A stretch of 63,965 nt of DNA, taken from a virus. Shown here piece by piece: positions 1 through 63,965 of this stretch. Under the pieces are notes generated by a model, which made no database searches, was not told where the DNA came from, and saw only the letters and a list, made by a program, of their open reading frames with translations. The translations under genes were made by a program, and so were the position numbers. Location: the UHGV virus genome UHGV-0122909, one strand, 5' to 3'. The number at the start of each line of letters is the position of its first letter. Positions within the stretch are counted from its first letter, which is position 1.

Positions 1-35
1 GTGAACTGGTTGCGCGGGAGCTGGCGAAAAACCAG

Positions 36-521
36 GTGGAGAAGATCAGTGATGTCCGTTCCCGTCTGAATATGACCTGGCTTCAGATCTGGCCGATTAT
101 CTGCTACATGGAAGAACAGGGGATTTTGGAGAAAGGGAAGGAAGGTACGGTAACACTGACCAGGACACCGGAACAGATGGAAGAATTGGTAGATTCCCAG
201 CAGTGGAAACAGTTGTTTGGGGAAGAGGAAGCCCAAAGACGCAGCACTGGAAGCAGCCAGGAAACAGAAGAAAAGATGCAGGTCATTCAGCGTATCCAAA
301 AGGAGAAACGGAACAATCCAGGTGTGAATGCCATTACTATAGACCAGAAGCTGGTATATGAAGAAACAGAGCATCATATCAAAACCAGGATTCCGTACCG
401 TAAGAATGAATTTATCTGGCTGGATAAATCGGAAATTAGCTGGATTAATGACCATAAGACGATTTTTGCAGGATTGGAAAAGAAGAAGGAGTATGCAATC
501 ACCGCGATCAATCATCGGTAA
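36..521 (+). CDS. Hypothetical protein, 3' portion (frame is open to window start; last codons read through the R junction)
   Basis: Glu/Lys/Gln-rich ORF in frame 3 with no stop back to position 3. The final ~6 codons lie in sequence that is antisense to lambda R, so the gene is probably truncated at a junction. Confidence 0.3.
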   Translation: MEKISDVRSRLNMTWLQIWPIICYMEEQGILEKGKEGTVTLTRTPEQMEELVDSQQWKQLFGEEEAQRRSTGSSQETEEKMQVIQRIQKEKRNNPGVNAITIDQKLVYEETEHHIKTRIPYRKNEFIWLDKSEISWINDHKTIFAGLEKKKEYAITAINHR

Positions 522-833
522 AGCGCCACGCTCCTTAATCTGCTGCAGTGCAACAGCGTCCTGGCTTTTTGGAGAGAAGTCTTTCAGGCCAAGCTGCTTA
601 CGATAGGCATCCCACCAACGGGAAAGAAGCTGGTAACGTCCGGCTGCTGTTGATTTGAGTTTGGGGTTTAGCGTGACAAGTTTGCGAGGGTGATCTGAGT
701 AATCAGTGAATAGCTCTCCGCCAACAATGACGTCATAACCATGATTTCTGGTTTTCTGACGTCCGTTATCAGTTCCCTCTGACCACGCCAGCATATCGAG
801 GAACGCCTTACGTTGATTATTGATTTCCACCAT
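505..833 (-). pseudogene. R: Lambda R endolysin (lytic transglycosylase), N-terminal ~110 codons only
   Basis: Minus-strand translation from ATG at 833 gives [61 protein letters not shown]...QQIKERGALPMIDRGD, then diverges from R. The frame stays open to the window start as Leu/Phe-rich antisense sequence. ATG overlaps the S stop as in lambda. Confidence 0.8.
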
Positions 834-1140
834 CTTCTACTCCGGCTTTTTTAGCAGCGAAGCGTTTGATAAGCGAACCAATCGAGTCAGTACCGATGTA
901 GCCGATGAACACGCTCGTTATATAAGCGAGATTGCTACTTAGTCCGGCGAAGTCGAGAAGGTCACGAATGAACCAGGCGATAATGGCGCACATCGTTGCG
1001 TCGATTACTGTTTTTGTAAACGCACCGCCATTATATCTGCCGCGAAGGTACGCCATTGCAAACGCAAGGATTGCCCCGATGCCTTGTTCCTTTGCCGCGA
1101 GAATGGCGGCTAACAGGTCATGTTTTTCTGGCATCTTCAT
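817..1140 (-). CDS. S: Lambda S holin (S107/S105 dual-start)
   Basis: 107 aa [64 protein letters not shown]..., recognised as lambda S with the Met1-Lys2-Met3 dual start. Confidence 0.95.
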
Positions 1141-1543
1141 GTCTTACCCCCAATAAGGGGATTTGCTCTATTTAATTAGGAATAAGGTCGATTACTGATA
1201 GAACAAATCCAGGCTACTGTGTTTAGTAATCAGATTTGTTCGTGACCGATATGCACGGGCAAAACGGCAGGAGGTTGTTAGCGCGACCTCCTGCCACCCG
1301 CTTTCACGAAGGTCATGTGTAAAAGGCCGCAGCGTAACTATTACTAATGAATTCAGGACAGACAGTGGCTACGGCTCAGTTTGGGTTGTGCTGTTGCTGG
1401 GCGGCGATGACGCCTGTACGCATTTGGTGATCCGGTTCTGCTTCCGGTATTCGCTTAATTCAGCACAACGGAAAGAGCACTGGCTAACCAGGCTCGCCGA
1501 CTCTTCACGATTATCGACTCAATGCTCTTACCTGTTGTGCAGA

Positions 1544-1604
1544 TATAAAAAATCCCGAAACCGTTATGCAGGCTCTAACTATTACCTGCGAACTGTTTCG
1601 GGAT
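1544..1604 (-). terminator. tR' terminator of the lambda late leader (6S RNA 3' end)
   Basis: On the minus strand, hairpin ATCCCGAAACAGTTCGCAGGTAATAGTTAGAGCCTGCATAACGGTTTCGGGAT followed by TTTTTTAT. Confidence 0.75.
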
Positions 1605-1737
1605 TGCATTTTGCAGACCTCTCTGCCTGCGATGGTTGGAGTTCCAGACGATACGTCGAAGTGACCAACTAGGCGGAATCGGTAGTAAGCGCCGCCTCTT
1701 TTCATCTCACTACCACAACGAGCGAATTAACCCATCG

Positions 1738-1776
1738 TTGAGTCAAATTTACCCAATTTTATTCAATAAGTCAATA
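1738..1776 (-). promoter_or_regulatory. Late promoter pR' with qut region
   Basis: Minus strand reads TTGACTtattgaataaaattgggTAAATTtgactcaacg directly downstream of Q, matching the lambda pR' -35/-10 elements. Confidence 0.7.
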
Positions 1777-1816
1777 TCATGCCGTTAATATGTTGCCATC
1801 CGTGGCAATCATGCTG

Positions 1817-2440
1817 CTAACGTGTGACCGCATTCAAAATGTTGTCTGCGATTGACTCTTCTTTGTGGCATTGCACCACCAGAGCGTCATACAGCGGCTT
1901 AACAGTGCGTGACCAGGTGGGTTGGGTAAGGTTTGGGATTAGCATCGTCACAGCGCGATATGCTGCGCTTGCTGGCATCCTTGAATAGCCGACGCCTTTG
2001 CATCTTCCGCACTCTTTCTCGACAACTCTCCCCCACAGCTCTGTTTTGGCAATATCAACCGCACGGCCTGTACCATGGCAATCTCTGCATCTTGCCCCCG
2101 GCGTCGCGGCACTACGGCAATAATCCGCATAAGCGAATGTTGCGAGCACTTGCAGTACCTTTGCCTTAGTATTTCCTTCAAGCTTTGCCACACCACGGTA
2201 TTTCCCCGATACCTTGTGTGCAAATTGCATCAGATAGTTGATAGCCTTTTGTTTGTCATTCTGGCTGAGTTCGTGCTTACCACAGAATGCAGCCATTCCG
2301 AATCCGGCTTGTGATTGCGCCATCCCCATAGCAGCCATCACATCAGTACCGGAAAGAGAGTCAGAAGCCGTGGCCCGTGGTGAGTCGCTCATCATCGGGC
2401 TTTTTGGCGAATGAAATTTAGCCACGCTTTCGAGTCTCAT
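1817..2440 (-). CDS. Q: Late antiterminator Q
   Basis: 207 aa [83 protein letters not shown]..., recognised as lambda Q with its Cys-rich zinc-binding C-terminus. Confidence 0.95.
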
Positions 2441-3102
2441 GCGCCGTCTCCCTGTACCTGAATCAATGTGAGATTTCCGCAGAACACTGCGCCAGTATCG
2501 ATATACATCTGGTTGGCAAATTTGAGTGGTTTCACTGCTGGCGTATGACCAAAGATGAACGTGTCCGCGCCTTTGATTTCTTTCACGATCCCGTCTTGTG
2601 AGTTGCTGATTCGTTCGCGGTTCCAGATTACCTGCTGATGATCAACTGGCTTTCCAAACTCGTATTCGTCACAAGGATAATCGGCGTGGCAGATGACATA
2701 TTTTTTATCTTTGCTCACCAGTTCGATGATTAACGGAAGTTCATCTGCTTTATGGGCAAGAGCTTTAGCCAGAATTTCTTTGTCGTAATCGAGATTAAAG
2801 AACCAGCCACCGCCATTAAGCAGCCAGTGATTAACGTTTCCACGCTCTGATAAGCCATCAATCATCATTTGCTCATGGTTTCCACGTACAGCTCTGAACC
2901 AGGGGAATGTGATTAATTCCTGGCATTCGACGTTCTCTGTACCGCGATCGACCAAATCGCCAACCGAGATAAGCAGGTCTTTTTTGGTGTCGAATCCTAT
3001 CGTCTCCAGTTTTTTCATCAGGTTCGTGTAGCATCCGTGCAGATCGCCAACTACCCAAATATTTCGGTATTTGCTGCCATCAATTCTTTCGTAGATATTC
3101 AT
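2437..3102 (-). CDS. ninI: Ser/Thr protein phosphatase (lambda NinI/orf221 type)
   Basis: 221 aa with calcineurin-like metallophosphatase motifs GDLHG, GDLVDRG, GNHE, GHTP. Sits immediately upstream of Q. Confidence 0.9.
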
Positions 3103-3704
3103 GCAGCCTCACTTCTGCTGTTTCGCAGTTTTTTAAGTTTCTGTTGATACTCCGCCTTGATGGCCCTGCACTCTTCGACAGTCCAGCGATGGCGGTTATG
3201 GTTTGATTCGATTTCGTCTACTGCTTCCTGCCCGATGCGGTTAATCAGTTCGACGCGATACGGAACGAGATCTCCGCTTTTGTGCTGGTTGCACACCACG
3301 CATTGCTTGTGAATATTGCGTTCATCAAATCGGAGTTGAGGCGCCGCAGCAGTTGTCCGGTAATGCCCGGCATCCCACTGAGCAGACGTGAGCGTTCCGC
3401 ACGAGATACATGGTAAGTCGCGGTCTCTTTCTCTGATGAAGGCATTTACGGCTTGTTGGGCTTGTTTAATCCAGTAACTGCGGGGCTTTAAGGCGAGTTT
3501 TCGAATCTTCAGTTTATCTTTCTGTTTCTGCTCCTCTCGTCGTCGTTTCTTCTCTGCTGCTTTTTCCGCTTTTTCGCGTTCTTTACTTCGTCGTTCGAGT
3601 GCTAATTGAGTTCCGTGTTCCGGGCAGCACCACCACTGATTTGAGAATGCCGGGTGAAACCATTCCTTGCATATTTTGCATTTCCTTCGCGCTGGTTTAG
3701 CCAT
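3099..3704 (-). CDS. ninG: NinG/Rap recombination endonuclease
   Basis: 201 aa with a Cys-rich N-terminus and the nin-region position. Recognised as lambda NinG-like. Confidence 0.8.
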
Positions 3705-3882
3705 CGTCTTCTTCCTCGTACATTGAGCTATTCGGATCGCTCATCAGTTCTGCACAGCAGTGCTCACACACGTGAACTTCCAGCACATGCAGCTTCTGAC
3801 CGCAGTTAGCGCACGTTAAAGCCCGCTCGACGCTTTCTTTCTGGTATTGAAGGGATTGGGATGGGCTAAGCATTATTGGCAT
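3697..3882 (-). CDS. ninF: NinF-like small zinc-finger protein
   Basis: 61 aa with two CxxC pairs (CANCGQ...CEHCC) at the nin-region position. Confidence 0.55.
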
Positions 3883-4234
3883 CCTGCATCATGAGAAAGA
3901 CAATCATGGCGGCACGGAGTGGATTGTCATATGCGACACCAACATTCGGTCCGGCATCATCAAACAAGTCCCTTGCGTTGTCTGTGGCGCACGGCATTGA
4001 GGGATTGTCTAAAATTATGCTGATGTTGTTTTCAGTGATAATCGGCCATGCGTCTGCTGGGCTTTTACAGTAATCAACCGTTTTTATTGCATAACCAGTT
4101 TCGTCATCCCACTCAACACCAACGATTGATGTTCCCAACTTTGCGATTTCGCAATCTTCGGGAGCAAATCCACAGCAAATTGCCACTCGCTTGTTAATTT
4201 CAAAATCACTTAACTGTGAATAATCCATTGTCAT
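3866..4234 (-). CDS. Hypothetical nin-region protein
   Basis: Probable start MTMDYS... at 4234 overlapping the upstream stop (ATGA coupling). No recognised motif. Confidence 0.4.
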
Positions 4235-4407
4235 TTCCTCGCACGATGTCTTAGCCACCGGATATCCCACAGGTGAGCCGTGTAGTTGAAGGTTTTTACG
4301 TCAGATTCTTTTGGGATTGGCTTGCGTTTATTTCTGGAGCGTTTCGTTGGAAGGTATTTGCAGTTTTCGCAGATGATGTCGGTGATACTTCGTCGCTGTC
4401 GTCTCAT
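4231..4407 (-). CDS. ninE: NinE-like small protein
   Basis: Internal start [20 protein letters not shown]... overlaps the methyltransferase stop (ATGA). Size ~58 aa as for lambda NinE. Confidence 0.5.
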
Positions 4408-4931
4408 GCCGCCCTCCTGACGCCCTGCCCGATCGCCATCAATGCCGCTTTGGATACGGTAGTAAACATCCGTCGAGGACTGATGAACGGTCGCCAAATC
4501 AGCAGCATGGAACCTTTGCTGTTTCCCTTCTTCTCCAGCCCTGTCGATGGTTCGATAAAATTAATCCGTCCATCAGTGATGATGCGAACTTCGTCAATAC
4601 TCTCCAGAGCCTTGCTGAACCATCCGACTGACATATCCTCTGGCACAAGCATAACTACCGTCTGTCGCTGTTGTATGCACTGCTCAGCGGCTTTTTCCAC
4701 CCACGGCCTGATATTGCTGTACGGTGGGTTATTCCAGATTGCACCGTGGCTTATCCACTCAGAATTTAGCGCGTCGTCGGCCTCAGTTAACCAGTGAGCG
4801 CACAGAGCATTTTTGTCGCTCGCTGCCGAATCCAGCCAGAATCCAAACTCAATATCCAGTGCATCAAAAAGCCAAAGCGGCGTTTGCCAGCAGTCCTTGT
4901 CGTGTGCTGGCGTATTTGATTTGATAGTCAT
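4404..4931 (-). CDS. Phage-type DNA N6-adenine methyltransferase (occupies the ninC position)
   Basis: NPPY catalytic motif ([10 protein letters not shown]). Probable start MTIKS at 4931 with GGAG upstream, overlapping the NinB stop. Confidence 0.75.
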
Positions 4932-5368
4932 GCAGCCCGATCTCCCCATCTCGCTTTCCATTCCAGAGCCAGTCGCGCTTCGTCTGACCACTTAACGCCA
5001 CGCTCTGTACCGAATGCCTGTATAAGCTCTAATAACTCCGCAAATTCGCTTACACGCATCCTGCTGGTTGACTGGCCTATTACCACAAAGCCATTCCCGG
5101 CAAGGTTAGGAACAACGTCCTGCTGCTTTAATGCTGCGGTAAACACACACTTCCAGCTTTCTGCATCCAGCCAGCGACCATGCCATTCAACCTGACGAGA
5201 GACGTCACCAAGGCAAGCCCAAAGCTTTCGATTCTGGTCTAAGCTGCGGTTGCGTTCCTGAATGGTTACTACGATTGGTTTGGTTGGGTCTGGAAGAATT
5301 TGCTGTACTGCGTGAATAGCGTTTTGCTGATGTGCTGGAGATCGAATTTCAAAGGTTAGTTTTTTCAT
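4928..5368 (-). CDS. ninB: NinB recombination protein
   Basis: MKKLTFEIRSPAHQQNAIHAVQQILPDPTKPIVVTIQERNRSLDQNRKLWACLGDVSRQVEWHG..., recognised as lambda NinB. Start chosen at MKKL with GGAG upstream rather than the longer ORF-track start. Confidence 0.85.
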   Translation of the reverse strand: MKKLTFEIRSPAHQQNAIHAVQQILPDPTKPIVVTIQERNRSLDQNRKLWACLGDVSRQVEWHGRWLDAESWKCVFTAALKQQDVVPNLAGNGFVVIGQSTSRMRVSEFAELLELIQAFGTERGVKWSDEARLALEWKARWGDRAA

Positions 5369-5442
5369 GACTTCCCTCTCCCCCCAAATAAAAAGGCCTG
5401 CGATTATCAGCAGGCCTGTTATTAACTCAGTGATGTAGATGG

Positions 5443-6819
5443 TCATACGTCAGCCCCTTGTGCATATCGTCTGCCACGCGCAGCAGGTGCATTTGATGCT
5501 GTGCAAATCTGTCTGGCTTCATCCTGGTCACATGCAACAAAGTGTCCGTTGCAGAACCGCTGGTAAACCGTACCAAGTGAGCCAAAACGGTTTTTCGTCA
5601 CGATGATTTCAGCAAATGGCGCGGCGCTACTGTTCTCGTCATATACCGCTTCCCGATAGAGCATGATGATTGAGTCTGCGTCCTGCTCAATGCTTCCTGA
5701 ATCACGCAAATCTGCGTTTGTCGGGCGTTTGTTTGGTCGCTTCTCAACATCGCGCGAAAGCTGACTCAGGGAGATAACCGGTGTTTTCAGGTCTTTCGCC
5801 ATCGCCTTCAGGCTTCCGGAGATGTGAGCAATTGCGAGGTCGTTGCGGTCTGCTTTCGGCTTCTCAATCAGGCCAAGATAATCCGCCATGATGAGTGAGA
5901 GGTTTGGATTTTCCTGTTTGTGCCGTTCTGCGATTGAGCGTATTTCTTCGACCGATAACCGCGAGGCATCGACTACCCATACATCCAAATCTGCAAGCTG
6001 ACTCATGCCGTTAGCAACACGCGCCCAGCCTTCGTCATCCATCGATGCAGGATTTCGCAGTACGCTAACCGACATCCTCCCGGCGTTGGCAATGCTTCGC
6101 TCTGCAATCTGCAATGCGCTCATTTCCATTGAGAAAATCAATACTCCGCGCCGAACGTCAGAACCAGGAATAACGCGGCTTGCAACGCCTTCGGCAATCT
6201 TCAGCGCCAGCTCGGTTTTACCCATACCAGGACGAGCGGCGATTATCACCAGGTCTTCCGCGTTCATCCCTCCGGTGATGGCATCAAGTTCTTCGATTCC
6301 GGTCTTCAGGGTATCGGACTCTTCTCCGTTCCTCAGACGCCTGTCAAGCGTGTCAGTGTAGTCGGTGATGATTTCCCCTAACCGTACAGGTTTAACCTCG
6401 TCACGGGGCTTTCTGATGGATGAAAGACGCTTTACAAGTTCATCCATCGCCTGACTCGATGCGTCGATGGTTCCGCTCTGAATTGGTTCACGCATTTCAT
6501 CCATGATTTCCAGCACCAGACGGCGGTGATAGTTATCCGCGACCATTCCGGCATATCCCTTCAGGTTTGCGGCACTCGGGCAGTTTTTGCTGGTCATCAG
6601 GATTGACGTGAAATGCTCCTCTCCGCACGCCTCGGCAACCATCAGCGCGTCGATTAGGTTTCTGTTTCTCGCCTGCTTCCTGATAACCTCGAAGGCTTTC
6701 CGGTAGAGCGGAATTGAAAACGCTTCCGGCTCAAGCGTTGCCAGAACGTCGCTGGCGGTTGGCGTTAATCCACCAATCAGCAGACCGCCGATAACGCTCG
6801 CTTCGATATCCTGTCTCAT
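5443..6819 (-). CDS. Replicative DNA helicase, DnaB family (in the lambda P position)
   Basis: 458 aa with Walker [13 protein letters not shown] and DnaB-like C-terminal motifs. Replaces lambda P, as in P22-type lambdoids. Confidence 0.9.
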
Positions 6820-7637
6820 GCAATCCCCCTGTCTGCAAACTTCCCTTCACGAACTCCCGTTAACGAATCTTCTCTCAGCAGGTAATCAAAATCGGCCGTC
6901 CAGCCCGTGTCGTTGTCTCCGAAGTAAAACGGCTTGGCCTGATGCACAAACGCCCTGACATACGCCCTGAAACCGTCCACGTTTGGCGTTTTCAGTTGCG
7001 GGATGATTTTCTTCAGGCGGCGTTTGCGTTTCTCGTTGACCGCAACAGCGTGTGGAAGTCTGTCACCGACTTCGGTGTTGTAGGCGTTCAGGAAGGATTC
7101 GTAGTCGATTCGTTCTGCCTTGCGACGTTCAGGTTTAACCTGCCCATCGCCGCCCCCGTTAGGGGGTAAGGGGGTATTTGTATTTATTGTCTTTTGTATA
7201 TTGTCTTTTGTGTTTAGCTGACTTGGCTTATACCCATTAGCCGACTTGGCTAATGTTTTATTAGCTGTTTTGGCTAATGTTAAGCTGTCCTGGCTAATCC
7301 ACTGCGAAACCACCTTGTTCACTCCGATTTTCACGCCATCAGCAATGAGGAATTTACGCTCAATAAGCTGGCGCTTGGCAGCGCAAACATGAGTGTGATG
7401 AATACCTGTCATGGCTGCTATCTGCGTGTTTGTGAGTCGATCCATCGGCTTATTGAATCCATATGTCTTGCGCATGATAGCGAGCATCACCTTCAACTGC
7501 CGGACGGTTAAATCAGCCATCAGCAGACTGTCGGTAATCTCGTTAGCAACGCGCATGAAACCATCTTCGGTGTCTGCCACGCGATGCTCCACGACCTCCA
7601 GTTGAGGCCTGTAATCAGCTAACTTAACGACGCCCAT
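6816..7637 (-). CDS. Replication initiator, lambda O-like N-terminal domain
   Basis: N-terminus resembles lambda O ([27 protein letters not shown]). Iterons are embedded in the middle of the gene. Confidence 0.8.
7165..7300. repeat. Replication origin iterons inside the O-like gene
   Basis: Four direct repeats GACTTGGCTTATA / GACTTGGCTAATG / GTTTTGGCTAATG / GTCCTGGCTAATC at ~7221-7300, flanked by an AT-rich tract with TTGTCTTTTGT repeats. Confidence 0.75.
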
Positions 7638-7819
7638 GTTTCACTCCTGCTTTGGCTAGTCTGTAAACACCAACAAGGCGCTCTGCGAACGCCCTGTTAT
7701 TTGCTGCGGCTACCACTAATCCCTCATGTGAATCAGGGTGTCGAATCTCTTCTTTTTCCTGGTATTTCTTACGACGTTTTGTCATAATTACTCCTGTGGA
7801 TTGATCCAGTCTTTCTACA

Positions 7820-8098
7820 TCAGGCCTCAAAACTGTTGCAGCAGTCTTGAGGCTTTTCTTTTGTCAGCACCATGGCTACTTTCTTTGCCAGCTCTGCTAA
7901 TTCCTCGTCTTCAACACCCCACTCCAGCACAGCCAGAAGCATGGCCATCTTTGGGATAAAGCTGTCTTTCCATCGCGAAATTTGCGATTCATTAATCCCT
8001 AATGCATCAGCAACCTTTCGCTGACCACGTACAGCAATTCGATTCAGGATGTTGCTTGTAATTGCATTCGCTTTCTTGCGAGTACTTGTAAGTTGCAT
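7820..8098 (-). CDS. cII: CII-like transcriptional activator
   Basis: From the internal Met MQLTSTRKK: ...GINESQISRWKDSFIPKMAMLLAVLEWGVEDEE resembles lambda CII (DKSQISRWKRDWIPKFSMLLAVLEWGV) but is not identical. Confidence 0.65.
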   Translation of the reverse strand: MQLTSTRKKANAITSNILNRIAVRGQRKVADALGINESQISRWKDSFIPKMAMLLAVLEWGVEDEELAELAKKVAMVLTKEKPQDCCNSFEA

Positions 8099-8174
8099 AT
8101 GTAAGTATTTCCTTAGATAACAATTGATTGAATGTATGCAAATAAATGCATACACCATAGGTGTGGTTTAATTT

Positions 8175-8215
8175 GATGCCCTTTTTCAGGGCTGGGATGT
8201 GTAAGAGCGGGGTTA
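8175..8215 (-). promoter_or_regulatory. nutR (boxA/boxB)
   Basis: Minus strand contains boxB GCCCTGAAAAAGGGC and boxA-like CGCTCTTACACAT between cro and cII. Confidence 0.65.
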
Positions 8216-8216
8216 T

Positions 8217-8426
<210 letters not shown>

Positions 8427-8443
8427 TTAGTACATGCAACCAT

Positions 8444-8507
8444 TATCACCGCCAGAGGTAAAATAGTCAACACGCACGGTGTTAGATATTTATCCCTTGC
8501 GGTGATA
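8444..8507. promoter_or_regulatory. Right operator OR1-OR2-OR3 with divergent PR/PRM
   Basis: TATCACCGCCAGAGGTA (OR1), CAACACGCACGGTGTTA (OR2), TATCCCTTGCGGTGATA (OR3) between cro and cI. Confidence 0.9.
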
Positions 8508-8514
8508 GATTTAA

Positions 8515-9231
<717 letters not shown>

Positions 9232-9343
9232 TCGGCAAGGTGTTCTGGTCGGCGCATAGCTGATAACAATTGAGCAAGAATCTTCATCGAATTAGGGGAA
9301 TTTTCACTCCCCTCAGAACATAACATAGTAAATGGATTGAATT

Positions 9344-10183
9344 ATGAAGAATGGTTTTTATGCGACTTACCGCAGCAAAAATAAAGGGAAAGATAAGCGC
9401 TCAATAAACCTGTCTGTTTTCCTTAATTCTCTGCTGGCTGATAATCATCACCTGCAGGTTGGCTCCAATTATTTGTATATTCATAAAATCGATGGAAAAA
9501 CTTTTCTCTTTACCAAAACAAATGACAAGAGTCTGGTTCAGAAGATAAATCGCTCTAAAGCTTCAGTTGAAGATATTAAGAACAGCCTCGCAGATGACGA
9601 ATCATTGGGATTCCCATCTTTTTTGTTTGTTGAAGGCGACACCATTGGTTTTGCCAGAACTGTTTTCGGGCCGACCACATCCGATCTGACAGATTTTTTA
9701 ATCGGGAAAGGAATGTCATTAAGCAGTGGAGAGCGCGTTCAGATAGAGCCACTGATGAGGGGAACCACCAAAGACGATGTTATGCATATGCATTTCATCG
9801 GCCGAACAACGGTGAAGGTAGAAGCCAAGCTACCTGTATTTGGCGATATATTAAAGGTCTTAGGGGCAACAGATATTGAAGGGGAGCTTTTTGACTCATT
9901 GGATATAGTCATTAAGCCAAAATTTAAAAGGGATATAAAAAAGGTTGCCAAGGATATTATTTTTAACCCGTCACCTCAATTTTCAGACATTAGCCTGCGG
10001 GCAAAAGATGAGGCCGGAGATATTTTAACAGAACATTATCTATCAGAAAAAGGCCATCTCTCAGCGCCTCTGAACAAGGTCACCAATGCTGAGATAGCTG
10101 AAGAGATGGCATATTGCTACGCAAGAATGAAAAGTGATATACTGGAATGTTTTAAAAGGCAGGTGGGCAAAGTTAAGGATTAA
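9344..10183 (+). CDS. rexA: RexA exclusion protein
   Basis: 279 aa recognised as lambda RexA, immediately downstream of cI. Confidence 0.9.
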   Translation: MKNGFYATYRSKNKGKDKRSINLSVFLNSLLADNHHLQVGSNYLYIHKIDGKTFLFTKTNDKSLVQKINRSKASVEDIKNSLADDESLGFPSFLFVEGDTIGFARTVFGPTTSDLTDFLIGKGMSLSSGERVQIEPLMRGTTKDDVMHMHFIGRTTVKVEAKLPVFGDILKVLGATDIEGELFDSLDIVIKPKFKRDIKKVAKDIIFNPSPQFSDISLRAKDEAGDILTEHYLSEKGHLSAPLNKVTNAEIAEEMAYCYARMKSDILECFKRQVGKVKD

Positions 10184-10198
10184 TTATCAGGAGTAATT

Positions 10199-10633
10199 AT
10201 GCGGAACAGAATCATGCCTGGTGTTTACATAGTAATAATTCCTTACGTTATCGTAAGCATTTGCTATCTCCTTTTCCGCCACTACATTCCTGGTGTTTCT
10301 TTTTCAGCTCATAGAGATGGTCTTGGGGCGACATTGTCATCATATGCAGGAACCATGATTGCAATCCTGATTGCTGCCTTGACGTTTCTAATCGGAAGCA
10401 GAACGCGCCGACTGGCCAAGATTAGAGAGTATGGGTATATGACATCGGTAGTTATTGTCTATGCCCTTAGTTTTGTTGAGCTTGGAGCTTTGTTTTTCTG
10501 CGGGTTATTGCTTCTTTCCAGCATAAGCGGCTACATGATACCCACTATCGCCATCGGCATTGCCTCTGCATCGTTCATTCATATATGCATCCTTGTTTTC
10601 CAACTATATAATTTGACCAGAGAACAAGAATAA
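10199..10633 (+). CDS. rexB: RexB membrane protein
   Basis: 144 aa with multiple hydrophobic helices, downstream of rexA. Confidence 0.9.
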   Translation: MRNRIMPGVYIVIIPYVIVSICYLLFRHYIPGVSFSAHRDGLGATLSSYAGTMIAILIAALTFLIGSRTRRLAKIREYGYMTSVVIVYALSFVELGALFFCGLLLLSSISGYMIPTIAIGIASASFIHICILVFQLYNLTREQE

Positions 10634-10659
10634 CCCGGCCTCAGCGCCGGGTTTTCTTT
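10634..10659 (+). terminator. Rho-independent terminator after rexB
   Basis: CCCGGCctcagcGCCGGG followed by TTTTCTTT. Confidence 0.6.
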
Positions 10660-10806
10660 GCCTCACGATCGCCCCCAAAACACATAACCAATTGTATTTA
10701 TTGAAAAATAAATAGATACAACTCACTAAACATAGCAATTCAGATCTCTCACCTACCAAACAATGCCCCCCTGCAAAAAATAAATTCATATAAAAAACAT
10801 ACAGAT

Positions 10807-10869
10807 AACCATCTGCGGTGATAAATTATCTCTGGCGGTGTTGACATAAATACCACTGGCGGTGATACT
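10807..10869. promoter_or_regulatory. Left operator OL1-3 and pL promoter (transcribing rightward here)
   Basis: AACCATCTGCGGTGATA, TATCTCTGGCGGTGTTG, TACCACTGGCGGTGATA with TTGACA...GATACT. Confidence 0.9.
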
Positions 10870-10908
10870 GAGCGCATCAGCAGGACGCACTGACCACCAT
10901 GAAGGTGA

Positions 10909-10939
10909 CGCTCTTAAAAATTAAGCCCTGAAGAAGGGC
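10909..10939 (+). promoter_or_regulatory. nutL (boxA CGCTCTTAA, boxB GCCCTGAAGAAGGGC)
   Basis: Exact boxA and boxB stem-loop between pL and N. Confidence 0.85.
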
Positions 10940-11097
10940 AGCATTCAAAGCAGAAGGCTTTGGGGTGTGTGATACGAAACGAAGCATTGGCCGGAAGTGC
11001 GATTCCGGATTAGCTGCCAATGTGCCAATCGCGGGGGGTTTTCGTTCAGGACTACAACTGCCACACACCACCAAAGCTAACTGACAGGAGAATCCAG

Positions 11098-11430
11098 ATG
11101 GATGCACAAACACGCCGCCGCGAACGTCGCGCAGAGAAACAGGCTCAATGGAAAGCAGCAAATCCCCTGTTGGTTGGGGTAAGCGCAAAACCAGTTAACC
11201 GCCCTATTCTCTCGCTGAATCGCAAACCGAAATCACGAGTAGAAAGCGCACTGAATCCGATAGACCTTACGGTGCTGGCTGAATACCACGAACAGATTGA
11301 AAGCAACCTGCAACGTATTGAGCGCAAGAATCAGCGCACATGGTACAGCAAGCCACGCAGTGAAATGGGTGTGACATGCTCAGGCCGCCAGAAGCAACGC
11401 GGAAAATCAATTCCAGCTTATTACGATTGA
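11098..11430 (+). CDS. N: Antiterminator N
   Basis: MDAQTRRRERRAEKQAQWKAANPLLVGVSAKPVNRPILSLNRKPKSRVESALNPIDLTVLAEYH..., the arginine-rich N-terminus of lambda N. The C-terminus differs slightly from lambda. Confidence 0.9.
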   Translation: MDAQTRRRERRAEKQAQWKAANPLLVGVSAKPVNRPILSLNRKPKSRVESALNPIDLTVLAEYHEQIESNLQRIERKNQRTWYSKPRSEMGVTCSGRQKQRGKSIPAYYD

Positions 11431-11630
11431 GGTGAGCCATGCTCAAGAAAGTCAAACGCCGACTTTACAAAGAAGGTAGATATTCATGCCAGTTGCCAAA
11501 ATGCGACACAACAAAATGGAGTGTCGATGATTGGTGTAACTGGATAGATAGATACGGAACTTGGTGGGATAAATAACAGGTAACTTAAGCGGATTTACTT
11601 TCGCAGCAAACCACTTATTTGAGGTGAGAT

Positions 11631-12101
11631 ATGACAAAATCATGGAGCGTACCTTTTCCTGAATCAGAAACTGAACATGATGGAATGCCTGTTTTCTGGA
11701 GATTCCAGTCGACAGTTGAAGAAGATGGGATAAAAATATTCGCACTTCAATATATAGCTTTTCATCAGACAGAGCATTATGCATGGTTGGTTCCTGCGCA
11801 TTGGGTTGTTGATTTTAAACCAGCACCAAATCAGTGGTTACAGGAATGGAAACAAAGGAGAAATAGATATGCAATTAAGAAAGTAGCAAAAAATGCAGAA
11901 AGATCTTTTGCATTCCCAACGAAGAAACTTGCTATTGAAAGTTTATTGCGCCGGAAGAAATACCATTTAATGAGAATCAAACAAGATTTGGCTGTTGTAT
12001 CAACTCTTGTTGATGGGATGAAGAATATTGATACATCAACACCAGATATTGAATATAACTTTGGGCACAACCAAGAAACAGAAAATTGGGTATTTTATTA
12101 G
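11631..12101 (+). CDS. Hypothetical protein, AT-rich moron-like first gene after N
   Basis: 156 aa ORF, visibly AT-rich, followed by hairpins at ~12115-12142 and ~12206-12231. No recognised motif. Confidence 0.45.
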   Translation: MTKSWSVPFPESETEHDGMPVFWRFQSTVEEDGIKIFALQYIAFHQTEHYAWLVPAHWVVDFKPAPNQWLQEWKQRRNRYAIKKVAKNAERSFAFPTKKLAIESLLRRKKYHLMRIKQDLAVVSTLVDGMKNIDTSTPDIEYNFGHNQETENWVFY

Positions 12102-12251
12102 TACGAGTAAGCACTGTGTATTCATTCCAACGAGTGAATACACGGAGCAATGTCGCTCGTAACTAAACAGGAGCCGACTTGTTCTGATTATTGGAAATCT
12201 TCTTTGCCCTCCAATGTGAGGGCGATTTTTTATCTATGAGGATATGAATAG

Positions 12252-12620
12252 ATGTCAAACATCAAAAAATACATCATTGATTACGACTGGAAAGCGTCAA
12301 TAGAAATTGAAATCGACCATGACGTAATGACAGAGGAAAAACTTCACCAGATTAATAATTTCTGGTCAGACTCTGAATACCGACTCAATAAACACGGCGC
12401 TGTATTAAATGCTGTATTAATCATGCTGGCGCAACATGCTCTGCTTATAGCAATTTCGAAAGACTTAAATGCATATGGTGTTGTTTGTGAGTTCGACTGG
12501 GATGATGGAAATGGTCAGGAAGGATGGCCTCCAATGGATGGTAGTGAAGGAATAAGAATTACCGATATCGATACATCAGGAATATTTGATTCAGATGATA
12601 TGACTATCAAAGCCGCCTGA
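12252..12620 (+). CDS. Hypothetical acidic protein
   Basis: 122 aa, Asp/Glu-rich (DWDDGNGQEGWPPMDGSEG...DSDDMT), preceded by a terminator-like hairpin. Confidence 0.45.
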   Translation: MSNIKKYIIDYDWKASIEIEIDHDVMTEEKLHQINNFWSDSEYRLNKHGAVLNAVLIMLAQHALLIAISKDLNAYGVVCEFDWDDGNGQEGWPPMDGSEGIRITDIDTSGIFDSDDMTIKAA

Positions 12621-12695
12621 GCGCGGCTTTACCGCATACCAATAATGCTTCACCAGAGGCATTTTCGTTATGCAATCAAATATAAGGAGTTACCC

Positions 12696-12830
12696 ATGAT
12701 GCACTTTCAGCTCGCGGGTAGCGGCGTCATGTCCGCTTTCTACCCGCACGAATCTGAATTATCACGCCGAGTTAAACAATTAATCAGAGCAGCAAAGAAA
12801 CAACTGGAGGCGTTATGCGCAATGAAATAG
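12696..12830 (+). CDS. cIII: CIII-like small protein (candidate FtsH inhibitor)
   Basis: MMHFQLAGSGVMSAFYPHESELSRRVKQLIRAAKKQL resembles lambda CIII (MQYAIAGWPVAGCPSESLLERITRKLRDGWKRL). Confidence 0.5.
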   Translation: MMHFQLAGSGVMSAFYPHESELSRRVKQLIRAAKKQLEALCAMK

Positions 12831-13221
12831 CCATCAATCACCAGATGCTTCGTGCAGCACAAAACAAAGCAGTAATAGCCCGATTTATTGGTGATTCAAA
12901 AATGTGGCTTGAAGCAAATAAAGCGATGAAATCAGCTATCAACCTTCCGTGGTATCGCAGGAAATGAGTTTTACAGATAACTGGTCAGACGAAGAATTCA
13001 TTCGTCAGATGAAAGAATTAATCGATAACGAAGGAGATATTCATGTCACTTGCAACCACAGTGAAGGAGAGCAAGTTACAGAGGCGCATGTACACGCAGA
13101 AAGCTCTCTGGTATCGCCATAATGGTAACCGCGAAGGAATGCGGGTATGCCTTAATTTGTCCAGAGTCGAAGTATTAAATCAGCGTTATTTCCTTGGGCC
13201 GTGTCCATTCTGAGGTGAATT

Positions 13222-13929
13222 ATGGATTTGAATAAATTCGATGAGCCATTCAGCCCTGAAGATATCGAATGGCGAATACAGCAAAGCGGTAAAACACGCG
13301 ATGGCAAAGTGTGGGCTATGGTGCTGGCTTATGTCACGAACCGGGCAATCATGAAACGCCTGGACGATGTTTGCGGCAAAGCAGGATGGCGCAATGAATA
13401 CCGCGATATTCCCAACAACGGCGGAGTTGAATGCGGCATATCAATAAAGATTGATTCCGAATGGGTAACCAAATGGGATGCTGCTGAAAACACGCAGGTA
13501 GAAGCCGTCAAAGGTGGTCGTTCCGGTGCAATGAAGCGCGCTGCCGTTCAGTGGGGAATCGGTCGGTATCTGTATAACCTTGAGGAAGGTTTCGCACAAA
13601 CATCTCTCGATAAAAAGCAGGGATGGCACAGGGCAAAACTCAAGGATGGAACAGGATTTTACTGGCTCCCTCCATCGCTGCCGGGATGGGCAATACCAGC
13701 ATCAGATAACAAACCATCACCAGAAAATACCAACCAGAAATCTCCATCGGTTGACTGCGAACAAATCCTGAAAGACTTCAGCGATTATGCGTCAACAGAA
13801 ACTGACAAGAAAAAACTCATCGAGCGTTATCAGCGTGACTGGCAATTAATGGCTGGAAACGAGGAGGCGCAGGCTAAATGCGTTCAGGTAATGAACATCA
13901 GAGTTAACGAGCTAAAACAGGCGGCATAA
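13222..13929 (+). CDS. Putative single-strand annealing recombinase (Rad52/Erf-type)
   Basis: 235 aa directly upstream of ssb with motif AAVQWGIGRYLY. Family assignment is from memory and unverified. Confidence 0.5.
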   Translation: MDLNKFDEPFSPEDIEWRIQQSGKTRDGKVWAMVLAYVTNRAIMKRLDDVCGKAGWRNEYRDIPNNGGVECGISIKIDSEWVTKWDAAENTQVEAVKGGRSGAMKRAAVQWGIGRYLYNLEEGFAQTSLDKKQGWHRAKLKDGTGFYWLPPSLPGWAIPASDNKPSPENTNQKSPSVDCEQILKDFSDYASTETDKKKLIERYQRDWQLMAGNEEAQAKCVQVMNIRVNELKQAA

Positions 13930-14403
13930 ATGGCAATCAGAGGCGTAAATAAGGTGATCATTATTGGTCGCCTTGGGCATGATCCAGAAATCAGATATTC
14001 ACCATCAGGAACGGCATTTGCAAACCTTACAGTTGCTACGTCAGAACAATGGCGTGATAAGCAAACTGGAGAGCAAAAGGAGCAGACGGAGTGGCACCGT
14101 GTGGTAATGAGCGGGAAACTGGCAGAAATTGCCAGCGAATATCTGCGAAAAGGCTCTGAGGTTTATCTTGAAGGCAAATTGCGGACAAGAAAATGGCAGG
14201 ATCAAAGCGGACAGGATCGGTTCACTACCGAAGTCATCGTGGGCGTTGGTGGAACCATGCAAATGCTTGGTGGCAAGCAAGGAGGAAATGAACAGTCTTC
14301 ACCTCAGCGAAATGACGGTCAGCAACAAAGACAGCAACCTCAGCAGCAAGGGAATCACAGCGAACCACCTATGAACTTCGACGATTCGGATATTCCGTTC
14401 TAG
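13930..14403 (+). CDS. ssb: Single-stranded DNA-binding protein
   Basis: OB-fold SSB N-terminus, Gly/Gln-rich linker and acidic C-terminal tail DDSDIPF. Confidence 0.9.
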
Positions 14404-14412
14404 GAGCTGAAT

Positions 14413-14892
14413 ATGAAAGTCTGCTCAAGATGCCATCAACAGAAGGAAGAAAGGGACTTTCAAATCAGAAGAGCATCCAGAGATGGATTAACTGCCGCTT
14501 GCCGGGCTTGCCTGGCTGAATACGACAAAGAACGCGCTGGATTGCCACATCGAGTATCAGCAAGGAGAGAATATCAATCATCGGAACGCGGAAGAGAACG
14601 GTGTAACGCAGCCAAAAAGCGGTTCATTCAGAGCAACCCATGGAAAAGAAAAGCCCACATCATTGTGGGTAATTTTTTGCGCGACGGTAAGCTAATCCGA
14701 CCACCACAATGTGAGTGCTGCGGATCAGAATGTAAACCACAGGCGCACCACTGCGACTACAGCAAACCAACCGATGTGATGTGGCTCTGCAAGTCATGTC
14801 ATGTCGAGTGGCACAAACATAACAAACCTATCTACCCAGACGAGGAACCAGTAACTCTCCCCTTCCCTCGTCACGCTATTCACGCAATTTAA
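14413..14892 (+). CDS. Zinc-finger/HNH-like protein
   Basis: Multiple CxxC pairs and HHCDY...WLCKSCHVEWHKH, an HNH-like motif. Confidence 0.45.
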   Translation: MKVCSRCHQQKEERDFQIRRASRDGLTAACRACLAEYDKERAGLPHRVSARREYQSSERGRERCNAAKKRFIQSNPWKRKAHIIVGNFLRDGKLIRPPQCECCGSECKPQAHHCDYSKPTDVMWLCKSCHVEWHKHNKPIYPDEEPVTLPFPRHAIHAI

Positions 14893-14905
14893 TCAGGAGA
14901 AAATC

Positions 14906-15199
14906 ATGCCAGCGCCTCTGTATGGTGCGGATGACCCGCGCCGCTGTTCCGGCAATTCCGTATCGGAGGTGCTGGATAAATTCAGAAAAAACTACGACCT
15001 GATAATGTCGCTACCGCAGGAAACGAAAGAGGAAAAGGAATTTCGCCATTGTATATGGCTTGCAGAGAAAGAAGAACGCGAGCGAATTTACCAGACATCA
15101 ATCCGACCATTCCGCAAAGCCACATATACCCACTTCCCTGAAATTGACCCGCGCCTGCGTAATTACCGCTCACGCTATGGCGCTATCAGTAATGACTGA
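14906..15199 (+). CDS. Hypothetical protein
   Basis: 97 aa ORF, co-oriented with the pL operon. No motif recognised. Confidence 0.35.
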
Positions 15200-15373
15200 G
15201 GAATTTACCATGAGAGGACTTGCATACAATCCAGGAATTCTTCCGGCAGAAATGATTATTCGCCAACGCGTAAAGCCAATGCCATCGAGAGAGGAATTGC
15301 TTAAGAGAAAGAGTTTCGGTTCTGTTAATGACAACAAATATCTGAATGCGATGTTGCGCAAAGGAGGCAAGCA

Positions 15374-15673
15374 GTGAGTGTATGTCTTATTGATAAACGT
15401 CGACGTGGGCAACAAATACCATCTGTTGGAATGCCGAATCACACATGGTTTTGCGTACTTGATATCGATGGTATGGATGCGTTGGTTGACACTCGTCATT
15501 ACTGCGATACCGCAACAGCTACTCCTGCAAAAGCAAAGAAAATGGCTGCTCTGATAGAAAACTGGACTCCACCTGATGGTTGGTGCAATGGGAATGATCG
15601 GGATTGGCATGAAAAAATGAAGGGCTATATCTGCGATTTTTTACGTAAATGCAACGGATTCAGGGTGATGTGA
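15374..15673 (+). CDS. Hypothetical protein
   Basis: 99 aa ORF in operon context. Confidence 0.35.
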
Positions 15674-15674
15674 C

Positions 15675-16439
15675 ATGAGCAAGATTGACTATCAGGCACT
15701 GCGTGCCAAGGCAGAAAAAGCAACGTGTGGTGTATGGTCGCTCGAATATGGAGAGAGCCGATTTGATGGTGATGATGCGCTAATTCATCGTGAAGTTGCT
15801 GGATATATTCCTATTTGCAGAATTGAAGGAGCGCATCCAGAAAGCGGTTTCGATGAAGATTTCCAAATGGAACAGCAGGCCAATGCTGAATTCATCGCCG
15901 CAGCCAGTCCATCTACCGTGCTGGCACTGCTGGATGAACGGGAAAGAAACCAGCAATACATCAAACACCGTGACCAGGAGAACGAGGATATTGCGCTAAC
16001 GGTAGGGAAGCTGCGTGTTGAGCTTGAGGAAGCAAAATCAAAACTCAACGAGCAACGCGAGTATTACGAAGGTGTTATCTCGGATGGAAGTAAGCGTATT
16101 GCTGAACTGGAGAAAAGCGAAGAGCAACTCATTAACGAGCGTGACCATGCTGAGTCTGCTTTAGCTGATATGTATTTTGCAGCAACCGGGGATAGGCCTG
16201 AGTGGAGTAACTGGTTCGGTTTTTCAGATGCAGTAGATGCCGTAGTTGACAGAATTGCTGATTTAGAAGCTAAACAGCCATCGCCAGTAGTACCTGAAGG
16301 ACTGATTAAAGCGGTGCGTTTTTATGAGCAGGTAAAACGTGAGAACCCGCCAGTCGAAACCGGAGCATGGAAAGACGCTGTTGACTGGGTGCTCAAAGAG
16401 GCTTGCCAGGCTGTAAACATTGGCATCAAAGGAGAGTGA
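15675..16439 (+). CDS. Hypothetical coiled-coil protein (Ea22-like position)
   Basis: 254 aa, acidic, with a central coiled-coil-like segment. Confidence 0.4.
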   Translation: MSKIDYQALRAKAEKATCGVWSLEYGESRFDGDDALIHREVAGYIPICRIEGAHPESGFDEDFQMEQQANAEFIAAASPSTVLALLDERERNQQYIKHRDQENEDIALTVGKLRVELEEAKSKLNEQREYYEGVISDGSKRIAELEKSEEQLINERDHAESALADMYFAATGDRPEWSNWFGFSDAVDAVVDRIADLEAKQPSPVVPEGLIKAVRFYEQVKRENPPVETGAWKDAVDWVLKEACQAVNIGIKGE

Positions 16440-16956
16440 TATGGCGTTAACACACCGCGAACTCTGTCAGATTGCGTACAAGTTCCTTAAGCGCAACGGG
16501 TTCAAGGTTTGTTTTCATGACCGCTTTATAGCTGTAACCAGTACCGGAGAACAGCCAGATGCTATGGGATTCAGAAATTCAGCATCATGCCTGATAGAGG
16601 CGAAGTGTTCTCGTGCTGACTTGTTGGCAGATAGAAAAAAGCGTTTTCGTAAAAATCCGTCTCTTGGAATGGGCGACTGGCGATTCTTTATTAGTGAGCC
16701 AGGAATTATTTCAATTGAGGATTTACCACCTGGCTGGGGATTACTTCACGTTGTTAACGGAAGAGTACGGAAAGTACATGGGTGGCCCAAGGGTAATTGC
16801 TGTTGGGGTAATCCTGACGATAAGCCATTTACTGGAAATAAGCAGGTTGAATGCGATTACATGTTATCTGCATTAAGGCGCATGGAGTTGAGAGGGCACC
16901 TTAATGAAATATATGACGGTGTAATTGTTAATAAGAAAGAAGGAAACGCAGCATGA
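16420..16956 (+). CDS. Putative PD-(D/E)xK-type nuclease
   Basis: EQPDAMGF...CLIEAKCSRADL fits a D...ExK nuclease core. Confidence 0.4.
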   Translation: MASKESDMALTHRELCQIAYKFLKRNGFKVCFHDRFIAVTSTGEQPDAMGFRNSASCLIEAKCSRADLLADRKKRFRKNPSLGMGDWRFFISEPGIISIEDLPPGWGLLHVVNGRVRKVHGWPKGNCCWGNPDDKPFTGNKQVECDYMLSALRRMELRGHLNEIYDGVIVNKKEGNAA

Positions 16957-17873
16957 TCACTATTACCAAAGAACGCCTGCTGACAATCCAGCAGTGGCGC
17001 GAAACATACGGACCTGGTAGCAACGTTGTACTGCCAGCAGAAGAAGCGGAAGAACTGGCACGAATTGCTCTGGCATCGCTGGAGCAGAATGCACTATCTG
17101 GCAACTCTCGGCTTATTCCTGGTGAAGTGTTGTCCGCAATCCGGGAGGTTGCCAAGATTCGTGCCGATTTCGATGATTTTGACGGTGACAGGCGAGGTAT
17201 CGGTGATTGTCTGGATGAGGCCGAGCAAGAGCTTATCGTTACCATTAACAAATATGCCAGTCAGTTGGCAGCAGAACCGATAGCGACTAATGACGTTCGA
17301 GAGCAGCAGACAGCCGTTCCGCCAGTTCCGGAAATACAGGATGATGTCGCGCAAGCAATTGAAAATCTCAAGCAGAAGTTAGTGGAATGCAATCGCTATA
17401 ACTACTGCGCAGATGCAGTGAAGAACGTAGAGGATGCCTGCCGTGCTGTTAGCTATAGCCAAGCCGACAATCAGCCAGCATCTGGCAACCAGGCTGCCGA
17501 ATCCAATCGCGGTAATGAGTGGACTGGCAATCCTGATATTGATAACGCCATCATCATGCTCGACCGCATAGATACGCTGGAAAATTGCGATGATGACCGT
17601 ATTGAGGCTGTTAAGGCTGTTTTGCGTAGACTGGCTGGCAACTCTCCGGTAACTCCGGATGGTTGGATAAGCTGTAGTGAGCGAATGCCGGATACCAAAA
17701 CAGCCGTTCTTGTTGCCAGGGAGTTTGACAGGAAAGGTGACTGGCGAATGAAATGGGCGACTTACATCCCGGGGCATCCTGACGCTAATGATGGGTGGGT
17801 AATACCTGGTGCGTCGTGGATTCCATCACACTGGATGCCGCTACCAGAACCGCCGCAGGAGGTGAATCAATGA
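16953..17873 (+). CDS. Hypothetical protein with DUF551-like C-terminus
   Basis: C-terminal ...WISCSERMPD...WMPLPEPP is typical of DUF551 proteins in lambdoid accessory regions (from memory). Confidence 0.45.
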   Translation: MITITKERLLTIQQWRETYGPGSNVVLPAEEAEELARIALASLEQNALSGNSRLIPGEVLSAIREVAKIRADFDDFDGDRRGIGDCLDEAEQELIVTINKYASQLAAEPIATNDVREQQTAVPPVPEIQDDVAQAIENLKQKLVECNRYNYCADAVKNVEDACRAVSYSQADNQPASGNQAAESNRGNEWTGNPDIDNAIIMLDRIDTLENCDDDRIEAVKAVLRRLAGNSPVTPDGWISCSERMPDTKTAVLVAREFDRKGDWRMKWATYIPGHPDANDGWVIPGASWIPSHWMPLPEPPQEVNQ

Positions 17874-17937
17874 GCTGGCCTGAAGCATTCACCACGGTAG
17901 GAATTGTGATGGCGGCAGCACTGGGTTTGTATTCAAT

Positions 17938-18189
17938 TTGTCGCTGGTGGTAACGATGGGAAAAATAACTTTTGTAGTCGAATTTGAGGATGGCAAAGAG
18001 CCACCTGTTAGCGCCAATCTTGATGTTGCTGGTGGCAGGCTTGTTTCGGTTCTATTTGGTGACTACCGAGATGACTTCTTCCAACCAGAAGAAGTTGATG
18101 TAGTGCGAGAGGCATTAAACGAGTTAAGTGTTGATAACGATGATGCTCATGCGGAAATCATCCAAAAAATGGAACTGCTAACTCACTAA
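17938..18189 (+). CDS. Hypothetical small protein
   Basis: 83 aa ORF in operon context. Confidence 0.3.
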   Translation: MSLVVTMGKITFVVEFEDGKEPPVSANLDVAGGRLVSVLFGDYRDDFFQPEEVDVVREALNELSVDNDDAHAEIIQKMELLTH

Positions 18190-18271
18190 ATTATCAATTA
18201 TGGTGCTATCACCTACGACACCGAGAGAAAATTTATAATGTCAAAAGTAAATGTTTTGATTTTTTCAGCAA

Positions 18272-18661
18272 TTGTTGGCTTTGGTTTTACTGCCGGAGTG
18301 CAGATTTATATTACGTGGGAAAAAATCATCAACTACGCATGGAGTTGTTTTATTAAGTGAGGTAAGTATGTGGAGAGGTAATAGTCATGGCAAAAGCCAG
18401 ATGATACTTACCGAATATCAGTTTGACCATAAAACCAATAAATCACGTTCAGTATATTTGCTTCGGCACAATAGCCGCGTAAGGAATACCGTGCTGGAGC
18501 AAAATCTGACTGTTGAAATAGATAATTACGGGGGCTTCAAGCCAACAATTTCGCTTGATGATTTTCCTCGTGGTTTAAGCGAAAGAGAAGCAATGCTGAA
18601 ATTAGCAGAATGGCTACAAAGATTAAGCATTGCTATTGAAGATAACTGGTCTGAACCTTAA
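18272..18661 (+). CDS. Hypothetical protein
   Basis: 129 aa ORF, AT-rich. Confidence 0.3.
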   Translation: MLALVLLPECRFILRGKKSSTTHGVVLLSEVSMWRGNSHGKSQMILTEYQFDHKTNKSRSVYLLRHNSRVRNTVLEQNLTVEIDNYGGFKPTISLDDFPRGLSEREAMLKLAEWLQRLSIAIEDNWSEP

Positions 18662-18667
18662 ATTTAT

Positions 18668-19042
18668 ATGATGACACTAAAACATTTTCTTGACCGCCCA
18701 TTATGGGCGGCAGCCGCAGGCTATGACTTTAATTATATGGATTGCATGTCTTATACCGCCAATGCATACGACTATTCCTTCAGTCTGCTGCTTAATTCTT
18801 TAAGAATATTGCCGCAAACAGAAGTTGGAGAGCTTCATTTATGGCTATTGGGCTTTATCGCGGCTGGAGTTGGTATTGCTGTATGGCCTTTTATTTTCTG
18901 GCTGGTGGCTGTTGTAGTGTGGTTTAAGTGCAAGACGTACCGGAGAAAGTATTTCTTAGGTGATGGAATGACTGATATTGCCAAAATGAACATTGAAAAA
19001 TGGACTAAGGAATGTGAAAAGAAATGGCGCAAAAAGAAATGA
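18668..19042 (+). CDS. Hypothetical membrane protein
   Basis: Hydrophobic segment LWLLGFIAAGVGIAVWPFIFWLVAVVVWF. Confidence 0.4.
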   Translation: MMTLKHFLDRPLWAAAAGYDFNYMDCMSYTANAYDYSFSLLLNSLRILPQTEVGELHLWLLGFIAAGVGIAVWPFIFWLVAVVVWFKCKTYRRKYFLGDGMTDIAKMNIEKWTKECEKKWRKKK

Positions 19043-19956
19043 CCAGAATCACTGAAGAGCGTATATCAGAGATTATTTCCCGTATCGAAATGTATGGTCA
19101 CGGTGCTGGATATACGGCAGATGAAGTATTGGCACTTGCCCAAATGGCTTTGGCGGCTTGCAAAGATGATAAAAAAATGAAGTTTATCGACTTGTTAGTG
19201 AAGGAACTGCCTAAGTGCGGCGGGTGGCCTGATGGAATGAGTTATTGTTACCTACCCAGTGTCAATTTAATGGCACCATGCGCGACTTTTGCTTTTGGCT
19301 CAGACCACAAAAAAGACACTTTCTTTGGGCGCAATTTTTGTTGTGAGATTGAGCTTCCAATTGGTGACCTTGATAGCGATGAATACCAGTCAGTTGTCAC
19401 TCGCGAACAATACGAATCAGCTCTCATAGCGTCGCAGAAAGTCGAGTTCAATGGTGATGAACTTGAAAGTAAGACTTACAGGTTGGATTTTGGGCAATGG
19501 CTGGAACAGCAACGCGGGAAAATCGATGTGGACTGTGGTTGTGTGTCCACTGAAACATTCATGCACTGGCTGCGGGTAGCTTACGAGGCTGGCAACTATC
19601 CGGATATTCCGGATAGTTCGGTGCCAGCACCAGGAAAGGGCGTCACCGGTGAACGTATCCGAATTAAGCCGCATGTTTATCGCGAACTGGTTAACCGTCT
19701 CCACGATACAGCGATCAAGTGTGCTGGCACCCAGCAATTACGAGAAAGAATTAGCCGTGTTTTGGGCGACGTTATTACACCAGATCATCATAAACAAGCC
19801 GAGAAAAGTGGCCTGGAAAGGTGTCACCTTGAGGCGGCATTAAACATTAAGCCGGGGCATACGCTTGGCATTATTGATGCACTATTGGTTCATAAGATGG
19901 CCAGGGCTTTATTGCCGCTGGTGGATGCTGGCGATACAAGCGAGGGTGAAGTATGA
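19024..19956 (+). CDS. Hypothetical protein
   Basis: 310 aa ORF overlapping its neighbours by a few bases (operon-like). Confidence 0.4.
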   Translation: MAQKEMTRITEERISEIISRIEMYGHGAGYTADEVLALAQMALAACKDDKKMKFIDLLVKELPKCGGWPDGMSYCYLPSVNLMAPCATFAFGSDHKKDTFFGRNFCCEIELPIGDLDSDEYQSVVTREQYESALIASQKVEFNGDELESKTYRLDFGQWLEQQRGKIDVDCGCVSTETFMHWLRVAYEAGNYPDIPDSSVPAPGKGVTGERIRIKPHVYRELVNRLHDTAIKCAGTQQLRERISRVLGDVITPDHHKQAEKSGLERCHLEAALNIKPGHTLGIIDALLVHKMARALLPLVDAGDTSEGEV

Positions 19957-20315
19957 GAGTTGCAGATCACATCAAACACCTTGAAAGAATTATCGAAAAC
20001 GGTGAACTCTTAAGAGATCAGATGAGACGCACGGCAGAAGTCAAAGAGGCGATAATCCGCAGTCAGGCTGGTAAATTAAAGCAATTATCAGAGATTAACG
20101 CGCTATACAAGAACAGACGTAACCGGGCGGCGCTGCGGCTTCAGAAAGCACGTAATGAAATTAAATTGGTGGAGGCAAAACTGAAAAAACAGATTCAGCG
20201 TTACGATCAGCAAGATGCTTTTTATGCCGCCATCAAGGCGGCTGCTAATGAAATAGGCATCTGGAAGTTGCTGGTGGAGAAAGCAAAGACGAAGTTAAAT
20301 GCCAACGAAAGCTGA
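19953..20315 (+). CDS. Hypothetical coiled-coil protein (last gene of the lambdoid module)
   Basis: 120 aa, Lys/Glu-rich helical. Confidence 0.4.
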   Translation: MRVADHIKHLERIIENGELLRDQMRRTAEVKEAIIRSQAGKLKQLSEINALYKNRRNRAALRLQKARNEIKLVEAKLKKQIQRYDQQDAFYAAIKAAANEIGIWKLLVEKAKTKLNANES

Positions 20316-20976
20316 ACTACAGGTACCCACCAGCACATACAGAAAATGATTGTTTCCACATCAAGGAGATTTTAATGTTTCACTGAACATTAAGTAAGCC
20401 AGTGCATAATTCCATTTTTTACTGACCTTAAAAGCAAAATCAAAACGATGATGAGGATGATCGCCAGAATCTGGCTAATAACAGGCGCATCTAAAAATGC
20501 ACTCAGGAACTGAAAAAAAGCAGTCATTAAGGTGGTTCCTTGTCAAATGTAAAGGAGCACTTGCTCACGTTGACGTAGAAACCCAACCCCTATATAGTTG
20601 GATTCGGTGAAAGAAAGTCGTTAACGTGAGCTTACGGCACATGTTTTCGGAACAACATCAGGGAACGGCTAATTCCTTGATGCGGATGGGGTCTGTAATG
20701 CAGACCCTATCTATTAACGTCATGATTGCATCTCAAATTTTCTCCTTATCTTCATTAATCAAAATTCATTTCATTTGTGAAACATCACAATATTTAGAAA
20801 ATGGCCCTCTTGCAAGTGCATAACTTTGTGGATAAATCAGGAAGAAAAAAGTTGATTCTGCGCACGGCAAGGCAGATAAGCTGTGCACAAAAATCAATGG
20901 GAAAAGAAAAAAAATTAAAAGTTACTTTGCTGGTTAAATAATAGTCGTTACGCAATTGTTCTGGATGGGATTTGAT

Positions 20977-21228
20977 ATGCACGATTGGAATATTGCAGCT
21001 AAAAGTCAGGAAGAACGGGATAAGGTTAACGTTGATCTGGCTGCCAGCGGTGTGGCGTACAAAGAGCGATTGAACATTACCTGTCATAGCTGAACAGGTA
21101 GCCCGCGAGCAACCAGAGAATCTGCGCACCTATTTCATGGAACGGTTACGGCACTATCGGCAGTTAAGCCTCCAGTTGCCAAAAGGGAGCGATCCGGTGT
21201 ATCAGAACGAGGATGCACCAAAAAAATA
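20977..21228 (+). pseudogene. hot: hot (homolog of DNA polymerase III theta, HolE), apparently frameshifted
   Basis: N-part [34 protein letters not shown] then stop at 21091. The next frame continues ...[22 protein letters not shown]..., together resembling HolE. One extra base near 21079 breaks the frame. Confidence 0.55.
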
Positions 21229-21314
21229 ACGGCAAGATGGGGGAGAAATGTGATTAGCCCCCAGCGTGGCGCGCCTACAAACCCCGCTTTCACAAACTAT
21301 GCCTTTTCAATGTA

Positions 21315-21334
21315 TACTGTATGAATAAACAGTA
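21315..21334. promoter_or_regulatory. LexA (SOS) box upstream of humD
   Basis: TACTGTATGAATAAACAGTA matches CTGT-N8-ACAG about 20 bp upstream of the humD start. Confidence 0.75.
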
Positions 21335-21352
21335 TCATTGAGGTAAAACGCT

Positions 21353-21742
21353 ATGGGCTTCCCTTCTCCTGCGGCGGATTATGTTGAAAGCCGAATTTCT
21401 CTTGATCAGCAGATAATTAGACATCCTTCAGCGACCTACTTCATGCGGGCAGCTGATAGCCATCACCGTGAGGGAATATTGCAGGGTGCTTTGCTGGTGG
21501 TTGATTCCTCGCTTACTCCGGTTGATGGTTCTCTGCTTGTGTGCGCTATGGAGGGTGAATATCGCATAAAGAGATACAGGAAGTATCCGCGCCAGCACCT
21601 GGAGGATTTAAGCACCGGGAAGAAAGAGGCGTTACCAGTAGATGACGATGGATACACGGGCAGTAATGCTGTTTTTGGTGTGATCACTCATGTCATCAAT
21701 GATGCCCGAAGTGGGGAATTTGATGATTGTCCGGTTATTTAA
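21353..21742 (+). CDS. humD: UmuD'-like protein HumD
   Basis: 129 aa LexA/UmuD-family peptidase fold, SOS box upstream, P1 synteny with phd-doc. Confidence 0.85.
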   Translation: MGFPSPAADYVESRISLDQQIIRHPSATYFMRAADSHHREGILQGALLVVDSSLTPVDGSLLVCAMEGEYRIKRYRKYPRQHLEDLSTGKKEALPVDDDGYTGSNAVFGVITHVINDARSGEFDDCPVI

Positions 21743-21814
21743 GCTGCAAAGTGCTGGTGCTTTATGCCTGTGAAGTTTATAATTGTGTACACATAACGAG
21801 TACACGAGGTGTTT

Positions 21815-22036
21815 ATGCAATCCATTAACTTCCGTACCGCGCGTGGCAACCTTTCTGAAGTGCTCAACAATGTTGAAGCCGGGGAAGAGGTTGAAATCAC
21901 CCGCAGAGGCCGTGAGCCAGCAGTAATTGTCAGCAAGGCTACTTTCGAAGCCTACAAAAAAGCGGCGCTGGATGCTGAATTTGCATCCCTGTTTGACACC
22001 CTGGACTCCACCAACAAGGAACTGGTTAACCGATAA
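21815..22036 (+). CDS. phd: Phd antitoxin
   Basis: [73 protein letters not shown], recognised as P1 Phd. Confidence 0.95.
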
Positions 22037-22416
22037 TGAGGCATATATCACCGGAAGAACTTATTGCGCTTCATGATGCGAATATAAGCCGCTACGGCGG
22101 CCTGCCGGGAATGTCTGATCCGGGTAGGGCAGAGGCCATTATCGGGAGAGTTCAGGCCAGAGTTGCCTACGAAGAGATCACCGACCTTTTCGAAGTCTCC
22201 GCCACCTACCTGGTGGCTACAGCGAGAGGGCATATATTCAATGATGCCAATAAGCGTACCGCGCTAAACAGTGCGCTGCTATTTCTACGCCGTAACGGGG
22301 TGCAGGTATTTGATTCACCTGAACTGGCAGACCTTACTGTAGGCGCTGCGACTGGCGAGATATCTGTATCTTCTGTCGCCGACACGTTACGTAGATTGTA
22401 TGGTTCTGCGGAGTAG
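22036..22416 (+). CDS. doc: Doc toxin (Fic-fold kinase)
   Basis: 126 aa [47 protein letters not shown]..., recognised as P1 Doc. Start overlaps the phd stop. Confidence 0.95.
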
Positions 22417-22600
22417 ATTAATGGCACGCAAATACAACAAATTGTCCCGTGAAGCGTTAAAGATGCTTCTTGATGGCGTGAGTCGCCGCAAGGTAAAGCA
22501 ATACCTGGTTGGTAAGCAAATTGGAGTCAGGACCGCTATTGCTGTGTTATGCCGTCAGGAAATGGTTGTGCTTAAACAGAGAATGCCGGGCAGCAGATAA
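22400..22600 (+). CDS. Small hypothetical protein downstream of doc
   Basis: 66 aa ORF overlapping the doc 3' end. Real start may be the internal MARKYNKL. Confidence 0.3.
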
Positions 22601-22627
22601 AGCCCAATCAGTGATTAAAGGTGTGAT

Positions 22628-23671
22628 GTGAAAGCCGTAATTACTCCCTTTGTACAGAAAGAGCTTGGCCTCGCCACGTTCAAAGTGGATCAGGAGGTCA
22701 GAAAGCTGGTGGAGGCTGGCCGTAAATTTATTATGGAGCCGGTGCCGCGTGAGTTAATCGAGCACATGGAAGACGGCCTCGTTGTTACCGAGCAAACCAT
22801 GGCAACAAATGAGGCGTTGCAGCCGTTTTTTAACAGCGATGAACTGTTTCGCCGTATTGGTGGAATTGACGCGCTGGTGGCGTGGTTGCGTAGGAAAGAG
22901 GGTCAATGCCAGGCCGCAGATCGTAGTTGGTGTGACAACCATATTGTCCACGCTGAACGAGACAATAGCGCGGTGTTGTTGTGCTGGCATCACGATAACC
23001 ATTACCGGATGCGTGGTTTTAATGAGCTGAAAGAAACGCTGCACAATAATCGCGTTAACTGGATACTGGATGTCGCCCGTCAGGAAATGGGCCTTTCAAA
23101 TAGCCATGATTTAAGTATTCAGGAGCTGTGCTGGTGGGCTTTCATGCGCAACATGATGCACCTGATGCCGGAAGAAGTCTGCCGCATATCAATAAATAAG
23201 ATGAAGGCTACTCCGCAGGATAGCGGACCTCTGAAAGAGGCGGATATTCGCCCGTATGACGATCGCGCTACAGCATATGTTCAGATGATGGAAGAACGCG
23301 CCGCGCCGATGCGTGCAAAAGTATGCCCTGTGGATGTTGACGCCGACCCTGGCATGGCGCATTTCAAAATACCAAAACTTCAATCGCTAAAATTGCCCGA
23401 GTACATGGATTTTGTGGCTTCCCGTCCATGCTGTGGCTGTGGAGCTGCGGGAGCTGGCGCTCACATTACGCCTTATATCGTTCGTCATAGTCGATTATGC
23501 GCGCATGACATTTATGCTGTTCCTCTGTGCCAGTCATGCCAGCGTGATATTGAGCGTGACCGCGATAATTGGGAGAAGACGCACGGTAGGCTGGCGATGC
23601 ATCAACGATTGTTCTTTGATTACGCGCTTGGAGTCGGCGCTATCACAAGTCATTCGTCGAGCGTTAGATAA
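22628..23671 (+). CDS. Hypothetical Cys-rich protein (P1 post-doc region)
   Basis: 347 aa with C-terminal CCGCG...CQSCQ. Confidence 0.45.
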
Positions 23672-23759
23672 AATTGCTCTAATGTATTGCTATTTCTTTA
23701 ATCGAGGGTATTATATTCGACGTTGATTAGTTGACATGGGCTAATCAGTAGGTGACAGG

Positions 23760-24212
23760 ATGTTACTTAACTGGCAGGGACGCCACTTCATGGAAATAAA
23801 TCACTCACGAATAACATCGTACGAGATTGCGGATTACATGATCCGCACTAAATCTCTTCTATCAGCGAAAGATCTCGCAGCAATTCTTGAAAAGGAATAC
23901 CCGCATCTGGATGTCGATAAGCGCGATGTTTATCTGCGCTTAAAGGCTATCGCTGTGTCTAAGTATTCGTCTGTTTTGATTGATGACAGTACACGCCCAC
24001 GTAGATTTCAGATCCACTCTCTGAATCCTGAATTCTTTCGCCGCAGCCGCGCTCCGCGCCGGTTTGATGAAAAACTCCAGAACGAACTCTATATGACGCA
24101 GGACGAAAAGGAACGCCGGGAGCACCAGCCTTGGGTGATGGCGCGTCAACTTTTCAATAAGGTGGTCCGTCAGCACCGTCATTACGGTAATGCCACATCC
24201 GCACGTATCTGA
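23760..24212 (+). CDS. Putative late promoter activator (lpa position upstream of pacA)
   Basis: 150 aa basic protein immediately upstream of pacA. Assigned by synteny only. Confidence 0.35.
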   Translation: MLLNWQGRHFMEINHSRITSYEIADYMIRTKSLLSAKDLAAILEKEYPHLDVDKRDVYLRLKAIAVSKYSSVLIDDSTRPRRFQIHSLNPEFFRRSRAPRRFDEKLQNELYMTQDEKERREHQPWVMARQLFNKVVRQHRHYGNATSARI

Positions 24213-24298
24213 TTGATTGCTTGCCCGTTCCGGGCCTTTTGACATGTGACTTTCGTTACCCTCGCGTCAAAAAGAGTTTTATACGAAAGGAAGCATAA

Positions 24299-25492
24299 GT
24301 GACCTGGGACGATCACAAGAAGAATTTTGCTCGCCTGGCGCGAGATGGTGGTTACACCATCGCACAATATGCCGCCGAGTTTAATCTCAACCCAAACACC
24401 GCACGTCGTTATCTCCGTGCATTCAAAGAAGACACCGGAACAGCGGACAGCCGTAAGCCAAATAAGCCTGTCAGAAAACCACTAAAAAGCATGATCATTG
24501 ATCACGCTAATGATCAACGTGCAGGTGATCACATTGTGGCTGAAATGGCTGAAAAACAAAGAGTTAATGCTGTTGTCAGTGCCGCAGTCGAGAACGCGAA
24601 GCGCCAGAATAAGCGCATAAATGATCGTTCTGATGATCATGACGTGATCACCCGCGCCCACCGGACCTTACGTGATCGCCTGGAACGCGACACCCTGGAT
24701 GATGATGGTGAACGCTTTGAATTCGAAGCTGGCGATTACCTGATAGATAACGTTGAAGCGCGGAAGGCCGCGCGCGCTATGTTGCGTCGGTCCGGGGCTG
24801 ATGTTCTGGAAACCACTCTTCTGGAAAAGTCTCTCTCTCATCTCCTTATGCTGGAGAACGCCAGGGATACGTGTATTCGCCTGGTGCAGGAAATGCGCGA
24901 TCAGCAAAAAGACGATGATGAAGGTACTCCGCCTGAATACCGTATCGCGAGCATGCTAAACAGCTGTTCCGCGCAGATAAGCAGCCTGATCAACACCATT
25001 TACAGCATCCGGAATAACTATCGAAAAGAAAGCCGGGAGGCGGAAAAGCACGCTTTGTCTATGGGACAAGCTGGCATTGTTAAGCTGGCATACGAACGAA
25101 AGCGTGAAAATAACTGGTCAGTGCTGGAAGCAGCTGAATTCATTGAGGCGCATGGCGGGAAAGTGCCGCCCCTGATGCTGGAGCAAATCAAAGCCGATCT
25201 GCGTGCTCCTAAGACCAATACCGATGATGAGGAAAGGCAAACAGCCGTCGGTGGCCCTTCTCTTGAAGATCTGGACAAAGTTGCGCGAGAACGGGCCGCC
25301 AACCGCCGCGCCGATGCCGCATTGTGGATTGAGCAGCGTAGGGAAGAAATCGCCGATATCGTTGATACAGGCGGTTATGGAGATGTTGATACTGAAGGTG
25401 TATCAAACGACCCATGGCTGGAACAAGACCTGGACGAAGACGAGGAGGAAGACGAAGAAGTTACCCGCAAGCTATACGGGGATGATGATTAA
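24299..25492 (+). CDS. pacA: Terminase small subunit PacA
   Basis: 397 aa, GTG start, with the pac GATC cluster inside the gene and a C-terminal acidic tail. P1 synteny. Confidence 0.85.
24490..24652. other. pac packaging site (clustered TGATCA hexamers)
   Basis: Two clusters of GATC-containing hexamers (ATGATCATTGATCACGCTAATGATCA...GGTGATCAC and AATGATCG..GATGATCATGACGTGATCAC) about 120 bp apart inside pacA. Confidence 0.8.
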
Positions 25493-26976
25493 TGGCCAGA
25501 AGTTGCGTAACGGATCCACGTTGGCGCGAGCTGGTGGCGCTATATCGTTATGACTGGATTGCTGCCGCTGATGTTTTGTTCGGCAAAACACCTACCTGGC
25601 AGCAGGATCTGATTATTGAGTCTGTGCAGGAACAGGGTAGCAAGACATCTGTTTCGTCTGGTCACGGTACCGGGAAATCAGACATGACTTCTATCATGAT
25701 CATGTTGTTCATAATCATGTATCCCGGTGCCCGCGCCATTATCGTTGCGAACAAAATTCAGCAGGTAATGACCGGTATATTCAAGTACATCAAGATAAAC
25801 TGGGCTACTGCCACCAGCCGTTTTCCATGGCTTGCTGATTATTTTGTTCTGACAGAAACCGCTTTCTATGAGGTTACTGGTAAAGGTGTATGGACTGTAG
25901 TACCGAAGGGCTTTCGTCTGGGAAGTGAAGAAGCTCTCGCCGGTGAACACGCAGATCATCTTCTGTATATTATCGATGAAGCCTCCGGTGTCAGTGATAG
26001 AGCTTTCGGTATCATCACCGGTGCTCTTACCGGACAGGATAACCGCATCTTATTGCTGTCACAGCCTACACGCCCAAGCGGCTATTTCTACGATACACAC
26101 CATAAACTGGCCAAGCGTCCTGGTAACCCTGATGGCGTTTATACGGCGATCACGCTTAACAGTGAGGAATCACCGTTGGTAACGCCAGCATTTATCAAAA
26201 TGAAGCTGGCGGAGTACGGCGGGCGTGATAACCCTATGTACATGATTAAGGTACGCGGCCTATTCCCTAAATCACAGGATGGCTTCCTTCTTGGACGTGA
26301 TGAGGTTGAACGTGCAACGCGGCGGAAAGTCAAGATTGCCAAAGGATGGGGCTGGCTTGCATGTGTGGACGTTGCTGGTGGTACGGGACGGGATAAGTCC
26401 GTTATCAATATCATGATGGTGTCCGGCCAGCGAAATAAACGCCGTGTAATCAACTATCGAATGCTGGAATACACAGACGTTACAGAAACGCAGCTTGCCG
26501 CCAAAATTTTCGCAGAATGTAATCCTGAGCGATTCCCAAATATCACCATAGCGATAGACGGCGATGGCCTGGGTAAAGCAACGGCGGATCTGATGTACGA
26601 GTATTATGGTATTACCGTACAGCGTATACGCTGGGGTAAAAAGATGCATAGCCGTGAAGATAAGAGCCTGTACTTTGATAAACGTGCTTATGCCAACGTT
26701 CAAGCCGCAGAGGCCGTAAAATCTGGTCGTATGAGACTGGATAAGGGTAATGAAACTATTGAGGAAGCGTCGAAAATCCCTGTAGGGATTAACTCCGCAG
26801 GTCAATGGAAGGTGATGAGTAAGGAGGATATGAAGAAAAAACTCAACCTGCACTCACCAGACCATTGGGATACATATTGTTTCGCTATGCTGGCGGATTA
26901 TGTTCCCCAGGATGAAGTGCTTAGCGTCGAAGACGAAGCGCAGGTTGATGAAGCTCTGGCATGGCTTAATGAATGA
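25492..26976 (+). CDS. pacB: Terminase large subunit PacB
   Basis: 494 aa with Walker A-like GHGTGKS and a terminase-type nuclease C-terminus. Start overlaps the pacA stop. Confidence 0.85.
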
Positions 26977-26978
26977 AT

Positions 26979-26995
26979 ATTTGCTCTAATAAATT
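26979..26995. promoter_or_regulatory. C1 repressor operator-like site
   Basis: TATTTGCTCTAATAAATTG matches the P1 C1 operator consensus ATTGCTCTAATAAATTT. Confidence 0.55.
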
Positions 26996-27127
26996 GTGTT
27001 TTTTAACTACCGATGTTACATTGAGCCTGACCTCTTGCGCCTTGAGGCATTTTCGGTTTATGCTTATCAGGCACCTCATTAAAACGGGTGCCGGGATTGG
27101 CCTCCCGCTTAAGTCTAAGGCGATACA

Positions 27128-27152
27128 GACGCCGCTCGCGTCTTTTTTTTGT
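27128..27152 (+). terminator. Rho-independent terminator after pacB
   Basis: AGACGCcgctcGCGTCT followed by T8. Confidence 0.55.
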
Positions 27153-27315
27153 ATCGGCGTACACGCACACCTCTACAATGGTGGGCTGTATGGGGCTACC
27201 TTCGGGTAGGCTGGTTACCTTGGACGCCAGTAAGGCCAACTCCGTACAGTCCACCGCCAGCAAGATTGGTCTCTTCTGCGGTGGTTACATACCAACGTCT
27301 AAGGAGGCTGCCAAT

Positions 27316-27537
27316 ATGGCTACTATCCCTACCCCAACTCATCCTGAATTTATCTGGCGCTTTTACTCCTGCCAAAAACGTCACTATCACTTCGTTATTG
27401 CACCGACAGAAGATGAGGCCCGCTCTCAGCTTCCTGACGCCCCATGTATTTTCTCTGCCCGTTTTTCCACTGATTCACGCAATTCTCTCAGTTACTGGTG
27501 CCTCCCTGTTAACGCTTCTGCTCAGGAGGGACTATGA
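27316..27537 (+). CDS. Small hypothetical protein with strong RBS
   Basis: AAGGAGG 7 nt upstream of the ATG. 73 aa MATIPTPTHPEFIWRFYSCQKRHYHFV..., ending at the start of the antirepressor-like gene. Confidence 0.45.
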   Translation: MATIPTPTHPEFIWRFYSCQKRHYHFVIAPTEDEARSQLPDAPCIFSARFSTDSRNSLSYWCLPVNASAQEGL

Positions 27538-28652
27538 GAACGTCATTAGTCACCCGTGAAGAGATGATCGAGGCAATTGAACAGCACACTGCCTGTATCA
27601 GTACCAGGGATATACCAGGCGTTATTGCCAACTACTTCATGATCACCAAACAACTTTACCGGAGAAAGGACAAGAACGCGGTTCACCGTATCCTGTTGTC
27701 TGATATCCGCGAATACCTGCTCGAACAGGGTCATCTGAATTACGCAACCGCCGCAGCCGAAGCACGCAAGGAGGCACACAGAATGAAAGCAACTAACGTT
27801 AAATCAGAAAAAATTCATGCACCTTCAGTTCAAGAATCGGAGCTGGTGGTTGTTCAGAATCAGTCTGATGAAATTCCCGTTCTGGAATGGCAGGGAGTGC
27901 GTGTAGTGACAACCGAGACTCTTGCTAGAGGGTATGGGACAGAAACAATCCGTATTCGCCAAAATCATCATGAGAACAAAGTACGCTTTGTTGAAGGGAA
28001 GCACTTTTTCAAAGTTGAAGGAGAATCATTGCGCGAGTTGAAGCACAGAGTAGCTTTAAACTACTCTGTAAAAATTGCTCGCAATGTTCGCTCACTCACC
28101 CTCTGGACAGAACGCGGCGCAGCCCGCCACGCTAAAATGCTCGAAACCGATCAGGCATGGGCATTCTTTGAAAAACTGGAAGACAGCTACTTCCGACAAA
28201 AAGAACAGCAACCGATCGCAATCCCCCAGACGCTTCCTGAAGCCCTACGCCTGGCTGCCGAACTGGCTGAACAAAAGCAACTTCTGGAACAGAAAGCCCA
28301 CCAGCTAAATCAGCAGCTGGTGGCCGCCGCTCCTAAAGTCGATTTTGCCGACCGGGTATCAGTAGCTAAAGGGATCCTGATTGGGAATTTTGCAAAGGTT
28401 GTTGGACTTAAACAAAACGCGCTGTTTGTCTGGTTACGGGAGAACGGCATCCTGATAGCGTCCGGTGGACGTAAAAATGTGCCGTTCCAGCAGTACATCA
28501 ACGCGGGGTATTTCACGGTGAAAGAAGTGGTGCTGGATGATGAAGATGGCTACCAGATACGGTTGACGCCTCAATTAACGGGTAAAGGCCAGCAGTGGTT
28601 GACGCGTAAACTGCTCGATGCTGGCTTGTTAAAACCGGTGGCGGCTGAATAA
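27534..28652 (+). CDS. Antirepressor-like protein (ORF6N/KilA-N-type N-terminus, Ant-type C-terminus)
   Basis: 372 aa. Central VVTTETLARGYG...HFFKVEGESLRELK and C-terminal ...DFADRVSVAKGILIGNFAKVVGLKQNALFVWLRENG are typical of phage antirepressors. Domain names are from memory. Confidence 0.6.
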   Translation: MRTSLVTREEMIEAIEQHTACISTRDIPGVIANYFMITKQLYRRKDKNAVHRILLSDIREYLLEQGHLNYATAAAEARKEAHRMKATNVKSEKIHAPSVQESELVVVQNQSDEIPVLEWQGVRVVTTETLARGYGTETIRIRQNHHENKVRFVEGKHFFKVEGESLRELKHRVALNYSVKIARNVRSLTLWTERGAARHAKMLETDQAWAFFEKLEDSYFRQKEQQPIAIPQTLPEALRLAAELAEQKQLLEQKAHQLNQQLVAAAPKVDFADRVSVAKGILIGNFAKVVGLKQNALFVWLRENGILIASGGRKNVPFQQYINAGYFTVKEVVLDDEDGYQIRLTPQLTGKGQQWLTRKLLDAGLLKPVAAE

Positions 28653-28684
28653 TAGAAGAATGCCCGGTTGATGCCGGGCATAAT

Positions 28685-29536
28685 TTATTGCGCGCTTTCG
28701 GGGTTGTCGTTTACTGGCTGCCCCTTCTTGGTTTTACGGCTGCGCGTAACTGATGCGGCTGACTTAACCTTTTTCTCTTCGCGAGTGATGGCAATTTGTT
28801 TTTTTACATTTTCAATATCTGCCAGGCGATATATTTTTGCTTGCGGCCAGCGGTCGCAGATGATCGGTTCTATGGAGTCATAAAGGCTAAATTTTGCTTT
28901 TTCGAATTCACCGTTGATGATAATTCCATCACGGAGAGTTTCATCGCAGATAAACACGCCACACAGTGGCACATGGTAACTAACTGATTTACCATCATTG
29001 TAGTTAGGGCTACTGGAAATGTAGTGGACGCGCAGCATTGTTTCGCTAAAGCCGTGTACGCGCATACGGAATTTTTCATCCTCCGGGTACTGCTTCATTA
29101 GCTCTTTTGTTGCTTCCAGGTTCTCTATGTATTTCGCACTGTGCTCATTGATCCCCGCGCTTTTTTGGATGCGAATGTCCTTATCAATCAGATGAATAAT
29201 GCGGCCAGCGGTCATGTTGACGCTGTTCACAGCTTCTGTCTGATAAGTTGTAACCTTACGCACACCGCGAAGGATGTTAGGCACTGGATATAAAATAGTC
29301 TTTGGGATATTGAGGTCTGGATACTGTTCCAGTTCCCGCGCCATTAAAGTCCATTTATCAATTTCAGCCTGAATGCTGTCCGTTTCTTTGAACGGCAGAA
29401 CGACAACCGGGCGAACAGGACGACCGTCGCTGGCGGCATCAACGTGTTGGGCGCGTGCAACAGCTTTTTTTAGAAAGAGATCCCTGAAGCTGACGAACTC
29501 CTGGTACAGTTGTTCGCCGTAGACATAATTTATCAT
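28685..29536 (-). CDS. c1: C1 repressor of lysis
   Basis: 283 aa, the size of P1 C1, downstream of coi in P1 synteny. Several C1 operator matches in the window. Confidence 0.85.
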   Translation of the reverse strand: MINYVYGEQLYQEFVSFRDLFLKKAVARAQHVDAASDGRPVRPVVVLPFKETDSIQAEIDKWTLMARELEQYPDLNIPKTILYPVPNILRGVRKVTTYQTEAVNSVNMTAGRIIHLIDKDIRIQKSAGINEHSAKYIENLEATKELMKQYPEDEKFRMRVHGFSETMLRVHYISSSPNYNDGKSVSYHVPLCGVFICDETLRDGIIINGEFEKAKFSLYDSIEPIICDRWPQAKIYRLADIENVKKQIAITREEKKVKSAASVTRSRKTKKGQPVNDNPESAQ

Positions 29537-29646
29537 TGATCCTCCTCCAGAATTGACATGGCCAACAACTCACAGCGGATTACACTGGGAGTTGTTGGCC
29601 ACCATTATAGAAGGATCCAACGAAAATAATAGATTTATTAGTGCAT

Positions 29647-29856
29647 TTATTGTGAGTCTGGCTGGTTAGTGGCCATGAGATATTCGATTGTGTCAGTGAG
29701 ATCATCCAGGTCGTCTTGGGTGATGCGGTACTCCTGATTGGATATCTTTGAGTAGTGTTCAGCAATGGCGCGGGCAGCGTCGGTTTCGGCGGGGTCTACA
29801 GATAAAGCGTTAGAGCAATGTCTAACGTCGTCGATGGTTGGTGGAATGAAAGCCAT
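29647..29856 (-). CDS. coi: Coi (C1 inactivator)
   Basis: 69 aa ORF immediately upstream of c1 on the same strand. Confidence 0.65.
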   Translation of the reverse strand: MAFIPPTIDDVRHCSNALSVDPAETDAARAIAEHYSKISNQEYRITQDDLDDLTDTIEYLMATNQPDSQ

Positions 29857-30096
29857 AATTATGCCTCACTGTATTGACAACACAGAGCCTGAAGCTCTGA
29901 CCTACTGTTTCACCCATGATCCATGCTGGGGTAATCTAACAACATTGCGCTGTGTGTAAGATGAGCAATGCATAGCTGTAATGCCGTTGTATAAGGTTTC
30001 CCTGTTTGCTCATTTCCTTCTGAGCCGCTCTACAACGCTGAAGACACATTAAATAGTGAATCCAAAGTCGTATTACGAAACGGCGGCAAAACTATA

Positions 30097-30113
30097 ATTT
30101 ATTAGAGCAATTG
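30097..30113. promoter_or_regulatory. C1 operator-like site
   Basis: Reverse complement of AATTTATTAGAGCAAT matches the operator consensus. Confidence 0.5.
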
Positions 30114-30175
30114 TCAAACAACTATGAAAAACAATCCAGTTTTTGGCTGGTGGAGTGGGATTTTTCTCTCAAAAT

Positions 30176-30192
30176 TTATTGCTCTAATAATT
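30176..30192. promoter_or_regulatory. C1 operator-like site adjacent to loxP
   Basis: AAATTTATTGCTCTAATAA. Confidence 0.5.
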
Positions 30193-30237
30193 CTTGATTT
30201 TTATGCGCAGCTGGACGTAAACTCCTCTTCGGACCTA

Positions 30238-30271
30238 ATAACTTCGTATAGCATACATTATACGAAGTTAT
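30238..30271. other. loxP recombination site
   Basis: Exact ATAACTTCGTATA-GCATACAT-TATACGAAGTTAT, 13-bp inverted repeats around the 8-bp spacer. Confidence 0.98.
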
Positions 30272-30688
30272 CTTAAGGGTTATTGAACATGATCAATTTA
30301 CCTGTAAATCCATACAGTTCAATACCTTATCAGGTTAAATAGTGATCACTTGATCATTTGATCAAGGTTGCGCTACGTAAAATCTGCGAAATGTTGGCAG
30401 TGTTAGTGCTCCAGATTTCGCGTAGCGCACTTAGCACCACCAATCAATCAGAGGTGAAAAATGGGATATTCAGCTGCTAAAGTGTCCACTCATCTTGAGC
30501 TTGAGAAAAACCGTGGTTACTGGCGGGCAAAAGGGTTTGATCGTGATAGTTGCCAACTGTCATTATCGCGCGGTGAAGAGAAAATAGAACGCACGGCGGT
30601 CGCTGGCGTTTCTATGACGAGAACCATAAACAGGTAAAGGCAGAGCCGATCCTGTACACTTTACTTAAAACCATTATCTGAGTGTTAA

Positions 30689-31720
30689 ATGTCCAATTTA
30701 CTGACCGTACACCAAAATTTGCCTGCATTACCGGTCGATGCAATGAGTGATGAGGTTCGCAAGAACCTGATGGACATGTTCAGGGATCGCCAGGCGTTTT
30801 CTGAGCATACCTGGAAAATGCTTCTGTCCGTTTGCCGGTCGTGGGCGGCATGGTGCAAGTTGAATAACCGGAAATGGTTTCCCGCAGAACCTGAAGATGT
30901 TCGCGATTATCTTCTATATCTTCAGGCGCGCGGTCTGGCAGTAAAAACTATCCAGCAACATTTGGGCCAGCTAAACATGCTTCATCGTCGGTCCGGGCTG
31001 CCACGACCAAGTGACAGTAATGCTGTTTCACTGGTCATGCGGCGGATTCGAAAAGAAAACGTTGATGCCGGTGAACGTGCAAAACAGGCATTGGCGTTCG
31101 AACGCACTGATTTCGACCAGGTTCGTTCACTCATGGAAAATAGCGATCGCTGCCAGGATATACGGAATCTGGCGTTTCTGGGGATTGCTTATAACACCCT
31201 GTTACGTATAGCCGAAATTGCCAGGATCAGGGTTAAAGATATCTCACGTACTGACGGTGGGAGAATGTTAATCCATATTGGCAGAACGAAAACGCTGGTT
31301 AGCACCGCAGGTGTAGAGAAGGCACTTAGCCTGGGGGTAACTAAACTGGTCGAGCGATGGATTTCTGTCTCTGGTGTGGCTGATGATCCGAATAACTACT
31401 TGTTTTGCCGTGTCAGAAAAAATGGTGTTGCCGCGCCATCTGCCACCTGCCAGCTATCAACTCGCGCCCTGGAAGGGATTTTTGAAGCAACTCATCGATT
31501 GATTTACGGCGCTAAGGATGACTCTGGTCAGAGATACCTGGCCTGGTCTGGACACAGTGCCCGTGTCGGAGCCGCGCGAGATATGGCCCGCGCCGGAGTT
31601 TCAATACCGGAGATCATGCAAGCTGGTGGCTGGACCAACGTAAATATTGTCATGAACTATATCCGTAACCTGGATAGTGAAACAGGGGCAATGGTGCGCC
31701 TGCTGGAAGATGGTGATTAG
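30689..31720 (+). CDS. cre: Cre tyrosine recombinase
   Basis: 343 aa MSNLLTVHQNLPALPVDAMSDEVRKNLMDMFRDRQAFSEHTWKMLLSVCRSWAAWCKLNNRKWFPAEPEDVRDYLLYLQARGLAVKTIQQHLGQLNMLHRRSGLPRP..., recognised as Cre. About 450 bp downstream of loxP. Confidence 0.98.
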   Translation: MSNLLTVHQNLPALPVDAMSDEVRKNLMDMFRDRQAFSEHTWKMLLSVCRSWAAWCKLNNRKWFPAEPEDVRDYLLYLQARGLAVKTIQQHLGQLNMLHRRSGLPRPSDSNAVSLVMRRIRKENVDAGERAKQALAFERTDFDQVRSLMENSDRCQDIRNLAFLGIAYNTLLRIAEIARIRVKDISRTDGGRMLIHIGRTKTLVSTAGVEKALSLGVTKLVERWISVSGVADDPNNYLFCRVRKNGVAAPSATCQLSTRALEGIFEATHRLIYGAKDDSGQRYLAWSGHSARVGAARDMARAGVSIPEIMQAGGWTNVNIVMNYIRNLDSETGAMVRLLEDGD

Positions 31721-31770
31721 CCGTCAATATATAAGAAATTGCTATAATTATTTGATATTTATGGTGACAT

Positions 31771-32082
31771 ATGAGAAAGGATTTCGACATTGGCGGAAAA
31801 TATGTAGTGCTGTCTGTAAGCACTAATATTCAGTCGCCAGCCGTCATTGTCACTGTAAAGCTGAGCGATAGAATGCCTGATATTGACTCAATATCCGTTG
31901 CGTTTCCTGTCAAAAGTATGCGTAGTGCTGAACATTTCGTAATGAATGCCACCGAGGAAGAAGCACGGCGCGGTCTTGGTAAAGTGATGTCTGAGTTTGG
32001 CGAATTTCTGGGGCACGTTAACAAAGCCCTCACAATCAGTTCAGCAAGGTCCAAAGCGTTAACAGCTTCCATGATGAAATAA
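31771..32082 (+). CDS. Cre-associated small protein (cra position)
   Basis: 103 aa ORF directly after cre. Synteny only. Confidence 0.45.
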   Translation: MRKDFDIGGKYVVLSVSTNIQSPAVIVTVKLSDRMPDIDSISVAFPVKSMRSAEHFVMNATEEEARRGLGKVMSEFGEFLGHVNKALTISSARSKALTASMMK

Positions 32083-32213
32083 AAAAAGCCTGGCAAGGAG
32101 CCAGGCTGCACAAAAGAGCGGGTTTGTATTCCGCATCCAATCAATCAAGAAGGAGTATAGCACACAGGTACTGAAGTGAAAAAATGTGATTCGCGATAAA
32201 CAAAATATCTACC

Positions 32214-32230
32214 ATTGCTCTAATTGATTG
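32214..32230. promoter_or_regulatory. C1 operator-like site upstream of ref
   Basis: ATTGCTCTAATTGATTG. Confidence 0.5.
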
Positions 32231-32297
32231 CTATAATTGAGCCGCAGTTTTTGTCAACTACGAAGACGTTGCCATTACTTCACTCCTTGACATCATT

Positions 32298-32323
32298 GGC
32301 GGCCATTAGGCCGCCTTTTTTTT
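32298..32323 (+). terminator. Strong hairpin plus T-run immediately upstream of the ref start
   Basis: GGCGGCCattaGGCCGCC followed by T8, ending 7 nt before the ref ATG. Confidence 0.6.
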
Positions 32324-32329
32324 GACCAT

Positions 32330-32890
32330 ATGAAAACAATCGAACAAAAAATTGAACAGTGCCGCAAGTGGCAGAAGGCAGCCAGAGAACGAGCGATCGA
32401 TCGGCAACGGGAGAAGTTGGCTGATCCGGTCTGGCGAGAATCTCAATATCAGAAAATGCGGGATACTATCGACCGCCGTATCGCTAAACAGAAAGAGCGC
32501 CCACCAGCCAGCAAAACGCGGAAAAGCGCGGTAAAAATAAAATCTCGTGGCTTGAAGGGGAGAACACCAACGGCGGAGGAACGGCGCATCGCCAATGCTC
32601 TTGGCGCTCTCCCCTGCATTGCCTGCTATATGCATGGAGTAATATCTAATGAGGTGTCTCTGCACCATATCGCCGGTCGTACCGCGCCGGGTTGTCATAA
32701 AAAGCAATTGCCACTTTGTAGATGGCACCACCAGCATGCAGCACCGGCTGAAGTAAGAGAAAAATACCCCTGGCTGGTCCCTGTTCATGCCGATGGTGTG
32801 GTTGGAGGCAAGAAAGAATTCACCTTGCTGAACAAGTCAGAGATGGAGTTGCTGGCTGACGCCTATGAGATGGCAAACATCATGCACTAA
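32330..32890 (+). CDS. ref: Ref (recombination enhancement function), HNH endonuclease
   Basis: 186 aa with a basic N-terminus and HNH core LHHIAGRTAPGCHKKQLPLCRWHHQ. Size and position match P1 Ref. Confidence 0.8.
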   Translation: MKTIEQKIEQCRKWQKAARERAIDRQREKLADPVWRESQYQKMRDTIDRRIAKQKERPPASKTRKSAVKIKSRGLKGRTPTAEERRIANALGALPCIACYMHGVISNEVSLHHIAGRTAPGCHKKQLPLCRWHHQHAAPAEVREKYPWLVPVHADGVVGGKKEFTLLNKSEMELLADAYEMANIMH

Positions 32891-33051
32891 TAAATATATT
32901 ATTTTTAATCTGAAATAATTGACAACTGACAAGTGACTTCAGTCAGAATCATCACATGCCCGGTACGGATGGATCCCTTTTCAAATATTCCATGGACGGC
33001 ACAGTCTGAGTACCGGGCGCTACCTTCAGTTGTATTGCTAAGCCGCCGCTG

Positions 33052-33720
33052 GTGGCTTTTCTTTTTTGTAGGGGCGCTATGGATAAGAAAATATGCGTTG
33101 TTTCGATGAGCGTCGGCAAACCGGCGTCAATGACTGCTGCATGGATCAACAACGAGCTGATAATGGCTGAGCGGACCAGCTACCCTGAACGCCGCCGCGA
33201 TATGGAACTCCAGCTGCTGCGCGAATTGCGAGAAAAAGAGGAAAAGGGTTTTATCGTGCTGGTGGAAGAGGAAAACAGCTTTATTACTGGTCGAGTTGGC
33301 CAGCGTGTAAGGTTGCGCGATCCCTTCATGAACGGCAGGCCGGTACTAATTGAGGCAATGCAGATTTATAAGGAGCTGGAACGCCAGAAAGCAATCAAGT
33401 TACCGCGCAAGGAATCCGGCAAATACATCCTCCACCAAAGCATCTTCGATTCCGAACACGATAAAAAAGGCGATGAATTTTTCAACATCAACTGGAGCGA
33501 AATAACGACAGAGCATGTTCTGACGTTACTATGTTGCTTTGCGACGGAATACAACAACGTTGCCAGCGCCGACTACATCAGGGCAATGGCTGGAGAAGTT
33601 GAGGCACGCCAGGAACCATCGTTACTAAGCCCTCTGATTAACATAATTCGCGGCACCCAAACGCTGGCACAAAAACAGGTGCCTAAGGGAGTATTAACAG
33701 GAAAAGGAAATTATCTATAA
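33052..33720 (+). CDS. Hypothetical protein (P1 mat position)
   Basis: 222 aa ORF between ref and the accessory SIR2 gene. Real start may be the internal MDKKICVV. Confidence 0.45.
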   Translation: MAFLFCRGAMDKKICVVSMSVGKPASMTAAWINNELIMAERTSYPERRRDMELQLLRELREKEEKGFIVLVEEENSFITGRVGQRVRLRDPFMNGRPVLIEAMQIYKELERQKAIKLPRKESGKYILHQSIFDSEHDKKGDEFFNINWSEITTEHVLTLLCCFATEYNNVASADYIRAMAGEVEARQEPSLLSPLINIIRGTQTLAQKQVPKGVLTGKGNYL

Positions 33721-33776
33721 ACGTCAATGCATTAGGGTATACTTCTCCGTAGAACTATAAGTAAATGGAGTAAGTA

Positions 33777-35081
33777 ATGAGCGAGTATATAGAAATTGCC
33801 TATGCAGCGGCTACACATAGGCTGTGCTTTCTTACAGGCACTGGATTTTCAAAGGCTGTTTCTGATGATAAAGCCCCAAGTTGGCAATCTTTATTGGAGC
33901 AACTGTGCGGTTTATTGAAGGATGGTGACTCACTCAAAGAGGAATTATTTCCTGATGGAAAAGCAAAAGACCTTAGCCTTGAAGAAGCTGCTCAGGTTAT
34001 TGCACTAAAACTTATACTTTCGGGGAAAAATATTTACCAAGAGATTGAGAAAATCATAGCCTCAATCGAACTTGATCCATCAATTGAATATATTCAAGAC
34101 TTTTTCAAAGAAAACACATTTAAAGTAATTACGACAAATTATGACAAGTTAGCAGAAAAGCTGGCTGGAGAGAATCGAACTTGTACAATCACCCCCGGCC
34201 TGCCAATTCCAAAATATAATTGTGAGGTTAAAGTCTACCATGTTCACGGTTCTATAGACTCCCCATCAGACATGGTTGTTACTAGCGAGGATTATTTCAG
34301 ATTTATAAATGGTAATTCTTACTTTTCTAATAAACTAAGCACAGTTCTACATGAAAACACTATTGTTATCCTTGGCTATTCTCTAAGTGACGCGAACCTA
34401 AAGGCTATTATAAATGAATATAAGGTATTTTCACGGGACAACGTAATGTCCTCCAATATTTTCCTTGTTTCCCGAGGGGAACTATTGCAACCTATTAAAG
34501 ATTACTATTTTTCCTGCTATGGGGTTAGGGTTATAGATAAAACAGAGGTATCTGATTTCTTTAGAAAACTTAACGATAAAATTCCAGAAGCAAAAAAAAT
34601 AAAAGACAAATTGAGGCACTCAATCAAATCGGTAATAAAAAACGGAAGAGAGTATAAAATAGAGTTCTTGAAGCTAGAGGATTCTTTTTATCATATCATT
34701 TCCTCCATTTCATCATCTGGATATAGCTGGAATAATGAAAATGTATTAAATGTTTTTTGTAATATAATAGATAAAAAAATAGAGCTTACTAAAAAGCCTG
34801 GCGCATGGGAGCAGTATGAACACCTGGCAAAATGGCTTATTTATTTCGGTAGTTTATTTGAAGTAAAAGGAACCAATTTTGAGAAAAAATACATACATGC
34901 GGTTGAACACTCAATGACTTATATGAATAAACCTTACGAAACAGGCTACTCATGGCGAGCATATCTAGCCTGGAAAACAAAATGGCCTTCACTGACAGCA
35001 TCTAACCGCTCTCTTATTAAGAATGAGATGGAAGATATCCCGCTACAACAGATTCACGATATTGTATCTAAGTTTATATAG
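33777..35081 (+). CDS. SIR2-family (SIR2_2-type) protein, candidate NAD+-depleting defense effector
   Basis: 434 aa. N-terminal SIR2 motifs in canonical order: FLTGTGFSKA (GxG loop), VITTNYDKLAE (catalytic Asn), VYHVHGSI (catalytic His), ILGYSLSD. C-terminal ~200 aa helical region of unknown type. Visibly AT-rich. Occupies the res/mod position of P1. Confidence 0.8.
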   Translation: MSEYIEIAYAAATHRLCFLTGTGFSKAVSDDKAPSWQSLLEQLCGLLKDGDSLKEELFPDGKAKDLSLEEAAQVIALKLILSGKNIYQEIEKIIASIELDPSIEYIQDFFKENTFKVITTNYDKLAEKLAGENRTCTITPGLPIPKYNCEVKVYHVHGSIDSPSDMVVTSEDYFRFINGNSYFSNKLSTVLHENTIVILGYSLSDANLKAIINEYKVFSRDNVMSSNIFLVSRGELLQPIKDYYFSCYGVRVIDKTEVSDFFRKLNDKIPEAKKIKDKLRHSIKSVIKNGREYKIEFLKLEDSFYHIISSISSSGYSWNNENVLNVFCNIIDKKIELTKKPGAWEQYEHLAKWLIYFGSLFEVKGTNFEKKYIHAVEHSMTYMNKPYETGYSWRAYLAWKTKWPSLTASNRSLIKNEMEDIPLQQIHDIVSKFI

Positions 35082-35122
35082 TATATTTATCTCCGGCCTA
35101 ATCTCCCTAGGCCGGAGAGTTC

Positions 35123-35371
35123 TTAATCAGCATTCAGGAGCAATGCGTTATCTATGATGATCTGCTCCCATTCTTCGAATGCCCGATCGCGGACGCCCTG
35201 GGGAACACTGTTAGTTTTGAAATCGACGACCGTACGCCATTTCCCGTCCGGACGGTACATGCGCAGAGCTTTACTTCCCCCTTCCCTGCGCACCTCAACG
35301 TTATGCTTGTCAGCAAACTCTTGTAATGCTCGTAGCGTCCCATGCTTTACTGTGTAGTATCGCTTTTTCAA
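35123..35371 (-). CDS. Small hypothetical protein (lxc position)
   Basis: 82 aa ORF downstream of the darB operon, overlapping the upstream gene by 4 nt. Confidence 0.4.
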   Translation of the reverse strand: MKKRYYTVKHGTLRALQEFADKHNVEVRREGGSKALRMYRPDGKWRTVVDFKTNSVPQGVRDRAFEEWEQIIIDNALLLNAD

Positions 35372-35808
35372 GTTTTCTCTCCAGCCTGTGCCAAGGCTTC
35401 AACTTCCAAATCGTAAGACTCAAACTCATAGTCCTGGTCGTCAACTTCTTCAGGCACTGGCAGTAAATGCCAGGCTGAGTATATCTGACCATTATCAAAA
35501 CGCTCATGGCTGTAGAGCGTCGCGGCTATGAGTGTTAGCGCCGGGCGGTCATAACGGTAAAATTTGCGAACGTCACGGTCAACGAGACGACCGAAATTAC
35601 CATAACCGCGCTCCAGTAATAATTTTTTAATTTCCGGCCAGTATGGGCCATAGCTGCGGTACAGGCGGGGATTTTTCAGTAATCGCCCGCGTAGCCCTGA
35701 CAGGAAGAAATCAACGTATTCGTCTTCTGTCTTTCCTAACAATGCCGTACGCAGTACCGCCTCAAGATATGTTTTATTCGGTTTTATTGTATCAGATAGT
35801 GTGGCCAT
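35368..35808 (-). CDS. Hypothetical protein downstream of darB (ulx position)
   Basis: 146 aa ORF co-oriented with darB. Synteny only. Confidence 0.4.
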   Translation of the reverse strand: MATLSDTIKPNKTYLEAVLRTALLGKTEDEYVDFFLSGLRGRLLKNPRLYRSYGPYWPEIKKLLLERGYGNFGRLVDRDVRKFYRYDRPALTLIAATLYSHERFDNGQIYSAWHLLPVPEEVDDQDYEFESYDLEVEALAQAGEKT

Positions 35809-35841
35809 ATTATGCGACGCCCGGCGAACCGGGCGCTCCTG

Positions 35842-38800
35842 TTATGCGTATTGTTGGATGACGGCCAGAACGTCCGCCACGTTGTGTTTTGTCTCGATAA
35901 TCCACCAGTTACCCGGGAAATCGCTGTTCTTCGCCTTCGCTGGCAGCCAGCGAGCGCCGAATTTCGTCTTGATTGCGTCTTTCGCACGGAAAAGAACGCC
36001 TTTCATGCCTGAGGCTTCCTGAAGCCCAAATACCTCGCCAGCGGCGAATTTTGGTGCGTACATCATCTTCAGGTCGGCGGTGGATACGCGATAATTCAGA
36101 CCAAGAGACTGAGCTATGCTGGTGGCATCACCCTGTATTGATGATAACTCTTCTTGTTTCTCGTTTCTGGCGGCAATTTCTTCCTCCGTGATGTTGCCAA
36201 GGGCCAGGTTTATCCGATCAGCGTCGGCCTGTTTCTCTTCATCGGTGCGCCCGGCAAGAACCGTGTTAATTCTCTGCAATATCTCCACATGATTCTTGCG
36301 CATGCTGAGCAATTCCGGCGTAACCTCGTTAAGATCCACCAGCCCAAGGATGGCAAGGTCGGAAAACATTGATACCAGGTTGTAGGTCATGCGATAGCTG
36401 AGTTGGCCATAGGCTGATGGCAACTGCACCGCATCCATTTTATAGGCATCCATAAATTTAGAGCCGTCGTTTACGACATCCGCAATTGCCGGTGTGATTT
36501 TCCCTGTGGTGGCGGCCTCCCTGATTGCTGTTACCCACGATTGAGTCAGTGCGGCGACTGCATGATTCAGATTGGCTTCCCGTTCTGCTGCGATGCGCGC
36601 GCTTGCTGCGTCCATTGCCTGCTTGATCTCGGCTTTATTGCTGTAAATGCCAATGGTGCCAAACTGTGCTGTGGTGATCTCATAATCTGACGCCCGGAAC
36701 TCATGGGTACCGAAAATGGCATTGGTGACCTCAAGTTCAGAATCCCCGTTACGAGTAGCCCCCTGGCTTGTTTTCTCCGGCATTCTGGCGATCGCATCCG
36801 CTATTTTCTCCTGAATTGCTTCAGGGGATAGCGTATCTCCATATGACGCGATTACATCGCCATAATTGGAGCCAAACAGTTCAGTCAGGAATACTTCTGC
36901 CAAACGGACCTGGCGGTTATTCCCTTCAGACATCATACCAAGCACCCATTTTGCAATTGACGACTTCAGCGCGCCGTCACGGCGATCCGGGTAAACCGCA
37001 TGCTTCAGTGGGTCCGTATAGGTACCAACAAAATCAATGCTATAGCCTGACTCTGTAGTCTGAACGCCGTATGAGTCAGTGATTTTGATCATGCCGCGCT
37101 GCTGGAAACGGTAGAAATCGTCACAGGAAATGATGTCGTTAATCCCGGCGATGGAGACGCCACCACTGATTTTCTGCATAACAGCATCTTCATCGGGAGT
37201 TACATCCACCTGTTTATCCAGCGTCTTCACATCCCAGTTACCCGATTTGGTGCCTTTGAAGGTAAAGATGATCTCCACGTCTGCGCGCTGGCTGTCGAAG
37301 TCCAGCGACTTAATGCGAACGATATCACCGGCACAATCGTAGTATTGGCCTACACGCCATGAGCGATCGCCGATAACAAGGAACTCACTCGCATGGTTAA
37401 CCAGGTCAGGATCAACATCCAGAATGCCTTTATTTATTGCATCCTCCACCAGCGGGCGCAGGCGTTTGATATCCGTCGCGGCCTTCTGAGTACGGTTCAA
37501 TAATTTCTCATAGCGGGAAATGGCCTGAGAGATATTAGCCTTGCGCTGAATGGCGCTTTTCAACGACGCGCGATACTGTGCTAACAACATACGGTCTGTG
37601 TGATGGACGCTACCCCAGCGGGCTTTCCAGTCTGCGTTATCAGCTGCTTTGGCCATTACCGCCTGTTTGAATTTGGCGACGTCGGCGGTGGTCTTTTCAA
37701 GTTCCGCTTTGCTTCGCTCCAATTCAGCGGTAAGTACCTCCACATCCTCACCAGCTGCGTGCTGCGCCTTGATGTAGTTCTGAAGGTCGATAGTAGCCTG
37801 TTCTTTCTGGCGAGCGCGTTTCGCAGCTTTCGCCTTATCCATTTGAACCTGCATCATTACCAGACGTTCGCCGTCATCCTTCGCGGTATACATCTGCATT
37901 TCGATCATGTCATTGGCGTCGGCGTTCTCCATTTCTGACTTATCTGAACGGAGGATATCGGAGATCCAGCCTGCTTTACGCTTCAGCGTCTTCAGTCGGT
38001 ATTCATCGAAAGAACCTTTGCCGCAGTAGTAGTGAACGCGTACGCTTGCACGGTTGGAGCCAACTCGGGCACCGCGACCGTTACGCTGTGCGATACTGGC
38101 TGGTGTCCATGGCAACGTCAGATGATGGATGTCAGTCGTTCCTCGATGCAGGTTGATACCCACCTCTGCCTTTTTGTTGCAGATGATGATCGGGGTCCGG
38201 CCCTCCTGGAAGTCGGCAGCAATCTTTTCCAGACCGCCCAACGACATTTCATTTTGCTGCGCGATATAGGCGTCATACAGAGCCATTTGCTCGTTGTATT
38301 TCGCTATCTGTGCATCTGTTGGTTCATCCGGTAACTCTTTCGGCGGTTTAACCGCTTTCAGTTTCTTACCGGTTTTACCTGCCTCGGCAACCGTCTGAGC
38401 ATTCAGGATCCCTACCTTTGAAGGTTCAAGGTTAAGAGCATTGCAGATAATGCGTTTGAGCTTCTGGTGCTGCGTTTTTTCGTCGGTGAAGATGATTTGC
38501 TTCCCTTCCGGGAAAAACTCCTTCAGCGTGGCGATCAGCTTCGCGTATTTCGGCGTAACGGGGTGAGTTACGGTCTGTTCGTCAATGCCAAACCTGGCCA
38601 GGCGCTTATTCACTTCCTGCTCGAACGCTTCCGGAACCTGCAACTGAATAAACTCGCCCTTATCTATCAGGGAGTATTGCGATTGCTGCGTGATTGAATC
38701 ATCACTGTCGTCGTCTTCGCTGGTGGCTTGTTTAGGCAAACTGTCCGCCAGCTGCTGCACCGCATCGGCGTACTCCGGCAGGAAACGATAGGTGATCCGG

Positions 38801-41800
38801 CGATAGTACAGGTCCATGTCAGTACATACGCGGTCCATATCCCTGATTATTGAGAAGATCGGACGGGCTTTCTCGTGCTCAATCACGCCGTCTTCATTGA
38901 CCGAGGTCGTTACGCCATTGTTGGCTTTTGCTGCCGCTTCCGCCTGCTGACGTAATTCTTCATACGCCGCCAGTTGTTCTTCAGTAAGTGGTGCATCCTG
39001 CTGGTGCTCGTCCAGTTCCGGGATCTCCACGGTATCCTTAACGTCTTCCGCCGTTTTAAGCGTTGTCCAGCGATGGAATATGCCGCGCAGCGCATCAAGG
39101 TTTTCAAAGCCCACCAGCGCCATTTTTTCTTCAACTTCACCGCTGATTTTCTGTACCGTTTCCAGCCTGGTCTTGCCGAAGAATTTAACGAAGTCATCAG
39201 GACCGTAGATCCCCATCTTCTGCCAGTATTCCTTCGGCAGCACATGAGAAAGCATGTTGTATGCATCGATCGGGGTGTTAACGACTGGCGTTGCAGTCAG
39301 GAGAACCGGTCCGCGCCCACCATTCTTTTTCATCAGGTACGCGTTTTTAATTGCCATATCCCGCGCCGATTGCGCCACCGCGCTGGTGGGCAGATAGGCC
39401 AGTTGTGACGCTTCGCGACCATTTTTATAGCTATTGCGGTAGTTGTGACCTTCGTCAGCGATCACACTATCGAAGCCCATATCCTCAAAGTACGGATACT
39501 TCTCTGCTTTTTCGGTGCCGGTATCTGAATACTCCGACAATACCCGGCGACGCGCGGCCTCTTTGCGGTGGGAGTCGGAGTCCATTGCGCTGGCTACGCG
39601 CCCGGCGGCAACGAAGTCATAAAGCATATCCTGTGCATGCTCATCTACGGTGTCATCACGTAGCGGAATGCGGGCGTATTGTTCTTTGGTAAACACGACT
39701 GCACGGTAATTTGAGTGCGGGATCGCGTTCATCCGCGCCGTGATAGTGGCTTCATCTGCCAGTTTTAGGGCATCGCGCATAACTGGAGTGCCATCAGTAC
39801 CAAGAACAGGTTTACCGTTCTCATCGAGCACCGGCACCTGGCGAATCTGATCGCCATCCATCAGCACATCAAGACCGACGAACAGGTAGTTACTGAATGC
39901 CTCTTCACTCAGGAATTCTTTTGCTTCGTAATACCAGTTTTCCAGCACTGATTTAGGCACTACATACGCAGTACGGGTGGAGCGACCGTTCTCATAGTTG
40001 AACGCCTCAAGCGCCAGCGCGGTCGTGGTTTTACCCAGCCCGGTGCCGAAGCCCAGGATGCCGCGCCCATCTTCGGACAGTCGGCGCACCTCGCTATTCT
40101 GGTAATCAAATGGCTGGCGCTTACCGCTTAATCCCTTCAACCCAAGCGGATCGCCAGAGTGTTCATACGGGATATTGCTATTGAACACATCGTTGTATTT
40201 GGCAACCAGCTCATCGTAGCGATCGTGCGTCTTGATCCACTTATTGAACTGGTCCTCAAGCAGTGCCATCTGCTCGCGGTAGCCGTTCGCCGTCGCGCTA
40301 TCTTTGCCACCGATACGCGCACCATTGAGATACTTTTCCAGCTGTGCCGGGAACCCGGTCGCGTTTTCACCTGATTTACGGTCCCACTCGTAGCGGATCT
40401 CGCCTGTTTCTTTATCCTTGCGCTGGACGACACCGTATCGGTGCCCGACGAACAGACCATCACCACCGTGATAGGTGTCAGAAACCATTTCGTCGCCTTC
40501 CAGCTGCACTGACTGCACATAGCGCAGATCCGGATAGCCGTTTTCCTGCAAAAATTCCAGAATCACGGAACGGTCGAACCAACGGCTATTGAGCTTAAAC
40601 CGGATATTCTCTGCTGGCGTCTTGATGCGCTTCTCTTCGATCGCTGCCAGCTGATTAAGGACGTTGTTCTTTACTGGACCGTCGGGGAGTGTGGCAAGGA
40701 ATTCCTGTTTTGGTGCCACTATCTCGTTAATGTCGCCGCTGGTGGCGCGGGCGAACGGAACAATCCCGCCATACGGTGAAACCGCAATGCCAGGGGTGCT
40801 GGCCAATAAATTAAGCAACTCGTCATCACTGGCTGGCAGTTCGCCGGTAAACGCAAGGCGGAAATCATCGAGCTGGATTGGATCGCGAGTGAGATCACTG
40901 TAGAGATAACGCAGGGTGTCCTGATAGCTGGTGGAGTCATAACTGGCGCTGGAATCATGCGTAACCAGTTTTCCTGTCAGCTCGTCAGAAATAGTGCCAT
41001 CCAGCTTAATTGCACCACGGAAAGCAAACCAGGCGCGCGCACCGCTCCCCGATAATTTCGCTATCGGACCGCGACCGGGGTTACCAAAACGGTCAATCTC
41101 TGCCTGCAAACGGGATACCAGAGAAAGGCGCTGCTGTTCGATTTGTTCAGCACTATGCCCGGCGGCCTTCATGTCCTGATATTCAATTAACATCCGGCCA
41201 ATCATCGCCCCGCGATACAAGCGTTCACGGTATTTTTCAGGCTGGCTGTTAATCCAGTCCACCAGCTGCACCATATCGTCGCTGATTGATGTGGTGTACT
41301 TATCGCGGACATTTGCCATCTGGGTAAATGTCATGCCGAGACGGCCTTCTGTTGTAGTCAGGTTACGCTGAAGAGCCTCCCAGCTATCCGCGCCATAACT
41401 GGCAGCATCGATCTTAAGTTCCTTCCCGGCATCAGCTTCAATCCAGCGACCACCAGCATATTTTTGCCATACACCATTAATCAGGCGCATTTCCCCTTCA
41501 CCAACAACGTCTGCGGTCGGTGACGGTTCAGCCATATCGAGCAAAGACCAGTCGATACGGCTTTCGAAACGATGAATCAGCTTCGCTTTAAGAGCCTGGT
41601 TATCAATCTGACCGTCGGCACGAACCTCAATACGCCCCTGGAAGCCCTTTTCCTGGGTGCCATGAACAAACCGGCGGCCATCCTTTTCAAACCACTTGCC
41701 AGAAATAAACGTTGGCCAAAGCACATTTGCCGATTCAAGAGTGCCTTCATCCACCAGGGGGATTTTCTCAGCCATCTCTGCCGGATGTTTGCGCATCAGC

Positions 41801-42609
41801 ACCACATCAACGACTGTACTGGTCCCGTTTGCGTCAAAAGTACCGGTAGGCAAGCGGTGAGCGCCAAGAAATTCAGCTTTCCGTGATAGGCGCAGGCGTA
41901 ACCGCTTCATGTTTGAACCTGAAACAATGGACGGCGGCACAATCACACACATGAATCCGCCAGGCTTTATCTTGTCCAGCATGCGGAGCATGAAGTAAGA
42001 ACCCATGTCCGTTTCTTCTGCGTAAGGCTTATCGATGTTGCGTGTGTTATCACGACCGCCGAACGGAACGTTACCCACAACATGGTCGAATGAATCGTTA
42101 GGCGTGCTTATAGCCAGCTGTTCGAACGGGGAAATCTGTACGCTGTCTTCCGGGTGTAACAACTGGTTTATACGACCGGAAACACTGCTGATCTCAGTCG
42201 CGGTCATCACCGTACCAACCGGTTTTGTCTCATTAAAAACGCCGGTCCCCGCCGATGGTTCCAGAGTGTTACCTACGTCCGCGCCGTAGAGCTTCATAAT
42301 CTCCCAGACACCTTCAGCGATCGGCTTTGGTGTGTAATATTCGGAGACGGACCCGCCAATGCCGCCTTCACCGGTGTACCCAGCCAGGATCTGGCGCTGT
42401 TCATCTGTCAGTGTCGCGCCGTCCACCAGCGAATTAAGCAAATCTATCGCCTTCTGATTCGCCTCCCGGCGTAGTCGGTCATAGCTTTTGCCTTCCACCT
42501 TTTCCACGCCGTATCTAATCGGCGCTCGGTGAGATGTTATTGCCCTAATGTATTTCAATATTTCGCTGACACTTGAACAGCGAAACACCCCCATAGATAT
42601 CTTGTTCAT
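35842..42609 (-). CDS. darB: DarB-like antirestriction protein (N6-adenine methyltransferase plus SF2 helicase)
   Basis: 2255 aa, the size of P1 DarB. MTase-like GNVPFGG motif, helicase motifs GFGTGLGKTTTALAL and VIADEGHNYRN. Divergent from prt. Confidence 0.85.
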   Translation of the reverse strand: MNKISMGVFRCSSVSEILKYIRAITSHRAPIRYGVEKVEGKSYDRLRREANQKAIDLLNSLVDGATLTDEQRQILAGYTGEGGIGGSVSEYYTPKPIAEGVWEIMKLYGADVGNTLEPSAGTGVFNETKPVGTVMTATEISSVSGRINQLLHPEDSVQISPFEQLAISTPNDSFDHVVGNVPFGGRDNTRNIDKPYAEETDMGSYFMLRMLDKIKPGGFMCVIVPPSIVSGSNMKRLRLRLSRKAEFLGAHRLPTGTFDANGTSTVVDVVLMRKHPAEMAEKIPLVDEGTLESANVLWPTFISGKWFEKDGRRFVHGTQEKGFQGRIEVRADGQIDNQALKAKLIHRFESRIDWSLLDMAEPSPTADVVGEGEMRLINGVWQKYAGGRWIEADAGKELKIDAASYGADSWEALQRNLTTTEGRLGMTFTQMANVRDKYTTSISDDMVQLVDWINSQPEKYRERLYRGAMIGRMLIEYQDMKAAGHSAEQIEQQRLSLVSRLQAEIDRFGNPGRGPIAKLSGSGARAWFAFRGAIKLDGTISDELTGKLVTHDSSASYDSTSYQDTLRYLYSDLTRDPIQLDDFRLAFTGELPASDDELLNLLASTPGIAVSPYGGIVPFARATSGDINEIVAPKQEFLATLPDGPVKNNVLNQLAAIEEKRIKTPAENIRFKLNSRWFDRSVILEFLQENGYPDLRYVQSVQLEGDEMVSDTYHGGDGLFVGHRYGVVQRKDKETGEIRYEWDRKSGENATGFPAQLEKYLNGARIGGKDSATANGYREQMALLEDQFNKWIKTHDRYDELVAKYNDVFNSNIPYEHSGDPLGLKGLSGKRQPFDYQNSEVRRLSEDGRGILGFGTGLGKTTTALALEAFNYENGRSTRTAYVVPKSVLENWYYEAKEFLSEEAFSNYLFVGLDVLMDGDQIRQVPVLDENGKPVLGTDGTPVMRDALKLADEATITARMNAIPHSNYRAVVFTKEQYARIPLRDDTVDEHAQDMLYDFVAAGRVASAMDSDSHRKEAARRRVLSEYSDTGTEKAEKYPYFEDMGFDSVIADEGHNYRNSYKNGREASQLAYLPTSAVAQSARDMAIKNAYLMKKNGGRGPVLLTATPVVNTPIDAYNMLSHVLPKEYWQKMGIYGPDDFVKFFGKTRLETVQKISGEVEEKMALVGFENLDALRGIFHRWTTLKTAEDVKDTVEIPELDEHQQDAPLTEEQLAAYEELRQQAEAAAKANNGVTTSVNEDGVIEHEKARPIFSIIRDMDRVCTDMDLYYRRITYRFLPEYADAVQQLADSLPKQATSEDDDSDDSITQQSQYSLIDKGEFIQLQVPEAFEQEVNKRLARFGIDEQTVTHPVTPKYAKLIATLKEFFPEGKQIIFTDEKTQHQKLKRIICNALNLEPSKVGILNAQTVAEAGKTGKKLKAVKPPKELPDEPTDAQIAKYNEQMALYDAYIAQQNEMSLGGLEKIAADFQEGRTPIIICNKKAEVGINLHRGTTDIHHLTLPWTPASIAQRNGRGARVGSNRASVRVHYYCGKGSFDEYRLKTLKRKAGWISDILRSDKSEMENADANDMIEMQMYTAKDDGERLVMMQVQMDKAKAAKRARQKEQATIDLQNYIKAQHAAGEDVEVLTAELERSKAELEKTTADVAKFKQAVMAKAADNADWKARWGSVHHTDRMLLAQYRASLKSAIQRKANISQAISRYEKLLNRTQKAATDIKRLRPLVEDAINKGILDVDPDLVNHASEFLVIGDRSWRVGQYYDCAGDIVRIKSLDFDSQRADVEIIFTFKGTKSGNWDVKTLDKQVDVTPDEDAVMQKISGGVSIAGINDIISCDDFYRFQQRGMIKITDSYGVQTTESGYSIDFVGTYTDPLKHAVYPDRRDGALKSSIAKWVLGMMSEGNNRQVRLAEVFLTELFGSNYGDVIASYGDTLSPEAIQEKIADAIARMPEKTSQGATRNGDSELEVTNAIFGTHEFRASDYEITTAQFGTIGIYSNKAEIKQAMDAASARIAAEREANLNHAVAALTQSWVTAIREAATTGKITPAIADVVNDGSKFMDAYKMDAVQLPSAYGQLSYRMTYNLVSMFSDLAILGLVDLNEVTPELLSMRKNHVEILQRINTVLAGRTDEEKQADADRINLALGNITEEEIAARNEKQEELSSIQGDATSIAQSLGLNYRVSTADLKMMYAPKFAAGEVFGLQEASGMKGVLFRAKDAIKTKFGARWLPAKAKNSDFPGNWWIIETKHNVADVLAVIQQYA

Positions 42610-42675
42610 TGGTAATCCTTAACAAGTGACTAGTGTTAAATTCCGTTCAAACACGATGCGAATTATTCTAATTAA

Positions 42676-45406
<2,731 letters not shown>

Positions 45407-45419
45407 CCATCAAAAATAA

Positions 45420-45442
45420 CCCCGGCGGCTGCCGGGGTTCTC
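45420..45442. terminator. Bidirectional terminator between pro and lyz
   Basis: CCCCGGCggctGCCGGGG with an A-run upstream and T-rich sequence downstream. Confidence 0.5.
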
Positions 45443-45697
45443 GTTAACTATTATCGCCTTCGTCTGCGTGCCATATATTTTCGCACCGCGCGACGTGGGC
45501 AATCTGAAGCGGTTTCTTTCTGCTGCATCAATCTTGCAGCCATGCTCAAAAATGTCAGGCACAGCCGAAGCCCGGCATATAATAGCGGTTCCAGTGGCCA
45601 CGTCTCATTGAGCACATATACCGCCATGAAAATCGAGTCGAAAACTATCGCCGCCAGCGATAACTTCATTGTCGAAAGTCGGCGGAGCTGCCGGAGT

Positions 45698-46255
45698 TTA
45701 TTCATTGACCAGTCCCGTCAGGCAAAGCTGGCGTTCTTTTTCACGGCGAATCTTTAAACCTCGCAGGGGCACGCCGTTACTGTTCACGAAATCAGGGAGA
45801 TGGTTACACATATTCACCCATTCTCCTTTCTGCGCCCACTTGTGGATGGACGTTTCTACTCGCATGCCTCGCGCTTTGCTGTAGTAGGTCCGTAAACTAT
45901 TGCATCCCATATTGAATGCCGCGCTTGTCATTGCGCTAAAGGCATTATCGGGCATGTCTTTGCCCCGGAAGTGCTGGTTAATACAGCGTTCAGCGATCAG
46001 GATATTCTTTTCCCAATCAGCGGCGATTTGCTGGTCGGTTTTTCGCACGCCCGGCGTTACCCCGTGTGTATTACCAATCCCGTCAGTCCATACACCCGCC
46101 GGGCACATGTATGGGTCACGTCGGCAACCTTCAGCGTTTCCGATAAGCTCAAGCCCCGCCTGGTTGGTTCGCACATTGCCATTACCCATCACGATGGTAA
46201 TCATCACCGCGATAGCGCAAATTGCACCGCCTCCTGCGGCTGTTTTTCCCTTCAT
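45698..46255 (-). CDS. lyz: SAR endolysin (T4 lysozyme-type)
   Basis: 185 aa with an N-terminal Gly/Ala-rich SAR segment (GGGAICAIAVMITIVMG) and the ELIGNAEG...DPY...T lysozyme catalytic region. Confidence 0.9.
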   Translation of the reverse strand: MKGKTAAGGGAICAIAVMITIVMGNGNVRTNQAGLELIGNAEGCRRDPYMCPAGVWTDGIGNTHGVTPGVRKTDQQIAADWEKNILIAERCINQHFRGKDMPDNAFSAMTSAAFNMGCNSLRTYYSKARGMRVETSIHKWAQKGEWVNMCNHLPDFVNSNGVPLRGLKIRREKERQLCLTGLVNE

Positions 46256-46386
46256 AAAGACCTCATAAGCGAATTTTTACGCTCCAGGACAAACACCCAT
46301 TCACAGCCAATACCGACTGACTCGATCCCTTTAGAAGACACAGGATAATGCAAATCACTTGTTAGCTACGTTTCAAAGATATACAT

Positions 46387-46403
46387 TATTGCTCTAATTA
46401 ATT
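46387..46403. promoter_or_regulatory. C1 operator-like site upstream of ssb
   Basis: ATTGCTCTAATTAATTT, about 20 bp upstream of the ssb start. Confidence 0.55.
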
Positions 46404-46423
46404 TATTTTATTAGGTAAGATAA

Positions 46424-46912
46424 GTGGCACAACGCGGTGTAAACAAAGTCATCCTGATTGGTACCCTGGGGCAAGACCCGGAGATCAGGTATATACCAAA
46501 TGGCGGCGCGGTCGGAAGACTCAGCATCGCAACGAATGAATCATGGCGCGACAAGCAAACGGGCCAACAGAAAGAGCAAACAGAATGGCATAAAGTCGTT
46601 TTGTTCGGAAAACTTGCTGAAATTGCGAGTGAGTATTTACGAAAAGGTTCTCAGGTCTACATCGAAGGGAAACTTAAAACCCGTAAGTGGACAGATGACG
46701 CCGGTGTAGAACGTTACACGACGGAAATTATCGTCAGCCAGGGCGGCACCATGCAAATGATCGGCGCTCGCCGTGACGATTCACAGTCCTCAAATGGCTG
46801 GGGGCAATCAAACCAACCTCAAAACCACCAGCAATACAGCGGTGGCGGTAAACCTCAGAGCAACGCCAATAACGAACCTCCAATGGACTTTGACGACGAT
46901 ATTCCGTTTTAG
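46424..46912 (+). CDS. ssb: Single-stranded DNA-binding protein
   Basis: 162 aa, GTG start, OB-fold N-terminus and acidic tail DFDDDIPF. Paralogous to the SSB in the lambdoid module. Confidence 0.95.
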
Positions 46913-46953
46913 AGTTAACTTGTGAGTTATTTGTAAAGAATCCATACGCAGGC

Positions 46954-46977
46954 CCCTGTTAATTCAGGGGTTTTTTG
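46954..46977 (+). terminator. Rho-independent terminator after ssb
   Basis: CCCCTGttaattcAGGGG followed by TTTTTTG. Confidence 0.65.
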
Positions 46978-47049
46978 TTTCTATCGTCGGAAAAAGTGTC
47001 TTGTATAAATTGGTGATTTTTCACATAAAGTGTACCTTGTAATTGTGTA

Positions 47050-48318
47050 ATGTTTATGGGGTGTGAGTGCATGGAAAAGAACTACAGAGTTACAACATTT
47101 GTCATGGATAGTGGCGAGCGCTATTGCATGGTAGTGGATCGTGCTTCTGGGCTTCCCATGTATTACCCCACTCTGTTTCTAACAACTCAAATCCGCAATA
47201 GAGAGGATGCTTTTTCAACGATGTTGGCGGCGGCTAACAACCTGGTTATGTTGTTACGCTTTGTAGAGAGTCGCGACATTGACCTTGAGCAGCGGTTTTT
47301 GACCAAAGACTTCTTCAAGCCACATGAGCTGGATGATCTGCGAGATTTTGCTCAGTGCAAACAAAGAAAGGGGCCATTAACTGTGTCCTCTACCTCTTGG
47401 TTGGCCGATGCGATGACCGATATCGTTGATAACGGGACACAGCATTCCCGGCTAACAACGTTTGCCAACTATTTACACTGGTATGCGATGCATATCTTAA
47501 AGACGACAGAACTGGAAGTTGTCGAAAAGATCAATGCTATGGCGGCGCAGATAAAGACGCGCCGACCATCTAAAAAGCGCAGAAACCACGACTTACAAGA
47601 CAGGTCATTGAGTGATGTTCAATTGGACGCGCTATTTGAAGTCATCCAGCCTAGATCAGAGTTAAACCCTTTCTCAATAGATGTGCAGCGCCGCAATCGG
47701 CTGATGATCTTACTTCTGTTTTATCTTGGCATCCGAGGTGGTGAATTATTAAATATAAGAATACAGGACATAGATTTTAGCGCTAACAGGATCCGTATCG
47801 TTAGGAGAGCAGATGAACAAGCTGACTCTAGAACCAATGAGCCTAATGCTAAAACTAGAGAACGGCTCTTACCGTTGGCTGAATCCTTAGCTCAAGAACT
47901 GCATAGTTATATCCTTCAAGATCGCCGGAAAGTCAGAAATGCGAAGAAAAATGACTATCTGTTTGTAACTTACAAGAGTGGACCAACTCTGGGAAATCCT
48001 ATCTCCAAAGGGGGATATCATAAAATTTTTTCCGTAGTCAGGTCTATATCACCGCAATTGTATGCAGCGACAGGACATTCGCTCCGCCACACTTGGAATC
48101 GCAAGTTTTCAGAAAGAATGGATGCCATGAATGAGCAAGTCAGCGAGGAACGCCAAGAGCAACTTCGTTCGTACTTAATGGGCTGGAGAGATGGCTCGGG
48201 AACCGCAGCGACTTACAACAAGCGTTTCATTCGGCAAAAAGGTTTTGAGGCCGCCTTGGCATTACAAGCAGGTAACGGCACTAGCTTGCCAGAGGACTTC
48301 AAGGATGACCATGAATAA
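47050..48318 (+). CDS. Tyrosine recombinase A (phage integrase family)
   Basis: 422 aa with LGIRGGELLNI (Arg), GHSLRHTW (His-x-x-Arg) and AATYNKRF (catalytic Tyr). Confidence 0.8.
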   Translation: MFMGCECMEKNYRVTTFVMDSGERYCMVVDRASGLPMYYPTLFLTTQIRNREDAFSTMLAAANNLVMLLRFVESRDIDLEQRFLTKDFFKPHELDDLRDFAQCKQRKGPLTVSSTSWLADAMTDIVDNGTQHSRLTTFANYLHWYAMHILKTTELEVVEKINAMAAQIKTRRPSKKRRNHDLQDRSLSDVQLDALFEVIQPRSELNPFSIDVQRRNRLMILLLFYLGIRGGELLNIRIQDIDFSANRIRIVRRADEQADSRTNEPNAKTRERLLPLAESLAQELHSYILQDRRKVRNAKKNDYLFVTYKSGPTLGNPISKGGYHKIFSVVRSISPQLYAATGHSLRHTWNRKFSERMDAMNEQVSEERQEQLRSYLMGWRDGSGTAATYNKRFIRQKGFEAALALQAGNGTSLPEDFKDDHE

Positions 48319-49843
48319 CCTCTTACTTGGGTTAGTACCAGAACGAATCCGTGCCAGGGCCAATGGCTACTCTTTTCTGTTGTATGACACATCGTGGACA
48401 TTGGATAGAAATATCACTATTAATCTTGCTGATATTCACCATTACTTGTCAGATGGGACGCTAGATGGCTGCCTGCGTACACTGGCGTTTTATGCATCCA
48501 ATCGTTCTTCTTCTCATACAAAAAATATTCTTGAACGGTTTCAGCACATGCTGCGTGAGACTGACGCGAGAGAAATTACTGATACGGTATTGATTAATTA
48601 TCGGTCGATGCTGTCGCCTGCAACAGAATGGTATCTAGCAACCATCCGTGGCTTTCTTCGATCCTGGCACGAACTGGGCTATCCCGGCATCAGTAAGGAG
48701 GTGAACCGCTTGCTAGATGGCTGGACGCTAAAGGGTAATCGTAAGGGGGATGCGGTTAAGCGCATGGATCCTCAAGAGGGGCCACTGACGGATAATGAGC
48801 TGACAGCGTTTAACGAGGGGGCTGTTCGGGCTTATGAAAAGAGCTTAATTACTATAGCTGAGTTGGCTATAGCACTTGGCACCAGTCATACAGGACGTCG
48901 TCCCATTCAGATCTCGCTGCTTCGTGTGGTCGATGTCCTTTGTGGTAAAAATGGAAAGGGAGAGCCCTTCTATGTGTTGAATGTGCCGCGAGCCAAGCAG
49001 CGCAGCAGCTCTTTCCGAATAAACTTCAAACCATTTGCAATATCACTGGAACTATGGGCAATCCTGAGTGCTCAGGCAAGAAATGCGATTGCGCAGGTTG
49101 AAAATCGTTTGGGGTTTGAATTGCAGGAAGATGACCGGCAGCAAATCCCTCTTTTTCCTGATCTTGATGTGTTAGATGCCGTCCAATCTCCTTATGAATT
49201 CCGCCAACTGCATGCTACCGACAAACTCCACATTCCCGCCGCAGAGATAACCGACACCCTCCAATACATCGTAGAAAAGTCCGACATCCGGTCGGAACGT
49301 ACCGGTGAGCTATTACATATCAATGCTCGTCGTTTTCGTTATACCACAGGCACACGAGCTGCCCGGGAAGGCTTTGGCGAGCTGGTGATTGCGGAACTGC
49401 TTGACCACGCGGACACCCAAAACGCAGGCGTTTACATCAAGAATATCCCCGAGCATGTGAAAAAGCTTGATGAGGCGGTTGGCTTCCAATTAGCACCATA
49501 CGCTCAGGCCTTTGTCGGGGCACTTGTCGATTCAGAGAGAGACGCGCATCGAGGTAACGACCCTACCAGTCGTATTCGGACCGAAATGGGTCAGGGTGTT
49601 GGTACTTGTGGAGAACATGGCTTTTGTGGTGCCAATGTTCCTATTCCTTGCTACACCTGCATGCATTTCCAGCCTTGGCTGGACGGCCCACATGAAGATG
49701 TCTATCAAGGACTGCTCAACGAACGTGAACGGGTGAAAGAGATAACTGGCGACATCCAGATTGCTGCCGTACTTGATCGCAGTATTATCGCGCTGGCAGA
49801 TGTGATCATGCGTTGTGCAAAACGTCGTGAAGAGCTTAGTTAA
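48305..49843 (+). CDS. Tyrosine recombinase B
   Basis: Probable start MTMNNLLLG at 48305 overlapping the upstream stop. C-terminal RRFRYTTGTRAAREG...LLDHAD...GVYIKN is recombinase-like. Confidence 0.65.
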   Translation: MTMNNLLLGLVPERIRARANGYSFLLYDTSWTLDRNITINLADIHHYLSDGTLDGCLRTLAFYASNRSSSHTKNILERFQHMLRETDAREITDTVLINYRSMLSPATEWYLATIRGFLRSWHELGYPGISKEVNRLLDGWTLKGNRKGDAVKRMDPQEGPLTDNELTAFNEGAVRAYEKSLITIAELAIALGTSHTGRRPIQISLLRVVDVLCGKNGKGEPFYVLNVPRAKQRSSSFRINFKPFAISLELWAILSAQARNAIAQVENRLGFELQEDDRQQIPLFPDLDVLDAVQSPYEFRQLHATDKLHIPAAEITDTLQYIVEKSDIRSERTGELLHINARRFRYTTGTRAAREGFGELVIAELLDHADTQNAGVYIKNIPEHVKKLDEAVGFQLAPYAQAFVGALVDSERDAHRGNDPTSRIRTEMGQGVGTCGEHGFCGANVPIPCYTCMHFQPWLDGPHEDVYQGLLNERERVKEITGDIQIAAVLDRSIIALADVIMRCAKRREELS

Positions 49844-49859
49844 CAGGGAGCAATAACCA

Positions 49860-51893
49860 ATGGCTGAGATTTTCCTGTTTAAGCCAAAGGCTACGCTGAC
49901 AGCAGCAGAAAACCTTGAAGCATTCATATCCCAGTGCCGAGATCAATTGACTGTATTCGGCTCTGATCTCACTTGGGAAGATCCTGTTTGGCCAAACATA
50001 ACTGTATTTGCCAAGTTGGGCATTATTACGAGAAAACCCATACTGGAAGAGACGCAAGACCCTGCTTTCATTGATTTTGCCAAAGCCTATTTCCGTTACC
50101 AGCAGGGGCATAGCCTCTCTAGGGCAAAGAATGAAAGTAAAGCCCTCCGTGCGGTTGAGGCGGCTTTGCTTCAAGTAAATGGAAACGCAAATATTGATGG
50201 CCTGTCGATTTCTGTGCTGGATGAAGCAGCTGAATTGGCAAAGCATTACTACTCCGATGGCTCCGCATATCATTGTGGCCGTGAGATTGAGCGGCTGGCT
50301 AAGTTTGTAGCTGAAAACCAGCTTGTATCAAGTGCTGTACAAAATTGGGTCAATCCAATTAAACGTGCAGAGGATAAGAACAAAACGAGCAGAAAGGCGA
50401 AGAAAAATAGGGAAGATAAACTTCCGAGTGATATTGCTCTTAATGCGTTGGCGGAAATTTTTGCCAACGACCCAATTCATGAGCGAGACATATTTACAAC
50501 ATCGGTTTTTGCCATGTTGATGTCGGCACCTTCACGTATTACTGAGGTGTTAGCACTGCCTGTGGATTGCGAGGTTTTTGAAACGGATCGTGAAGGGATA
50601 GAACGATATGGTTGGCGTTTTTTTGCGGGGAAAGGCTATGAGGGTGATATCAAATGGATACCCACCGTGATGGTCGGTATAGCTAAGACAGCCGTAGCTA
50701 GAGCTAGAGTGCTCTCTGAAAATGCACGACAACTGGCCAAGTGGATCGAGAAACACCCGAATAAGTTTTACCGCCATGCTAACTGTCCCAGTGTAGCCGA
50801 TGATGAGCCATTGACGATGAAGCAGGTTTGTATGGCGCTCGGTTTTGCACATTACTCTAAAAAGACGTGCAGGTCGTGTCTTGGTAATCGAGGTTTAGCT
50901 AAAGAGGATGGTGTACATACTCTAAATAGCCTGTGGCAGCACACAATGGCGCGTTTACCGGATGACTTTCCGTGGTTTGATAAAGACAAGGGAATTAGGT
51001 ACAGCAATGCCTTGTTTGTACTGAACGTAAATCAGTTCCACGGGAACAGAGGATGCATACCAGTTGAGTTACATAAGCCAACCAATAATTTCTTCAACAG
51101 TGATCTGACGCCTCGTCTGTCCTTGAAAGGAAAACATGCCAGTATCTTTGATCGCCATGGTTACCATGCTGTAAACGGAGAGCCGGTGAAATTAACCTCA
51201 CATCAGGCTCGACACCTGCTCAACACCATTATCCAGCGCGGTGGCCTGTCAAACTTGGAAATTGCCAAGTGGTCGGGGCGGGCAGATGTGAAACAGAATC
51301 GAACTTACAACCACATGACTGAATACGAACTGGTTGGCATTGCTGAACGCCTTGATCCCACAACAGCGCTATTTGGGCCTGCTGGCGAGGTGGCAAAGCA
51401 TCTGCCCGTGACTATGCAGGAGTTCAATACCTTAGAGCATGCCGCAGTCCATGTGACGGAGTATGGCTACTGTGTGCATGATTACACCATGAGTCCTTGT
51501 GAGAAATTCCGAGATTGCGTCAATTGTACCGAACAGGTTTGCATCAAAGGCGATGATGCTGAAAAGTTGGATCGCATTAAGATACGTCTGGAGAAATTAG
51601 AGCGACTGTTTTTTCTTGCTGACGCAGCAGTGGAAAGTGGTGAGATAGGAACTGATCGCTGGTATCAGTACCACAAGAAAACTGTTACCCGGCTTCGTGA
51701 ACTAGTGGCTATTTTAGAGAATCCAGACATTGAAAATGGTGTCCAGATTAAGCTCCGGGGCAATGATTTCAGCCAGCTTCGCCGTGTTGTCGCAAAGACG
51801 TCTATTGTGGCCATCGAGCAAAAAGGCAAAGAAAGTGAAGAAGCTGTGATGTTAGATGATTTGACAACTTTGTTAGGAGGTGGCCTTGGCTAA
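49860..51893 (+). CDS. Tyrosine recombinase C
   Basis: 677 aa with LTSHQARHLLNT (His-x-x-Arg-His) and NRTYNHMT (Tyr). Confidence 0.7.
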   Translation: MAEIFLFKPKATLTAAENLEAFISQCRDQLTVFGSDLTWEDPVWPNITVFAKLGIITRKPILEETQDPAFIDFAKAYFRYQQGHSLSRAKNESKALRAVEAALLQVNGNANIDGLSISVLDEAAELAKHYYSDGSAYHCGREIERLAKFVAENQLVSSAVQNWVNPIKRAEDKNKTSRKAKKNREDKLPSDIALNALAEIFANDPIHERDIFTTSVFAMLMSAPSRITEVLALPVDCEVFETDREGIERYGWRFFAGKGYEGDIKWIPTVMVGIAKTAVARARVLSENARQLAKWIEKHPNKFYRHANCPSVADDEPLTMKQVCMALGFAHYSKKTCRSCLGNRGLAKEDGVHTLNSLWQHTMARLPDDFPWFDKDKGIRYSNALFVLNVNQFHGNRGCIPVELHKPTNNFFNSDLTPRLSLKGKHASIFDRHGYHAVNGEPVKLTSHQARHLLNTIIQRGGLSNLEIAKWSGRADVKQNRTYNHMTEYELVGIAERLDPTTALFGPAGEVAKHLPVTMQEFNTLEHAAVHVTEYGYCVHDYTMSPCEKFRDCVNCTEQVCIKGDDAEKLDRIKIRLEKLERLFFLADAAVESGEIGTDRWYQYHKKTVTRLRELVAILENPDIENGVQIKLRGNDFSQLRRVVAKTSIVAIEQKGKESEEAVMLDDLTTLLGGGLG

Positions 51894-52305
51894 GCATCTG
51901 GACAATAGAGACATTAATGCCATCGTAAATCTAATTCGAGGATGGAAGGAACCAAAACTGTCCTGGTCAGCAATTTGTGAGGCGGCAGAACCATTGGTCG
52001 GAAAGTTGCCGTCAAGACAGTCCCTTAATGCACATGAGGCAATAGTGACTGCCTATCAAACAAAGAAAGAGGCGCTTAAAGGCCGTGGCCCCAAAAATCC
52101 GCGTCCAGCTAGTTTGAACATTGCAGCCGCGAGGATTGTGAATCTTGAAAGCGAAATCGAAGAGCTTAAGGAAGAGAACCGGAGGTACAAACAACAGTTT
52201 GTGATCTGGCAATACAATGCATACAAATATGGAATGACAGAACATCAACTTAATGCGCAGCTGACAAAGATTGACCGTGAGCGCTCTGATGGAGAAAGAA
52301 GATAG
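51880..52305 (+). CDS. Small coiled-coil accessory protein (TnpC-like position)
   Basis: 141 aa overlapping the recombinase C stop by 14 nt. C-terminal coiled coil LESEIEELKEENRRYKQQF. Confidence 0.4.
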   Translation: MALAKHLDNRDINAIVNLIRGWKEPKLSWSAICEAAEPLVGKLPSRQSLNAHEAIVTAYQTKKEALKGRGPKNPRPASLNIAAARIVNLESEIEELKEENRRYKQQFVIWQYNAYKYGMTEHQLNAQLTKIDRERSDGERR

Positions 52306-52380
52306 TTGCTGAGTACGATATCGAGGGTACATTTCTCTGTGTAGGGGTAGTTATTTACAAAAAAATAGGAGAATAATTAA

Positions 52381-55300
52381 ATGGTCAAACCAAACTGGGA
52401 TAACTTTAAAGCTAAATTTAGTGAGAATCCTCAAGGTAATTTTGAGTGGTTTTGCTACTTGTTGTTCTGTCAAGAATTCAAAATGCCCGCAGGTATATTT
52501 AGATATAAGAATCAATCTGGTATCGAAACTAATCCAATAACCAAAGATAATGAAATTATCGGTTGGCAATCTAAATTCTATGACACAAAATTGTCGGATA
52601 ACAAAGCTGATCTTATAGAAATGATTGAGAAAAGCAAAAAGGCTTATCCAGGATTAAGTAAAATCATTTTCTATACTAATCAAGAGTGGGGGCAGGGGAG
52701 AAAGTCCCATGAACCTGAAGGCGATAAGAACGCTGATAATTATTTGGAAACTGTCGGAAATAGTAACGATCCCAAAATAAAAATTGAAGTTGATCAGAAA
52801 GCATATGAGTCGGGTATCGAAATAGTATGGAGAGTTGCTAGTTTTTTTGAATCACCGTTTGTAATAGTTGAGAATGAAAAGATTGCTAAACATTTCTTCT
52901 CCCTTAATGAAAGCATCTTTGATTTATTAGAAGAAAAGCGCAAGCACACAGAAAATGTTTTATATGAAATTCAAACCAATATAGAGTTCAAAGACAGAAG
53001 TATTGAAATTGACAGACGACATTGTATAGAACTTCTACATGAGAATCTAGTTCAGAAAAAAATTGTCATCGTCAGCGGAGAAGGTGGGGTTGGAAAAACA
53101 GCAGTTATCAAAAAAATTTATGAAGCAGAAAAACAATACACTCCTTTCTATGTCTTTAAGGCTAGCGAGTTTAAAAAGGACAGTATTAATGAGCTATTCG
53201 GTGCGCATGGCTTAGACGATTTCTCTAATGCTCATCAAGACGAATTACGTAAAGTCATAGTCGTAGATTCTGCTGAAAAGCTTTTAGAACTGACCAATAT
53301 CGATCCTTTTAAAGAATTCCTGACTGTTTTAATAAAGGATAAATGGCAGGTTGTTTTCACAACCCGTAACAACTACTTGGCAGATCTGAACTATGCTTTC
53401 ATAGATATTTATAATATAACTCCTGAAAACTTAGTAATAAAGAACCTTGAACGCGGCGAGCTAATAGAGTTATCTGATAACAATGGATTTAGCCTTCCTC
53501 AAGATGTTCGATTATTAGAACTAATCAAAAATCCATTTTATCTAAGTGAATATTTGAGGTTCTATACCGGTGAAAGCATCGATTATGTGAGCTTCAAAGA
53601 AAAGCTTTGGAATAAGATTATTGTCAAAAATAAACCTTCTCGGGAGCAGTGTTTCTTAGCGACTGCTTTTCAGCGGGCTAGTGAGGGCCAATTTTTTGTC
53701 TCCCCGGCATGTGATACTGGAATTTTAGATGAGTTAGTTAAAGACGGAATTGTCGGCTATGAAGCTGCTGGTTACTTCATTACACATGATATATACGAGG
53801 AATGGGCATTAGAAAAGAAAATTTCTGTCGATTATATCCGTAAAGCGAACAATAACGAGTTCTTCGAAAAAATAGGAGAATCACTTCCTGTTCGCCGTAG
53901 TTTTCGGAATTGGATATCTGAACGATTGCTTTTAGATGACCAGTCCATAAAGCCTTTTATCGCAGAAATAGTCTGTGGAGAAGGAATATCAAATTTTTGG
54001 AAAGACGAGTTATGGGTAGCTGTCCTTCTTTCCGATAATTCAAGCATATTTTTTAATTACTTTAAAAGATATTTACTTAGTAGTGACCAGAATCTATTAA
54101 AAAGACTTACTTTCTTATTGAGGCTTGCTTGCAAGGACGTTGATTACGATCTGCTTAAACAGTTAGGTGTAAGTAATTCAGATCTGCTTTCCATTAAATA
54201 TGTTCTTACTAAGCCTAAGGGAACTGGTTGGCAGAGTGTGATCCAATTTATCTATGAAAATTTAGATGAAATAGGGATCAGAAATATTAATTTTATACTT
54301 CCTGTGATTCAGGAGTGGAATCAAAGAAACAAAGTGGGTGAAACGACTCGATTATCTAGTTTGATAGCCCTAAAATATTATCAATGGACTGTAGATGAGG
54401 ATGTCTATTTATCCGGAAGGGATAATGAGAAAAATATTCTGCATACGATTCTTCATGGGGCGGCCATGATTAAACCTGAAATGGAAGAGGTTTTAGTTAA
54501 GGTTCTTAAAAATAGGTGGAACGAGCACGGTACCCCATATTTCGACCTTATGACCTTAATCCTTACTGACTTAGATTCATATCCGGTTTGGGCATCTCTC
54601 CCGGAATATGTTCTACAATTGGCAGATCTGTTCTGGTATCGGCCACTTAAAGAAACAGGCGAACGTTATCACAGTATGGATATTGAAGATGAGTTCGGTC
54701 TATTTAGGTCTCATCACGACTATTATCCAGAAAGTCCATATCAGACTCCTATATATTGGTTACTACAATCACAGTTCAAAAAAACAATAGACTTTATTCT
54801 TGATTTTACGAACAAGACAACGATATGTTTTGCCCACTCCCATTTTGCTAAAAACGAAATTGAAGAAGTCGATGTCTTTATTGAAGAAGGAAAGTTTATA
54901 AAGCAATATATATGCAATCGTCTGTGGTGCTCATATCGAGGAACACAGGTCTCTACCTACTTACTTTCATCAATTCATATGGCATTGGAAAAATTTTTTC
55001 TTGAGAATTTTAAAAATGCAGACTCGAAAGTGTTGGAAAGTTGGCTTCTTTTCTTGTTAAGAAATACCAAGTCAGCTTCTATTTCTGCAGTAGTTACGAG
55101 TATTGTACTTGCATTCCCTGAGAAGACATTCAATGTAGCTAAAGTACTATTCCAAACAAAGGATTTCTTCCGTTTTGATATGAATCGAATGGTTCTAGAC
55201 AGAACACATAAAAGTTCATTAATCTCCCTCAGGGATGGCTTTGGCGGTACAGATTACAGAAACTCTTTGCACGAAGAAGATAGAATTAAAGCTTGCGATG

Positions 55301-57144
55301 ATGTGCATAGAAATACTTATCTTGAAAATCTTGCCTTGCATTATCAAATTTTCAGGAGTGAAAATGTAACGGAGAAAGATGTCATTGAAAGGCAACAAGT
55401 GCTCTGGGGTATTTTCGACAAATACTATAATCAGCTTCCAGATGAAGCTCAAGAAACTGAAGCCGATAAGACGTGGAGGCTCTGCTTGGCAAGAATGGAT
55501 CGGCGAAAGATGAAAATAACTACCAAGGAGAAAGATGAAGGGATTGAGATATCATTCAATCCTGAGATTGACCCTAAACTAAAGCAATATAGTGAGGAAG
55601 CAATAAAGAAAAACTCCGAGCATATGAAGTATGTAACGCTGAAACTATGGGCAAGCTATAAAAGAGAAAAGGATGAACGTTATAAGAATTATGGAATGTA
55701 TGAGGACAATCCGCAAATTGCTTTACAAGAGACCAAAGAAATAATAAAAAAGCTTAATGAGGAAGGGGGTGAAGATTTCAGACTATTAAATGGTAATATA
55801 CCAGCAGACGTTTGTTCTGTATTACTGTTAGATTACTTTAATCAGTTGAATAATGAAGAGAGAGAATATTGTAAAGATATTGTTCTAGCATATTCTCAAC
55901 TTCCGTTGAAGGAAGGCTATAATTATCAGGTACAAGATGGGACAACCTCGGCAATTTCAGCCTTACCCGTGATTTATCATAATTATCCAATGGAAAGGGA
56001 GACTATAAAAACAATATTACTTTTGACACTGTTTAATGACCACTCTATTGGAATGGCAGGTGGGCGCTACTCAGTATTTCCTAGTATGGTGATTCATAAA
56101 TTATGGCTAGACTATTTTGATGATATGCAGTCTCTATTGTTTGGTTTTTTGATTTTAAAGCCAAAGTATGTAATTCTTTCAAGAAAAATCATTCATGAAA
56201 GTTATCGTCAAGTAGACTATGACATTAAAAAAATAAATATTAATAAGGTGTTTTTAAATAACTATAAGCATTGCATATCAAATGTCATCGATAATAAAAT
56301 ATCTATAGATGATTTGGGAAGTATAGATATAGTTGATCTACATATTTTGAACACAGCTTTCCAATTAATTCCAGTTGATACTGTTAATATTGAACATAAG
56401 CAATTGGTTTCCTTAATTGTTAAAAGATTTTCTACAAGCCTATTGTCAAGTGTTCGAGAAGATAGAGTTGATTACGCTCTTCGGCAGTCTTTCTTGGAAA
56501 GATTTGCCTACTTTACGCTTCATGCGCCCGTGAGCGATATTCCCGATTATATAAAACCTTTTCTTGATGGTTTCAACGGTTCAGAGCCTATTTCAGAGTT
56601 ATTTAAAAAATTTATTCTCGTCGAAGATAGATTAAATACTTACGCCAAATTTTGGAAGGTTTGGGATTTGTTTTTTGATAAAGTGGTTACTTTGTGCAAG
56701 GATGGAGATAGGTATTGGTATGTAGATAAAATTATAAAAAGTTACCTTTTTGCTGAATCTCCATGGAAAGAAAACTCTAATGGTTGGCACACATTTAAAG
56801 ATAGCAATAGTCAATTCTTTTGCGATGTATCTAGGACTATGGGCCATTGCCCTTCAACTTTATATTCTCTTGCCAAATCTTTGAATAACATTGCCAGTTG
56901 CTATCTTAATCAAGGTATAACCTGGCTTTCAGAAATGTTGTCGGTTAATAAAAAGCTATGGGAAAAGAAATTGGAAAATGATACTGTTTATTTTTTAGAA
57001 TGTTTGGTTAGGCGGTATATTAACACTGAGCGTGAGCGAATTAGACGAACCAAACAGTTGAAAGAAGAGGTCTTAGTAATATTGGATTTTTTGGTAGAGA
57101 AAGGATCTGTTGTTGGTTATATGTCACGGGAAAATATTCTGTGA
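52381..57144 (+). CDS. Large STAND-type P-loop NTPase with N-terminal nuclease-like domain and ~1300-aa helical C-terminus (Avs-like)
   Basis: 1587 aa. Walker A IVIVSGEGGVGKTAV, Walker B KVIVVDSAEKL, then VVFTTRNNY (the hhhTTR STAND/NB-ARC signature). N-terminal ~220 aa contains ...DNEIIGWQSKFY..., a possible PD-(D/E)xK-like core. Strongly AT-rich. Confidence 0.7.
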   Translation: MVKPNWDNFKAKFSENPQGNFEWFCYLLFCQEFKMPAGIFRYKNQSGIETNPITKDNEIIGWQSKFYDTKLSDNKADLIEMIEKSKKAYPGLSKIIFYTNQEWGQGRKSHEPEGDKNADNYLETVGNSNDPKIKIEVDQKAYESGIEIVWRVASFFESPFVIVENEKIAKHFFSLNESIFDLLEEKRKHTENVLYEIQTNIEFKDRSIEIDRRHCIELLHENLVQKKIVIVSGEGGVGKTAVIKKIYEAEKQYTPFYVFKASEFKKDSINELFGAHGLDDFSNAHQDELRKVIVVDSAEKLLELTNIDPFKEFLTVLIKDKWQVVFTTRNNYLADLNYAFIDIYNITPENLVIKNLERGELIELSDNNGFSLPQDVRLLELIKNPFYLSEYLRFYTGESIDYVSFKEKLWNKIIVKNKPSREQCFLATAFQRASEGQFFVSPACDTGILDELVKDGIVGYEAAGYFITHDIYEEWALEKKISVDYIRKANNNEFFEKIGESLPVRRSFRNWISERLLLDDQSIKPFIAEIVCGEGISNFWKDELWVAVLLSDNSSIFFNYFKRYLLSSDQNLLKRLTFLLRLACKDVDYDLLKQLGVSNSDLLSIKYVLTKPKGTGWQSVIQFIYENLDEIGIRNINFILPVIQEWNQRNKVGETTRLSSLIALKYYQWTVDEDVYLSGRDNEKNILHTILHGAAMIKPEMEEVLVKVLKNRWNEHGTPYFDLMTLILTDLDSYPVWASLPEYVLQLADLFWYRPLKETGERYHSMDIEDEFGLFRSHHDYYPESPYQTPIYWLLQSQFKKTIDFILDFTNKTTICFAHSHFAKNEIEEVDVFIEEGKFIKQYICNRLWCSYRGTQVSTYLLSSIHMALEKFFLENFKNADSKVLESWLLFLLRNTKSASISAVVTSIVLAFPEKTFNVAKVLFQTKDFFRFDMNRMVLDRTHKSSLISLRDGFGGTDYRNSLHEEDRIKACDDVHRNTYLENLALHYQIFRSENVTEKDVIERQQVLWGIFDKYYNQLPDEAQETEADKTWRLCLARMDRRKMKITTKEKDEGIEISFNPEIDPKLKQYSEEAIKKNSEHMKYVTLKLWASYKREKDERYKNYGMYEDNPQIALQETKEIIKKLNEEGGEDFRLLNGNIPADVCSVLLLDYFNQLNNEEREYCKDIVLAYSQLPLKEGYNYQVQDGTTSAISALPVIYHNYPMERETIKTILLLTLFNDHSIGMAGGRYSVFPSMVIHKLWLDYFDDMQSLLFGFLILKPKYVILSRKIIHESYRQVDYDIKKININKVFLNNYKHCISNVIDNKISIDDLGSIDIVDLHILNTAFQLIPVDTVNIEHKQLVSLIVKRFSTSLLSSVREDRVDYALRQSFLERFAYFTLHAPVSDIPDYIKPFLDGFNGSEPISELFKKFILVEDRLNTYAKFWKVWDLFFDKVVTLCKDGDRYWYVDKIIKSYLFAESPWKENSNGWHTFKDSNSQFFCDVSRTMGHCPSTLYSLAKSLNNIASCYLNQGITWLSEMLSVNKKLWEKKLENDTVYFLECLVRRYINTERERIRRTKQLKEEVLVILDFLVEKGSVVGYMSRENIL

Positions 57145-57187
57145 TGTAGTTGAAAATAATAATTTTAATGAGAGCTTTTCCAATTTA

Positions 57188-57212
57188 GGCTCCAGGGATT
57201 GGAGCCTTTTTA
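57188..57212 (+). terminator. Rho-independent terminator after the NTPase gene
   Basis: GGCTCCAgggatTGGAGCC followed by TTTTTATT. Confidence 0.65.
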
Positions 57213-57239
57213 TTATCGAAAAGATTAATATCTTATAAG

Positions 57240-57458
57240 TCAATCAGTAAAACGCAGCAAAGCTCGTTGCTCTTGAATGTTCACTCCGTGATAAATTCTT
57301 TGATTACCACATAAATAACAAGAACAAGCACAAGGGGTGCAGTAAATTTTCCCTACAACTTTTTCAGTTTTAGCCAACGCAATTCGATATGTTTTTCTCT
57401 TAGATTTTAACCGAGATATATGATGACGACGCCATGCCCGATTTCTAACCATTTCCAT
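57240..57458 (-). CDS. Small basic Cys-cluster protein (hypothetical)
   Basis: 72 aa with an Arg/Lys-rich N-terminus and CTPCACSCYLCGN cluster. Confidence 0.3.
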   Translation of the reverse strand: MEMVRNRAWRRHHISRLKSKRKTYRIALAKTEKVVGKIYCTPCACSCYLCGNQRIYHGVNIQEQRALLRFTD

Positions 57459-57682
57459 TCACTCCAATTTTCTACCGCGGTGTTATACCGCGCCCGTATC
57501 AATCTTTGGAGTTCGATATCGATCTGACCTTTCATGAATACCTCGGAATTTATCAATAAAGTGAGTGCTATATCATAGCTTATGGGATGAAAGTTTGATA
57601 TTTAGCACTTTTCAGCTTTAGGTAAAGCTGTCCTCAATAAAGCTAATTTCTTGTTTATTAATGGAATTTCTATGTAGAAGTG

Positions 57683-58504
57683 TTAGAAATCCTGTTTTAC
57701 TTTATCCATCGTTAAAACTTTACTTATTATATAAGGATCATAATTTCTTATACTCATAAGGCAATTTATCAAATTGGAAACGTGGCTATCATCAGGAATA
57801 AGTATATATTTAATATCATCGAAAGAAAAACCAATGCCAAATTCAGAGAATTTTTTACTTAAGACGGCCTTCTGGTTAGGTTCCACCACTCGCTCTAAAT
57901 TTAGGCTAGGCCATAAATCGCCAACAAACGGATGCGGTACATATCTCCATTCTTTTTCGTCAGCGTAGATATAATTCTCAATGGTTTTTTCGTTCGTCCT
58001 TTCTAATTTCCCTTTATAATTTTTCATATAGCGTAATAAATTATAAAGGTCAGCGTACTCTTCTTTAAGGCTTTCAAAATACTTACGCTCTTTATTATCA
58101 AGGATATGCCTTTTCGACCATAGCGGAATTAACGCATCCTTTAGTTTTCTAATTCTTTTATTATACTTTGAAAATAATTCACTGCCTTGATTCATGTATA
58201 GAACGGGATGGAGATCATTTTTCTCAGCCCATTCTTTTGTTAACCCAAATCCAAATTCACCATATTTTCCACTATGATCTTTAATCTGAGAAAGCTTGAT
58301 GTCACAGAATGAAACCATTGGTACTGCGAAATTTCTTCTTCCTTTTACTCCGACTATGCGTTCACGGGCAAGAAATGGTTTAAAATAGAGTTCTGTTAAA
58401 ATGCTATAGAATGCCTCTTCATTTTTAGTAAAGTGAAACAACGTTGTTGGATGTAAACTATTAACTGCTTGTATAACTGTTTCTTGGTTTTCTATAGCAC
58501 TCAT
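57683..58504 (-). CDS. Hypothetical AT-rich protein, possibly abortive-infection-like
   Basis: 273 aa, convergent with the NTPase, strongly AT-rich. N-terminal TLFHFTK resembles some Abi-family proteins, but this is unverified. Confidence 0.4.
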   Translation of the reverse strand: MSAIENQETVIQAVNSLHPTTLFHFTKNEEAFYSILTELYFKPFLARERIVGVKGRRNFAVPMVSFCDIKLSQIKDHSGKYGEFGFGLTKEWAEKNDLHPVLYMNQGSELFSKYNKRIRKLKDALIPLWSKRHILDNKERKYFESLKEEYADLYNLLRYMKNYKGKLERTNEKTIENYIYADEKEWRYVPHPFVGDLWPSLNLERVVEPNQKAVLSKKFSEFGIGFSFDDIKYILIPDDSHVSNLINCLMSIRNYDPYIISKVLTMDKVKQDF

Positions 58505-58910
58505 ATATTAACTGTTCCATAGTGTAAAACCTGACTTAGCAAAGGTTATCATACTAGTCTTTGTACTGTAAGCACACTTGGTTTAATTCCACGCACTTTT
58601 TGAGATTTCCGGTTTTTTGATCTCTTACCAAAATCTATGCCAGATTGAATCAAAGGTCCGAGCTGGGTCACCAAAAAAAGTAAAATTATGCACTTTGATA
58701 GATTATATTTTAACTAAATTCTTTACAGTTAAATCATTTCTTATGCCTTAGTTTCTGATAAAAAAGGTTTTTTTTCACGATTTATAAGTATCAGGTTATG
58801 TGAACCGTTCTAACGAATAGCCCCCCCCGAGATATTGCTTTCGCTGGTGGGAAAACATTCCTGACCCACCTGAAGGCGCAATACATCAGGTTTTAAGCAG
58901 AGGAAAGACT

Positions 58911-59588
58911 ATGAATAACATGACAACGAAAGAGCTTTTGACGGCACTTCCAAAATACAAAAGCCATAAAACAGTTCGCGCCTCAAAAATCAAAGATATC
59001 GAAATTATCGCCCTAATGGATGTGGTCCTTTTTTGCAACATCGAAGTCGTTGAGCCAGAAGGGGTAAAAGTCCATGTTGATAAAATATTTTTGCAAAAAC
59101 ACCGACCAGAAATTGGCGGATATCTGGTCGCTTATGAGGACGGATCTCTGTCCTATTCACCAGAAAAAACATTTGAAGAAGGCTTTAGTCGGACTAACGA
59201 CTTCTTCGAAAATGGGGTATCGCTCAGCATTGAAGGTCACAATGGGGTGACATTCATTACAGCCAGGGACGTAACTATTTCTGCTGGCGGTATCGCTACT
59301 CTACAAGAAGAAATCGACCTTGAAGCAGCCGACTTTTCTGACGCGCTGATGTGGCTGAAGGATGGCAAGAAAGTTGCCCGACGCGGGTGGAACGGCGAAA
59401 ACCAATTCTGCTGGCTGGTTCCTGAAGGACAGTACCCGGCACGAATGGAAGCCATTAAGGGATATTTCCCCGGCGACCTCGTTCCGTATGGTGCTTATTT
59501 CGCCTTAAAAAATGCACAAGGTGTAGTTGTTCCGTGGGTTCCTTCTGTAGGCGACTTACTGGCATGTGACTGGTTTGTAGTGGAGTGA
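58911..59588 (+). CDS. Hypothetical protein with DUF2829-like (Tad2-like) C-terminal domain
   Basis: 225 aa. C-terminal ~80 aa LMWLKDGKKVARRGWNG...PWVPSVGDLLACDWFVV fits my recollection of DUF2829 (GW...PW.PS..DLLA.DW). Confidence 0.4.
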   Translation: MNNMTTKELLTALPKYKSHKTVRASKIKDIEIIALMDVVLFCNIEVVEPEGVKVHVDKIFLQKHRPEIGGYLVAYEDGSLSYSPEKTFEEGFSRTNDFFENGVSLSIEGHNGVTFITARDVTISAGGIATLQEEIDLEAADFSDALMWLKDGKKVARRGWNGENQFCWLVPEGQYPARMEAIKGYFPGDLVPYGAYFALKNAQGVVVPWVPSVGDLLACDWFVVE

Positions 59589-59594
59589 TTTAAC

Positions 59595-60383
59595 GTGGAA
59601 AATACTAAAGCAATTCAATACCGCCTGCGTAATGGTCAGAGTGTCGAAGTGACCATCAATAATGATGGTGTGCCTGGCGAAAAGGTTTCGATCTCTGATC
59701 TGGCTATCGAAAAAACCATCATGTGCCACCTTGGCTTTACTGAAGAAGTGAGCAAAAAGCATGGTGTAGCAATCTGGAGCGCAATGGATACTGGTATGCG
59801 CAGATTCATTACTGCTCGTACCCCAGGGATGACCATGATGGACCTCATGCAGATTGCGCCGCTGTTTGAATGTGAGCCTTTAGATGTATTCAGCAATCCA
59901 GCTATCTGCCAGCAGCTATATGGTGAGATGAAACTCGCGGTTACCCCCATTGTGCTGCATGAAGGATCGCTTGCTGGCGTATGGAAAGTAGAGAGAATTT
60001 CAAGCTACATGCCCTTCCACTTCCATGTCAACGGCATAATCACTGGTGAAAACCAACCTGTTTCCGTTACAAAGTCAGACCTCAAGCGCGCAATTCTTGA
60101 AGCAAGTTGTCGAGTTATCGGCCTGGGCAAACAGTCTTATGTTTCCTTCCCGGCTGGCCCTGAAGGCCCGGCAGAAATTCTGATTATGGATGCCGATCTG
60201 CTCTGGCAAATACAGTTTCTGATTGGCAAAAGCATCATCCGCGCTGAAGAACTCGATCAGTACATTACCTGCACGATGACGGATGAAGTCAAAAGTGTGG
60301 CTATAGCCAATGCCCGGAACCTATGTCGTGCTGCATTAACAGAACTGCAAGAAAACACCACGGAAGAAGTGGAAAGCGATTAA
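59595..60383 (+). CDS. Hypothetical protein
   Basis: 262 aa, start 7 nt after the upstream stop, followed by a bidirectional terminator. Confidence 0.4.
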   Translation: MENTKAIQYRLRNGQSVEVTINNDGVPGEKVSISDLAIEKTIMCHLGFTEEVSKKHGVAIWSAMDTGMRRFITARTPGMTMMDLMQIAPLFECEPLDVFSNPAICQQLYGEMKLAVTPIVLHEGSLAGVWKVERISSYMPFHFHVNGIITGENQPVSVTKSDLKRAILEASCRVIGLGKQSYVSFPAGPEGPAEILIMDADLLWQIQFLIGKSIIRAEELDQYITCTMTDEVKSVAIANARNLCRAALTELQENTTEEVESD

Positions 60384-60412
60384 AAAAAATCCCGCCGATT
60401 GGCGGGATTTCT
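60384..60412. terminator. Bidirectional rho-independent terminator between convergent genes
   Basis: AAAAAAAATCCCGCCgattGGCGGGATTTCTTC. Confidence 0.7.
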
Positions 60413-60721
60413 TCAATATACGATCTGGTCTACATGATCACCAAAATCATCGTCGTCGTCCTCATCGCCACCATCTACTGCTGGCCAATCAACAAACCAG
60501 CCAGCGTAAAGATGCAGCGTTCGGAGAACATCACTTGCGGGGGCATCAAGGGTGTTAACGAATCCCATATAGCTATTGGGATTTGCTCCAGCTATGGCTT
60601 CAGCGATCATGTCCTCGGTAATGTCACCGGAGATAATGCTTAAACGCCCGGAAACTTCTTCATTATCATCAAATTCGATAATGGCATCTCCACCTAATGG
60701 CGCTGCGATTTTAATCTGCAT
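60413..60721 (-). CDS. Small acidic protein (iddB position)
   Basis: 102 aa with a very acidic C-terminus (GGDEDDDDDFGDH), overlapping the upstream 995-aa gene stop. Confidence 0.4.
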   Translation of the reverse strand: MQIKIAAPLGGDAIIEFDDNEEVSGRLSIISGDITEDMIAEAIAGANPNSYMGFVNTLDAPASDVLRTLHLYAGWFVDWPAVDGGDEDDDDDFGDHVDQIVY

Positions 60722-63698
60722 TATTTAGCTCCTTTGCCACACCTAATAACAGTTCCAGCAATCCGTCACCATTCATCAGTGATGCGGCAGCGGCCTCTTT
60801 GTCATGATACAACTGAAGAGCCATAGAGAATACTTCCGTTGCTGACGTTTTGGAAATAGTCGGTGATTTCTGCCGAATTTTCCCGGTGTTACTTACTGAG
60901 GCTGGCGGGTATACCTTCGCCATATAAATATTACTCAATCGAGATCTGAAGCACCATTCAGGCTTGCCACGCCCACCGATATTGACGAAAGATGGCTTAT
61001 CCCCTTCAACATTGGCCTTCAGGAATGACCGGGCTTTCTCTAACAAACCAGGGTTACTGTACTCAAGATGATGACCCAGCTCGTGCCACAGTGCACTTGC
61101 ATTTTCATCGTTCAAATTGACAGCAACAACACCATTAAGATTTGCATATGCCCTTCCCTGGTGGTGAACTACCTTTGATAAGGTCGATATTTTCCCGCCG
61201 GTCAGGCGATAAATATCAGCAAGTTCCTTGCGCAGGTCTATCCCACCATTCTGTCCAGCGCGGACTTCTTCCACTTCTTCTGTGATAAAAGAGTCGGCCC
61301 ACTCAAGAGCTTTTTCTTCAGATACGGATGAGTTTGCGATCGCACTGTTCATGGCAGATAACACTTTCTCGTGGACCGAACCCATACTTCGCTGATTCAT
61401 TTGCCAGCGTGTCTGCGGGTTATATGAGAATCGCTTAAGTAGTTGGTCAAGATGCTCAAGTTCTTCTTCACTGACATACTTTTTAGCCTCACCAATAATG
61501 CCAGGGAGAATATTGCCGTTAGGATTAAACGCTCGCGAAAGGAAGAGTTTCAGCGCCCCCATGCCCTCCGATGCTTCAATATCACCAATAACCCGGTTAA
61601 CAATGGCCGCACTCTTCGGATTAGCATCCGCCAACGCTCTGGCTACAATTTGCAGGGACGATACGACCTCACGCTGCATATCCGTCCTGATCTCATCAAT
61701 AAACTCTGGCGTTATGCCGTGCTCTTTAAGGATATCCCTGCCTTCCGCCGTTACCCCATCGATATCACCGACATGTTTATTAACCCGACTTTGCAATGCC
61801 TTAAATGCCTTCAGAATTCCACGGGCATCATCCGCTTTACCAACGGCCTTCCTGAATGCTGGCAAGAAGTCTGAGTTAACCTCATTTTGTTGATCGGCCC
61901 ACTGAATGGAGGCTTCTTTCATCTCGTCCAGAGTCAGATCACCCAACGCGGTATGGTCTGTGAATATGAGCGACAACCTCTGAACCATTTCTGCCAATGG
62001 TGATGCCGAATGCGCCGCGCTAAGGAATGCTTTCACCCTGGTTGGGCGAATGGAAAACCAGTCAATAGCTGGTGGCATATCTCCGTTTTTTATCGCCTGC
62101 GCTATCTCGTCAAAGCCATCGCGCCCAAGGGAGGATGCGTGATTTAACAAGCCGCGAAGTAACGAATTGCTGATACCGAATAATCGGCACCATTTTTTCA
62201 CGTCGGCAACAGGCATTCGAACAAAATGCGCAAGCACTTGTACAAGCTGTTCATCCTGGGGATCTGTGCGGGAAAGCAGCCTGATCAGATGAATAATGTC
62301 TTTGATGCCGGATGCCCGATGTAATAGCAAACTGGTATACGGAGCAACACCGTTGTAACTACCGCCGGAAACGGACTCGAAAAGACCGCCGGATATCCCT
62401 TGCATGCCTTCGTTTTCCAGTTCCTGAGACACCTGGCGAAGGATATCCTGTAACGACACATCGCCGCCGCCAAACATATCCCCCAGCGCCTGGCCCTGGT
62501 GCTGTAACTCATCATTGATACGTTGAGCCATCAACTTAAAGGCGGTGGCCATACGCTTCGCGCTACGGTTATTCGCGACGATGAACAACGCGAGTGCTTT
62601 CACTTCCGGGGCCGTTTCGCTGAACATATCCCCCTGAGCAATAACATCGGTAATATGCTGGCCTGACTCCTTCGATTGCCTTACCAGGTCTACCGCATCT
62701 TTCAATGCCGCCAGCGCCTTTTTATCGAGGCTATCCGCTGTCTCAATGCCATCAACAATAGTTGTCACAGCCTGCTTGTGCGCTTCTCCTGATAAAGCCT
62801 GCATCTGGACAAAATCATTGGCTGCCGCATTAAGCGCCGTCAGAACATTACGCATATCCGGATCAGGTTCTTCTGCAACCATCCTTACCAGGCGCGCATC
62901 CTTATATGCCTTGGCAAAGATCGCGTTTTGTATACGGTCTACAAGTTGCCGTGTTGGTCGCCCATCTTCAGTTACAAGGCCAGCCGCCTGTGTGGCACCA
63001 ACTTGCGTCATAAATCCGCGAATAAACGCGTCATTACTGCGGCTAAGCAGATCTCCGCTTTCTGACGGGTTAAAAAGCGCCATCATCGCCGGTGTTATGC
63101 TGTCGGCATCAACAAAAGCTTTTTCACTGGCTGCCATTTCCTGAAGATCAGAAATATTTGAGTCCTTGGCAAACTGAACGCGGTCAACCTTAGTTAACCG
63201 GCGGCGCACCAGTACCGGAGCCGTCATTGATTCAACCTTTTCAGGAGGTATGCCGAATTCGGTCGCATGTTCAATCAGGTACTCACGATACCGATCCGCA
63301 TTGCCGTCCTGATAGGCTTTGATGATCCCCATGGTCCGTCCATTACCTGACTCAACGGCATTGTCCTCACCAATTATCGGCGCGCCATGGCTGGATAAAC
63401 CGGAATCAGTAAGCTGAGCAGGCCGCAAATCTTTGGATATCTGGTTAACCTGAAGAAGGCTGGATGCGCGGGTCCGGTCGCGCGGTTGAAGTTCCTGGGG
63501 ATAGTCAGGATTAATTTTCCCATCCAGAGTATTGGATACCAAAAGAGCTGAGGCATCGACGATATCAAACGCTGTTTTTACCTCGTCTCCCTTCGCTGTC
63601 ACCACATACGAAACCCGCCCATAATCGGGCAGGTTCTTTAGCAGCTCGATCAGCGTTTCTATGCTGGTGGCCATTACCACCTGATCGCTTAAGCTCAT
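60711..63698 (-). CDS. ddrB: DdrB-like large protein with HExxH metalloprotease-like motif
   Basis: 995 aa with ALWHELGHHLEYSNPG. Size and position fit P1 ddrB. Symbol is tentative. Confidence 0.5.
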   Translation of the reverse strand: MSLSDQVVMATSIETLIELLKNLPDYGRVSYVVTAKGDEVKTAFDIVDASALLVSNTLDGKINPDYPQELQPRDRTRASSLLQVNQISKDLRPAQLTDSGLSSHGAPIIGEDNAVESGNGRTMGIIKAYQDGNADRYREYLIEHATEFGIPPEKVESMTAPVLVRRRLTKVDRVQFAKDSNISDLQEMAASEKAFVDADSITPAMMALFNPSESGDLLSRSNDAFIRGFMTQVGATQAAGLVTEDGRPTRQLVDRIQNAIFAKAYKDARLVRMVAEEPDPDMRNVLTALNAAANDFVQMQALSGEAHKQAVTTIVDGIETADSLDKKALAALKDAVDLVRQSKESGQHITDVIAQGDMFSETAPEVKALALFIVANNRSAKRMATAFKLMAQRINDELQHQGQALGDMFGGGDVSLQDILRQVSQELENEGMQGISGGLFESVSGGSYNGVAPYTSLLLHRASGIKDIIHLIRLLSRTDPQDEQLVQVLAHFVRMPVADVKKWCRLFGISNSLLRGLLNHASSLGRDGFDEIAQAIKNGDMPPAIDWFSIRPTRVKAFLSAAHSASPLAEMVQRLSLIFTDHTALGDLTLDEMKEASIQWADQQNEVNSDFLPAFRKAVGKADDARGILKAFKALQSRVNKHVGDIDGVTAEGRDILKEHGITPEFIDEIRTDMQREVVSSLQIVARALADANPKSAAIVNRVIGDIEASEGMGALKLFLSRAFNPNGNILPGIIGEAKKYVSEEELEHLDQLLKRFSYNPQTRWQMNQRSMGSVHEKVLSAMNSAIANSSVSEEKALEWADSFITEEVEEVRAGQNGGIDLRKELADIYRLTGGKISTLSKVVHHQGRAYANLNGVVAVNLNDENASALWHELGHHLEYSNPGLLEKARSFLKANVEGDKPSFVNIGGRGKPEWCFRSRLSNIYMAKVYPPASVSNTGKIRQKSPTISKTSATEVFSMALQLYHDKEAAAASLMNGDGLLELLLGVAKELNNAD

Positions 63699-63797
63699 CC
63701 CTGTTACGCCTTATCCAATGTGCCGCCCCCTACGCTCCTCATAGTGGGGATATAAGGCACAGTTTTCCTCCCGGCTATTTTTGCTTAAAATAGTGAC

Positions 63798-63965
63798 ATG
63801 AAACAACAGGTGTCATTCAAATTCCGGTTAAAACCAGATGGTCAACAGGAGCGTCAAATGAGGCGCTTTGCCGGAGCTTGTCGTTTCGTTTTCAACCGTG
63901 CTCTGGCGCTTCAGAATGAGAATCATGAGGCCGGTAATAAATACATCCCTTACGGGAAAATGGCT
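63798..63965 (+). CDS. tnpB: IS200/IS605-family TnpB (OrfB) transposase-like, N-terminal fragment (runs off the window)
   Basis: MKQQVSFKFRLKPDGQQERQMRRFAGACRFVFNRALALQNENHEAGNKYIPYGKMA..., the typical TnpB N-terminus. No stop before the window end, so absent from the ORF track. Confidence 0.6.
   Translation, partial: MKQQVSFKFRLKPDGQQERQMRRFAGACRFVFNRALALQNENHEAGNKYIPYGKMA

Follow-up and report, generated by a model that had tools for sequence, protein, structure and literature searches.

The window, i.e., the whole stretch of 63,965 nucleotides that was analyzed, is DNA of a P1-type phage-plasmid. It carries the rightward genes pacA (24299–25492) and pacB (25492–26976), followed by the leftward genes c1 (28685–29536, stop codon at 28685–28687) and coi (29647–29856), followed by cre (30689–31720). 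PacB and C1 were identified via the P1 annotation and BLASTP; the Pfam and NCBIfam searches gave no model that names either protein. In BLASTP, the C1 protein of the window and that of P1 shared 282 of 283 residues (99%).

In P1 (AF234172), 24 bp separate the stop codons of pacB and c1. In the window, this spacer is replaced by about 1.7 kb (26977–28684) that start right after the pacB stop and run to the c1 stop. According to the first-pass annotation, P1 has no antirepressor-like gene at this site, and the 24-bp spacer bears this out. In an alignment with the annotated P1 immI region (c4-icd-ant1/2), homology extended over the full length of the insert, with the parts in the same order. The interval is hence absent from this site in P1, but a homologue with a known function, the immI operon, is found elsewhere in the P1 genome. 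From left to right, the insert contains a C1-operator match, homologues of the P1 promoters, an isrK-type leader with a1/b1 and a terminator, a C4 gene, the a2/b2 sites, an icd-like gene, and ant, all read on the plus strand. All ORFs in the window are intact, as are the two start codons, the two Shine-Dalgarno sequences, and the four target sites. Between the convergent genes ant and c1 lies a G+C-rich hairpin (28660–28681) that is terminator-like on both strands.

The operator-like site TTTGCTCTAATAAATTG (26980–26996) marks the left edge of the insert, 3 nt past the pacB stop. It has two mismatches to the C1 consensus ATTGCTCTAATAAATTT (15 of 17 positions match), agrees with the annotated P1 OrepL at 16 of 17 positions, and aligns with P1 Oc4/Op51. 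The match had been reported before at 26979–26995; it is present, but its true position is one base further to the right. In the whole window we found eight matches to the C1 consensus with up to three mismatches, compared with 0.42 expected from shuffled sequences. The site is identical in the inserts of RCS47, JL22, and A1_181. No C1-operator match was found upstream of related cassettes outside P1-type elements, nor in phage D6. From the likeness to the P1 operators, we infer that C1 would bind at 26980–26996.

Two putative promoters follow. The distal one (26994–27022) has a −35 element TTGTGT that overlaps the operator, a 17-nt spacer, and a −10 element TACATT. It is the positional homologue of P1 P2c4 (formerly P51a) and matches the consensus at 7 of 12 positions. 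The head of the operon therefore shows, as sequence matches, the arrangement known from immI, i.e., a C1-operator match that overlaps a promoter, with a promoter that is weak by consensus. The putative proximal promoter (27035–27070) is located directly 5′ of the leader start and can be read as TTGCGC-18 nt-TATGCT or as TTGAGG-17 nt-TATCAG, of which the latter aligns with P1 P1c4 (formerly P51b). A similar proximal layout is conserved 5′ of the isrK-type leaders in the related loci L011 and L012. No convincing sigma-70 promoter emerged 5′ of the leader in a consensus scan, where neither candidate reached the threshold. The promoter assignments are based on alignment with the promoters mapped in P1 and are therefore tentative.

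Between the operator and the 73-aa ORF lie two RNA genes that are absent from the first-pass annotation. An isrK-type leader RNA (27071–27148) was found with Rfam RF01394 at 60.8 bits (gathering score 50). The match covers the full length of the model, positions 1–77, including the terminator. In the terminator scan, this intrinsic terminator appeared as a hairpin at 27127–27143 followed by T8; it is the terminator that had been noticed earlier after the operator, and it forms the 3′ end of the leader. The leader contains the sites a1 TTGGCCT (27097–27103), located in a hairpin loop, and b1 GTCTAAGG (27113–27120). Downstream, a C4 antisense RNA gene (27174–27261) was matched by Rfam RF01695 at 75.9 bits (gathering score 45), again at full model length (positions 1–87), and the mature RNA would span roughly 27180–27256 (about 77 nt). 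Its predicted fold resembles that of P1 C4 and has a free energy of −41.8 kcal/mol. In this fold, b′ CCTTGGAC (27218–27225) is exposed in the loop of hairpin 2 and a′ AGGCCAA (27233–27239) in an unpaired bulge. The downstream C4 targets are a2 TTGGTCT (27266–27272) and b2 CGTCTAAGG (27296–27304), the latter overlapping the Shine-Dalgarno sequence AAGGAGG (27301–27307) of the icd-like gene.

The icd-like gene (27316–27537) encodes 73 aa, as does P1 icd, and the two products are 80% identical. It was matched by the NCBIfam model NF033153 'Icd-like' (E 2.6e-13, 49.8 bits, cut-off 25) and by phrog_1426 (E 1e-45). Judged by these matches, its product is a homologue of the host cell-division inhibitor Icd. 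The ant gene (27534–28652) encodes an Ant1-like protein of 372 aa. Its ATG overlaps the stop codon of the icd-like gene (ATGA, 27534–27537), as in P1. At 27783, the gene has an in-frame internal ATG with an AAGGAGG in front of it. This codon aligns with the start methionine of P1 ant2 and is a candidate Ant2-like start, from which a protein of 289 aa would be made. At the sequence level, the insert hence has the layout expected for icd-ant translational coupling and for the nested Ant1/Ant2 starts of immI.

The Ant protein consists of an Ant1-type N-terminal extension (residues 1–84), an ORF6N domain (116–202; PF10543, E 2e-19, 70.1 bits, Pfam gathering score 27.8), and an ANT/KilAC domain (260–361; PF03374, E 4e-31, 107.9 bits, gathering score 25.3). 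It matched phrog_63 'anti-repressor Ant' over its full length (E 5e-131). Overall, it is 56% identical to P1 Ant1, with conservation in the N-terminal 84 residues and at the KilAC end, where the two proteins are nearly identical. The middle ORF6N domain is unrelated to that of P1 Ant1, which has no Pfam match in this part. According to the P1 annotation, P1 Ant1/2 form a complex with C1. Both protein-coding calls of the first-pass annotation, i.e., a 73-aa ORF with a strong AAGGAGG and a 372-aa antirepressor-like gene, were thus borne out, the latter by the Pfam search for ORF6N and ANT/KilAC.

In P1, a′ and b′ of C4 pair with a2/b2, where b2 is located at the icd ribosome-binding site, and with the upstream sites a1/b1 (P1 annotation). 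In the insert, a′ can form seven of seven pairs with a2 and b′ nine of nine with b2, in each case with one G-U pair, and b2 covers the ribosome-binding site of the icd-like gene. The upstream sites a1 and b1, found as in immI in the same putative transcript as C4, are also complementary to a′ and b′, i.e., all four targets match.

We compared 11 loci, i.e., four pacB-c1 inserts, four canonical immI regions (P1, P7, 673R5, D6), one other plasmid, and two chromosomal P4-like satellites. They contain ten different a′/b′ combinations: the C4 scaffold is conserved, a′ and b′ vary, and the targets shift in step. In every locus, we found matching targets for a′, and for b′ at the b2 site. The b1 site was recovered in the seven isrK-type loci; the search range excluded b1 in the four P1-type loci. 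Cognate pairs were in register at 15 of 15 positions in nine of the ten tabulated combinations. The tenth, an O157 satellite (O157_chr) with b2 = GTCAGAGG, reached 7+7 cognate pairs (14 of 15). Non-cognate combinations gave 6–13 of 15 pairs. Between P1 and P7, a heteroimmune pair with respect to immI (Venturini et al. 2019, PMC6906374), C4 and targets formed 12 of 15 pairs. The C4 circuit of the insert looks functional because a′ and b′ are complementary to all four targets and co-vary with them across the 11 loci. Such compensatory change at several sites is strong evidence that the pairing is under selection.

The phage vB_EcoM-673R5 carries the same insert at the same site (99.7% identical) and, as a separate locus, a canonical immI; the two modules differ in a′/b′. 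The C4 of the window would form 6 of 15 pairs with the targets of this canonical immI, and the reverse combination 10 of 15. This indicates that the predicted C4 module of the insert has a specificity of its own, different from the canonical immI of 673R5. The C4 scaffold of the window is nearly identical to that of chromosomal P4-like satellites of Escherichia coli (L010, L012), and a′ is the same.

With the P1/P7 immI operon, the insert shares the C1 operator over a promoter, a1/b1, C4, a2/b2 with b2 at the icd ribosome-binding site, the 73-aa Icd, the ATGA overlap, and the nested Ant2 start. It differs in its position, which is between pacB and c1 in contrast to between sim and kilA-repL for P1/P7 immI. 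The leader is of the isrK type (RF01394), whereas P1, P7, and D6 have the c4-a1b1 type (RF03163). Also, the a′/b′ sequences differ from those of P1 and P7, and ORF6N takes the place of the P1 Ant1 middle part without a Pfam match. Judged by sequence, the insert thus has every feature of immI except for the genomic position and the leader subtype. We therefore propose, with a probability of about 85%, that the interval 26977–28684 serves a P1-like phage-plasmid as a second immunity module of the immI type, complete in itself. The earlier suggestion of an accessory antirepressor gene that has a C1 operator and that P1 lacks at this site agrees with the sequence. The gene is, however, of a known kind, i.e., a paralogue of the one in immI.

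Two other systems share parts of this layout. In Salmonella Gifsy-1, experiments on isrK-orf45-anrP showed that partial read-through of a leader terminator and an ATGA-coupled small ORF control an antirepressor, and that a short leader RNA is formed (PMC4825925). The insert resembles Gifsy-1 in the isrK-type leader, the intrinsic terminator, which is leaky in Gifsy-1, and the ATGA overlap, and the stable small RNA STnc1160 is found at the position of C4. In contrast to the 45-codon orf45, however, the insert has the 73-aa Icd homologue, and it is further distinguished by the preceding C1 operator, the P1 Ant-type ends of the antirepressor, and the P1-type plasmid prophage as the host element. 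The Rfam models for C4 and isrK reportedly pick up relatives of P4 CI and seqA, respectively (PMC10111431), and the C4 scaffold of the insert is near-identical to that of P4-like satellites; in this classification, C4 belongs to the CI family and isrK to the seqA family. In P4, CI causes premature transcription termination, and its targets are replication genes and not icd-ant (PMC10111431, PMC4825925). Unlike in P4, b2 of the insert overlaps a Shine-Dalgarno sequence, as in P1.

The insert is also found at the same site in RCS47 (92.7% identical) and JL22 (88%). Like 673R5, both carry a canonical immI elsewhere in the genome, i.e., two modules per genome were seen in 673R5, RCS47, and JL22. 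The canonical immI of the window genome is located beyond the window. A PLSDB search gave 268 plasmids that cover at least 80% of the interval and 314 with an empty P1-type junction; 268 of the 703 P1-like plasmids with pacB/c1 junction sequences (about 40%) carry the insert. Among 5,426 complete E. coli genomes, the same coverage was reached in 279, in most cases with the interval on a plasmid. Disrupted copies exist as well: the insert of A1_181 lacks the KilAC part, and another copy is split by an IS.

The four pacB-c1 inserts share an identical operator, and their promoter regions differ at one to three positions. Divergence is confined to two blocks, i.e., the RNA block from a1 to b2 (27080–27300; 45–80% identity) and the ORF6N core (27900–28136; 50–86%). 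Most other segments, including icd and the ends of ant, are 90–100% identical. The restriction of divergence to two blocks fits a mosaic exchange of specificity cassettes. Compared with the insertion of the RCS47 type, the window has the same site, operator, promoter region, and icd, and an Ant that is 89% identical, but its a1-C4-b2 block and its ORF6N core each belong to another allele.

We infer RNA processing, translational repression, and C1 as the target of Ant from work on P1, P7, and Gifsy-1, and on this basis suggest the following circuit. Transcription would start 5′ of the leader, where one of the two promoter candidates overlaps the C1 operator. Many transcripts would stop at the leader terminator and yield a short IsrK-like RNA with a1 and b1, while read-through transcripts would carry C4, icd, and ant, and the C4 RNA would be cut out of them. 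C4 would pair via a′/b′ with a2/b2 and thereby mask the icd ribosome-binding site. A block of icd translation would also block the synthesis of Ant1 and Ant2, because the ant start overlaps the icd stop. If C4 were absent or outnumbered, Icd and Ant would be made, and Ant would inactivate the C1 repressor. Such a shortfall of C4 could arise upon entry into a cell with a resident C4 of other specificity, or by titration with the leader RNA via a1/b1. C1 in turn could repress the promoter that overlaps the operator. The first-pass annotation had considered the gene to be C1-controlled. A C1-operator match is indeed present, but by analogy with P1 immI the main control of the insert would be exerted by the C4 antisense RNA at the icd ribosome-binding site and not by C1 alone.

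As the leader is of the isrK/P4 seqA type and not of the P1 c4-a1b1 type, control could act partly via transcription termination, as in P4. Moreover, the a′/b′ code is unlike that of the canonical immI in the sister phage 673R5, so that antirepressor synthesis in the phage would be under two orthogonal RNA 'locks'. Because ORF6N is swapped and varies between alleles, Ant may have a different or an additional protein target.

This last point leads to a variant in which the RNA circuit works as described, but Ant acts via the swapped ORF6N domain on the repressor of another element, e.g., a lambdoid prophage or a P4-like satellite, and serves cross-induction or cross-talk. In its favor, the middle domain is wholly different from that of P1 Ant1, and protein variation among the pacB-c1 inserts is restricted to the ORF6N segment, with C1 at a constant 99% identity. 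Exchange with the chromosomal satellites L010 and L012 is suggested by the C4 scaffold and a′ that they share with the insert. AnrP of Gifsy-1 acts on the lytic operon of its own prophage (PMC4825925). However, the N-terminal 84 residues and KilAC are far closer to P1 Ant1/2 than the middle domain is, and P1 Ant1/2 are the proteins that complex with C1. Also, a C1 operator at the head of the cassette was seen in P1-type contexts only and thus links the module to the C1 circuit. We hence regard a foreign repressor as an unlikely target of Ant.

That the cassette is an inert immI duplicate or remnant, carried without function, is very improbable. Some copies are truncated or disrupted, as in A1_181 without KilAC and in the IS-split copy, but ORFs, starts, Shine-Dalgarno sequences, and the four targets are all intact in the window, and hundreds of intact copies exist. 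Moreover, the compensatory target/C4 changes between alleles imply selection on pairing. The first-pass annotation had also offered an anti-defense gene. In PADLOC, Ant matched no established defense or anti-defense family and gave just weak matches to the candidate family PDC-S05 (E 1e-5 and 5e-5) at residues 106–216, a range that spans ORF6N. Given the full-length phrog_63 match, the 56% identity to P1 Ant1, and the complete immI-type operon context, a defense-related or anti-defense factor in place of an immunity antirepressor is extremely improbable, and the anti-defense suggestion found no support.

A wider proposal built on this module is possible, albeit tentative. In P1-like phage-plasmids, two antirepressors may each be under an antisense-RNA lock, and the two orthogonal locks could together make up a combinatorial immunity code. 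In the pacB-c1 module, the a1-C4-b2 block and the ORF6N core would be swapped as cassettes, partly with chromosomal P4-like satellites that share a′, and would thus create many heteroimmunity classes. If this were true, such a phage could overcome the immunity of a P1 or P7 relative already in the cell if the one C4 made by this resident fails to silence the second module, and RNA cross-talk with satellites might arise. Among Enterobacteriaceae, resistance genes are commonly carried by P1-like phage-plasmids, and the immunity circuits of these elements decide whether they coexist in a cell or are displaced from it. Several alleles of the second module exist that differ in RNA specificity. Should both modules be functional, the 'P1 versus P7' picture of two immI heteroimmunity classes would be too simple, and predictions of superinfection and incompatibility among these plasmids would need to read both C4 codes. 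Moreover, the locus joins three systems that have been studied separately, i.e., P1 immI, Gifsy-1 IsrK, and P4 CI, in one easily manipulated cassette. We consider the finding incremental and of interest for specialists; it introduces no new principle.

The insert is of a known kind, i.e., the P1/P7 immI, and its presence between pacB and c1 is already in print. Venturini et al. 2019 (PMC6906374) noted that RCS47, pTZ20_1P, and further P1-like plasmids have an 'ant' insertion at the pacB-c1 site, and described it as 'two short hypothetical orfs and an antirepressor gene', without a description of the RNA genes and the operator. The RCS47 record also annotates 'ant' between pacB and c1. Apart from this one-sentence mention, our literature search found no paper that recognizes the insert as a second, complete immI that has an operator, a leader, and a C4 RNA of its own. 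Nor did it find descriptions of the orthogonality of its RNA specificity to the canonical module, or of the allele differences as swapped RNA/ORF6N cassettes. PGAP labels a short ORF within the C4 gene 'ash family protein'. This family may be spurious, although in the P4-like satellite L012 a 342-aa 'ash family' ORF spans the RNA genes.

The pacB-c1 cassettes of the window and of phages RCS47 and JL22, which carry the insert at the same site, were near-identical outside their variable parts, and C1 was 99% identical in all three. In the core of the ORF6N domain (27900-28136, corresponding to Ant residues of about 123-201), DNA identity of the window to RCS47 and JL22 was only 50-86%.

The icd ORF can be extended upstream in frame, and this extension runs without interruption across the C4 RNA gene. 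The resulting reading frame (27088-27537, + strand) matched Pfam Phage_ASH (PF10554) with an E-value of 7.6e-10, especially at 27145-27351. Annotations of this family over C4 are found elsewhere as well. In hundreds of plasmids, the C4 gene contains a PGAP-called "ash family protein" of 39 aa, and the ash-family region of the E. coli A1_181 plasmid (L008) lies at 1722-1841. In a chromosomal P4-like satellite (L012), a 342-aa "ash family" ORF (1637-2665) covers both the isrK and the C4 genes. At least the short ash-family annotations appear to arise from translating a conserved RNA gene.

A further ORF of 78 aa (26973-27209, + strand) begins within the stop region of pacB; in the annotation of phage JL22 it appears as a hypothetical protein, gp120. 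Its span contains the isrK-type leader as well as the operator and the promoter candidates. We consider it probably not a gene, and likely to be among the "two short hypothetical orfs" of Venturini 2019.

Some P1-like plasmids (H68 (NZ_CP073970.1), H76, H108 and H109) had a single place matching the interval query, even though this query includes the KilAC segment that the canonical ant gene has as well. These plasmids may possess the pacB-c1 module and lack a canonical immI locus. In the A1_181 plasmid, the cassette is truncated 3' of the ORF6N part of ant, after which come a Phd/YefM-RelE/ParE toxin-antitoxin pair and a Tn3-family transposase (L008 2078-4385). Two icd-like loci are also present in phage D6 (L009 1508-2692, plus a second D6 match at 75117-75193). 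One of them has a P1-type c4-a1b1 leader and a C4 RNA with the elements a' CTGTCAA and b' TCGTAAGT; downstream of these lies a Roi-like (ORF6N-type) antirepressor for which no KilAC part is annotated.

Sequence matching also yielded seven more C1-operator-like sites in the window with one to three mismatches, at 23673, 29631, 30095, 30178, 32214, 42539 and 46388. In the neighbourhood of c1, coi and cre, those near 29631-30194 are the positional counterparts of P1 Oc1ab, Oc1d and Oc1e.

Follow-up and report, generated by a model that had tools for sequence, protein, structure and literature searches.

A probable GInt carrying an avs4 gene at the 3' end of ssb in a P1-like phage-plasmid

GInts are defined by the four genes ginABCD, all of them essential, followed by variable cargo and an AT-rich 3' end (PMC5385486). 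Six of the eleven GInts examined in that study lie at the end of ssb, whose product they leave unaltered, with repeats such as CCGTTCTAAT and CCGTTTTGAAT, and ssb-specific GInts have been published with the same core in their flanking repeats as the island described here (PMC5385486, Table S3). E. coli defence hotspot #39, between yjcB and ssb, is occupied by GInts, and the ssb-yjcB islands were classed as such via BLAST to Bardaji's proteins (Hochhauser et al. 2023, PMC10121019). The kind of element, its targeting of ssb and its defence cargo are already published; in the literature that we searched, no paper links a GInt with a phage-plasmid, a P1-like genome or Avs4. In this study, we analysed a 63,965-nt stretch of DNA (hereafter, the window) from the virus genome UHGV-0122909. 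We consider it highly probable (roughly 0.9) that the window carries an intact GInt (ginABCD type; also known as the Tn6571 family), integrated into a P1-like phage-plasmid at the 3' end of ssb. We draw the link to GInts from architecture, target and repeat core, together with the published classification of islands at the ssb-yjcB hotspot.

The island occupies 46911-58811 (+ strand; 11,901 bp with one core copy counted) and is missing from otherwise matching P1-like genomes. A first-pass annotation of this DNA had taken three recombinase genes and a small gene for the integration module of an island in a P1-like backbone, and had proposed comparison with genomes that lack the insert. Empty sites in P1, SJ46, Ro157c2YLVW, MH422554 and NZ_LR890336 support that view. 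The last of these, a P1-like plasmid whose empty site matches base for base, indicates a precise insertion, and the comparison of empty with filled sites sets the island ends to the base, making the island more than twice as long as the block at 47050-52305 first described. The target, ssb of the P1-like backbone (46424-46912, + strand), agrees with ssb of NZ_LR890336 at 486 of 489 nt. One of the three differences is the final base of the stop codon, TAG in the window and TAA in the matching empty site, and the Ssb protein is unchanged. The left half of the attachment site is formed by the last ssb codons (…DDDIPF-stop), and the island starts within the stop codon, the 'AG' of which it supplies, rather than after an ssb terminator as had been proposed; the terminator hairpin at 46950-46973 is itself island DNA. 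On the right, the backbone restarts at 58812 (AACGAATAGCCCCCCCC…) and matches NZ_LR890336 downstream of that point at 886 of 888 nt. The same filled/empty comparison places a 7-bp imperfect direct repeat at the two ends, with the target's version, CCGTTTT, at attL (46904-46910, + strand) and the island's version, CCGTTCT, at attR (58805-58811, + strand).

Empty sites were found in P1 (two forms), IncF and chromosomal contexts. With a slash marking the junction, attB reads …ATTCCGTTTT/AACGAATAG in NZ_LR890336, …ATTCCGTTTT/GAATGTG in P1 and SJ46, …ATTCCGTTCT/AACGAAAG in the IncF plasmid pEK499 and …ATTCCGTTCT/GATTTGTC in the K-12 chromosome. Every filled site examined on both sides has attL as target-left/AGAGTTAAC and attR as GTGAACCGTTCT/target-right, and neither junction sequence varies among five contexts. 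At least three right-hand junctions occur on P1-like backbones, one short (the window), one long (p20-20P1) and a third in pR15_MCR-1. Two other accounts of the window's right junction (…CCGTTCT/AACGAATAGCCCCCCCC…), namely insertion together with a deletion of ~125 bp, and a footprint brought from an IncF site, were rejected because NZ_LR890336 has the same short sequence while empty. Three kinds of target have a 7-mer unlike that of the island (CCGTTTT in P1, CCATTTT in pR15, CCATTCT in IncI); attL keeps the target version in all three, and attR keeps the island version in P1 and pR15, the two kinds read at the right end.

Four co-oriented genes on the + strand, ginA, ginB, ginC and ginD, span 47071-52305, and the first three are tyrosine-recombinase-like. 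All four ORFs first reported on this strand within 47050-52305 are present. The three recombinases had each been credited with a catalytic Arg, His-x-x-Arg and Tyr; checked on 73-78 homologues of 39-100% identity, this is correct for ginA and ginC but holds only loosely for ginB. The product of ginA (47071-48318, + strand; 415 aa) is a Xer/Cre-like tyrosine recombinase (Pfam Phage_integrase, E=2e-15) in which R222, K261, H336-x-x-R339, W372 and Y382 are invariant in 73 homologues; the longest ORF runs from 47050 to 48318, and 47071 is the RefSeq start in identical copies. The annotated start of ginB (48305-49843, + strand; 512 aa) gives a 14-nt overlap with ginA. GinB is a divergent tyrosine recombinase that matches NCBIfam NF041502 'site-specific integrase' at 678 bits and Pfam Phage_integrase at E=0.008. 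R199, K231, R343, R345, H368 and Y377 are invariant, and the Cys residues of a C-terminal cluster (C435, C441, C449 and C452) are conserved. GinB lacks His-x-x-Arg: the His position (342) is R, T, N or Q among homologues, and the window protein reads RRFR.

The third gene, ginC (49860-51893, + strand), encodes a large protein of 677 aa whose assignment to the tyrosine-recombinase fold draws on motifs, weak Pfam matches in homologues and an AlphaFold model. Its residues R226, K258, H448-x-x-R451, R474 and Y483 are invariant or nearly so, R474 sitting at the usual His-II or Trp position, and its C-terminal Cys/His cluster is paralogous to that of GinB. The window GinC has no match to Pfam Phage_integrase at E<=0.1; 25 of 30 homologues match it weakly (best 1.5e-6), over the equivalent of residues 441-487 of the window protein. 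The AlphaFold model (79-sequence run, pLDDT 75) is unreliable at residues 458-560, a stretch that contains R474, Y483 and the Cys cluster. Among the 36 best Foldseek matches of the model, only Cre, XerH, IntI and lambda Int appear, with probabilities up to 1.0 but marginal E-values (at least 2e-3) and low TM-scores. An earlier run with 30 close homologues (pLDDT 60, catalytic region below 50) was discarded. When the GinA, GinB and GinC profiles were compared with hhalign, the expected motifs aligned, at very low probabilities that make the alignment a guide to register only, and PDB sequence searches with GinB and GinC returned nothing meaningful. GinC has been described as lacking the first Arg (Bardaji 2017, PMC5385486) and as lacking the RHRY motif (Idola 2023, PMC10214605). 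The full set R…HxxR…R…Y is invariant in GinC of the family studied here, and either this lineage differs or the published descriptions do not fit this clade.

The last gene of the operon, ginD (51886-52305, + strand), encodes a small accessory protein with a coiled-coil C-terminus and no Pfam, NCBIfam or PADLOC family. It had been described as a 141-aa ORF overlapping the third recombinase gene by 14 nt, which is what a start at GTG 51880 would give. TTG 51886, the RefSeq start (139 aa, 8-nt overlap), is the more likely choice because AGGAGG occupies 51874-51879.

The cargo (52381-58504) is AT-rich, as first pointed out, at 32-37% GC compared with ~44-50% for the gin genes. It begins with avs4 (52381-57144, + strand), which encodes a 1587-aa STAND NTPase anti-phage sensor identified by both NCBIfam (Avs4, 2067 bits) and PADLOC. 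The protein matches EcAvs4 (PDB 8DGF, chain A) across all 1587 residues (3625 bits). The two proteins do not differ; the present contribution is the vehicle on which the gene travels, an ssb-specific island. Two genes on the - strand follow: a 72-aa Cys-rich ORF (57240-57458), hypothetical in the pSD_88 annotation and with no family match, and a gene for a 273-aa AbiGi-like protein (57683-58504; PADLOC AbiGi, 1.6e-44), which scores 45 bits against NCBIfam AbiGI, under the cut-off of 300. No AbiGii partner was seen for the latter. An Avs4 match follows ginD in only two of the related loci.

Non-coding signals lie at both ends. The left end (46911-46979, + strand) comprises the 'AG' of the stop codon, a ACCTTAGA-like motif that reads AACTTGTGAG in the window, TGTAAAG at 46932-46938, and the terminator hairpin with its T tract. 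The hairpin accompanies the island to IncF, IncI and chromosomal sites, and empty P1 sites lack it. Of 61 related loci, 47 have GTAAA at 20-29 nt beyond the ssb stop codon (1.9 on average after shuffling), and a hairpin after ssb is visible by eye in most of them. Near-repeats upstream of the first recombinase gene (46993-47041, + strand), noticed at first pass, are real: AAAGTGTCTTGTA at 46993-47005 and AAAGTGTACCTTGTA at 47027-47041 differ by a 2-nt indel, and were confirmed by reading the sequence after being overlooked by an automated repeat search. They are not island ends. They coincide with positions two and three of a series of '(T)GTAAA' motifs that is conserved across the family between attL and ginA and is kept in enterobacterial relatives with Gin proteins only 75-88% identical. 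We infer that they are accessory protein-binding sites and/or a ginA promoter-operator; a scan for consensus promoters gave no sigma-70 match upstream of ginA. The non-coding AT-rich right end (58505-58804, + strand), the same in all replicon contexts as far as 58811, holds an inverted copy of TGTAAAG (CTTTACA, 58721-58727) and the terminal arm CAGGTTATGTGAA.

Taken together, these features reproduce the published anatomy of GInts. Like those of Bardaji 2017 (PMC5385486), the island has a 5' operon coding for two clear tyrosine recombinases, one further recombinase-like protein and a small protein; variable cargo that starts just after ginD; a short AT-rich non-coding 3' end; and a site-specific insertion, with a reconstructable empty site, between imperfect direct repeats with the CCGTTCT / CCGTTTT core. 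As in ssb-specific GInts, attL overlaps the end of ssb and only the stop codon is altered (TAA to TAG), leaving the protein unchanged. It differs in that its repeat is 7 bp, whereas 10-17 nt were quoted there, and in that islands of the window kind are found on IncF and IncI plasmids and a P1-like phage-plasmid as well as on the chromosome. The likeness to GInts studied by experiment (P. stutzeri DSM 4166, P. syringae) is one of architecture, target and repeat core. Hotspot #39 (PMC10121019) shares with the window the target gene and the class of defence-carrying element, and the same island lies in the ssb-yjcB interval of E. coli AR_451; that study mapped chromosomal hotspots only and, in the parts considered here, does not discuss ssb targets on plasmids or phage-plasmids.

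Copies in other replicons extend the comparison. The island is exactly 11,901 bp long in the window, in p20-20P1 (0 mismatches), in the E. coli AR_451 chromosome, between ssb and yjcB (1 mismatch), and in the IncF plasmid pSD_88 (3 mismatches), and near-identical copies sit at the ssb 3' end of an IncI plasmid and of a further P1-like plasmid. It is found at the same nucleotide of four kinds of ssb: chromosomal, IncF, IncI and P1. Of 5426 complete E. coli genomes, 380 carry the gin operon, with 376 chromosomal and 30 plasmid places among them; so do 38 PLSDB plasmids, 27 of which are typed conjugative. Among 80 related loci fetched, most keep the order ginA-ginB-ginC-ginD and 61 have the operon just downstream of ssb, with the end of the ssb ORF ~130-170 bp upstream of ginA; the SSB tail DDDIPF was read in 52 of 60 loci and the core CCGTTCT in 42 of 60. 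Many Pseudomonas genomes have homologues at ssb, with 39-47% identity in GinC. Phage vB_EcoM-673R5 has, after ssb, only a ~90% identical copy of the first ~70 bp of the island; dGTPase-like genes come next, and gin genes are absent. Decayed or rearranged derivatives of the island therefore exist.

The alternative that survives best, although we consider it improbable, is that the island entered P1-like genomes as a passenger, by homologous recombination with an ssb-bearing replicon, and that the copy is now immobile. P1-like genomes recombine readily with plasmids, and the decayed or rearranged remnant in vB_EcoM-673R5 also speaks for such a history. However, the flanks are of P1 type as far as the 7-bp core at either end, over the ssb and downstream stretches compared above; the right-hand junctions differ among P1-like backbones; and hundreds of genomes contain copies that match the window exactly in all four gin ORFs and at both ends. 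The intact genes and ends, and the near-identity across replicons, lead us to infer that the window copy of the GInt is active.

The first-pass annotation had likened the block to Tn554-type or recombinase-in-trio (RIT) elements; three recombinase-like genes with a fourth gene and cargo point instead to a GInt. Tn554, a site-specific transposon of staphylococci, has two recombinases, TnpA and TnpB, and the small TnpC. The window island resembles it in pairing a small recombinase with larger ones and a small further gene, in strong target specificity and in the lack of transfer genes. One scheme counts ginABCD elements, in its Tn6488 and Tn6571 subfamilies, within a broad 'Tn554 family' (PMC8865565), and the secondary structure of TnpC resembles that of Srap, the small protein of the related SE elements (Idola 2023, PMC10214605). 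A Tn554-type transposon in the strict sense is nevertheless very unlikely: there are three recombinase-like genes, not two, in an order conserved in most of the 80 loci, the hosts and the target are different, and no sequence similarity was detected here by BLAST or HMM searches. A tblastn search with GinB of 72,556 plasmids (E<=1e-3) gave no Gram-positive genera among the matches listed, and the absence of Staphylococcus and Enterococcus from the ten commonest genera and the 40 matches listed is a weak negative, as is the absence of a Tn554-named family from the NCBIfam and Pfam results.

A slightly poorer candidate still is a strand-biased circularizing integrative element (SE; intA-tfp-intB-srap), of the sister group of GInts in Gammaproteobacteria. 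SEs likewise carry cargo and a left-hand set of four core genes, use few target sites, have gammaproteobacterial hosts and lack transfer genes, but they differ in gene order, in a 6-bp footprint, in terminal inverted repeats and in protein clusters apart from GinC and GinD (Idola 2023, PMC10214605). As a secondary reading, the retention of the target 7-mer at attL and the island 7-mer at attR would fit a one-strand bias in exchange. Against this, the order is small, mid-sized and large recombinase-like protein, as in GInts, rather than recombinase, non-catalytic Tfp and large recombinase, and the middle protein, GinB, retains R, K, R, H and Y. In Escherichia, it is GInts that predominate, at 7.5% of replicons against 0.3% for SEs (Idola 2023, PMC10214605). 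No variable 6-bp footprint was seen beside either island end in the five contexts, where the junctions are constant, and the sole match to NCBIfam 'gamma-mobile-trio', a family that may correspond to SEs, scored 17 bits against a cut-off of 340. RIT elements are compact units of three adjacent tyrosine recombinases, bounded by long inverted repeats and not known to have a fourth gene or cargo. Despite the three tandem, partly overlapping recombinase-like genes, and a GInt structure that has been called 'reminiscent' of RITs (Idola 2023, PMC10214605), a RIT is the least credible identity, given that ginD is conserved, that the cargo amounts to 6.5 kb, that the att sites are direct repeats at a single fixed target (ssb), and that a repeat search found no long terminal inverted repeats in the window island.

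How a GInt of this kind would move can be modelled on its Pseudomonas counterparts (Bardaji 2017). The island would excise as a circle with the junction attI …GTGAACCGTTCT/AGAGTTAAC…, and GinA, GinB, GinC and GinD would jointly recombine attI with any ssb end that reads GAYGAYATTCCGTTYT. That target would be almost fixed because it encodes DDDIPF, the conserved C-terminal tip of SSB. On insertion, the island would supply its own terminator, the hairpin standing in for the one lost by ssb, along with its own signals upstream of ginA. Transfer genes are absent from the island. By inserting at the ssb of a conjugative plasmid or phage-plasmid, it would gain, together with its Avs4 and AbiGi-like cargo, a means of passing from cell to cell. 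The ssb gene of the F-like plasmids examined is located upstream of psiB, in a part that we take to be the leading region. That identical copies occur on chromosomes, conjugative plasmids and phage-plasmids hints at how these islands pass from one cell to another. We give even odds to the broader proposal, which extrapolates from sequence comparison, that ssb GInts use the ssb paralogues of plasmids and P1-like genomes as landing pads, passing from chromosome to plasmid or phage-plasmid, to a new cell and on to its chromosome.

Altogether, a block annotated piecemeal as three integrases and a hypothetical gene in hundreds of E. coli genomes and plasmids can be read as part of a defined element with exact ends, and the well-studied EcAvs4 defence gene as travelling on an ssb-specific GInt. 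For phage-plasmid biology, it provides a case of a temperate phage genome acquiring a 12-kb defence island. P1 packages by headful, and related island-bearing P1-like plasmids reach ~105-112 kb, a size that may strain this packaging capacity. For the GInt family, our data offer a testable route of spread, in which the almost invariant end of ssb, present also on conjugative plasmids and P1-like phage-plasmids, would carry these islands and their defence genes from cell to cell.

The window is a P1-like phage-plasmid, and comparison with related replicons indicates that its island is a precise insertion into a site of the type found in the P1-like plasmid NZ_LR890336. In a megablast search of plasmids, a block at about 46886-58817 was matched at 99.8-100% identity in many non-P1-like plasmids, and P1-like phages matched only its flanks. 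The first-pass annotation had proposed comparison with P1-like genomes that lack the insert; this was carried out at the base level and gave both the exact ends and the empty site. Across the empty site (a slash marks the junction), P1, SJ46, Ro157c2YLVW and MH422554 read …GATATTCCGTTTT/GAATGTGTAAAAAACG…, NZ_LR890336 reads …GATATTCCGTTTT/AACGAATAGCCCCCCCCGAG…, the IncF plasmid pEK499 reads …GACATTCCGTTCT/AACGAAAGACAG… and the E. coli K-12 chromosome reads …GACATTCCGTTCT/GATTTGTC…. The filled site in the window reads …GATATTCCGTTTT/AGAGTTAACTTG… on the left and …TATGTGAACCGTTCT/AACGAATAGCCCCCCCCGAG… on the right. That an island was inserted into a P1-like backbone is upheld: empty sites exist in P1-like genomes, in NZ_LR890336 base for base. 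Relative to NZ_LR890336, ssb (46424-46912) is identical at 486 of 489 nt and the downstream sequence at 886 of 888 nt; of the three mismatches in ssb, one changes the final base of the stop codon (TAA to TAG). The island spans 46911-58811 (11,901 bp), with its first base inside the ssb stop codon, and is flanked by CCGTTTT (46904-46910) on the left and CCGTTCT (58805-58811) on the right. The recombinase genes had been placed after the ssb terminator, but the hairpin in question (46950-46973) is itself island DNA, present with the island in every context examined and absent at empty P1 sites.

P1-like backbones occur in two forms 3' of ssb (46904-46912 and 58812-58830 in the window; loci L009, L010 and L092). 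The long form, in P1, SJ46 and MH422554, reads CCGTTTT/GAATGTG…~125 bp…GCGCTTTT(C or A)ACGAA(A or T)AG, and the short form, in NZ_LR890336 and the window, reads CCGTTTT/AACGAATAG. The latter resembles the product of a deletion between two att-like (C)CG(C)TTTT sites.

On the 5' side, the backbone carries a portal gene (42685-44394), pro, a minus-strand lysozyme gene (45698-46255) and ssb, the insertion target; 3' of the insert follow a DUF2829/Tad2-like gene, an isaA-like gene, an hxr-like gene and a large minus-strand gene. The four consecutive, co-oriented ORFs reported earlier in the island, the gin genes, were all found in place. With starts taken from the RefSeq annotation of identical copies elsewhere, these are ginA (47071-48318, 415 aa), ginB (48305-49843, 512 aa, overlapping ginA by 14 nt), ginC (49860-51893, 677 aa) and ginD (51886-52305, 139 aa). 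Of the two candidate ginD starts, GTG 51880 and TTG 51886, AGGAGG at 51874-51879 speaks for the latter; ginD would then overlap ginC by 8 nt, not by the 14 nt first reported.

Tyrosine-recombinase motifs had been claimed for all three large genes, and this was borne out except that GinB has no literal His-x-x-Arg. GinA matched Pfam Phage_integrase (2e-15) as well as Xer-type NCBIfam models, while GinB matched Pfam weakly (0.008) and the NCBIfam 'site-specific integrase' model NF041502 at 678 bits. GinC had no NCBIfam match and no Pfam match at E<=0.1. When its homologues were gathered (869 at E<=0.001), 25 of 30 tested matched Phage_integrase weakly (best 1.5e-6), and the match in the window's protein falls at residues 441-487, the HxxR…Y end of the profile. 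An AlphaFold model of GinC built from 79 homologues had a mean pLDDT of 75, with residues 1-457 well modelled and 458-560 poorly. Searched against the PDB with Foldseek, its best 36 matches were all tyrosine recombinases (Cre/Tre, XerH, IntI4 and lambda Int), with probabilities up to 1.0, yet E-values were marginal (>=2e-3) and TM-scores low. Motif conservation was scored on 73-78 homologues per protein, from 80 related loci at 39-100% identity. GinA keeps R222, K261, H336-x-x-R339, W372 and Y382 in every homologue; conserved among GinB homologues are R199, K231, R343, R345, H368 and Y377, the His of 'HxxR' being a variable residue (RRFR in the window); and conserved in GinC are R226, K258, H448-x-x-R451, R474, at the His-II/Trp position, and Y483. 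C-terminal to the catalytic Tyr, a further conserved feature common to GinB and GinC is a Cys/His-rich module, consisting of C435, C441, C449 and C452 in GinB and of C538, H540, C547, C553, C556 and C561 in GinC, where the AlphaFold model is unreliable. This module may bind zinc, and we found no description of it in the GInt literature examined.

The anatomy of the island matches the GInt definition of Bardaji et al. 2017 (PMC5385486), in which cargo begins at the end of ginD, the 3' end is short and AT-rich, imperfect direct repeats lie at the borders and circular intermediates form. The end of ssb was the site of 6 of the 11 GInts examined in that study, 'without altering the corresponding product', and the repeats in its Table S3, which include CCGTTCTAAT / CCGTTTTGAAT and GTGCCGTTCT, have a core identical to that of the window's island. 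Hochhauser et al. 2023 (PMC10121019) describe E. coli defence hotspot #39 as yjcB-ssb, occupied by GInts; at that position, the E. coli AR_451 chromosome carries the same 11,901-bp island with 1 mismatch. GInts have been kept apart from related SE elements and occur in 7.5% of Escherichia replicons (Idola et al. 2023, PMC10214605). The likenesses to Tn554 and to recombinase-in-trio (RIT) elements suggested at first proved to be near misses. Tn554 has two recombinases, whereas the island has three recombinase-like genes; RITs are not known to have a fourth gene or cargo, whereas the island has ginD and cargo. A tblastn search with GinB gave no Gram-positive relatives among the plasmid matches listed. 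One classification scheme does include ginABCD elements in a broad Tn554 family (PMC8865565).

The island recurs at ssb genes of four kinds of replicon. The P1-like p20-20P1 carries it at equal length (11,901 bp) with 0 mismatches, and IncFIB/FII pSD_88 of Salmonella Dublin carries all 11,901 bp, between ssb and DUF905-parB-psiB genes, with 3 mismatches; it also lies at the ssb end of an IncI-gamma/K1 plasmid and of the IncY/P1-like mcr-1 plasmid pR15_MCR-1. The gin operon was found in 380 of 5426 complete E. coli genomes (376 chromosomal and 30 plasmid places) and in 38 PLSDB plasmids, 27 of them typed conjugative. None of 50,697 phage records matched beyond the island's flanks. At least three distinct right-hand junctions were seen among P1-like backbones, and neither PLSDB nor the complete E. 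coli genomes gave a single uninterrupted match to the window's short-form junction. Plasmids of E. coli, Citrobacter and Klebsiella oxytoca also carry a second lineage of this island type (matches H146-H154 and H50-H51), whose gin operon is only 86-89% identical; at least some of these copies have Avs4 and an AbiGi-like gene too. Plasmids have thus been reached by more than one GInt lineage. In the P1-like phage vB_EcoM-673R5 (L006, 6611-6700), ssb is followed by ~70 bp that are ~90% identical to the start of the island, spanning the left-end motifs and terminator hairpin, and then by dGTPase-like genes, with no gin genes. This segment may have arisen from a GInt by decay or recombination, or the same left end may carry a different cargo here.

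The link to ssb extends across the family. Among the 80 loci, fetched with a GinC profile from Gamma- and Betaproteobacteria and a few MAGs labelled Myxococcota, Desulfobacterium or Edaphobacter, the order ginA-ginB-ginC-ginD is mostly kept, and in 61 an ssb ORF ends ~130-170 bp upstream of ginA. Of the 60 loci tallied, 52 have DDDIPF as the SSB tail, 42 have CCGTTCT as the last 7 nt before the second base of the stop, and 31 have TAG as the stop, a frequency that fits a stop partly supplied by the element. A ACCTTAGA-like motif is conserved a few bases past the stop, and GTAAA occurs 20-29 nt past it in 47 of 61 loci (shuffle mean 1.9), followed by the terminator hairpin and two more GTAAA clusters ~70-90 and ~120-140 nt past the stop. 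The near-repeats noted earlier upstream of ginA (46993-47005 and 47027-47041) are real, and they fall on the second and third GTAAA positions. They are kept in enterobacterial relatives with only 75-88% Gin protein identity, and are putative protein-binding sites and/or the ginA promoter-operator; a consensus promoter scan upstream of ginA found none.

By comparison of sites, insertion is precise and repeated at one nucleotide position of ssb genes with unrelated right flanks, so it must be the left half of the site, GAYGAYATTCCGTTYT, that is recognized; coding for the SSB C-terminal tip keeps this sequence nearly constant. By analogy with experiments in Pseudomonas, GinA, GinB, GinC and GinD would jointly catalyse integration, and the island would excise to a circle with the junction GTGAACCGTTCT/AGAGTTAAC, leaving a restored ssb end, …CCGTTTTAACGAATAG. 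Its anatomy suggests that the island would supply a terminator for ssb and carry its own regulatory sites. Where targets have a 7-mer unlike the island's (CCGTTTT, CCATTTT or CCATTCT), the left copy is the target's version in every type seen, and the right copy is the island's version where that end was also read (not IncI). This pattern, from three or four events, could mean either that both exchanges occur at the 3' edge of the 7-mer or that the products of one strand are favoured.

The cargo is AT-rich, as first described, at 32-37% GC compared with 44-50% in the gin genes. It comprises avs4 (52381-57144; full-length match to PDB 8DGF at 3625 bits, NCBIfam Avs4 at 2067 bits, PADLOC Avs4), a minus-strand AbiGi-like gene (57683-58504, 273 aa, PADLOC 1.6e-44) and a minus-strand Cys-rich ORF (57240-57458, 72 aa) with no family match. 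The 8DGF protein senses phage portal proteins; here an Avs4 matching it sits in a phage-plasmid with its own portal gene. Elsewhere in the backbone, a 34% GC patch contains a plus-strand 434-aa ORF (33777-35081) with a SIR2_2 domain (Pfam 2e-23) and matches to PADLOC PDC-S25 (6e-24) and ThsA-like models (9e-18), a candidate stand-alone SIR2 defence gene that would mark a second defence cargo site. The first backbone gene 3' of the island (58911-59588, plus strand), annotated DUF2829, has a Tad2-like (Thoeris anti-defence 2-like) domain (Pfam 1.6e-22), so a putative anti-defence gene adjoins the inserted defence island.

Elements of this kind, their ssb specificity and their carriage of defence genes are all already published, and the island is common, so the finding itself is ordinary. 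The name Tn6571 reportedly comes from a paper on Pseudomonas plasmids. In the searchable literature, we found neither GInt carriage on phage-plasmids nor the idea of plasmid-borne ssb paralogues as landing pads. A shuttle model can be tested directly, given the near-identical copies at chromosomal, IncF, IncI and P1 ssb genes.

Follow-up and report, generated by a model that had tools for sequence, protein, structure and literature searches.

Introduction

Avs proteins of types 1-4 recognize the large terminase and portal folds of phages through direct binding (PMC12803255). Avs1-3 resemble Avs4 in having an N-terminal effector, a STAND NTPase and a long C-terminal sensor, and in being activated by tetramerization; they differ in the trigger, as Avs1-3 sense the large terminase subunit, whereas Avs4 senses the portal. 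For Avs4, portals are described as activators, and the tetramers formed switch on the N-terminal nucleases (PMC11897194). Both Avs3 and Avs4 are monomers when they bind the phage protein, and tetramerization follows (PMC13017515); oligomerization of Avs4 requires ATP but not ATP hydrolysis (PMC12236752). N-terminal nucleases have been described for Avs1-4 (PMC11897194, PMC12236752), and homologues of Avs4 that bear other effectors are triggered by portals too (bioRxiv 10.1101/2025.11.14.688446). Portal sensing is shared by Avs11, which PMC12803255 describes as activated by the phage portal without having sequence or structural similarity to Avs4.

Avs4 is a textbook case of prokaryotic pattern-recognition immunity. 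The primary Avs studies are those of Gao and colleagues from 2020 and 2022, and the structure of the Escherichia coli protein EcAvs4 (PDB 8DGF, chain A) is reportedly from their 2022 article in Science (doi 10.1126/science.abm4096). What we state on the Avs4 mechanism draws on later papers that cite the primary study.

The second point of comparison is the GInt class of genomic islands, which combine a ginABCD operon with cargo genes and have direct repeats that are short and imperfect; for several of them, insertion at the 3′ terminus of ssb was reported, with the product of the gene unaltered (PMC5385486, PMC10214605). Some catalytic residues of GinC are reported to be missing, and the protein is often annotated as hypothetical (PMC5385486). 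Excision as a circle, for which all four genes are required, is a trait of the class. In E. coli, the yjcB-ssb interval is integration hotspot 39 for defence islands, and the island described there carries Detocs and dGTPase systems (PMC11728103).

Here we analyse a large gene on a P1-like phage-plasmid which encodes a natural allele of EcAvs4 and which lies on a GInt-like island inserted at the stop codon of ssb.

Results

The gene encodes Avs4

The DNA analysed, referred to as the window, is a stretch of 63,965 nt that forms part of a P1-like phage-plasmid. On its plus strand, an uninterrupted open reading frame of 1587 aa runs from ATG to TGA (52381-57144), with the Shine-Dalgarno sequence AGGAG (52367-52371, + strand) 9 nt 5′ of the start codon. 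A first-pass annotation made from the sequence had compared the layout of the product to Avs-type proteins with effector, NTPase and sensor parts. This comparison was correct, and the protein can be named as Avs4, the AVAST type 4 anti-phage nuclease. Avs4 was the sole family matched in PADLOC, residues 1-1587 aligning with model positions 1-1570 of 1570 at 2361.8 bits; no other Avs model was matched in this search. Likewise, the NCBIfam equivalog NF041815 ('AVAST type 4 anti-phage nuclease Avs4') aligned with residues 5-1587 over model positions 1-1579 of 1579 and scored 2066.8 bits, above its curated cut-off of 1500 bits.

A search of all PDB sequences matched one chain, 8DGF_A ('ATP-binding protein Avs4', 1587 aa), from end to end (1-1587 versus 1-1587). 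The two proteins are identical at 1573 of 1587 positions (99.1%). The 14 substitutions, read off the alignments with the window residue given first, are N345K, E348G, V671I, N714K, V1000A, G1010D, Q1173K, I1315M, I1317K, Q1341K, M1519I, F1538Y, T1549N and E1562Q. None of them falls in D56/Q63/K65, Walker A, Walker B or the TTR motif, and residues 1-344 are identical throughout. The window protein shares with EcAvs4 its length, its three-part succession from nuclease through STAND NTPase to sensor, and its catalytic and nucleotide-binding motifs; it differs from EcAvs4 in the 14 substitutions and in being encoded on a P1-like phage-plasmid rather than on a chromosome. Twelve of the substitutions are located in the sensor region, which is 99% identical to that of 8DGF_A, so this copy could recognize a range of phages other than that known for the published allele.

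The nucleotide sequence of the gene is 100% identical to that of RefSeq genes annotated as avs4 with the product 'AVAST type 4 anti-phage nuclease Avs4' (WP_000240574.1). At ≥ 95% identity it was found in 359 of 5426 complete E. coli genomes, at 357 chromosomal and 25 plasmid places. A comparison of the avs4 DNA with 50,697 deposited phage genomes gave no match; several P1-like plasmids do carry the gene.

Domains, motifs and expression signals

The central part of the protein is a STAND NTPase. Its Walker A motif GEGGVGKT (aa 233-240; 53077-53100), its Walker B motif VIVVDSAE (aa 292-299; 53254-53277) and the sequence VVFTTR, which represents the hhhTTR motif of STAND NTPases (aa 324-329; 53350-53367; all + strand), are present as the first-pass annotation had listed them for a protein of the STAND/NB-ARC type. 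Pfam matches in this part (nSTAND1, nSTAND3 and NB-ARC over aa 212-361) were all below threshold, and further weak sub-threshold matches of the protein included RsgA and AAA families.

The N-terminal effector domain comprises aa 1 to about 205 (52381-52995, + strand), and its designation as a nuclease derives exclusively from the identity to 8DGF_A and from the family name. We take the N-terminal effector of EcAvs4 to be a cell-killing nuclease of the PD-(D/E)xK or Mrr-like kind. Within the domain, D56 is followed by Q63-S-K65 (ITKDNEIIGWQSKFY), a D...QxK arrangement of the kind found in Mrr-type PD-(D/E)xK nucleases. The possible PD-(D/E)xK-like motif that had been suggested for the N-terminus is present, in a segment (aa 1-344) without any difference from 8DGF_A. 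Going by the motif, D56 (52546-52548) and Q63-x-K65 (52567-52575, + strand) are candidate catalytic residues. An AlphaFold2 single-sequence model of aa 1-210 was unusable (mean pLDDT 32.5).

The C-terminal sensor region extends over about aa 401-1587 (53581-57141, + strand). It is spanned by the Avs4 family models and by 8DGF_A, and its portal-sensing role is taken from the literature. By its likeness to EcAvs4, the sensor region of the window protein would bind the phage portal. When aa 1-205 and aa 401-1587 were searched separately against Pfam with E values up to 10, no family was found, and domain-level naming from Pfam is consequently impossible for both parts. This also explains why the first-pass annotation could not assign the flanking domains to a family: its statement holds for Pfam and fails for the whole-protein Avs4 models, which do match.

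The avs4 reading frame has a G+C content of 34.9%, compared with 47.7% in window positions 1-52000, in agreement with its earlier description as strongly AT-rich. The terminator that had been ascribed to the gene was located as well. An intrinsic-terminator-like structure on the + strand (57187-57217) consists of a G+C-rich hairpin of 9 bp (AGGCTCCAGGGATTGGAGCCT then TTTTATTATC, 57187-57207), 43 nt past the stop codon, and a T-run. Scanning the 76 nt that precede avs4 for promoters revealed no consensus σ70 site, and the counts obtained around this gap were not above those of shuffled sequence. Expression of avs4 would presumably come from read-through out of the recombinase operon described below, or else from its own promoter, which would be weak.

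A GInt-like island with avs4 as cargo

That the gene is island cargo, as had been proposed, was borne out by the exact insertion site and the natural empty site detailed in the next section. The recombinase-bearing island has a GInt-like layout and occupies 11,901 bp (46911-58811, + strand). Four genes in the same direction, abutting or overlapping, fill 47050-52305, and the first two match integrase models. In the ginA position, a tyrosine recombinase gene (47050-48318, + strand; RefSeq annotation, with the RefSeq start equivalent to 47071) encodes a product with a Pfam Phage_integrase match (2.3e-15) and Xer-like NCBIfam matches below their cut-offs. The ginB position is taken by a site-specific integrase gene (48305-49843, + strand, RefSeq coordinates), whose product scored 677.4 bits against NCBIfam NF041502 (integrase_1; cut-off 350). 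The 677-aa protein in the ginC position (49860-51893, + strand) is named 'recombinase' in some GenBank records and matched nothing in Pfam, NCBIfam or PADLOC. The same three collections gave no family for the small 139-aa protein in the ginD position (51886-52305, + strand), whose gene ends 76 nt 5′ of avs4. This lack of family matches fits the published descriptions of GinC and GinD.

Together with avs4, an AbiGi-family gene on the opposite strand (57683-58504, − strand), convergent with avs4, is the sole cargo of the 11.9-kb island in the chromosome, in the IncF plasmid and in the P1-like plasmids. Its product matched AbiGi in Pfam (1e-24) and PADLOC (1.6e-44) and reached only 45 bits against the NCBIfam AbiGI model, for which the cut-off is 300, indicating a distant AbiGi relative. 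No AbiGii partner was seen in the window, either in the list of open reading frames or by Pfam and PADLOC.

As in the GInt elements of Bardaji et al. (2017; PMC5385486), the cargo begins right behind a small fourth gene, with 76 nt separating the stop codon of the 139-aa gene from avs4; the direct repeats are short and imperfect, and insertion at the 3′ terminus of ssb leaves SSB unchanged. The four genes at the 5′ end of the island would be the counterpart of the GInt operon, which has three genes for tyrosine-recombinase-like proteins and a small fourth one. Differences concern the repeats, which are reported to be 10-17 nt long in GInt compared with a 7-nt core, CCGTTYT, in the avs4 island; the cargo, which here consists of defence genes; and the target replicons, which here include phage-plasmids and conjugative plasmids. 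We therefore call the island GInt-like in organization and behaviour, the likeness to the Pseudomonas elements being one of layout and target.

A search of the island for repeats yielded only two weak pairs of imperfect inverted repeats near its ends, 46923-46941/58718-58736 (84% complementary) and 47020-47042/58782-58804 (74%). The recombinases may bind there, or the matches may be due to chance.

Three kinds of replicon carry the island at the end of ssb

Integration is targeted to the stop codon of ssb in the P1-like backbone (46424-46912, + strand). Comparison of junctions placed the left core repeat, CCGTTTT, at 46904-46910, where it comprises the last ssb bases including the first base of the stop codon; the right core repeat, CCGTTCT, forms the right end of the island (58805-58811; both + strand). 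In every carrier the left junction follows ...ATTCCGTT(C/T)T, again including the first stop-codon base, and the island ends on the right with ...GAACCGTTCT. The island supplies AG, whereby the ssb stop codon becomes TAG and the C-terminus of SSB, ...DDDIPF, is unaltered. The integration site ATTCCGTTYT encodes the conserved tip of SSB (...IPF) and includes the initial base of the stop codon.

When positions 46911-58811 were removed from the window in silico, the rejoined sequence matched the P1-like plasmid NZ_LR890336.1 at 239 of 239 positions (44981-45219). This natural empty site indicates a clean, site-specific insertion. The expected junction of the circular island would read ...GAACCGTTCT joined to AGAGTTAAC..., and the expected restored ssb site ...ATTCCGTTTT joined to AACGAATAGCC....

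The island is 99.94% identical to a segment beside ssb1 in the chromosome of E. coli M217, between uvrA-ssb and yjcB-pdeC, and an island with the same ends lies beside the ssb gene of an IncFIA conjugative plasmid. The M217 location is hotspot 39, with the gene order uvrA-ssb, island, yjcB-pdeC; the island of the hotspot study (PMC11728103) differs from that of M217 in being without Avs4. In p20-20P1, a second P1-like carrier, the island is found in the commoner P1 flank (CCGTTCT followed by GAATGTGTAAAA...) and within a backbone only 97.5% identical to the window. Since flank and backbone differ from those of the window, at least two contexts of insertion exist among P1-like elements. That chromosomes, conjugative plasmids and P1-like phage-plasmids all carry the island at the ssb stop codon is accounted for by the conservation among them of the DNA encoding the C-terminal tip of SSB.

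The window contains a second ssb gene (13930-14403, + strand; 157 aa, ending DDSDIPF), which adjoins an open reading frame of 235 aa (13222-13929). The 3′ end of this ssb, GATATTCCGTTCTAG, has the same core as the island target and is unoccupied; judged by this core, it could offer the island another attachment site on this replicon.

The P1-like carrier

The 11 kb that precede the island encode a DarB-like N-6 methylase, the portal, a head-processing protein, a lysozyme and SSB, and are 95-99% identical in hundreds of P1-like plasmids. The corresponding region of the near-collinear p20-20P1 includes genes for the C1 repressor, the terminase, a Cre-like recombinase, phd/doc and the late-promoter activator. 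The portal protein of the carrier, Prt (42685-44394, + strand), has the same length as Prt of P1 (PDB 9UMS, chain C) and differs from it at four residues; a single residue sets it apart from the portal encoded by a P1-like plasmid that lacks the island. This near-constancy gives no sign of a portal change tied to the carriage of Avs4. One replicon harbours both a portal gene and a portal sensor gene (avs4, 52381-57144).

Other genes of the carrier drew our attention. A 434-aa protein with a SIR2_2 domain (33777-35081, + strand; Pfam 2.2e-23; PADLOC PDC-S25 6.4e-24; also ThsA-like and LmuA-like matches) is encoded within an AT-rich segment of 1.4 kb (34% G+C), at a place where an island-free P1-like relative has type III restriction-modification genes; these features make it a candidate for a single-gene defence system that was swapped in. 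Directly to the right of the island, a backbone gene with a Tad2-like (Thoeris anti-defence 2) domain (58911-59588, + strand; Pfam 1.6e-22; DUF2829 in related plasmids) places a gene of the counter-defence type next to the defence island. Further on, the opposite strand encodes a 995-aa protein with an N-terminal ddrB-like domain of the ParB superfamily (60711-63698, − strand; Pfam 1.8e-39), which belongs to the P1-like backbone and is annotated as hypothetical.

Discussion

We consider it virtually certain that the gene encodes Avs4, a single-protein STAND anti-phage receptor, and that it is a natural allele of EcAvs4 carried by a GInt-like island at the ssb stop codon. The mechanism described in the literature is taken to apply to the window protein because of its 99.1% identity to 8DGF_A. 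On infection by a tailed phage, the long C-terminal repeat domain would bind a monomer of the phage portal; with ATP in the central NTPase, the protein would then assemble into a tetramer that brings the N-terminal nuclease domains together and thereby switches the nuclease on. The active nuclease would degrade DNA, resulting in abortive infection. Judging from its sequence, the window allele is probably active.

Three other readings were weighed. That the gene might specify a different STAND NTPase, be it an Avs protein of another type, a member of a new STAND family or an ATPase with a housekeeping role, would be in keeping with the weak, sub-threshold Pfam matches (nSTAND1, nSTAND3, NB-ARC, RsgA and AAA); this reading is refuted by the full-length Avs4 models above cut-off, the near-identity to 8DGF_A and the failure of any other Avs family to match in PADLOC, and we reject all three variants. 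In particular, membership of a known housekeeping ATPase family, which the first-pass annotation had named as the result that would overturn its proposal, is ruled out by PADLOC Avs4, NF041815 and 8DGF_A. Decay or silencing of the copy has a different motive: the P1-like carrier makes a portal of its own (42685-44394), so that Avs4 would have to be inactive to be tolerated, and avs4 had no match in the 50,697 deposited phage genomes. We hold this to be highly improbable, as the frame is intact, all motifs are present, nothing points to decay, and the common chromosomal allele of many complete genomes has exactly this DNA sequence (100% identity).

The remaining reading joins Avs4 and the AbiGi-family gene into one two-gene defence system in which Avs4 does not act alone. 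The two genes do travel together as the sole island cargo across chromosome, IncF plasmid and P1-like plasmids, and AbiGi is normally partnered by AbiGii, for which no gene was seen here. However, the genes are convergent, avs4 has its own terminator, and the AbiGi-family protein scores 45 against the NCBIfam AbiGI cut-off of 300. Moreover, the literature treats Avs4 as a single-protein sensor-effector whose reconstitution takes no more than a portal (PMC12803255, PMC11897194, bioRxiv 10.1101/2025.11.14.688446). We regard the two-gene system as very unlikely and retain the single-protein receptor.

The Avs4 family and the EcAvs4 protein are already characterized genetically, biochemically and structurally, so the gene is a known one, and the same is true of the whole arrangement, EcAvs4 on a described kind of island at a recognized hotspot. 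The avs4 gene itself adds nothing new, its allele being common in E. coli. Of modest value is the illustration, by one recombinase island, of how a defence gene spreads over a chromosome, a conjugative plasmid and a P1-like phage-plasmid.

The only part of the locus with a potential for novelty is the coexistence of Avs4 with the carrier's own portal. A phage-plasmid needs a portal protein for virion production, which raises the question of how a phage can carry a sensor for a protein fold of its own making. It is a speculative and rather improbable proposal that Prt is naturally invisible to Avs4, that the element encodes or times something by which Avs4 is kept quiet during the carrier's own lytic growth, or that Avs4 cripples induction, reducing the phage-plasmid to a mere plasmid. 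If the first were true, Prt would be a defined negative example for finding out what the sensor reads; either of the other two would be a new way for a phage-borne pattern receptor to manage self and non-self.

Follow-up and report, generated by a model that had tools for sequence, protein, structure and literature searches.

The AbiGi-family gene and the small cysteine-rich gene that lie beside an Avs4 immune gene in viral genome UHGV-0122909 are probably two independent accessory genes that form, together with Avs4, the cargo of a single GInt island: a solo, ADP-ribosyltransferase (ART)-like AbiGi and a small, possibly nucleic-acid-binding module. EcAvs4 serves as a model for NLR-like immune sensors of bacteria. 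The stretch of DNA analyzed (63,965 nucleotides, hereafter the window) is itself a P1-like phage-plasmid, on which a Tad2-like gene is also encoded, and its 1587-aa NTPase gene (52381..57144, plus strand) was identified as EcAvs4 by PADLOC (Avs4, 2361.8 bits), by NCBIfam NF041815 (2067 bits against a cutoff of 1500), and by a full-length, near-maximal match to PDB 8DGF chain A (3625 bits).

Arrangement of the genes beside Avs4

The original prediction described a 273-aa ORF on the opposite strand that ends toward the NTPase gene and is as AT-rich as that gene. Both points hold: the ORF occupies 57683..58504 (minus strand), and its GC content of 33.1% compares with 34.9% for the NTPase gene, 37.4% for the 72-aa ORF, 45-49% for the gin genes, and 48% for the flanking backbone. 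The 273-aa and 72-aa ORFs both converge on the NTPase gene. Between AbiGi and Avs4, the largest ORFs are the 72-codon one and one of 42 codons (57407..57535, minus strand), which is conserved and had been overlooked. A hairpin terminator between the convergent Avs4 and small genes (57187..57207) is the sole terminator-like site in positions 57050-58920, and an Rfam scan of positions 56900-59000 returned no RNA family. AbiGi, the 42-codon ORF, and the small gene all run in one direction and no terminator is predicted to separate them, so these three genes may be co-transcribed and functionally linked locally within the cassette.

A GInt island at ssb stop codons

The genes reside in an 11.9-kb GInt (Tn6571-type) island at about positions 46911-58811 of the window. 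Its ginABCD-like operon (47071..52305, plus strand) consists of overlapping, same-strand genes, namely ginA (47071-48318), ginB (48305-49843), ginC (49860-51893), and ginD (51880-52305), whose products are 415, 512, 677, and 141 aa long. The Pfam Phage_integrase profile matches ginA (E 2e-15), matches ginB weakly, and does not match ginC, a pattern consistent with what has been published for GInts; RefSeq names the gin genes integrases. Cargo (52306-58504) directly follows ginD, with Avs4, the small genes, and AbiGi making up 6.5 kb of AT-rich sequence, and the island closes with an AT-rich 3′ end (58505..58811, 31.6% GC) whose right boundary was set against plasmids p20-20P1 and pETN48. A 52-nt stretch of this end (58565-58616) recurs beside an IS3 fragment in Enterobacter loci.

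This order agrees with the published GInt architecture of ginABCD, cargo, and AT-rich end (PMC5385486). The likeness to GInt/Tn6571, which extends to gene order, overlapping gin genes, the position of cargo right after ginD, the AT-rich 3′ end, and imperfect repeats, is one of architecture. The present island is small and targets the 3′ end of ssb, whereas the Pseudomonas founders hit an ABC-transporter gene. GInts are known from the literature to carry defense genes in E. coli.

The island starts inside the ssb stop codon at attL (46904..46912, plus strand; CCGTTTT|AG), and imperfect direct repeats (CCGTTTT and CCGTTCT) flank it at that codon. The second copy (58805-58811) is the attR core that closes the AT-rich end, and a repeat search at the island ends revealed nothing beyond these short att cores. 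Homology to phages P1 and SJ46, both of which show the empty site, stops at position 46910, and P1 sequence restarts directly after CCGTTCT in p20-20P1. Junction sequence comparison identified in the window a filler, AACGAATAG (58812..58820), that stands in for approximately 100 bp of P1 sequence retained by p20-20P1, and its first six bases are those of the IncF (pETN48) flank. An essentially identical element is present downstream of ssb genes of three kinds: chromosomal ssb1, P1-type, and IncF. Judging from these junctions, integration of the island is site-specific and takes place at the ssb stop codon. Because one near-identical island follows three different ssb genes, the proposal that the flanking genes arrived jointly with the NTPase gene is supported.

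The 273-aa protein is a stand-alone AbiGi-family member

The segment TLFHFTK (residues 21-27 of the 273-aa ORF) had been taken as a hint of an abortive-infection family, and the Pfam search bore this out with a match to AbiGi (PF10899; 88 bits against a cutoff of 22.4). The PADLOC AbiGi model also matches (E 1.6e-44, model positions 17-260 of 260), as does PHROG profile phrog_13416. Because these three profile collections agree, the ORF is judged to be a genuine gene rather than a chance ORF; its product is identical to RefSeq WP_001272932.1, and all 68 aligned relatives match PF10899. The score against the lactococcal AbiGI equivalog of NCBIfam (NF042957) is 45.2 bits, which is below the equivalog cutoff of 300. 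By these profile scores, the protein is a member of the AbiGi family and not a functional equivalent of lactococcal AbiGI. DUF2971 (PF11185), which had been named for checking, proved to be a weak, distant relative of the AbiGi family: 13 of the 68 relatives gave weak matches to that profile. The window protein itself gave none at E ≤1 and belongs to AbiGi rather than to DUF2971.

Lactococcal AbiG, which is encoded on plasmid pCI750 and consists of AbiGi and AbiGii, is triggered by a major tail protein through a mechanism that the literature describes as unknown. It resembles the window protein in its Pfam family, its carriage on a mobile element, and its association with abortive infection, whereas the window protein occurs in a Gram-negative host and has no AbiGii. 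No PADLOC model for AbiGii matched any scanned protein, among them other window ORFs of at least 150 aa, and the 42- and 72-codon ORFs downstream of AbiGi had no PADLOC match. Among AbiGi loci surveyed from 60 species, no neighbor or partner gene recurred. AbiGi here stands alone, without an AbiGii partner.

Neighbors at other AbiGi loci include R-M, TIR, GmrSD, and PD-Lambda-3 families, and relatives in an Enterobacter island adjoin a Cap4-nuclease/AAA_23 gene cluster. At other AbiGi loci with downstream gaps, we found no homolog of the small ORFs. A conserved element in the gene-free gaps 3′ of other AbiGi genes was considered and rejected; the gap in one such locus (L004) proved to hold tRNA genes. 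A promoter-like site for AbiGi lies at 58685-58713, inside the AT-rich island end.

Predicted activity of the AbiGi protein

We searched the AbiGi alignment for an ART triad, defined as H or R, S or Y, and E (often ExE). E183 and E185 (E183-x-E185) do not vary across the 68 diverse members, and H24, R47, and S65 hardly do; the window protein retains all five, and these residues stand in the expected ART order along the strands. The protein is predicted to adopt an ADP-ribosyltransferase fold that is closest to those of the nucleic-acid-modifying enzymes DarT and Tpt1. A Foldseek search of the model against PDB and BFVD yielded no significant match and none to an ART, and the AbiGi alignment, used as a profile against PDB sequences, gave no match either; a 2026 review likewise lists lactococcal AbiGi as having no structural matches. 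The literature assigns AbiGi to an R-S-E clade and DarT to an H-Y-E clade, and describes DUF2971 as similar to both. DarT of DarTG modifies thymidine in ssDNA; the window AbiGi, characterized here by sequence and model, is 10-13% identical to it and has no adjacent DarG macrodomain antitoxin.

These features lead us to infer an enzymatic activity, an anti-phage role, and a target for AbiGi. On infection, the solo protein would use NAD+ to ADP-ribosylate its target, probably a nucleic acid, and its most likely role would be that of a single-gene, abortive-infection-type effector that adds a second layer of defense beside Avs4. Lactococcal AbiGi acts with AbiGii and neither protein is toxic in E. 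coli (Dy et al.), and for this reason the solo enzyme may, by analogy, be inactive or dependent on a further partner.

The small cysteine-rich gene and its probable leader ORF

The small ORF matches phrog_4499 (E 5.7e-16), and its dN/dS of 0.22-0.45 relative to diverged copies points to purifying selection. Because of these two findings the basic 72-aa ORF of the original prediction (57240..57458, minus strand) is, on sequence evidence, a real gene and not a chance ORF. The start required refinement: since the first ATG is lost in Enterobacter, the second ATG (57452) is most likely the true start, and the gene then encodes 70 aa (57240..57452, minus strand) behind a conserved GGAG ribosome-binding site. 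Residues 40-52 of the 72-aa ORF read CTPCACSCYLCGN. The conserved core of the protein is TPCxCSCxxCG, and in family alignments C41, C43, and C45 are nearly invariant while C48 is invariant.

Both this core and the basic N-terminus are shared with the phage T5 protein ORF053/T5.055 (phrog_4499), although the T5-type versions are 93-104 aa long with a C-terminal extension and the island protein is shorter. The phrog_4499/T5 ORF053 family has no member of known function. We counted 257 clusters of the family by a word-indexed search versus 1,943 representatives by an exhaustive search, and cluster look-up gave no informative names for the distant relatives. The family spans T5-like and jumbo phages, integron-like cassettes, and sites beside varied defense cargo.

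Overlapping the 70-aa gene by 46 nt, the 42-codon ORF is probably a translated leader. It co-occurs with the 70-aa gene in Pantoea, E. coli, Enterobacter, and Serratia, and its start varies among ATG, GTG, and TTG but is always a start codon, with length and overlap fixed. Its dN/dS is 0.65-0.86 at low dS, values that do not clearly point to constraint at the protein level. A GC hairpin (57476-57492) lies within it and a −10-like box (57567-57575) lies upstream. The RefSeq records examined annotate neither member of the pair, and among the annotated phage records inspected (T5-type ORF053), none has a gene at the leader position.

Equipped with a −10 box and ribosome-binding sites of its own, the 70-aa module is also found both without AbiGi and without Avs4. 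The defense cargo beside it varies and includes Avs4, an AAA_13 ATPase, twin reverse transcriptases, and Dnd. A 41-nt stretch that overlaps the hairpin terminator is also kept beside the Enterobacter copy of the module. We rejected a tie between the 70-aa family and ART-fold genes, seen in only 3 of approximately 8 contexts, as well as a role for the gene as a marker of the extreme GInt end, given that AbiGi or a helicase lies further out. The basic, four-cysteine-knuckle protein would most likely be a small nucleic-acid-binding accessory or regulator, encoded by a self-contained module and translated behind the leader. This role is only a guess because the AlphaFold2 model of the protein is poor (pLDDT 62.5).

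AbiGi, the small gene, and Avs4 as probably independent cargo

AbiGi has Avs4 as its neighbor only where the cassette is nearly identical to this one. Such copies come from 360 E. coli genomes (in 358 of which the genes are adjacent), from 32 plasmids, and from Pantoea, Kalamiella, and E. ruysiae. All of them show an identity of 96% or more and were therefore treated as a single evolutionary event. Across diverged homologs the linkage is not kept: it is already lost at 89% Avs4 identity, where Avs4 retains the small gene and a DEAD/ResIII helicase replaces AbiGi, and 58 of 60 AbiGi loci of different species have no Avs4. With co-occurrence thus confined to cassette copies, the observation that the original prediction itself named as refuting, no co-occurrence elsewhere, largely applies to a functional link with the NTPase, and no functional tie of AbiGi or the small gene to Avs4 is supported on sequence grounds, whereas common arrival is. 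Avs4 is itself self-sufficient, combining a portal-protein sensor and a nuclease effector in one protein. EcAvs4 (8DGF) is a separate, self-contained sensor-effector of which AbiGi and the small gene are no part.

We weighed several other explanations. If AbiGi, with or without the 70-aa protein, belonged to the Avs4 system as an accessory subunit (perhaps a second effector, or a regulator that Avs4 activates), one could account for the adjacency of the genes in every cassette copy and for the low GC content of all three. That reading is highly unlikely given that the copies represent one event, that the genes are convergent with a terminator between them, that AbiGi is exchanged for a helicase beside the 89%-identical Avs4, and that 58 other AbiGi loci have no Avs4; moreover, the literature names no partner in its account of how Avs4 senses the phage portal and activates its own N-terminal nuclease, and the Avs4 structure is solved (8DGF). 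An addiction role was also proposed originally. In such a scheme, AbiGi would act as an ART toxin and, paired with the small genes downstream of it, would form a toxin-antitoxin system that stabilizes the island or plasmid. We found no evidence for such a role and regard it as improbable. In its favor, no terminator is predicted to interrupt these co-directional genes, toxicity is typical of DarT-like ARTs, Pantoea retains all three genes, and RefSeq uses toxin-antitoxin wording for the family. Against it, the 70-aa module was seen beside AbiGi in only 2 of the 60 surveyed loci, both of them this cassette; elsewhere it accompanies other genes in the absence of AbiGi and is present in lytic T5-like phages. 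The module also has a −10 box and ribosome-binding sites separate from those of AbiGi, and lactococcal AbiGi was not toxic in E. coli.

The same family label bears on whether AbiGi is instead a non-catalytic orphan, that is, an inactive regulator or "antitoxin" that remains from an AbiGi/AbiGii pair. RefSeq and Pfam do call the family "antitoxin," lactococcal AbiG requires two components, and Foldseek gave no ART match. Nevertheless, this interpretation is improbable: the label is an analogy only, Dy et al. observed no toxin-antitoxin behavior of AbiG and noted widespread mislabeling, no neighboring family recurs in the solo subfamily as would be expected for a conserved AbiGii partner, and the (near-)invariance of the putative catalytic residues in 68 diverse members argues for an enzyme. 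It is also rather unlikely that the two genes are morons of phage origin whose benefit goes to mobile elements, through host takeover, anti-defense, or superinfection exclusion, rather than to host immunity. The AbiGi match to phrog_13416, relatives 65-70% identical that are variable genes of SSU5-like phage-plasmids, the presence of the 70-aa family in T5-like and jumbo phages, and the Tad2-like gene aboard this P1-like phage-plasmid are in keeping with that idea. However, of the 381 places where the cassette occurs in E. coli, 356 are chromosomal, and its carrier is a GInt rather than a phage; a tblastn search with AbiGi against 50,697 phage records gave no match, and AbiGi family members often adjoin defense genes.

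A more far-reaching reading would make AbiGi a self-contained, DarT-like nucleic-acid ADP-ribosyltransferase that defends with no dedicated antitoxin, and the 70-aa protein an island copy of a T5-type phage early protein that is kept beside swapped defense cargo because it modulates or guards that cargo. We consider this a speculative proposal with a small chance of being correct; if true, phages and defense islands would have in common a hitherto unrecognized class of small accessory proteins, of which the 70-aa protein is the first example.

Implications

By these findings, the native locus of EcAvs4 is a GInt that inserts at ssb stop codons and has reached chromosomes, IncF plasmids, and P1-like phage-plasmids alike. 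They also place a small gene that the examined RefSeq records leave unannotated in a family of nearly 2,000 cluster representatives that is common to phages and islands. The evidence suggests that AbiGi here is a stand-alone, ADP-ribosyltransferase-type enzyme rather than an "antitoxin," and this reading offers a testable hypothesis for the AbiGi family, whose mechanism has been obscure since the 1990s.

Two AT-rich ORFs arrived with Avs4 as cargo of one GInt island

The 273-aa ORF occupies 57683..58504 on the minus strand, with TLFHFTK at residues 21 to 27, and the 72-aa ORF occupies 57240..57458 (−), with CTPCACSCYLCGN at residues 40 to 52. Both are aimed at the 3′ end of the 1587-aa NTPase gene (52381..57144, +) and, at 33.1% and 37.4% GC, are AT-rich as it is (34.9%); the sequence flanking this cassette is ~48% GC. 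The NTPase is Avs4, scoring 2361.8 bits with the PADLOC model and 2067 bits with the NCBIfam equivalog (cutoff 1500). Because its match to PDB 8DGF chain A runs across all 1587 residues (3625 bits), we identify the protein as EcAvs4 itself. Published work describes Avs4 as a sensor of phage portal proteins that, as a tetramer, switches on the nuclease at its own N-terminus.

The whole window represents a P1-like phage-plasmid, in which Avs4 is preceded by four overlapping genes on the same strand. They encode proteins of 415, 512, 677, and 141 aa, of which the first is a clear match to Phage_integrase (Pfam), the second a weak match, and the third no match. Their arrangement is that of ginABCD in GInt islands, in which cargo follows ginD and the 3′ end is short and AT-rich (PMC5385486). 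GInts are known carriers of defense systems in E. coli and were found in 7.5% of Escherichia replicons. Homology to P1 and SJ46 ends at 46910, within the ssb stop codon (between CCGTTTT and AG), and starts again at 58813. The island covers ~46911–58811 (11.9 kb), with cargo of 34.6% GC and gin genes of 45 to 49%. On p20-20P1, the P1-like plasmid of E. coli strain 20-20, CCGTTCT forms the right end, and the P1 sequence normally found after ssb begins immediately behind it; the two boundaries of the island are therefore imperfect repeats, CCGTTTT on the left and CCGTTCT on the right. At the right junction in the window, nine added bases, AACGAATAG, stand in place of ~100 bp of P1 sequence, and bases 1 to 6 of this stretch are those of the IncF flank of plasmid pETN48.

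The same island is present behind the IncF ssb of pETN48 and behind ssb1 of the strain 20-20 chromosome, between uvrA-ssb1 and yjcB, and this strain has a second copy on its P1-like plasmid. The finding of one island carrying all of these genes after several ssb genes supports the joint arrival of both ORFs with the NTPase that the original prediction had proposed.

Three ssb genes that are unrelated to one another serve as GInt targets, each at its stop codon: the chromosomal ssb1, the P1-type gene, and the IncF gene (window 46904–46912 and 58805–58811; compared loci L001, L019, and L089). Carriage in both chromosome and P1-like plasmid, seen in strains 20-20 and KBN10P04869, suggests recent intracellular movement. 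Within the AT-rich end of the island, 52 nt (58565–58616) are 90% identical to an Enterobacter stretch adjoining an IS3 fragment (L013–L016, about 5659–5710), where the orientation relative to the small gene is opposite; this is probably the remnant of an insertion-sequence end.

The 273-aa protein is a partner-less AbiGi with a probable ART fold

The suspicion that the 273-aa ORF encodes an abortive-infection protein proved well founded. It matches Pfam AbiGi (PF10899; E 1e-24, 88 bits, cutoff 22.4) and phrog_13416 (E 3e-98), and it aligns end to end with the AbiGi model of PADLOC (E 1.6e-44). The gene is already annotated: RefSeq WP_001272932.1 is named “abortive infection system antitoxin AbiGi family protein”, wherein “antitoxin” is a label by analogy only. 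With 45 bits where the equivalog model for lactococcal AbiGI requires 300, the protein falls outside that equivalog group. No AbiGii accompanies it: the space between AbiGi and Avs4 holds only short ORFs, and none of the scanned proteins matched the AbiGii models of PADLOC. Dy et al. reported that AbiGi and AbiGii are each nontoxic in E. coli and that AbiE genes are often mislabeled as AbiG.

An AlphaFold2 model built from an alignment of 68 relatives reached a pLDDT of 91.6 and a pTM of 0.86. Residues E48, E183, and E185 are invariant in this alignment, and H24, T26, R47, and S65 nearly so. In the model these residues sit on the first strand, the next hairpin, and the strand past a helical insert, a placement that fits an H/R - S - ExE arrangement. 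The profile check proposed for DUF2971 yielded weak matches in 13 of the 68 relatives. A survey of Legionella ARTs counts PF10899 among known ART-like families and describes DUF2971 as similar to AbiGi and DarT. Foldseek searches of the model against PDB and BFVD gave no significant match, a sequence-profile search of PDB gave none, and a 2026 review lists lactococcal AbiGi without structural hits. Weighing these negatives against the motifs, we grade the predicted ART fold as probable, short of proven. A metagenomic relative of 411 aa (P0087) fuses an N-terminal HNH nuclease to an AbiGi domain with intact motifs.

AbiGi is not linked to Avs4 beyond one cassette

The cassette occurs in 360 of 5,426 complete E. 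coli genomes, nearly always whole, with identity of at least 99% in 362 of 375 records, and is carried by 32 plasmids. It is also found in Pantoea vagans, Kalamiella, and E. ruysiae, where AbiGi is 97 to 99% identical. All of these copies belong to one lineage of one element and so provide no independent evidence. Beyond them the link vanishes. The predicted co-occurrence with the NTPase holds in copies of the same cassette, whereas Avs4 is absent at 58 of 60 AbiGi loci scanned with one genome per species; the original observation is confirmed and its interpretation partly right.

AbiGi relatives reside in SSU5-like phage-plasmids (65 to 70% identity) and in an Enterobacter island adjoining a Cap4-nuclease/AAA_23 gene cluster (59%). 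No neighbor family recurs, the biggest cluster having four proteins and the commonest Pfam/PADLOC family accounting for 3 of 150, and neighbors are often defense genes (type I R-M, TIR, GmrSD, PD-Lambda-3, PDC-S35). Next to an 89%-identical E. coli Avs4, the small gene is kept and an 824-aa DEAD/ResIII protein takes the place of AbiGi.

The small gene belongs to a widespread independent module

The 72-aa ORF matches phrog_4499 (E 5.7e-16). Enterobacter copies lack its first ATG, and the second ATG has a GGAG box ahead of it, so the product is likely 70 aa. A word-indexed search returned 257 clusters of this family and an exhaustive search 1,943 representatives, 520 of them with E 1e-10 or better, and phage T5 ORF053/T5.055 is a member. 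Conserved across the family are a basic N-terminus and, after it, the TPCxCSCxxCG motif; the structure model of the 70-aa protein is poor (pLDDT 62.5). For this gene, comparison with Enterobacter gives a dN/dS of 0.22, and comparison with the chromosomal variant of E. coli one of 0.45. Contrasting with this purifying selection over larger distances, comparison with Pantoea (L009) gave eight nonsynonymous changes and one synonymous change, with one Cys lost, although the counts are small.

Upstream, with a 46-nt overlap, a 42-codon ORF (57407..57535, −) is present in all enterobacterial copies examined. It starts with ATG, GTG, or TTG, has a conserved GAGG box, and contains a GC hairpin. Its dN/dS of 0.65 to 0.86 at low dS gives it the appearance of a translated leader rather than of a selected protein.

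Together the two ORFs form a ~320-bp module that is convergent with Avs4 in the window, Pantoea, and E. coli. In Enterobacter, at the same yjcB-proximal site, its convergent neighbor is an AAA_13 ATPase of 802 aa, and in Serratia, close to ssb, it is a pair of reverse-transcriptase genes. The module also adjoins Dnd or SNF2/AAA/S8 genes in Salmonella islands and occurs in integron-like cassette arrays of Vibrio. Among phages, it is found in T5-like genomes, in their tRNA/early region, and in jumbo phages of Erwinia. Given these varied settings, the module is independent of AbiGi and Avs4 alike. The sole predicted hairpin terminator (57187–57207) separates Avs4 from the 70-aa gene. Between AbiGi and the small genes no terminator was predicted, and read-through from AbiGi is therefore possible. 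The module has its own −10-like box, with the sequence TATAAT in the copies from Enterobacter and from the E. coli chromosome.

Family members have an ART-fold gene nearby in three settings. These are the window, with AbiGi; Erwinia phage Ea35-70 (L082, 1294–2710), with an RNA 2′-phosphotransferase two genes upstream; and Enterobacter (L013, 10862–12187), where an FRG-domain protein is encoded one gene away. This proximity may be chance, as other contexts are without such pairing.

Other genes in the phage-plasmid

The product of the gene adjoining the island (58911..59588, +) has a DUF2829/Tad2-like domain (PF11195, E 1.6e-22); the name of this family refers to anti-Thoeris activity. The gene occupies the P1 isaA position, and relative to p20-20P1 the ~100 bp directly upstream were lost with the island insertion. 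A 434-aa protein (33777..35078, +) in a sharply AT-rich kilobase (33.9% GC, 34001–35000) matches SIR2-type defense models (PDC-S25, E 6e-24; ThsA SIR2 region, E 9e-18; LmuA) and is probably a further defense gene of the phage-plasmid. A full-length RexA homolog (9344..10180, +; PADLOC E 9e-110) lies in a lower-GC backbone stretch. The 995-aa protein at 60711..63698 (−) has a DdrB-like ParB domain (PF18763, E 1.8e-39), and its gene is the counterpart of the P1 defense-against-restriction region.

Proposed roles and alternatives

These comparisons establish what the genes are, how the island is built, and that linkage is not conserved; from them we infer an activity, a target, a trigger, and an anti-phage role for AbiGi. 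It would be an effector of the abortive-infection type that acts without a partner and ADP-ribosylates a target with NAD+ as donor; that target would probably be nucleic acid because of the resemblance to DarT and Tpt1. The AbiGi gene would be carried as a second defense beside Avs4 and independent of it. For the 70-aa protein the likeliest role is that of a small zinc-binding, nucleic-acid-binding accessory protein whose translation is controlled via the leader.

Other readings are less well supported. Shared cargo is what an accessory subunit of Avs4, be it AbiGi alone or AbiGi with the small protein, would display, and AbiGi adjoins Avs4 only in copies of the one cassette. Possible read-through and the RefSeq label would suit a toxin–antitoxin pair of AbiGi and the small genes, a reading set against the independent distribution of the module. 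A noncatalytic orphan would be compatible with the missing AbiGii partner and the structural negatives, and less so with the invariant glutamates. Carriage by a phage-plasmid is in keeping with phage-serving morons; the same cassette also resides in chromosomes and an IncF plasmid.

Both the protein family and the island type are known, and the novelty is modest: a partner-less AbiGi subfamily with a predicted ART-like fold, a widespread small gene pair without annotation in the RefSeq records examined, and an ssb-stop-codon target common to chromosome, IncF, and P1-like replicons.

Follow-up and report, generated by a model that had tools for sequence, protein, structure and literature searches.

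The closest described relatives of the protein reported here are Tad2 sponges, several of which have been solved structurally. In SPO1 Tad2 (Gp34.65; 8SME/8SMF/8SMG) gcADPR is contacted by W25, N26, W73, S76 and D79, and in HgmTad2, which is AcrIIA7 (8KBI-8KBM), by W21, N22, G23, W87, S90 and D93. ModTad2, also written MoTad2, from a Myroides odoratus prophage (8V3E, 9EIB) uses its canonical pocket to sequester His-ADPR and a second one for cUMP/cCMP, and does not inhibit type I Thoeris. A further member, Tad2_68 (IMG/VR UViG_3300014659_000001, 87 aa), inhibits type I Thoeris in plaque assay and type II Thoeris in liquid and plaque assays and did not inhibit type IV Thoeris or any of the two CBASS and two Pycsar systems (bioRxiv 10.1101/2025.08.24.671296, Table S2). 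Single polypeptides which join sponge modules have been described as Tad2-Acb4 (phage Pm86), Tad2-Sequestin and Acb4-Sequestin (Ab09 gp59); small size and homo-oligomerisation are stated 'rules' for sponges, and Sequestin itself was discovered through Pfam by fusion logic. A different arrangement is found in RyR Tad (gp68 of Pectobacterium phage vB_PatP_CB1), a dimeric protein in which an N-terminal domain precedes an all-helical gcADPR sponge domain resembling Repeat12 of the ryanodine receptor. The crystal structure of the gp68 N-domain is reported to be a domain-swapped dimer with a five-stranded sheet, and gp68_N (aa 1-86) alone was inactive against type I Thoeris (bioRxiv 10.64898/2026.06.04.730250). 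Tad2 was reported in a 2025 preprint to be present in 56% of P1-group phage-plasmids.

The window analyzed here is the whole 63,965-nt stretch of UHGV virus genome UHGV-0122909, and the element which hosts the gene of interest is a P1-like phage-plasmid. The gene is a genuine 225-aa ORF whose C-terminus is a Tad2-like/DUF2829 domain (Table 1), and the RefSeq name of the protein is already DUF2829. All 678 nt of the ORF were 100% identical in two other plasmids, one of which was the island-free p12579_1, and the 90%-identity protein cluster to which the product belongs holds 453 member sequences. The gene was found in about one third to one half of P1-like plasmids, whatever their cargo, and is accessory, since reference P1 cleanly lacks it. 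Because this sponge has already been catalogued in P1-like plasmids, the find, though correct, is for the most part unremarkable; the N-terminal domain is the one lead worth testing.

Table 1. Features of the Tad2-like gene and its surroundings (window coordinates).
Feature	Position	Strand	Basis or remark
C1 operator Ossb	46388-46404	+	1 mismatch
ssb, ancestral upstream gene	46424-46912	+	SSB confirmed by Pfam
Inserted island, 11.9 kb	46911..58812	.	no P1 match
Remnant of native ssb-tad2like intergenic region	58813..58910	+	aligns to P1 and p12579_1
Shine-Dalgarno-like GAGGAAAG	58900..58907	+	direct sequence reading; 3 nt before ATG
ORF, N-domain + beta-rich linker + Tad2-like domain	58911..59588	+	ATG start, 225 aa
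N-domain, aa 11-97	58941..59201	+	Dec-OB-like; also N-domain of RyR Tad
Beta-rich linker or stalk, aa 98-137	59202..59321	+	differs between alleles; pLDDT <50 (AF2)
Tad2-like domain, aa 138-225 (Pfam match aa 141-224)	59322..59585	+	PF11195, Foldseek, pocket residues
Pocket residue W160	59388-59390	+	alignment with Tad2 ligand contacts
Insertion between beta2 and beta3 of Tad2 fold, aa 171-195	59421..59495	+	length class of ModTad2
Pocket residue W209	59535-59537	+	alignment with Tad2 ligand contacts
Downstream partner gene, 262 aa, P1 IsaA homologue	59595..60383	+	GTG start 6 nt after stop

A first-pass annotation of this DNA had suspected a DUF2829 signature in the C-terminal part of the protein, quoting a peptide (LMWLKDGKKVARRGWNG...PWVPSVGDLLACDWFVV) which corresponds to aa 146-224, and had proposed an HMM search and comparison of a predicted structure with Tad2. 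The signature was borne out by both. The Pfam-A model PF11195 ('Tad2-like') matched at its positions 2-73 of 73 with 80.2 bits against a gathering cut-off of 25 bits (E = 1.6e-22), well outside what chance would give, and a phmmer search of PDB sequences returned ModTad2 (9eib, 6e-20), Tad2 (8v3e), HgmTad2/AcrIIA7 (8kbi) and SPO1 Tad2 (8sme). The Tad2 fold was present in the AF2 model of the monomer, which superposed on solved Tad2 structures; the 24 best Foldseek matches were all Tad2 (target TM 0.60-0.86), with target-normalized TM-scores of 0.71-0.86 against ModTad2 and 0.68-0.81 against SPO1 Tad2. Structures matched included ModTad2 with His-ADPR (9eib), apo ModTad2 (target TM 0.86), SPO1 Tad2 with gcADPR, and HgmTad2. 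In order along the chain, the modelled elements of the Tad2 part were a helix (142-150), four strands (154-157, 166-170, 196-200 and 206-208), a helix (213-217) and a final strand (221-224). ModTad2 was the best solved relative, with 45% identity (Foldseek E = 4e-8), while SPO1 Tad2 and HgmTad2, which share the fold and the core gcADPR contacts, were 38-39% identical over aligned columns; all three are single-domain proteins.

Residues W160, N161, G162, W209, S212 and D215 are conserved and align with the gcADPR-contact residues of SPO1 Tad2 and HgmTad2. Three peripheral pocket positions are unlike those of all solved Tad2 proteins, with G214 in place of T/S, Q203 in place of D and N201 in place of T/A (the peripheral positions T78, D67 and T65; T, D and S at N201, Q203 and G214 in ModTad2), and the same three residues are present in the active Tad2_68. 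The insertion at aa 171-195 was modelled with pLDDT of 44-60 and lies at the site which forms the second pocket in HgmTad2 and MoTad2. It is of the same length class as that of ModTad2, whereas the insertion of HgmTad2, which binds cGG and cGAMP, is far longer, and P1-like alleles show at least three alternative types at this site. Helix alpha1 and the interface residues were invariant across 41 homologues, a pattern in keeping with a homotetramer. Between P1-like and D6-like alleles dN of the Tad2 domain was ~0 with dS up to 0.17; the Tad2 part is under strong purifying selection.

The closest tested homologue, Tad2_68, which we located through its GWNG motif, matched aa 140-221 with 68% identity over 82 aa (blastp 2e-42). 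It has the same type of insertion (YPARMEA.KG...VPY.AYFALKNAQG) and the same pocket residues, including the clade-specific N201, Q203, V207 and G214, but stands alone in a metagenomic virus, while the window protein has 137 extra N-terminal residues. The exact P1 sequence was not found in the supplements of the sponge preprint. Together with the HMM match, the fold and the contact residues, the identity to Tad2_68 lends support to the earlier suggestion that the product is a candidate anti-Thoeris sponge.

The N-terminal ~140 aa, which had been left unassigned, no longer are so: they hold a domain, modelled with pLDDT of 86-94, whose homologues include the OB-fold of Dec, the capsid decoration protein of phage L, and the RyR Tad N-domain. 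Against Dec (6e3c) Foldseek gave E = 1.2e-3 over 95 columns and a profile of the domain searched against PDB sequences matched at 5.6e-6 and 1.4e-4, with no PDB match other than Dec. Alignment with residues 2-73 of phage CB1 gp68 by hhalign gave a probability of 96% (E = 3.9e-9), and the homologous region extends over aa 11-99 of the window protein. No Pfam or NCBIfam model matches the domain, and it therefore lay beyond the reach of the Pfam-based fusion screen that found Sequestin. We collected 3079 representative homologues; the family (~85 aa) carries the motif KH.P..GGY.V.YEDGY.SYSP..FE.GY, whose positions are kept here as H19, K20, H64, P66, G69, G70, Y71, Y75, D77, G78, S81, S83, P84, F88, E89 and G91. 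Dec shares a KPEVGGYL...FE..Y core with the domain. Among the polar and other family-conserved residues (H19, K20, H64, D77, S81, S83, P84), H64, D77, S81, S83 and P84 are not retained by Dec, and H19/K20 lie just beyond the Dec alignment. Dec ends in a trimeric beta-helix, binds the capsid and has no sponge domain. The linker, which exists in two allelic forms recombining independently of the flanking modules, aligned weakly over aa 98-125 with the C-terminal part of Dec (residues 95-121; E = 0.008, pLDDT <50).

Several named proteins were considered for the N-domain. Lockin was rejected, as its description is that of a curved beta protein forming hexamers and INPHARED, where 36 records contain the N-domain, does not include it. 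So was TadIV-1, which is the T4 Vs.3 family reported to be confined to Straboviridae; none of the 36 records is T4 or a T4-type phage by names and hosts. Tad3 is unlikely, as the preprint annotating Tad3 in N4-like hotspots describes the fold of the gp68 N-domain as one of unknown function. The whole 225-aa protein matches neither IsaA nor IsaB of P1, and both identities were rejected.

The first-pass annotation placed the gene just outside an island, and this is true: a non-P1 insert occupies 46911-58812, and 98 bp separate its end from the start codon. The island sits between ssb and the Tad2-like gene in what is otherwise the gene string ssb-tad2like-isaA, and holds three tyrosine-recombinase-like ORFs, Avs4, AbiGi and a 141-aa ORF with only weak coiled-coil-type Pfam matches (Pfam, PADLOC, NCBIfam). 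In p12579_1 the gene stands directly 3' of ssb, and in D6-like plasmids it comes after dut. The annotation of P1 places the C1-controlled promoters P1ssb and P2ssb at the Ossb/ssb region (46388..46912).

The protein is, in our judgement, probably a cytoplasmic, early-expressed Tad2-family anti-Thoeris sponge with an accessory N-domain. Residues 138-225 would form the Tad2 homotetramer by way of helix alpha1 and the beta sheet, and pockets at the protomer interfaces would sequester ADP-ribose-derived alarm molecules from Thoeris TIR proteins, the most likely ligands being 3'cADPR for type I and His-ADPR for type II systems. The Thoeris effector would thus stay off during entry of the phage-plasmid into an Enterobacterium with Thoeris, or on its induction there. 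The N-terminal ~85-aa beta domain may act as an oligomerizing or accessory module, as in RyR Tad, and would be dispensable for sponge activity. In island-free relatives the gene is the second of the C1-repressed early ssb operon, and its product would therefore be expected immediately on infection or induction. RyR Tad offers a parallel in position also, its gene lying in an anti-signalling hotspot which adjoins replication and SSB genes. Some observations run against the sponge reading: the linker and insertion loop are modelled at low confidence and the AF2 model is a monomer, a dimerizing N-domain and a possibly trimer-prone stalk on a tetrameric domain pose a symmetry puzzle, three peripheral pocket residues depart from all solved Tad2 proteins, albeit as in Tad2_68, reference P1 manages without the gene, and in this window the island, with a terminator-like hairpin just after ssb, separates the gene from the ssb promoter, with no consensus promoter found upstream.

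How the N-domain contributes can be read in more than one way. Among 140 representatives its recurrent partners were all sponges (Sequestin/PF21825 seven times, Tad2 six times, Acb4/PF13876 five times), with the Acb2/Tad1 hairpin fused to it once, and the RyR Tad fusion adds to these; P0181 has the architecture N-domain-Acb4-Sequestin. Roughly half of the homologues stand alone at ~90 aa, Ralstonia GP4 gp05, Bas106_0070 and Dolphis gp96 being examples, a small size which, with homo-oligomerization, agrees with the sponge 'rules', and Sequestin was found by exactly such fusion logic through Pfam, where the N-domain has no model. In addition, dN/dS of the N-domain between alleles was ~0.45 while the Tad2 part is frozen. 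It is conceivable, if doubtful, that the domain is an anti-immune module itself, which either forms a further signal-sponge family or binds a host immune protein directly, and that it has been welded repeatedly to Tad2, Sequestin, Acb4, Acb2/Tad1 and RyR-Tad sponges to give multi-target inhibitors; the rapid evolution of the domain in P1/D6 plasmids would then reflect an arms race with a host factor or signal. A window protein that itself strikes two targets, in the manner of Tad2-Acb4 and Acb4-Sequestin, appears rather unlikely to us even with the family-conserved residues that Dec lacks, given that gp68_N alone had no type I Thoeris activity, that at least one allele (D6-like pN17S0016-2) encodes Tad2 without exactly the N-domain part, and that the homologous domain in Dec is purely structural. 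In the described fused sponges both modules are validated, whereas the partner module here is a candidate only.

The kinship with Dec also raises the idea that N-domain and stalk fix the protein to the P1-type capsid, or that it is packaged like the Dar/Ddr anti-restriction proteins encoded nearby, so that Tad2 is displayed on or delivered with the particle. We regard this as very improbable. Homology to the Dec OB domain in sequence and fold, a beta-rich segment after it as in Dec, a stand-alone copy between portal and major head genes in Ralstonia phage GP4, the neighbouring hxr-ddrB-ddrA-darA block and one variant with a tail-fibre repeat (PF03406) are in its favour, but the gene follows ssb or dut in early-type operons, not the late head morphogenesis genes of a Dec-type setting, other copies of the domain occupy accessory or moron positions, and reference P1, the standard laboratory phage, does without the gene. 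The stalk match to Dec is weak, Dec lacks several of the conserved polar residues, and the signals are in the cytoplasm, which an external decoration would not get to. An intact gene that the island has uncoupled from its promoter, and which is not usefully expressed here, is unlikely as well. Such a silent passenger would fit the replacement of 101 bp of the p12579_1 ssb-gene spacer by 11.9 kb, a terminator-like hairpin just after ssb (~46950-46980), the divergent orientation of the upstream neighbour AbiGi, and a promoter scan of 58505-58910 in which neither a C1 operator nor a consensus sigma-70 promoter turned up. Yet the ORF is 100% identical to island-free copies with its Shine-Dalgarno kept, three sequenced plasmids share the same island-gene junction, and the scan is crude, AT-rich -10-like motifs being present by eye near 58780. 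An anti-CRISPR of AcrIIA7 type is hardly credible: DUF2829 was first linked to Cas9 inhibition and the Pfam family is shared with AcrIIA7/HgmTad2, but the published Acr activity of AcrIIA7 was not reproducible and AcrIIA7 proved to be a sponge. It also counts against this reading that the CRISPR-Cas systems of E. coli and Salmonella are of type I and not of type II-A.

The pairing of the sponge with a SIR2 defence gene, which had been put forward from the sequence, did not hold up, and we see no functional link. The SIR2_2 ORF (33777..35081, 434 aa) lies ~24 kb from the Tad2-like gene, in the P1 res/mod slot between P1-homologous sequence. Thoeris was defined as a ThsA-type effector (SIR2 plus SLOG, or Macro-TM) with a TIR ThsB; the ORF matched ThsA models in SIR2 positions 107-215 alone, PDC-S25 was the best match, and its neighbourhood showed no TIR partner. 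An orphan ThsA was rejected. The pairing is further undercut by the presence of Tad2-like genes in P1-like elements regardless of cargo. As for the island genes, we know of no dependence of either Avs4 or AbiGi on a diffusible signal that a sponge could absorb.

The downstream gene matches the 3'-terminal 785 bp of P1 isaA at 94.8% nucleotide identity, and the annotated IsaA of P1 is this 262-aa gene with an upstream extension. Its product belongs to PHROG 2326, a family of unknown function, gave no Pfam, PADLOC, NCBIfam or PDB sequence match, and was modelled with pLDDT of 59 (best Foldseek E 0.17, dsRBD-like noise); P1-like and D6-like plasmids alike have a homologue after the Tad2-like gene. 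The GAGGAAAG ribosome-binding site and ATG of the Tad2-like gene are those used by isaA in P1, where the Tad2-like gene is absent. Sequestin (PF21825) and Acb4 (PF13876) had no Pfam match in the 225-aa protein, and phmmer searches with their seeds matched none of the window's six-frame ORFs. P1-type phage-plasmids, which are widespread among clinical E. coli, Shigella and Salmonella, bring defence islands with them and themselves have to get past the immunity of the host; a Thoeris sponge at a fixed early-operon slot could, if validated, help to explain the host range of P1-like elements. An N-domain placed before several unrelated sponge families is a candidate new sponge or a common oligomerizing adaptor of sponges. 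The sponge slot varies between alleles, being present, absent or swapped, and close relatives of the window protein on P1-size contigs are Tad2-Sequestin fusions.

The peptide for which the first-pass annotation had proposed a DUF2829 (Tad2-like) domain corresponds to aa 146-224 of the Tad2-like ORF. A search of Pfam-A matched PF11195 'Tad2-like' to aa 141-224 with 80.2 bits (E = 1.6e-22, cut-off 25 bits), spanning the whole 73-position profile, and the significant PDB matches in sequence searches were all Tad2 proteins (ModTad2 9EIB/8V3E at approx. 1e-20, HgmTad2/AcrIIA7 8KBI, SPO1 Tad2 8SME and SptTad2 8WJD). A chance match is excluded and the observation is confirmed. Structural comparison gave the same answer. 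In an AlphaFold2 model built from 41 full-length homologues, aa 140-225 had the Tad2 topology with good confidence save for an insertion at aa 171-195, and the top 24 Foldseek PDB matches of the model were Tad2 structures without exception, the best being ModTad2 with His-ADPR; apo ModTad2 matched with a target TM-score of 0.86.

The residues which contact gcADPR in SPO1 Tad2 (W25, N26, W73, S76, D79) and in HgmTad2 (W21, N22, G23, W87, S90, D93) have W160, N161, G162, W209, S212 and D215 as their aligned counterparts in the window protein. The peripheral pocket is unlike that of every solved Tad2 at three positions, with G214 in place of T/S, Q203 in place of D and N201 in place of T/A. Equivalents of all three are found in Tad2_68, one of 18 Tad2 homologues tested in a 2025 preprint on sponge diversity (bioRxiv 10.1101/2025.08.24.671296); this 87 aa protein and the window domain share 68% identity across 82 residues (blastp 2e-42). 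Tad2_68 inhibited type I Thoeris in plaque assays and type II Thoeris in both liquid culture and plaque assays, and was negative against type IV Thoeris and against two systems each of CBASS and Pycsar (bioRxiv 10.1101/2025.08.24.671296). ModTad2, which sequesters His-ADPR and takes cUMP/cCMP in a second pocket, is 45% identical to the domain. In a comparison with three D6-like alleles, the Tad2 part differed from one by a single amino acid substitution and from the remaining two by none, although dS was 0.02-0.17, indicating strong purifying selection. Based on the HMM match, the fold, the contact residues, the homology to Tad2_68 and this selection, we conclude that the gene product is a predicted Tad2-type sponge for TIR-made ADPR signals; we infer its oligomeric state and its ligands, most likely 3'cADPR and His-ADPR. 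The candidate anti-Thoeris activity suggested earlier is therefore probably right, as judged from the contact residues and Tad2_68. The anti-CRISPR (AcrIIA7) label of DUF2829 was not retained, as the published activity could not be reproduced.

Such a sponge would protect the element from the Thoeris systems of new hosts rather than act on the element's own cargo. The pairing with a SIR2 defense gene, to which the first-pass annotation had attached significance, did not hold up. The SIR2_2 ORF lies 24 kb away, in a region (33715-35122) which takes the place of res and mod, the type III restriction-modification genes of P1, and we saw no adjacent TIR partner. Its best PADLOC match was the candidate system PDC-S25, and it matched ThsA, Dsr1 and Dsr2 models over the SIR2 core only, leaving approx. 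180 C-terminal residues with no match. To our knowledge, neither Avs4 nor AbiGi, both carried in the island next to the Tad2-like gene, uses a diffusible signal that the sponge could bind. The co-occurrence of SIR2 and Tad2-like genes looks incidental.

Features of the locus and of the remainder of the window
Feature	Position	Strand	Details
ppp-like match	2798-3084		blastn vs P1
ban-like match	5638-5811		blastn vs P1
Second ssb-like gene	13926-14265		blastn vs P1
SIR2_2 ORF	33777..35081	+	434 aa; PF13289, E = 2e-23
Island	46911-58812		11.9 kb; replaces 101 bp of ssb-gene spacer
Tyrosine-recombinase-like ORFs	47050, 48191, 49860		three consecutive; middle one NCBIfam integrase_1, 677 bits
Avs4	in island		1587 aa; PADLOC 2362 bits
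AbiGi	in island	-	
Tad2-like ORF	58911..59588	+	225 aa; ATG start; GAGGAAAG 3 bases before start
isaA homologue	59595..60383		262 aa; next ORF after Tad2-like gene

Positions 19581-63714 form a P1-type phage-plasmid backbone with segments 93%-99% identical to P1. Positions 1-19580 gave no megablast match to P1 and three short blastn matches at approx. 66%-70% identity; the element is mosaic, and its left 19.5 kb, a sequence only distantly akin to P1, derives from another lineage. The last 250 bp (63715-63965, past the ddrB start) also had no P1 match; at this point related plasmids carry, between ddrB and ddrA, an insQ/TnpB gene of the IS200/IS605 type.

Reference P1 has no copy of the Tad2-like gene, and the absence is clean. 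When 58813-58914 and 59599-60383 were compared with P1 (NC_005856, 21569-22531), the alignment ran through the ATG inclusive, and a few bases past it P1 resumed at the sequence equivalent to position 59599. The alignment across this gap makes P1 isaA the homologue of the next ORF in the window, with the same RBS and start codon. The P1 isaA annotation (320 aa, against 262 aa for the homologue here) appears over-extended at its 5' end, the true start being most likely the ATG used in the window by the Tad2-like gene. Plasmid p12579_1, which lacks the island, carries a 100% identical Tad2-like gene 197 bp after ssb; the isaA homologue comes 6 nt later, and hxr and ddrB follow on the opposite strand. 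In D6-like plasmids dut, not ssb, precedes the pair. As P1 ssb is under C1-repressed promoters and the window retains an operator at 46388-46404, the ancestral setting was an early, repressor-controlled operon. Directly after ssb, at the island's left edge, a terminator-like hairpin was found by eye (46950-46980, CAGGCCCCTG..CAGGGG then a T-run) which would block read-through from these promoters. We found neither a C1 operator nor a consensus sigma-70 promoter in the 406 bp preceding the Tad2-like gene. Three sequenced plasmids have the same island-gene junction. No recognisable AbiGii partner for AbiGi was found in the island, and a 141 aa island ORF gave only weak, coiled-coil-type matches.

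That such elements carry Tad2 was already known, from the RefSeq name of the protein ('DUF2829 domain-containing protein'), the name of its UniRef relatives ('Thoeris anti-defense Tad2 family protein') and a 2025 phage-plasmid preprint in which DefenseFinder reported 'Tad2 AcrIIA7 (anti-Thoeris)' for 56% of the elements in the P1 group and 93% of those in the D6 group. By megablast we found the gene in 229 of approx. 680 P1-like plasmid records. A literature search returned no earlier domain dissection of the protein or report of its clean absence from reference P1, and no earlier link of its N-domain to Dec, RyR Tad or several sponge families. If the gene holds anything unexpected that can be tested, it is the N-domain.

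Residues 1-140 had been left unassigned. In the AlphaFold2 model aa 11-97 form a distinct beta-rich domain (pLDDT 86-94), followed by beta segments of low confidence at aa 98-137. No Pfam or NCBIfam model matched the N-domain (consensus KH.P..GGY.V.YEDGY.SYSP..FE.GY). Among 1.84 billion representative proteins, 3079 matched a profile built from the N-part at E <= 1e-3, and of these 472 reached E <= 1e-10. The sole non-Tad2 PDB match of the model was Dec, the decoration protein of phage L (Foldseek E = 1.2e-3), which was also matched by a narrow family profile (E = 5.6e-6, extending into the linker) and by a broad one (E = 1.4e-4), with the common core KPEVGGYL...FE..Y; the linker on its own matched Dec weakly. 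In 72 of the 140 top representatives the N-domain was essentially stand-alone, and its recurrent Pfam partners were exclusively PF21825 (seven), PF11195 Tad2 (six), PF13876 (five) and the Acb2/Tad1 hairpin (one). In the literature, PF21825 is the 3'cADPR sponge Sequestin and PF13876 the sponge Acb4, and fusions of one sponge to another are shown to be common; one homologue (P0181) reads N-domain-Acb4-Sequestin and another (P0171) two N-domains, then Acb4. Pectobacterium phage CB1 gp68 was also matched by the profile, over its residues 2-73 (hhalign E = 3.9e-9, probability 96%). This protein is named 'RyR Tad' in a June 2026 preprint; its N-domain crystallized as a domain-swapped dimer and alone had no activity against type I Thoeris (bioRxiv 10.64898/2026.06.04.730250). 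Given these sponge-family partners and a dimer inactive by itself, the best-supported role of the N-domain is to oligomerise sponge proteins or otherwise serve them as an accessory module; anti-immune activity of its own is possible. Three features of the alleles described below are relevant to the latter: the fast change of the N-domain, the recombination between modules and the loss of the N-domain from one allele.

The contexts of stand-alone N-domain genes differed. In Ralstonia phage GP4 (L009, 3486-3761) the gene lies beside a CsrA-like gene in the interval from the portal to the major head gene; in Bas106 (L010, 3501-3788) it comes past the lysis cassette and a Rha-like regulator; and in Dolphis (L008, 3495-3989), where the product is annotated 'capsid decoration protein', it lies amid small early-type genes. 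Of the 140 proteins, 49 had at least 60 aa that no model accounted for, usually at the C-terminus and largely left as singletons by clustering; such tails (as in P0130, P0132, P0133, P0154, P0236, P0237 and P0248) are, given the usual partners of the N-domain, candidate further sponge or anti-defence modules. In a 2919 aa protein (P0131), 19 separate stretches matched profile positions 68-134 (N-domain end and stalk), which suggests a resemblance of this segment to the repeats of a fibre- or adhesin-like protein.

Between alleles the N-domain evolves fast (dN 0.28-0.31, dN/dS approx. 0.45, window against the D6-like alleles L011-L013), and N-domain plus stalk (58941-59321) gave similar values (dN approx. 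0.3, dN/dS approx. 0.45) next to a Tad2 domain with a nearly invariant protein sequence. The stalk of L013 is nearly identical to that of the window (dS 0, dN 0.03) although its N-domain has diverged, indicating that the modules recombine independently. Among the D6-like loci (L007, CP082672.1 2864-3371; L011-L013), one allele, that of pN17S0016-2, has cleanly lost exactly the N-domain coding part and retained Tad2, and encodes a 112 aa Tad2-only protein. Close relatives of the C-domain are 80%-98% identical, several on contigs of approx. 89-95 kb (P1/D6 size), and the architectures among its relatives comprise dUTPase-Tad2, Tad2-Sequestin, X-Tad2-Sequestin and a tail-fibre-repeat variant, with at least three insertion types in the Tad2 fold and N161 replaced by K in one. 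For sponge modules, the slot is in effect a small hotspot. The dUTPase-Tad2 fusion forms cluster P0056. Matches at query 134-221 were also obtained to 394 aa 'MazG' proteins of Vibrio phages (phrog_37613; BFVD A0A384WK77); MazG-like pyrophosphatases of these SSP002-like phages seem to be fused to the N-domain and/or the Tad2-like domain, which, if true, would be a further enzyme-sponge combination.
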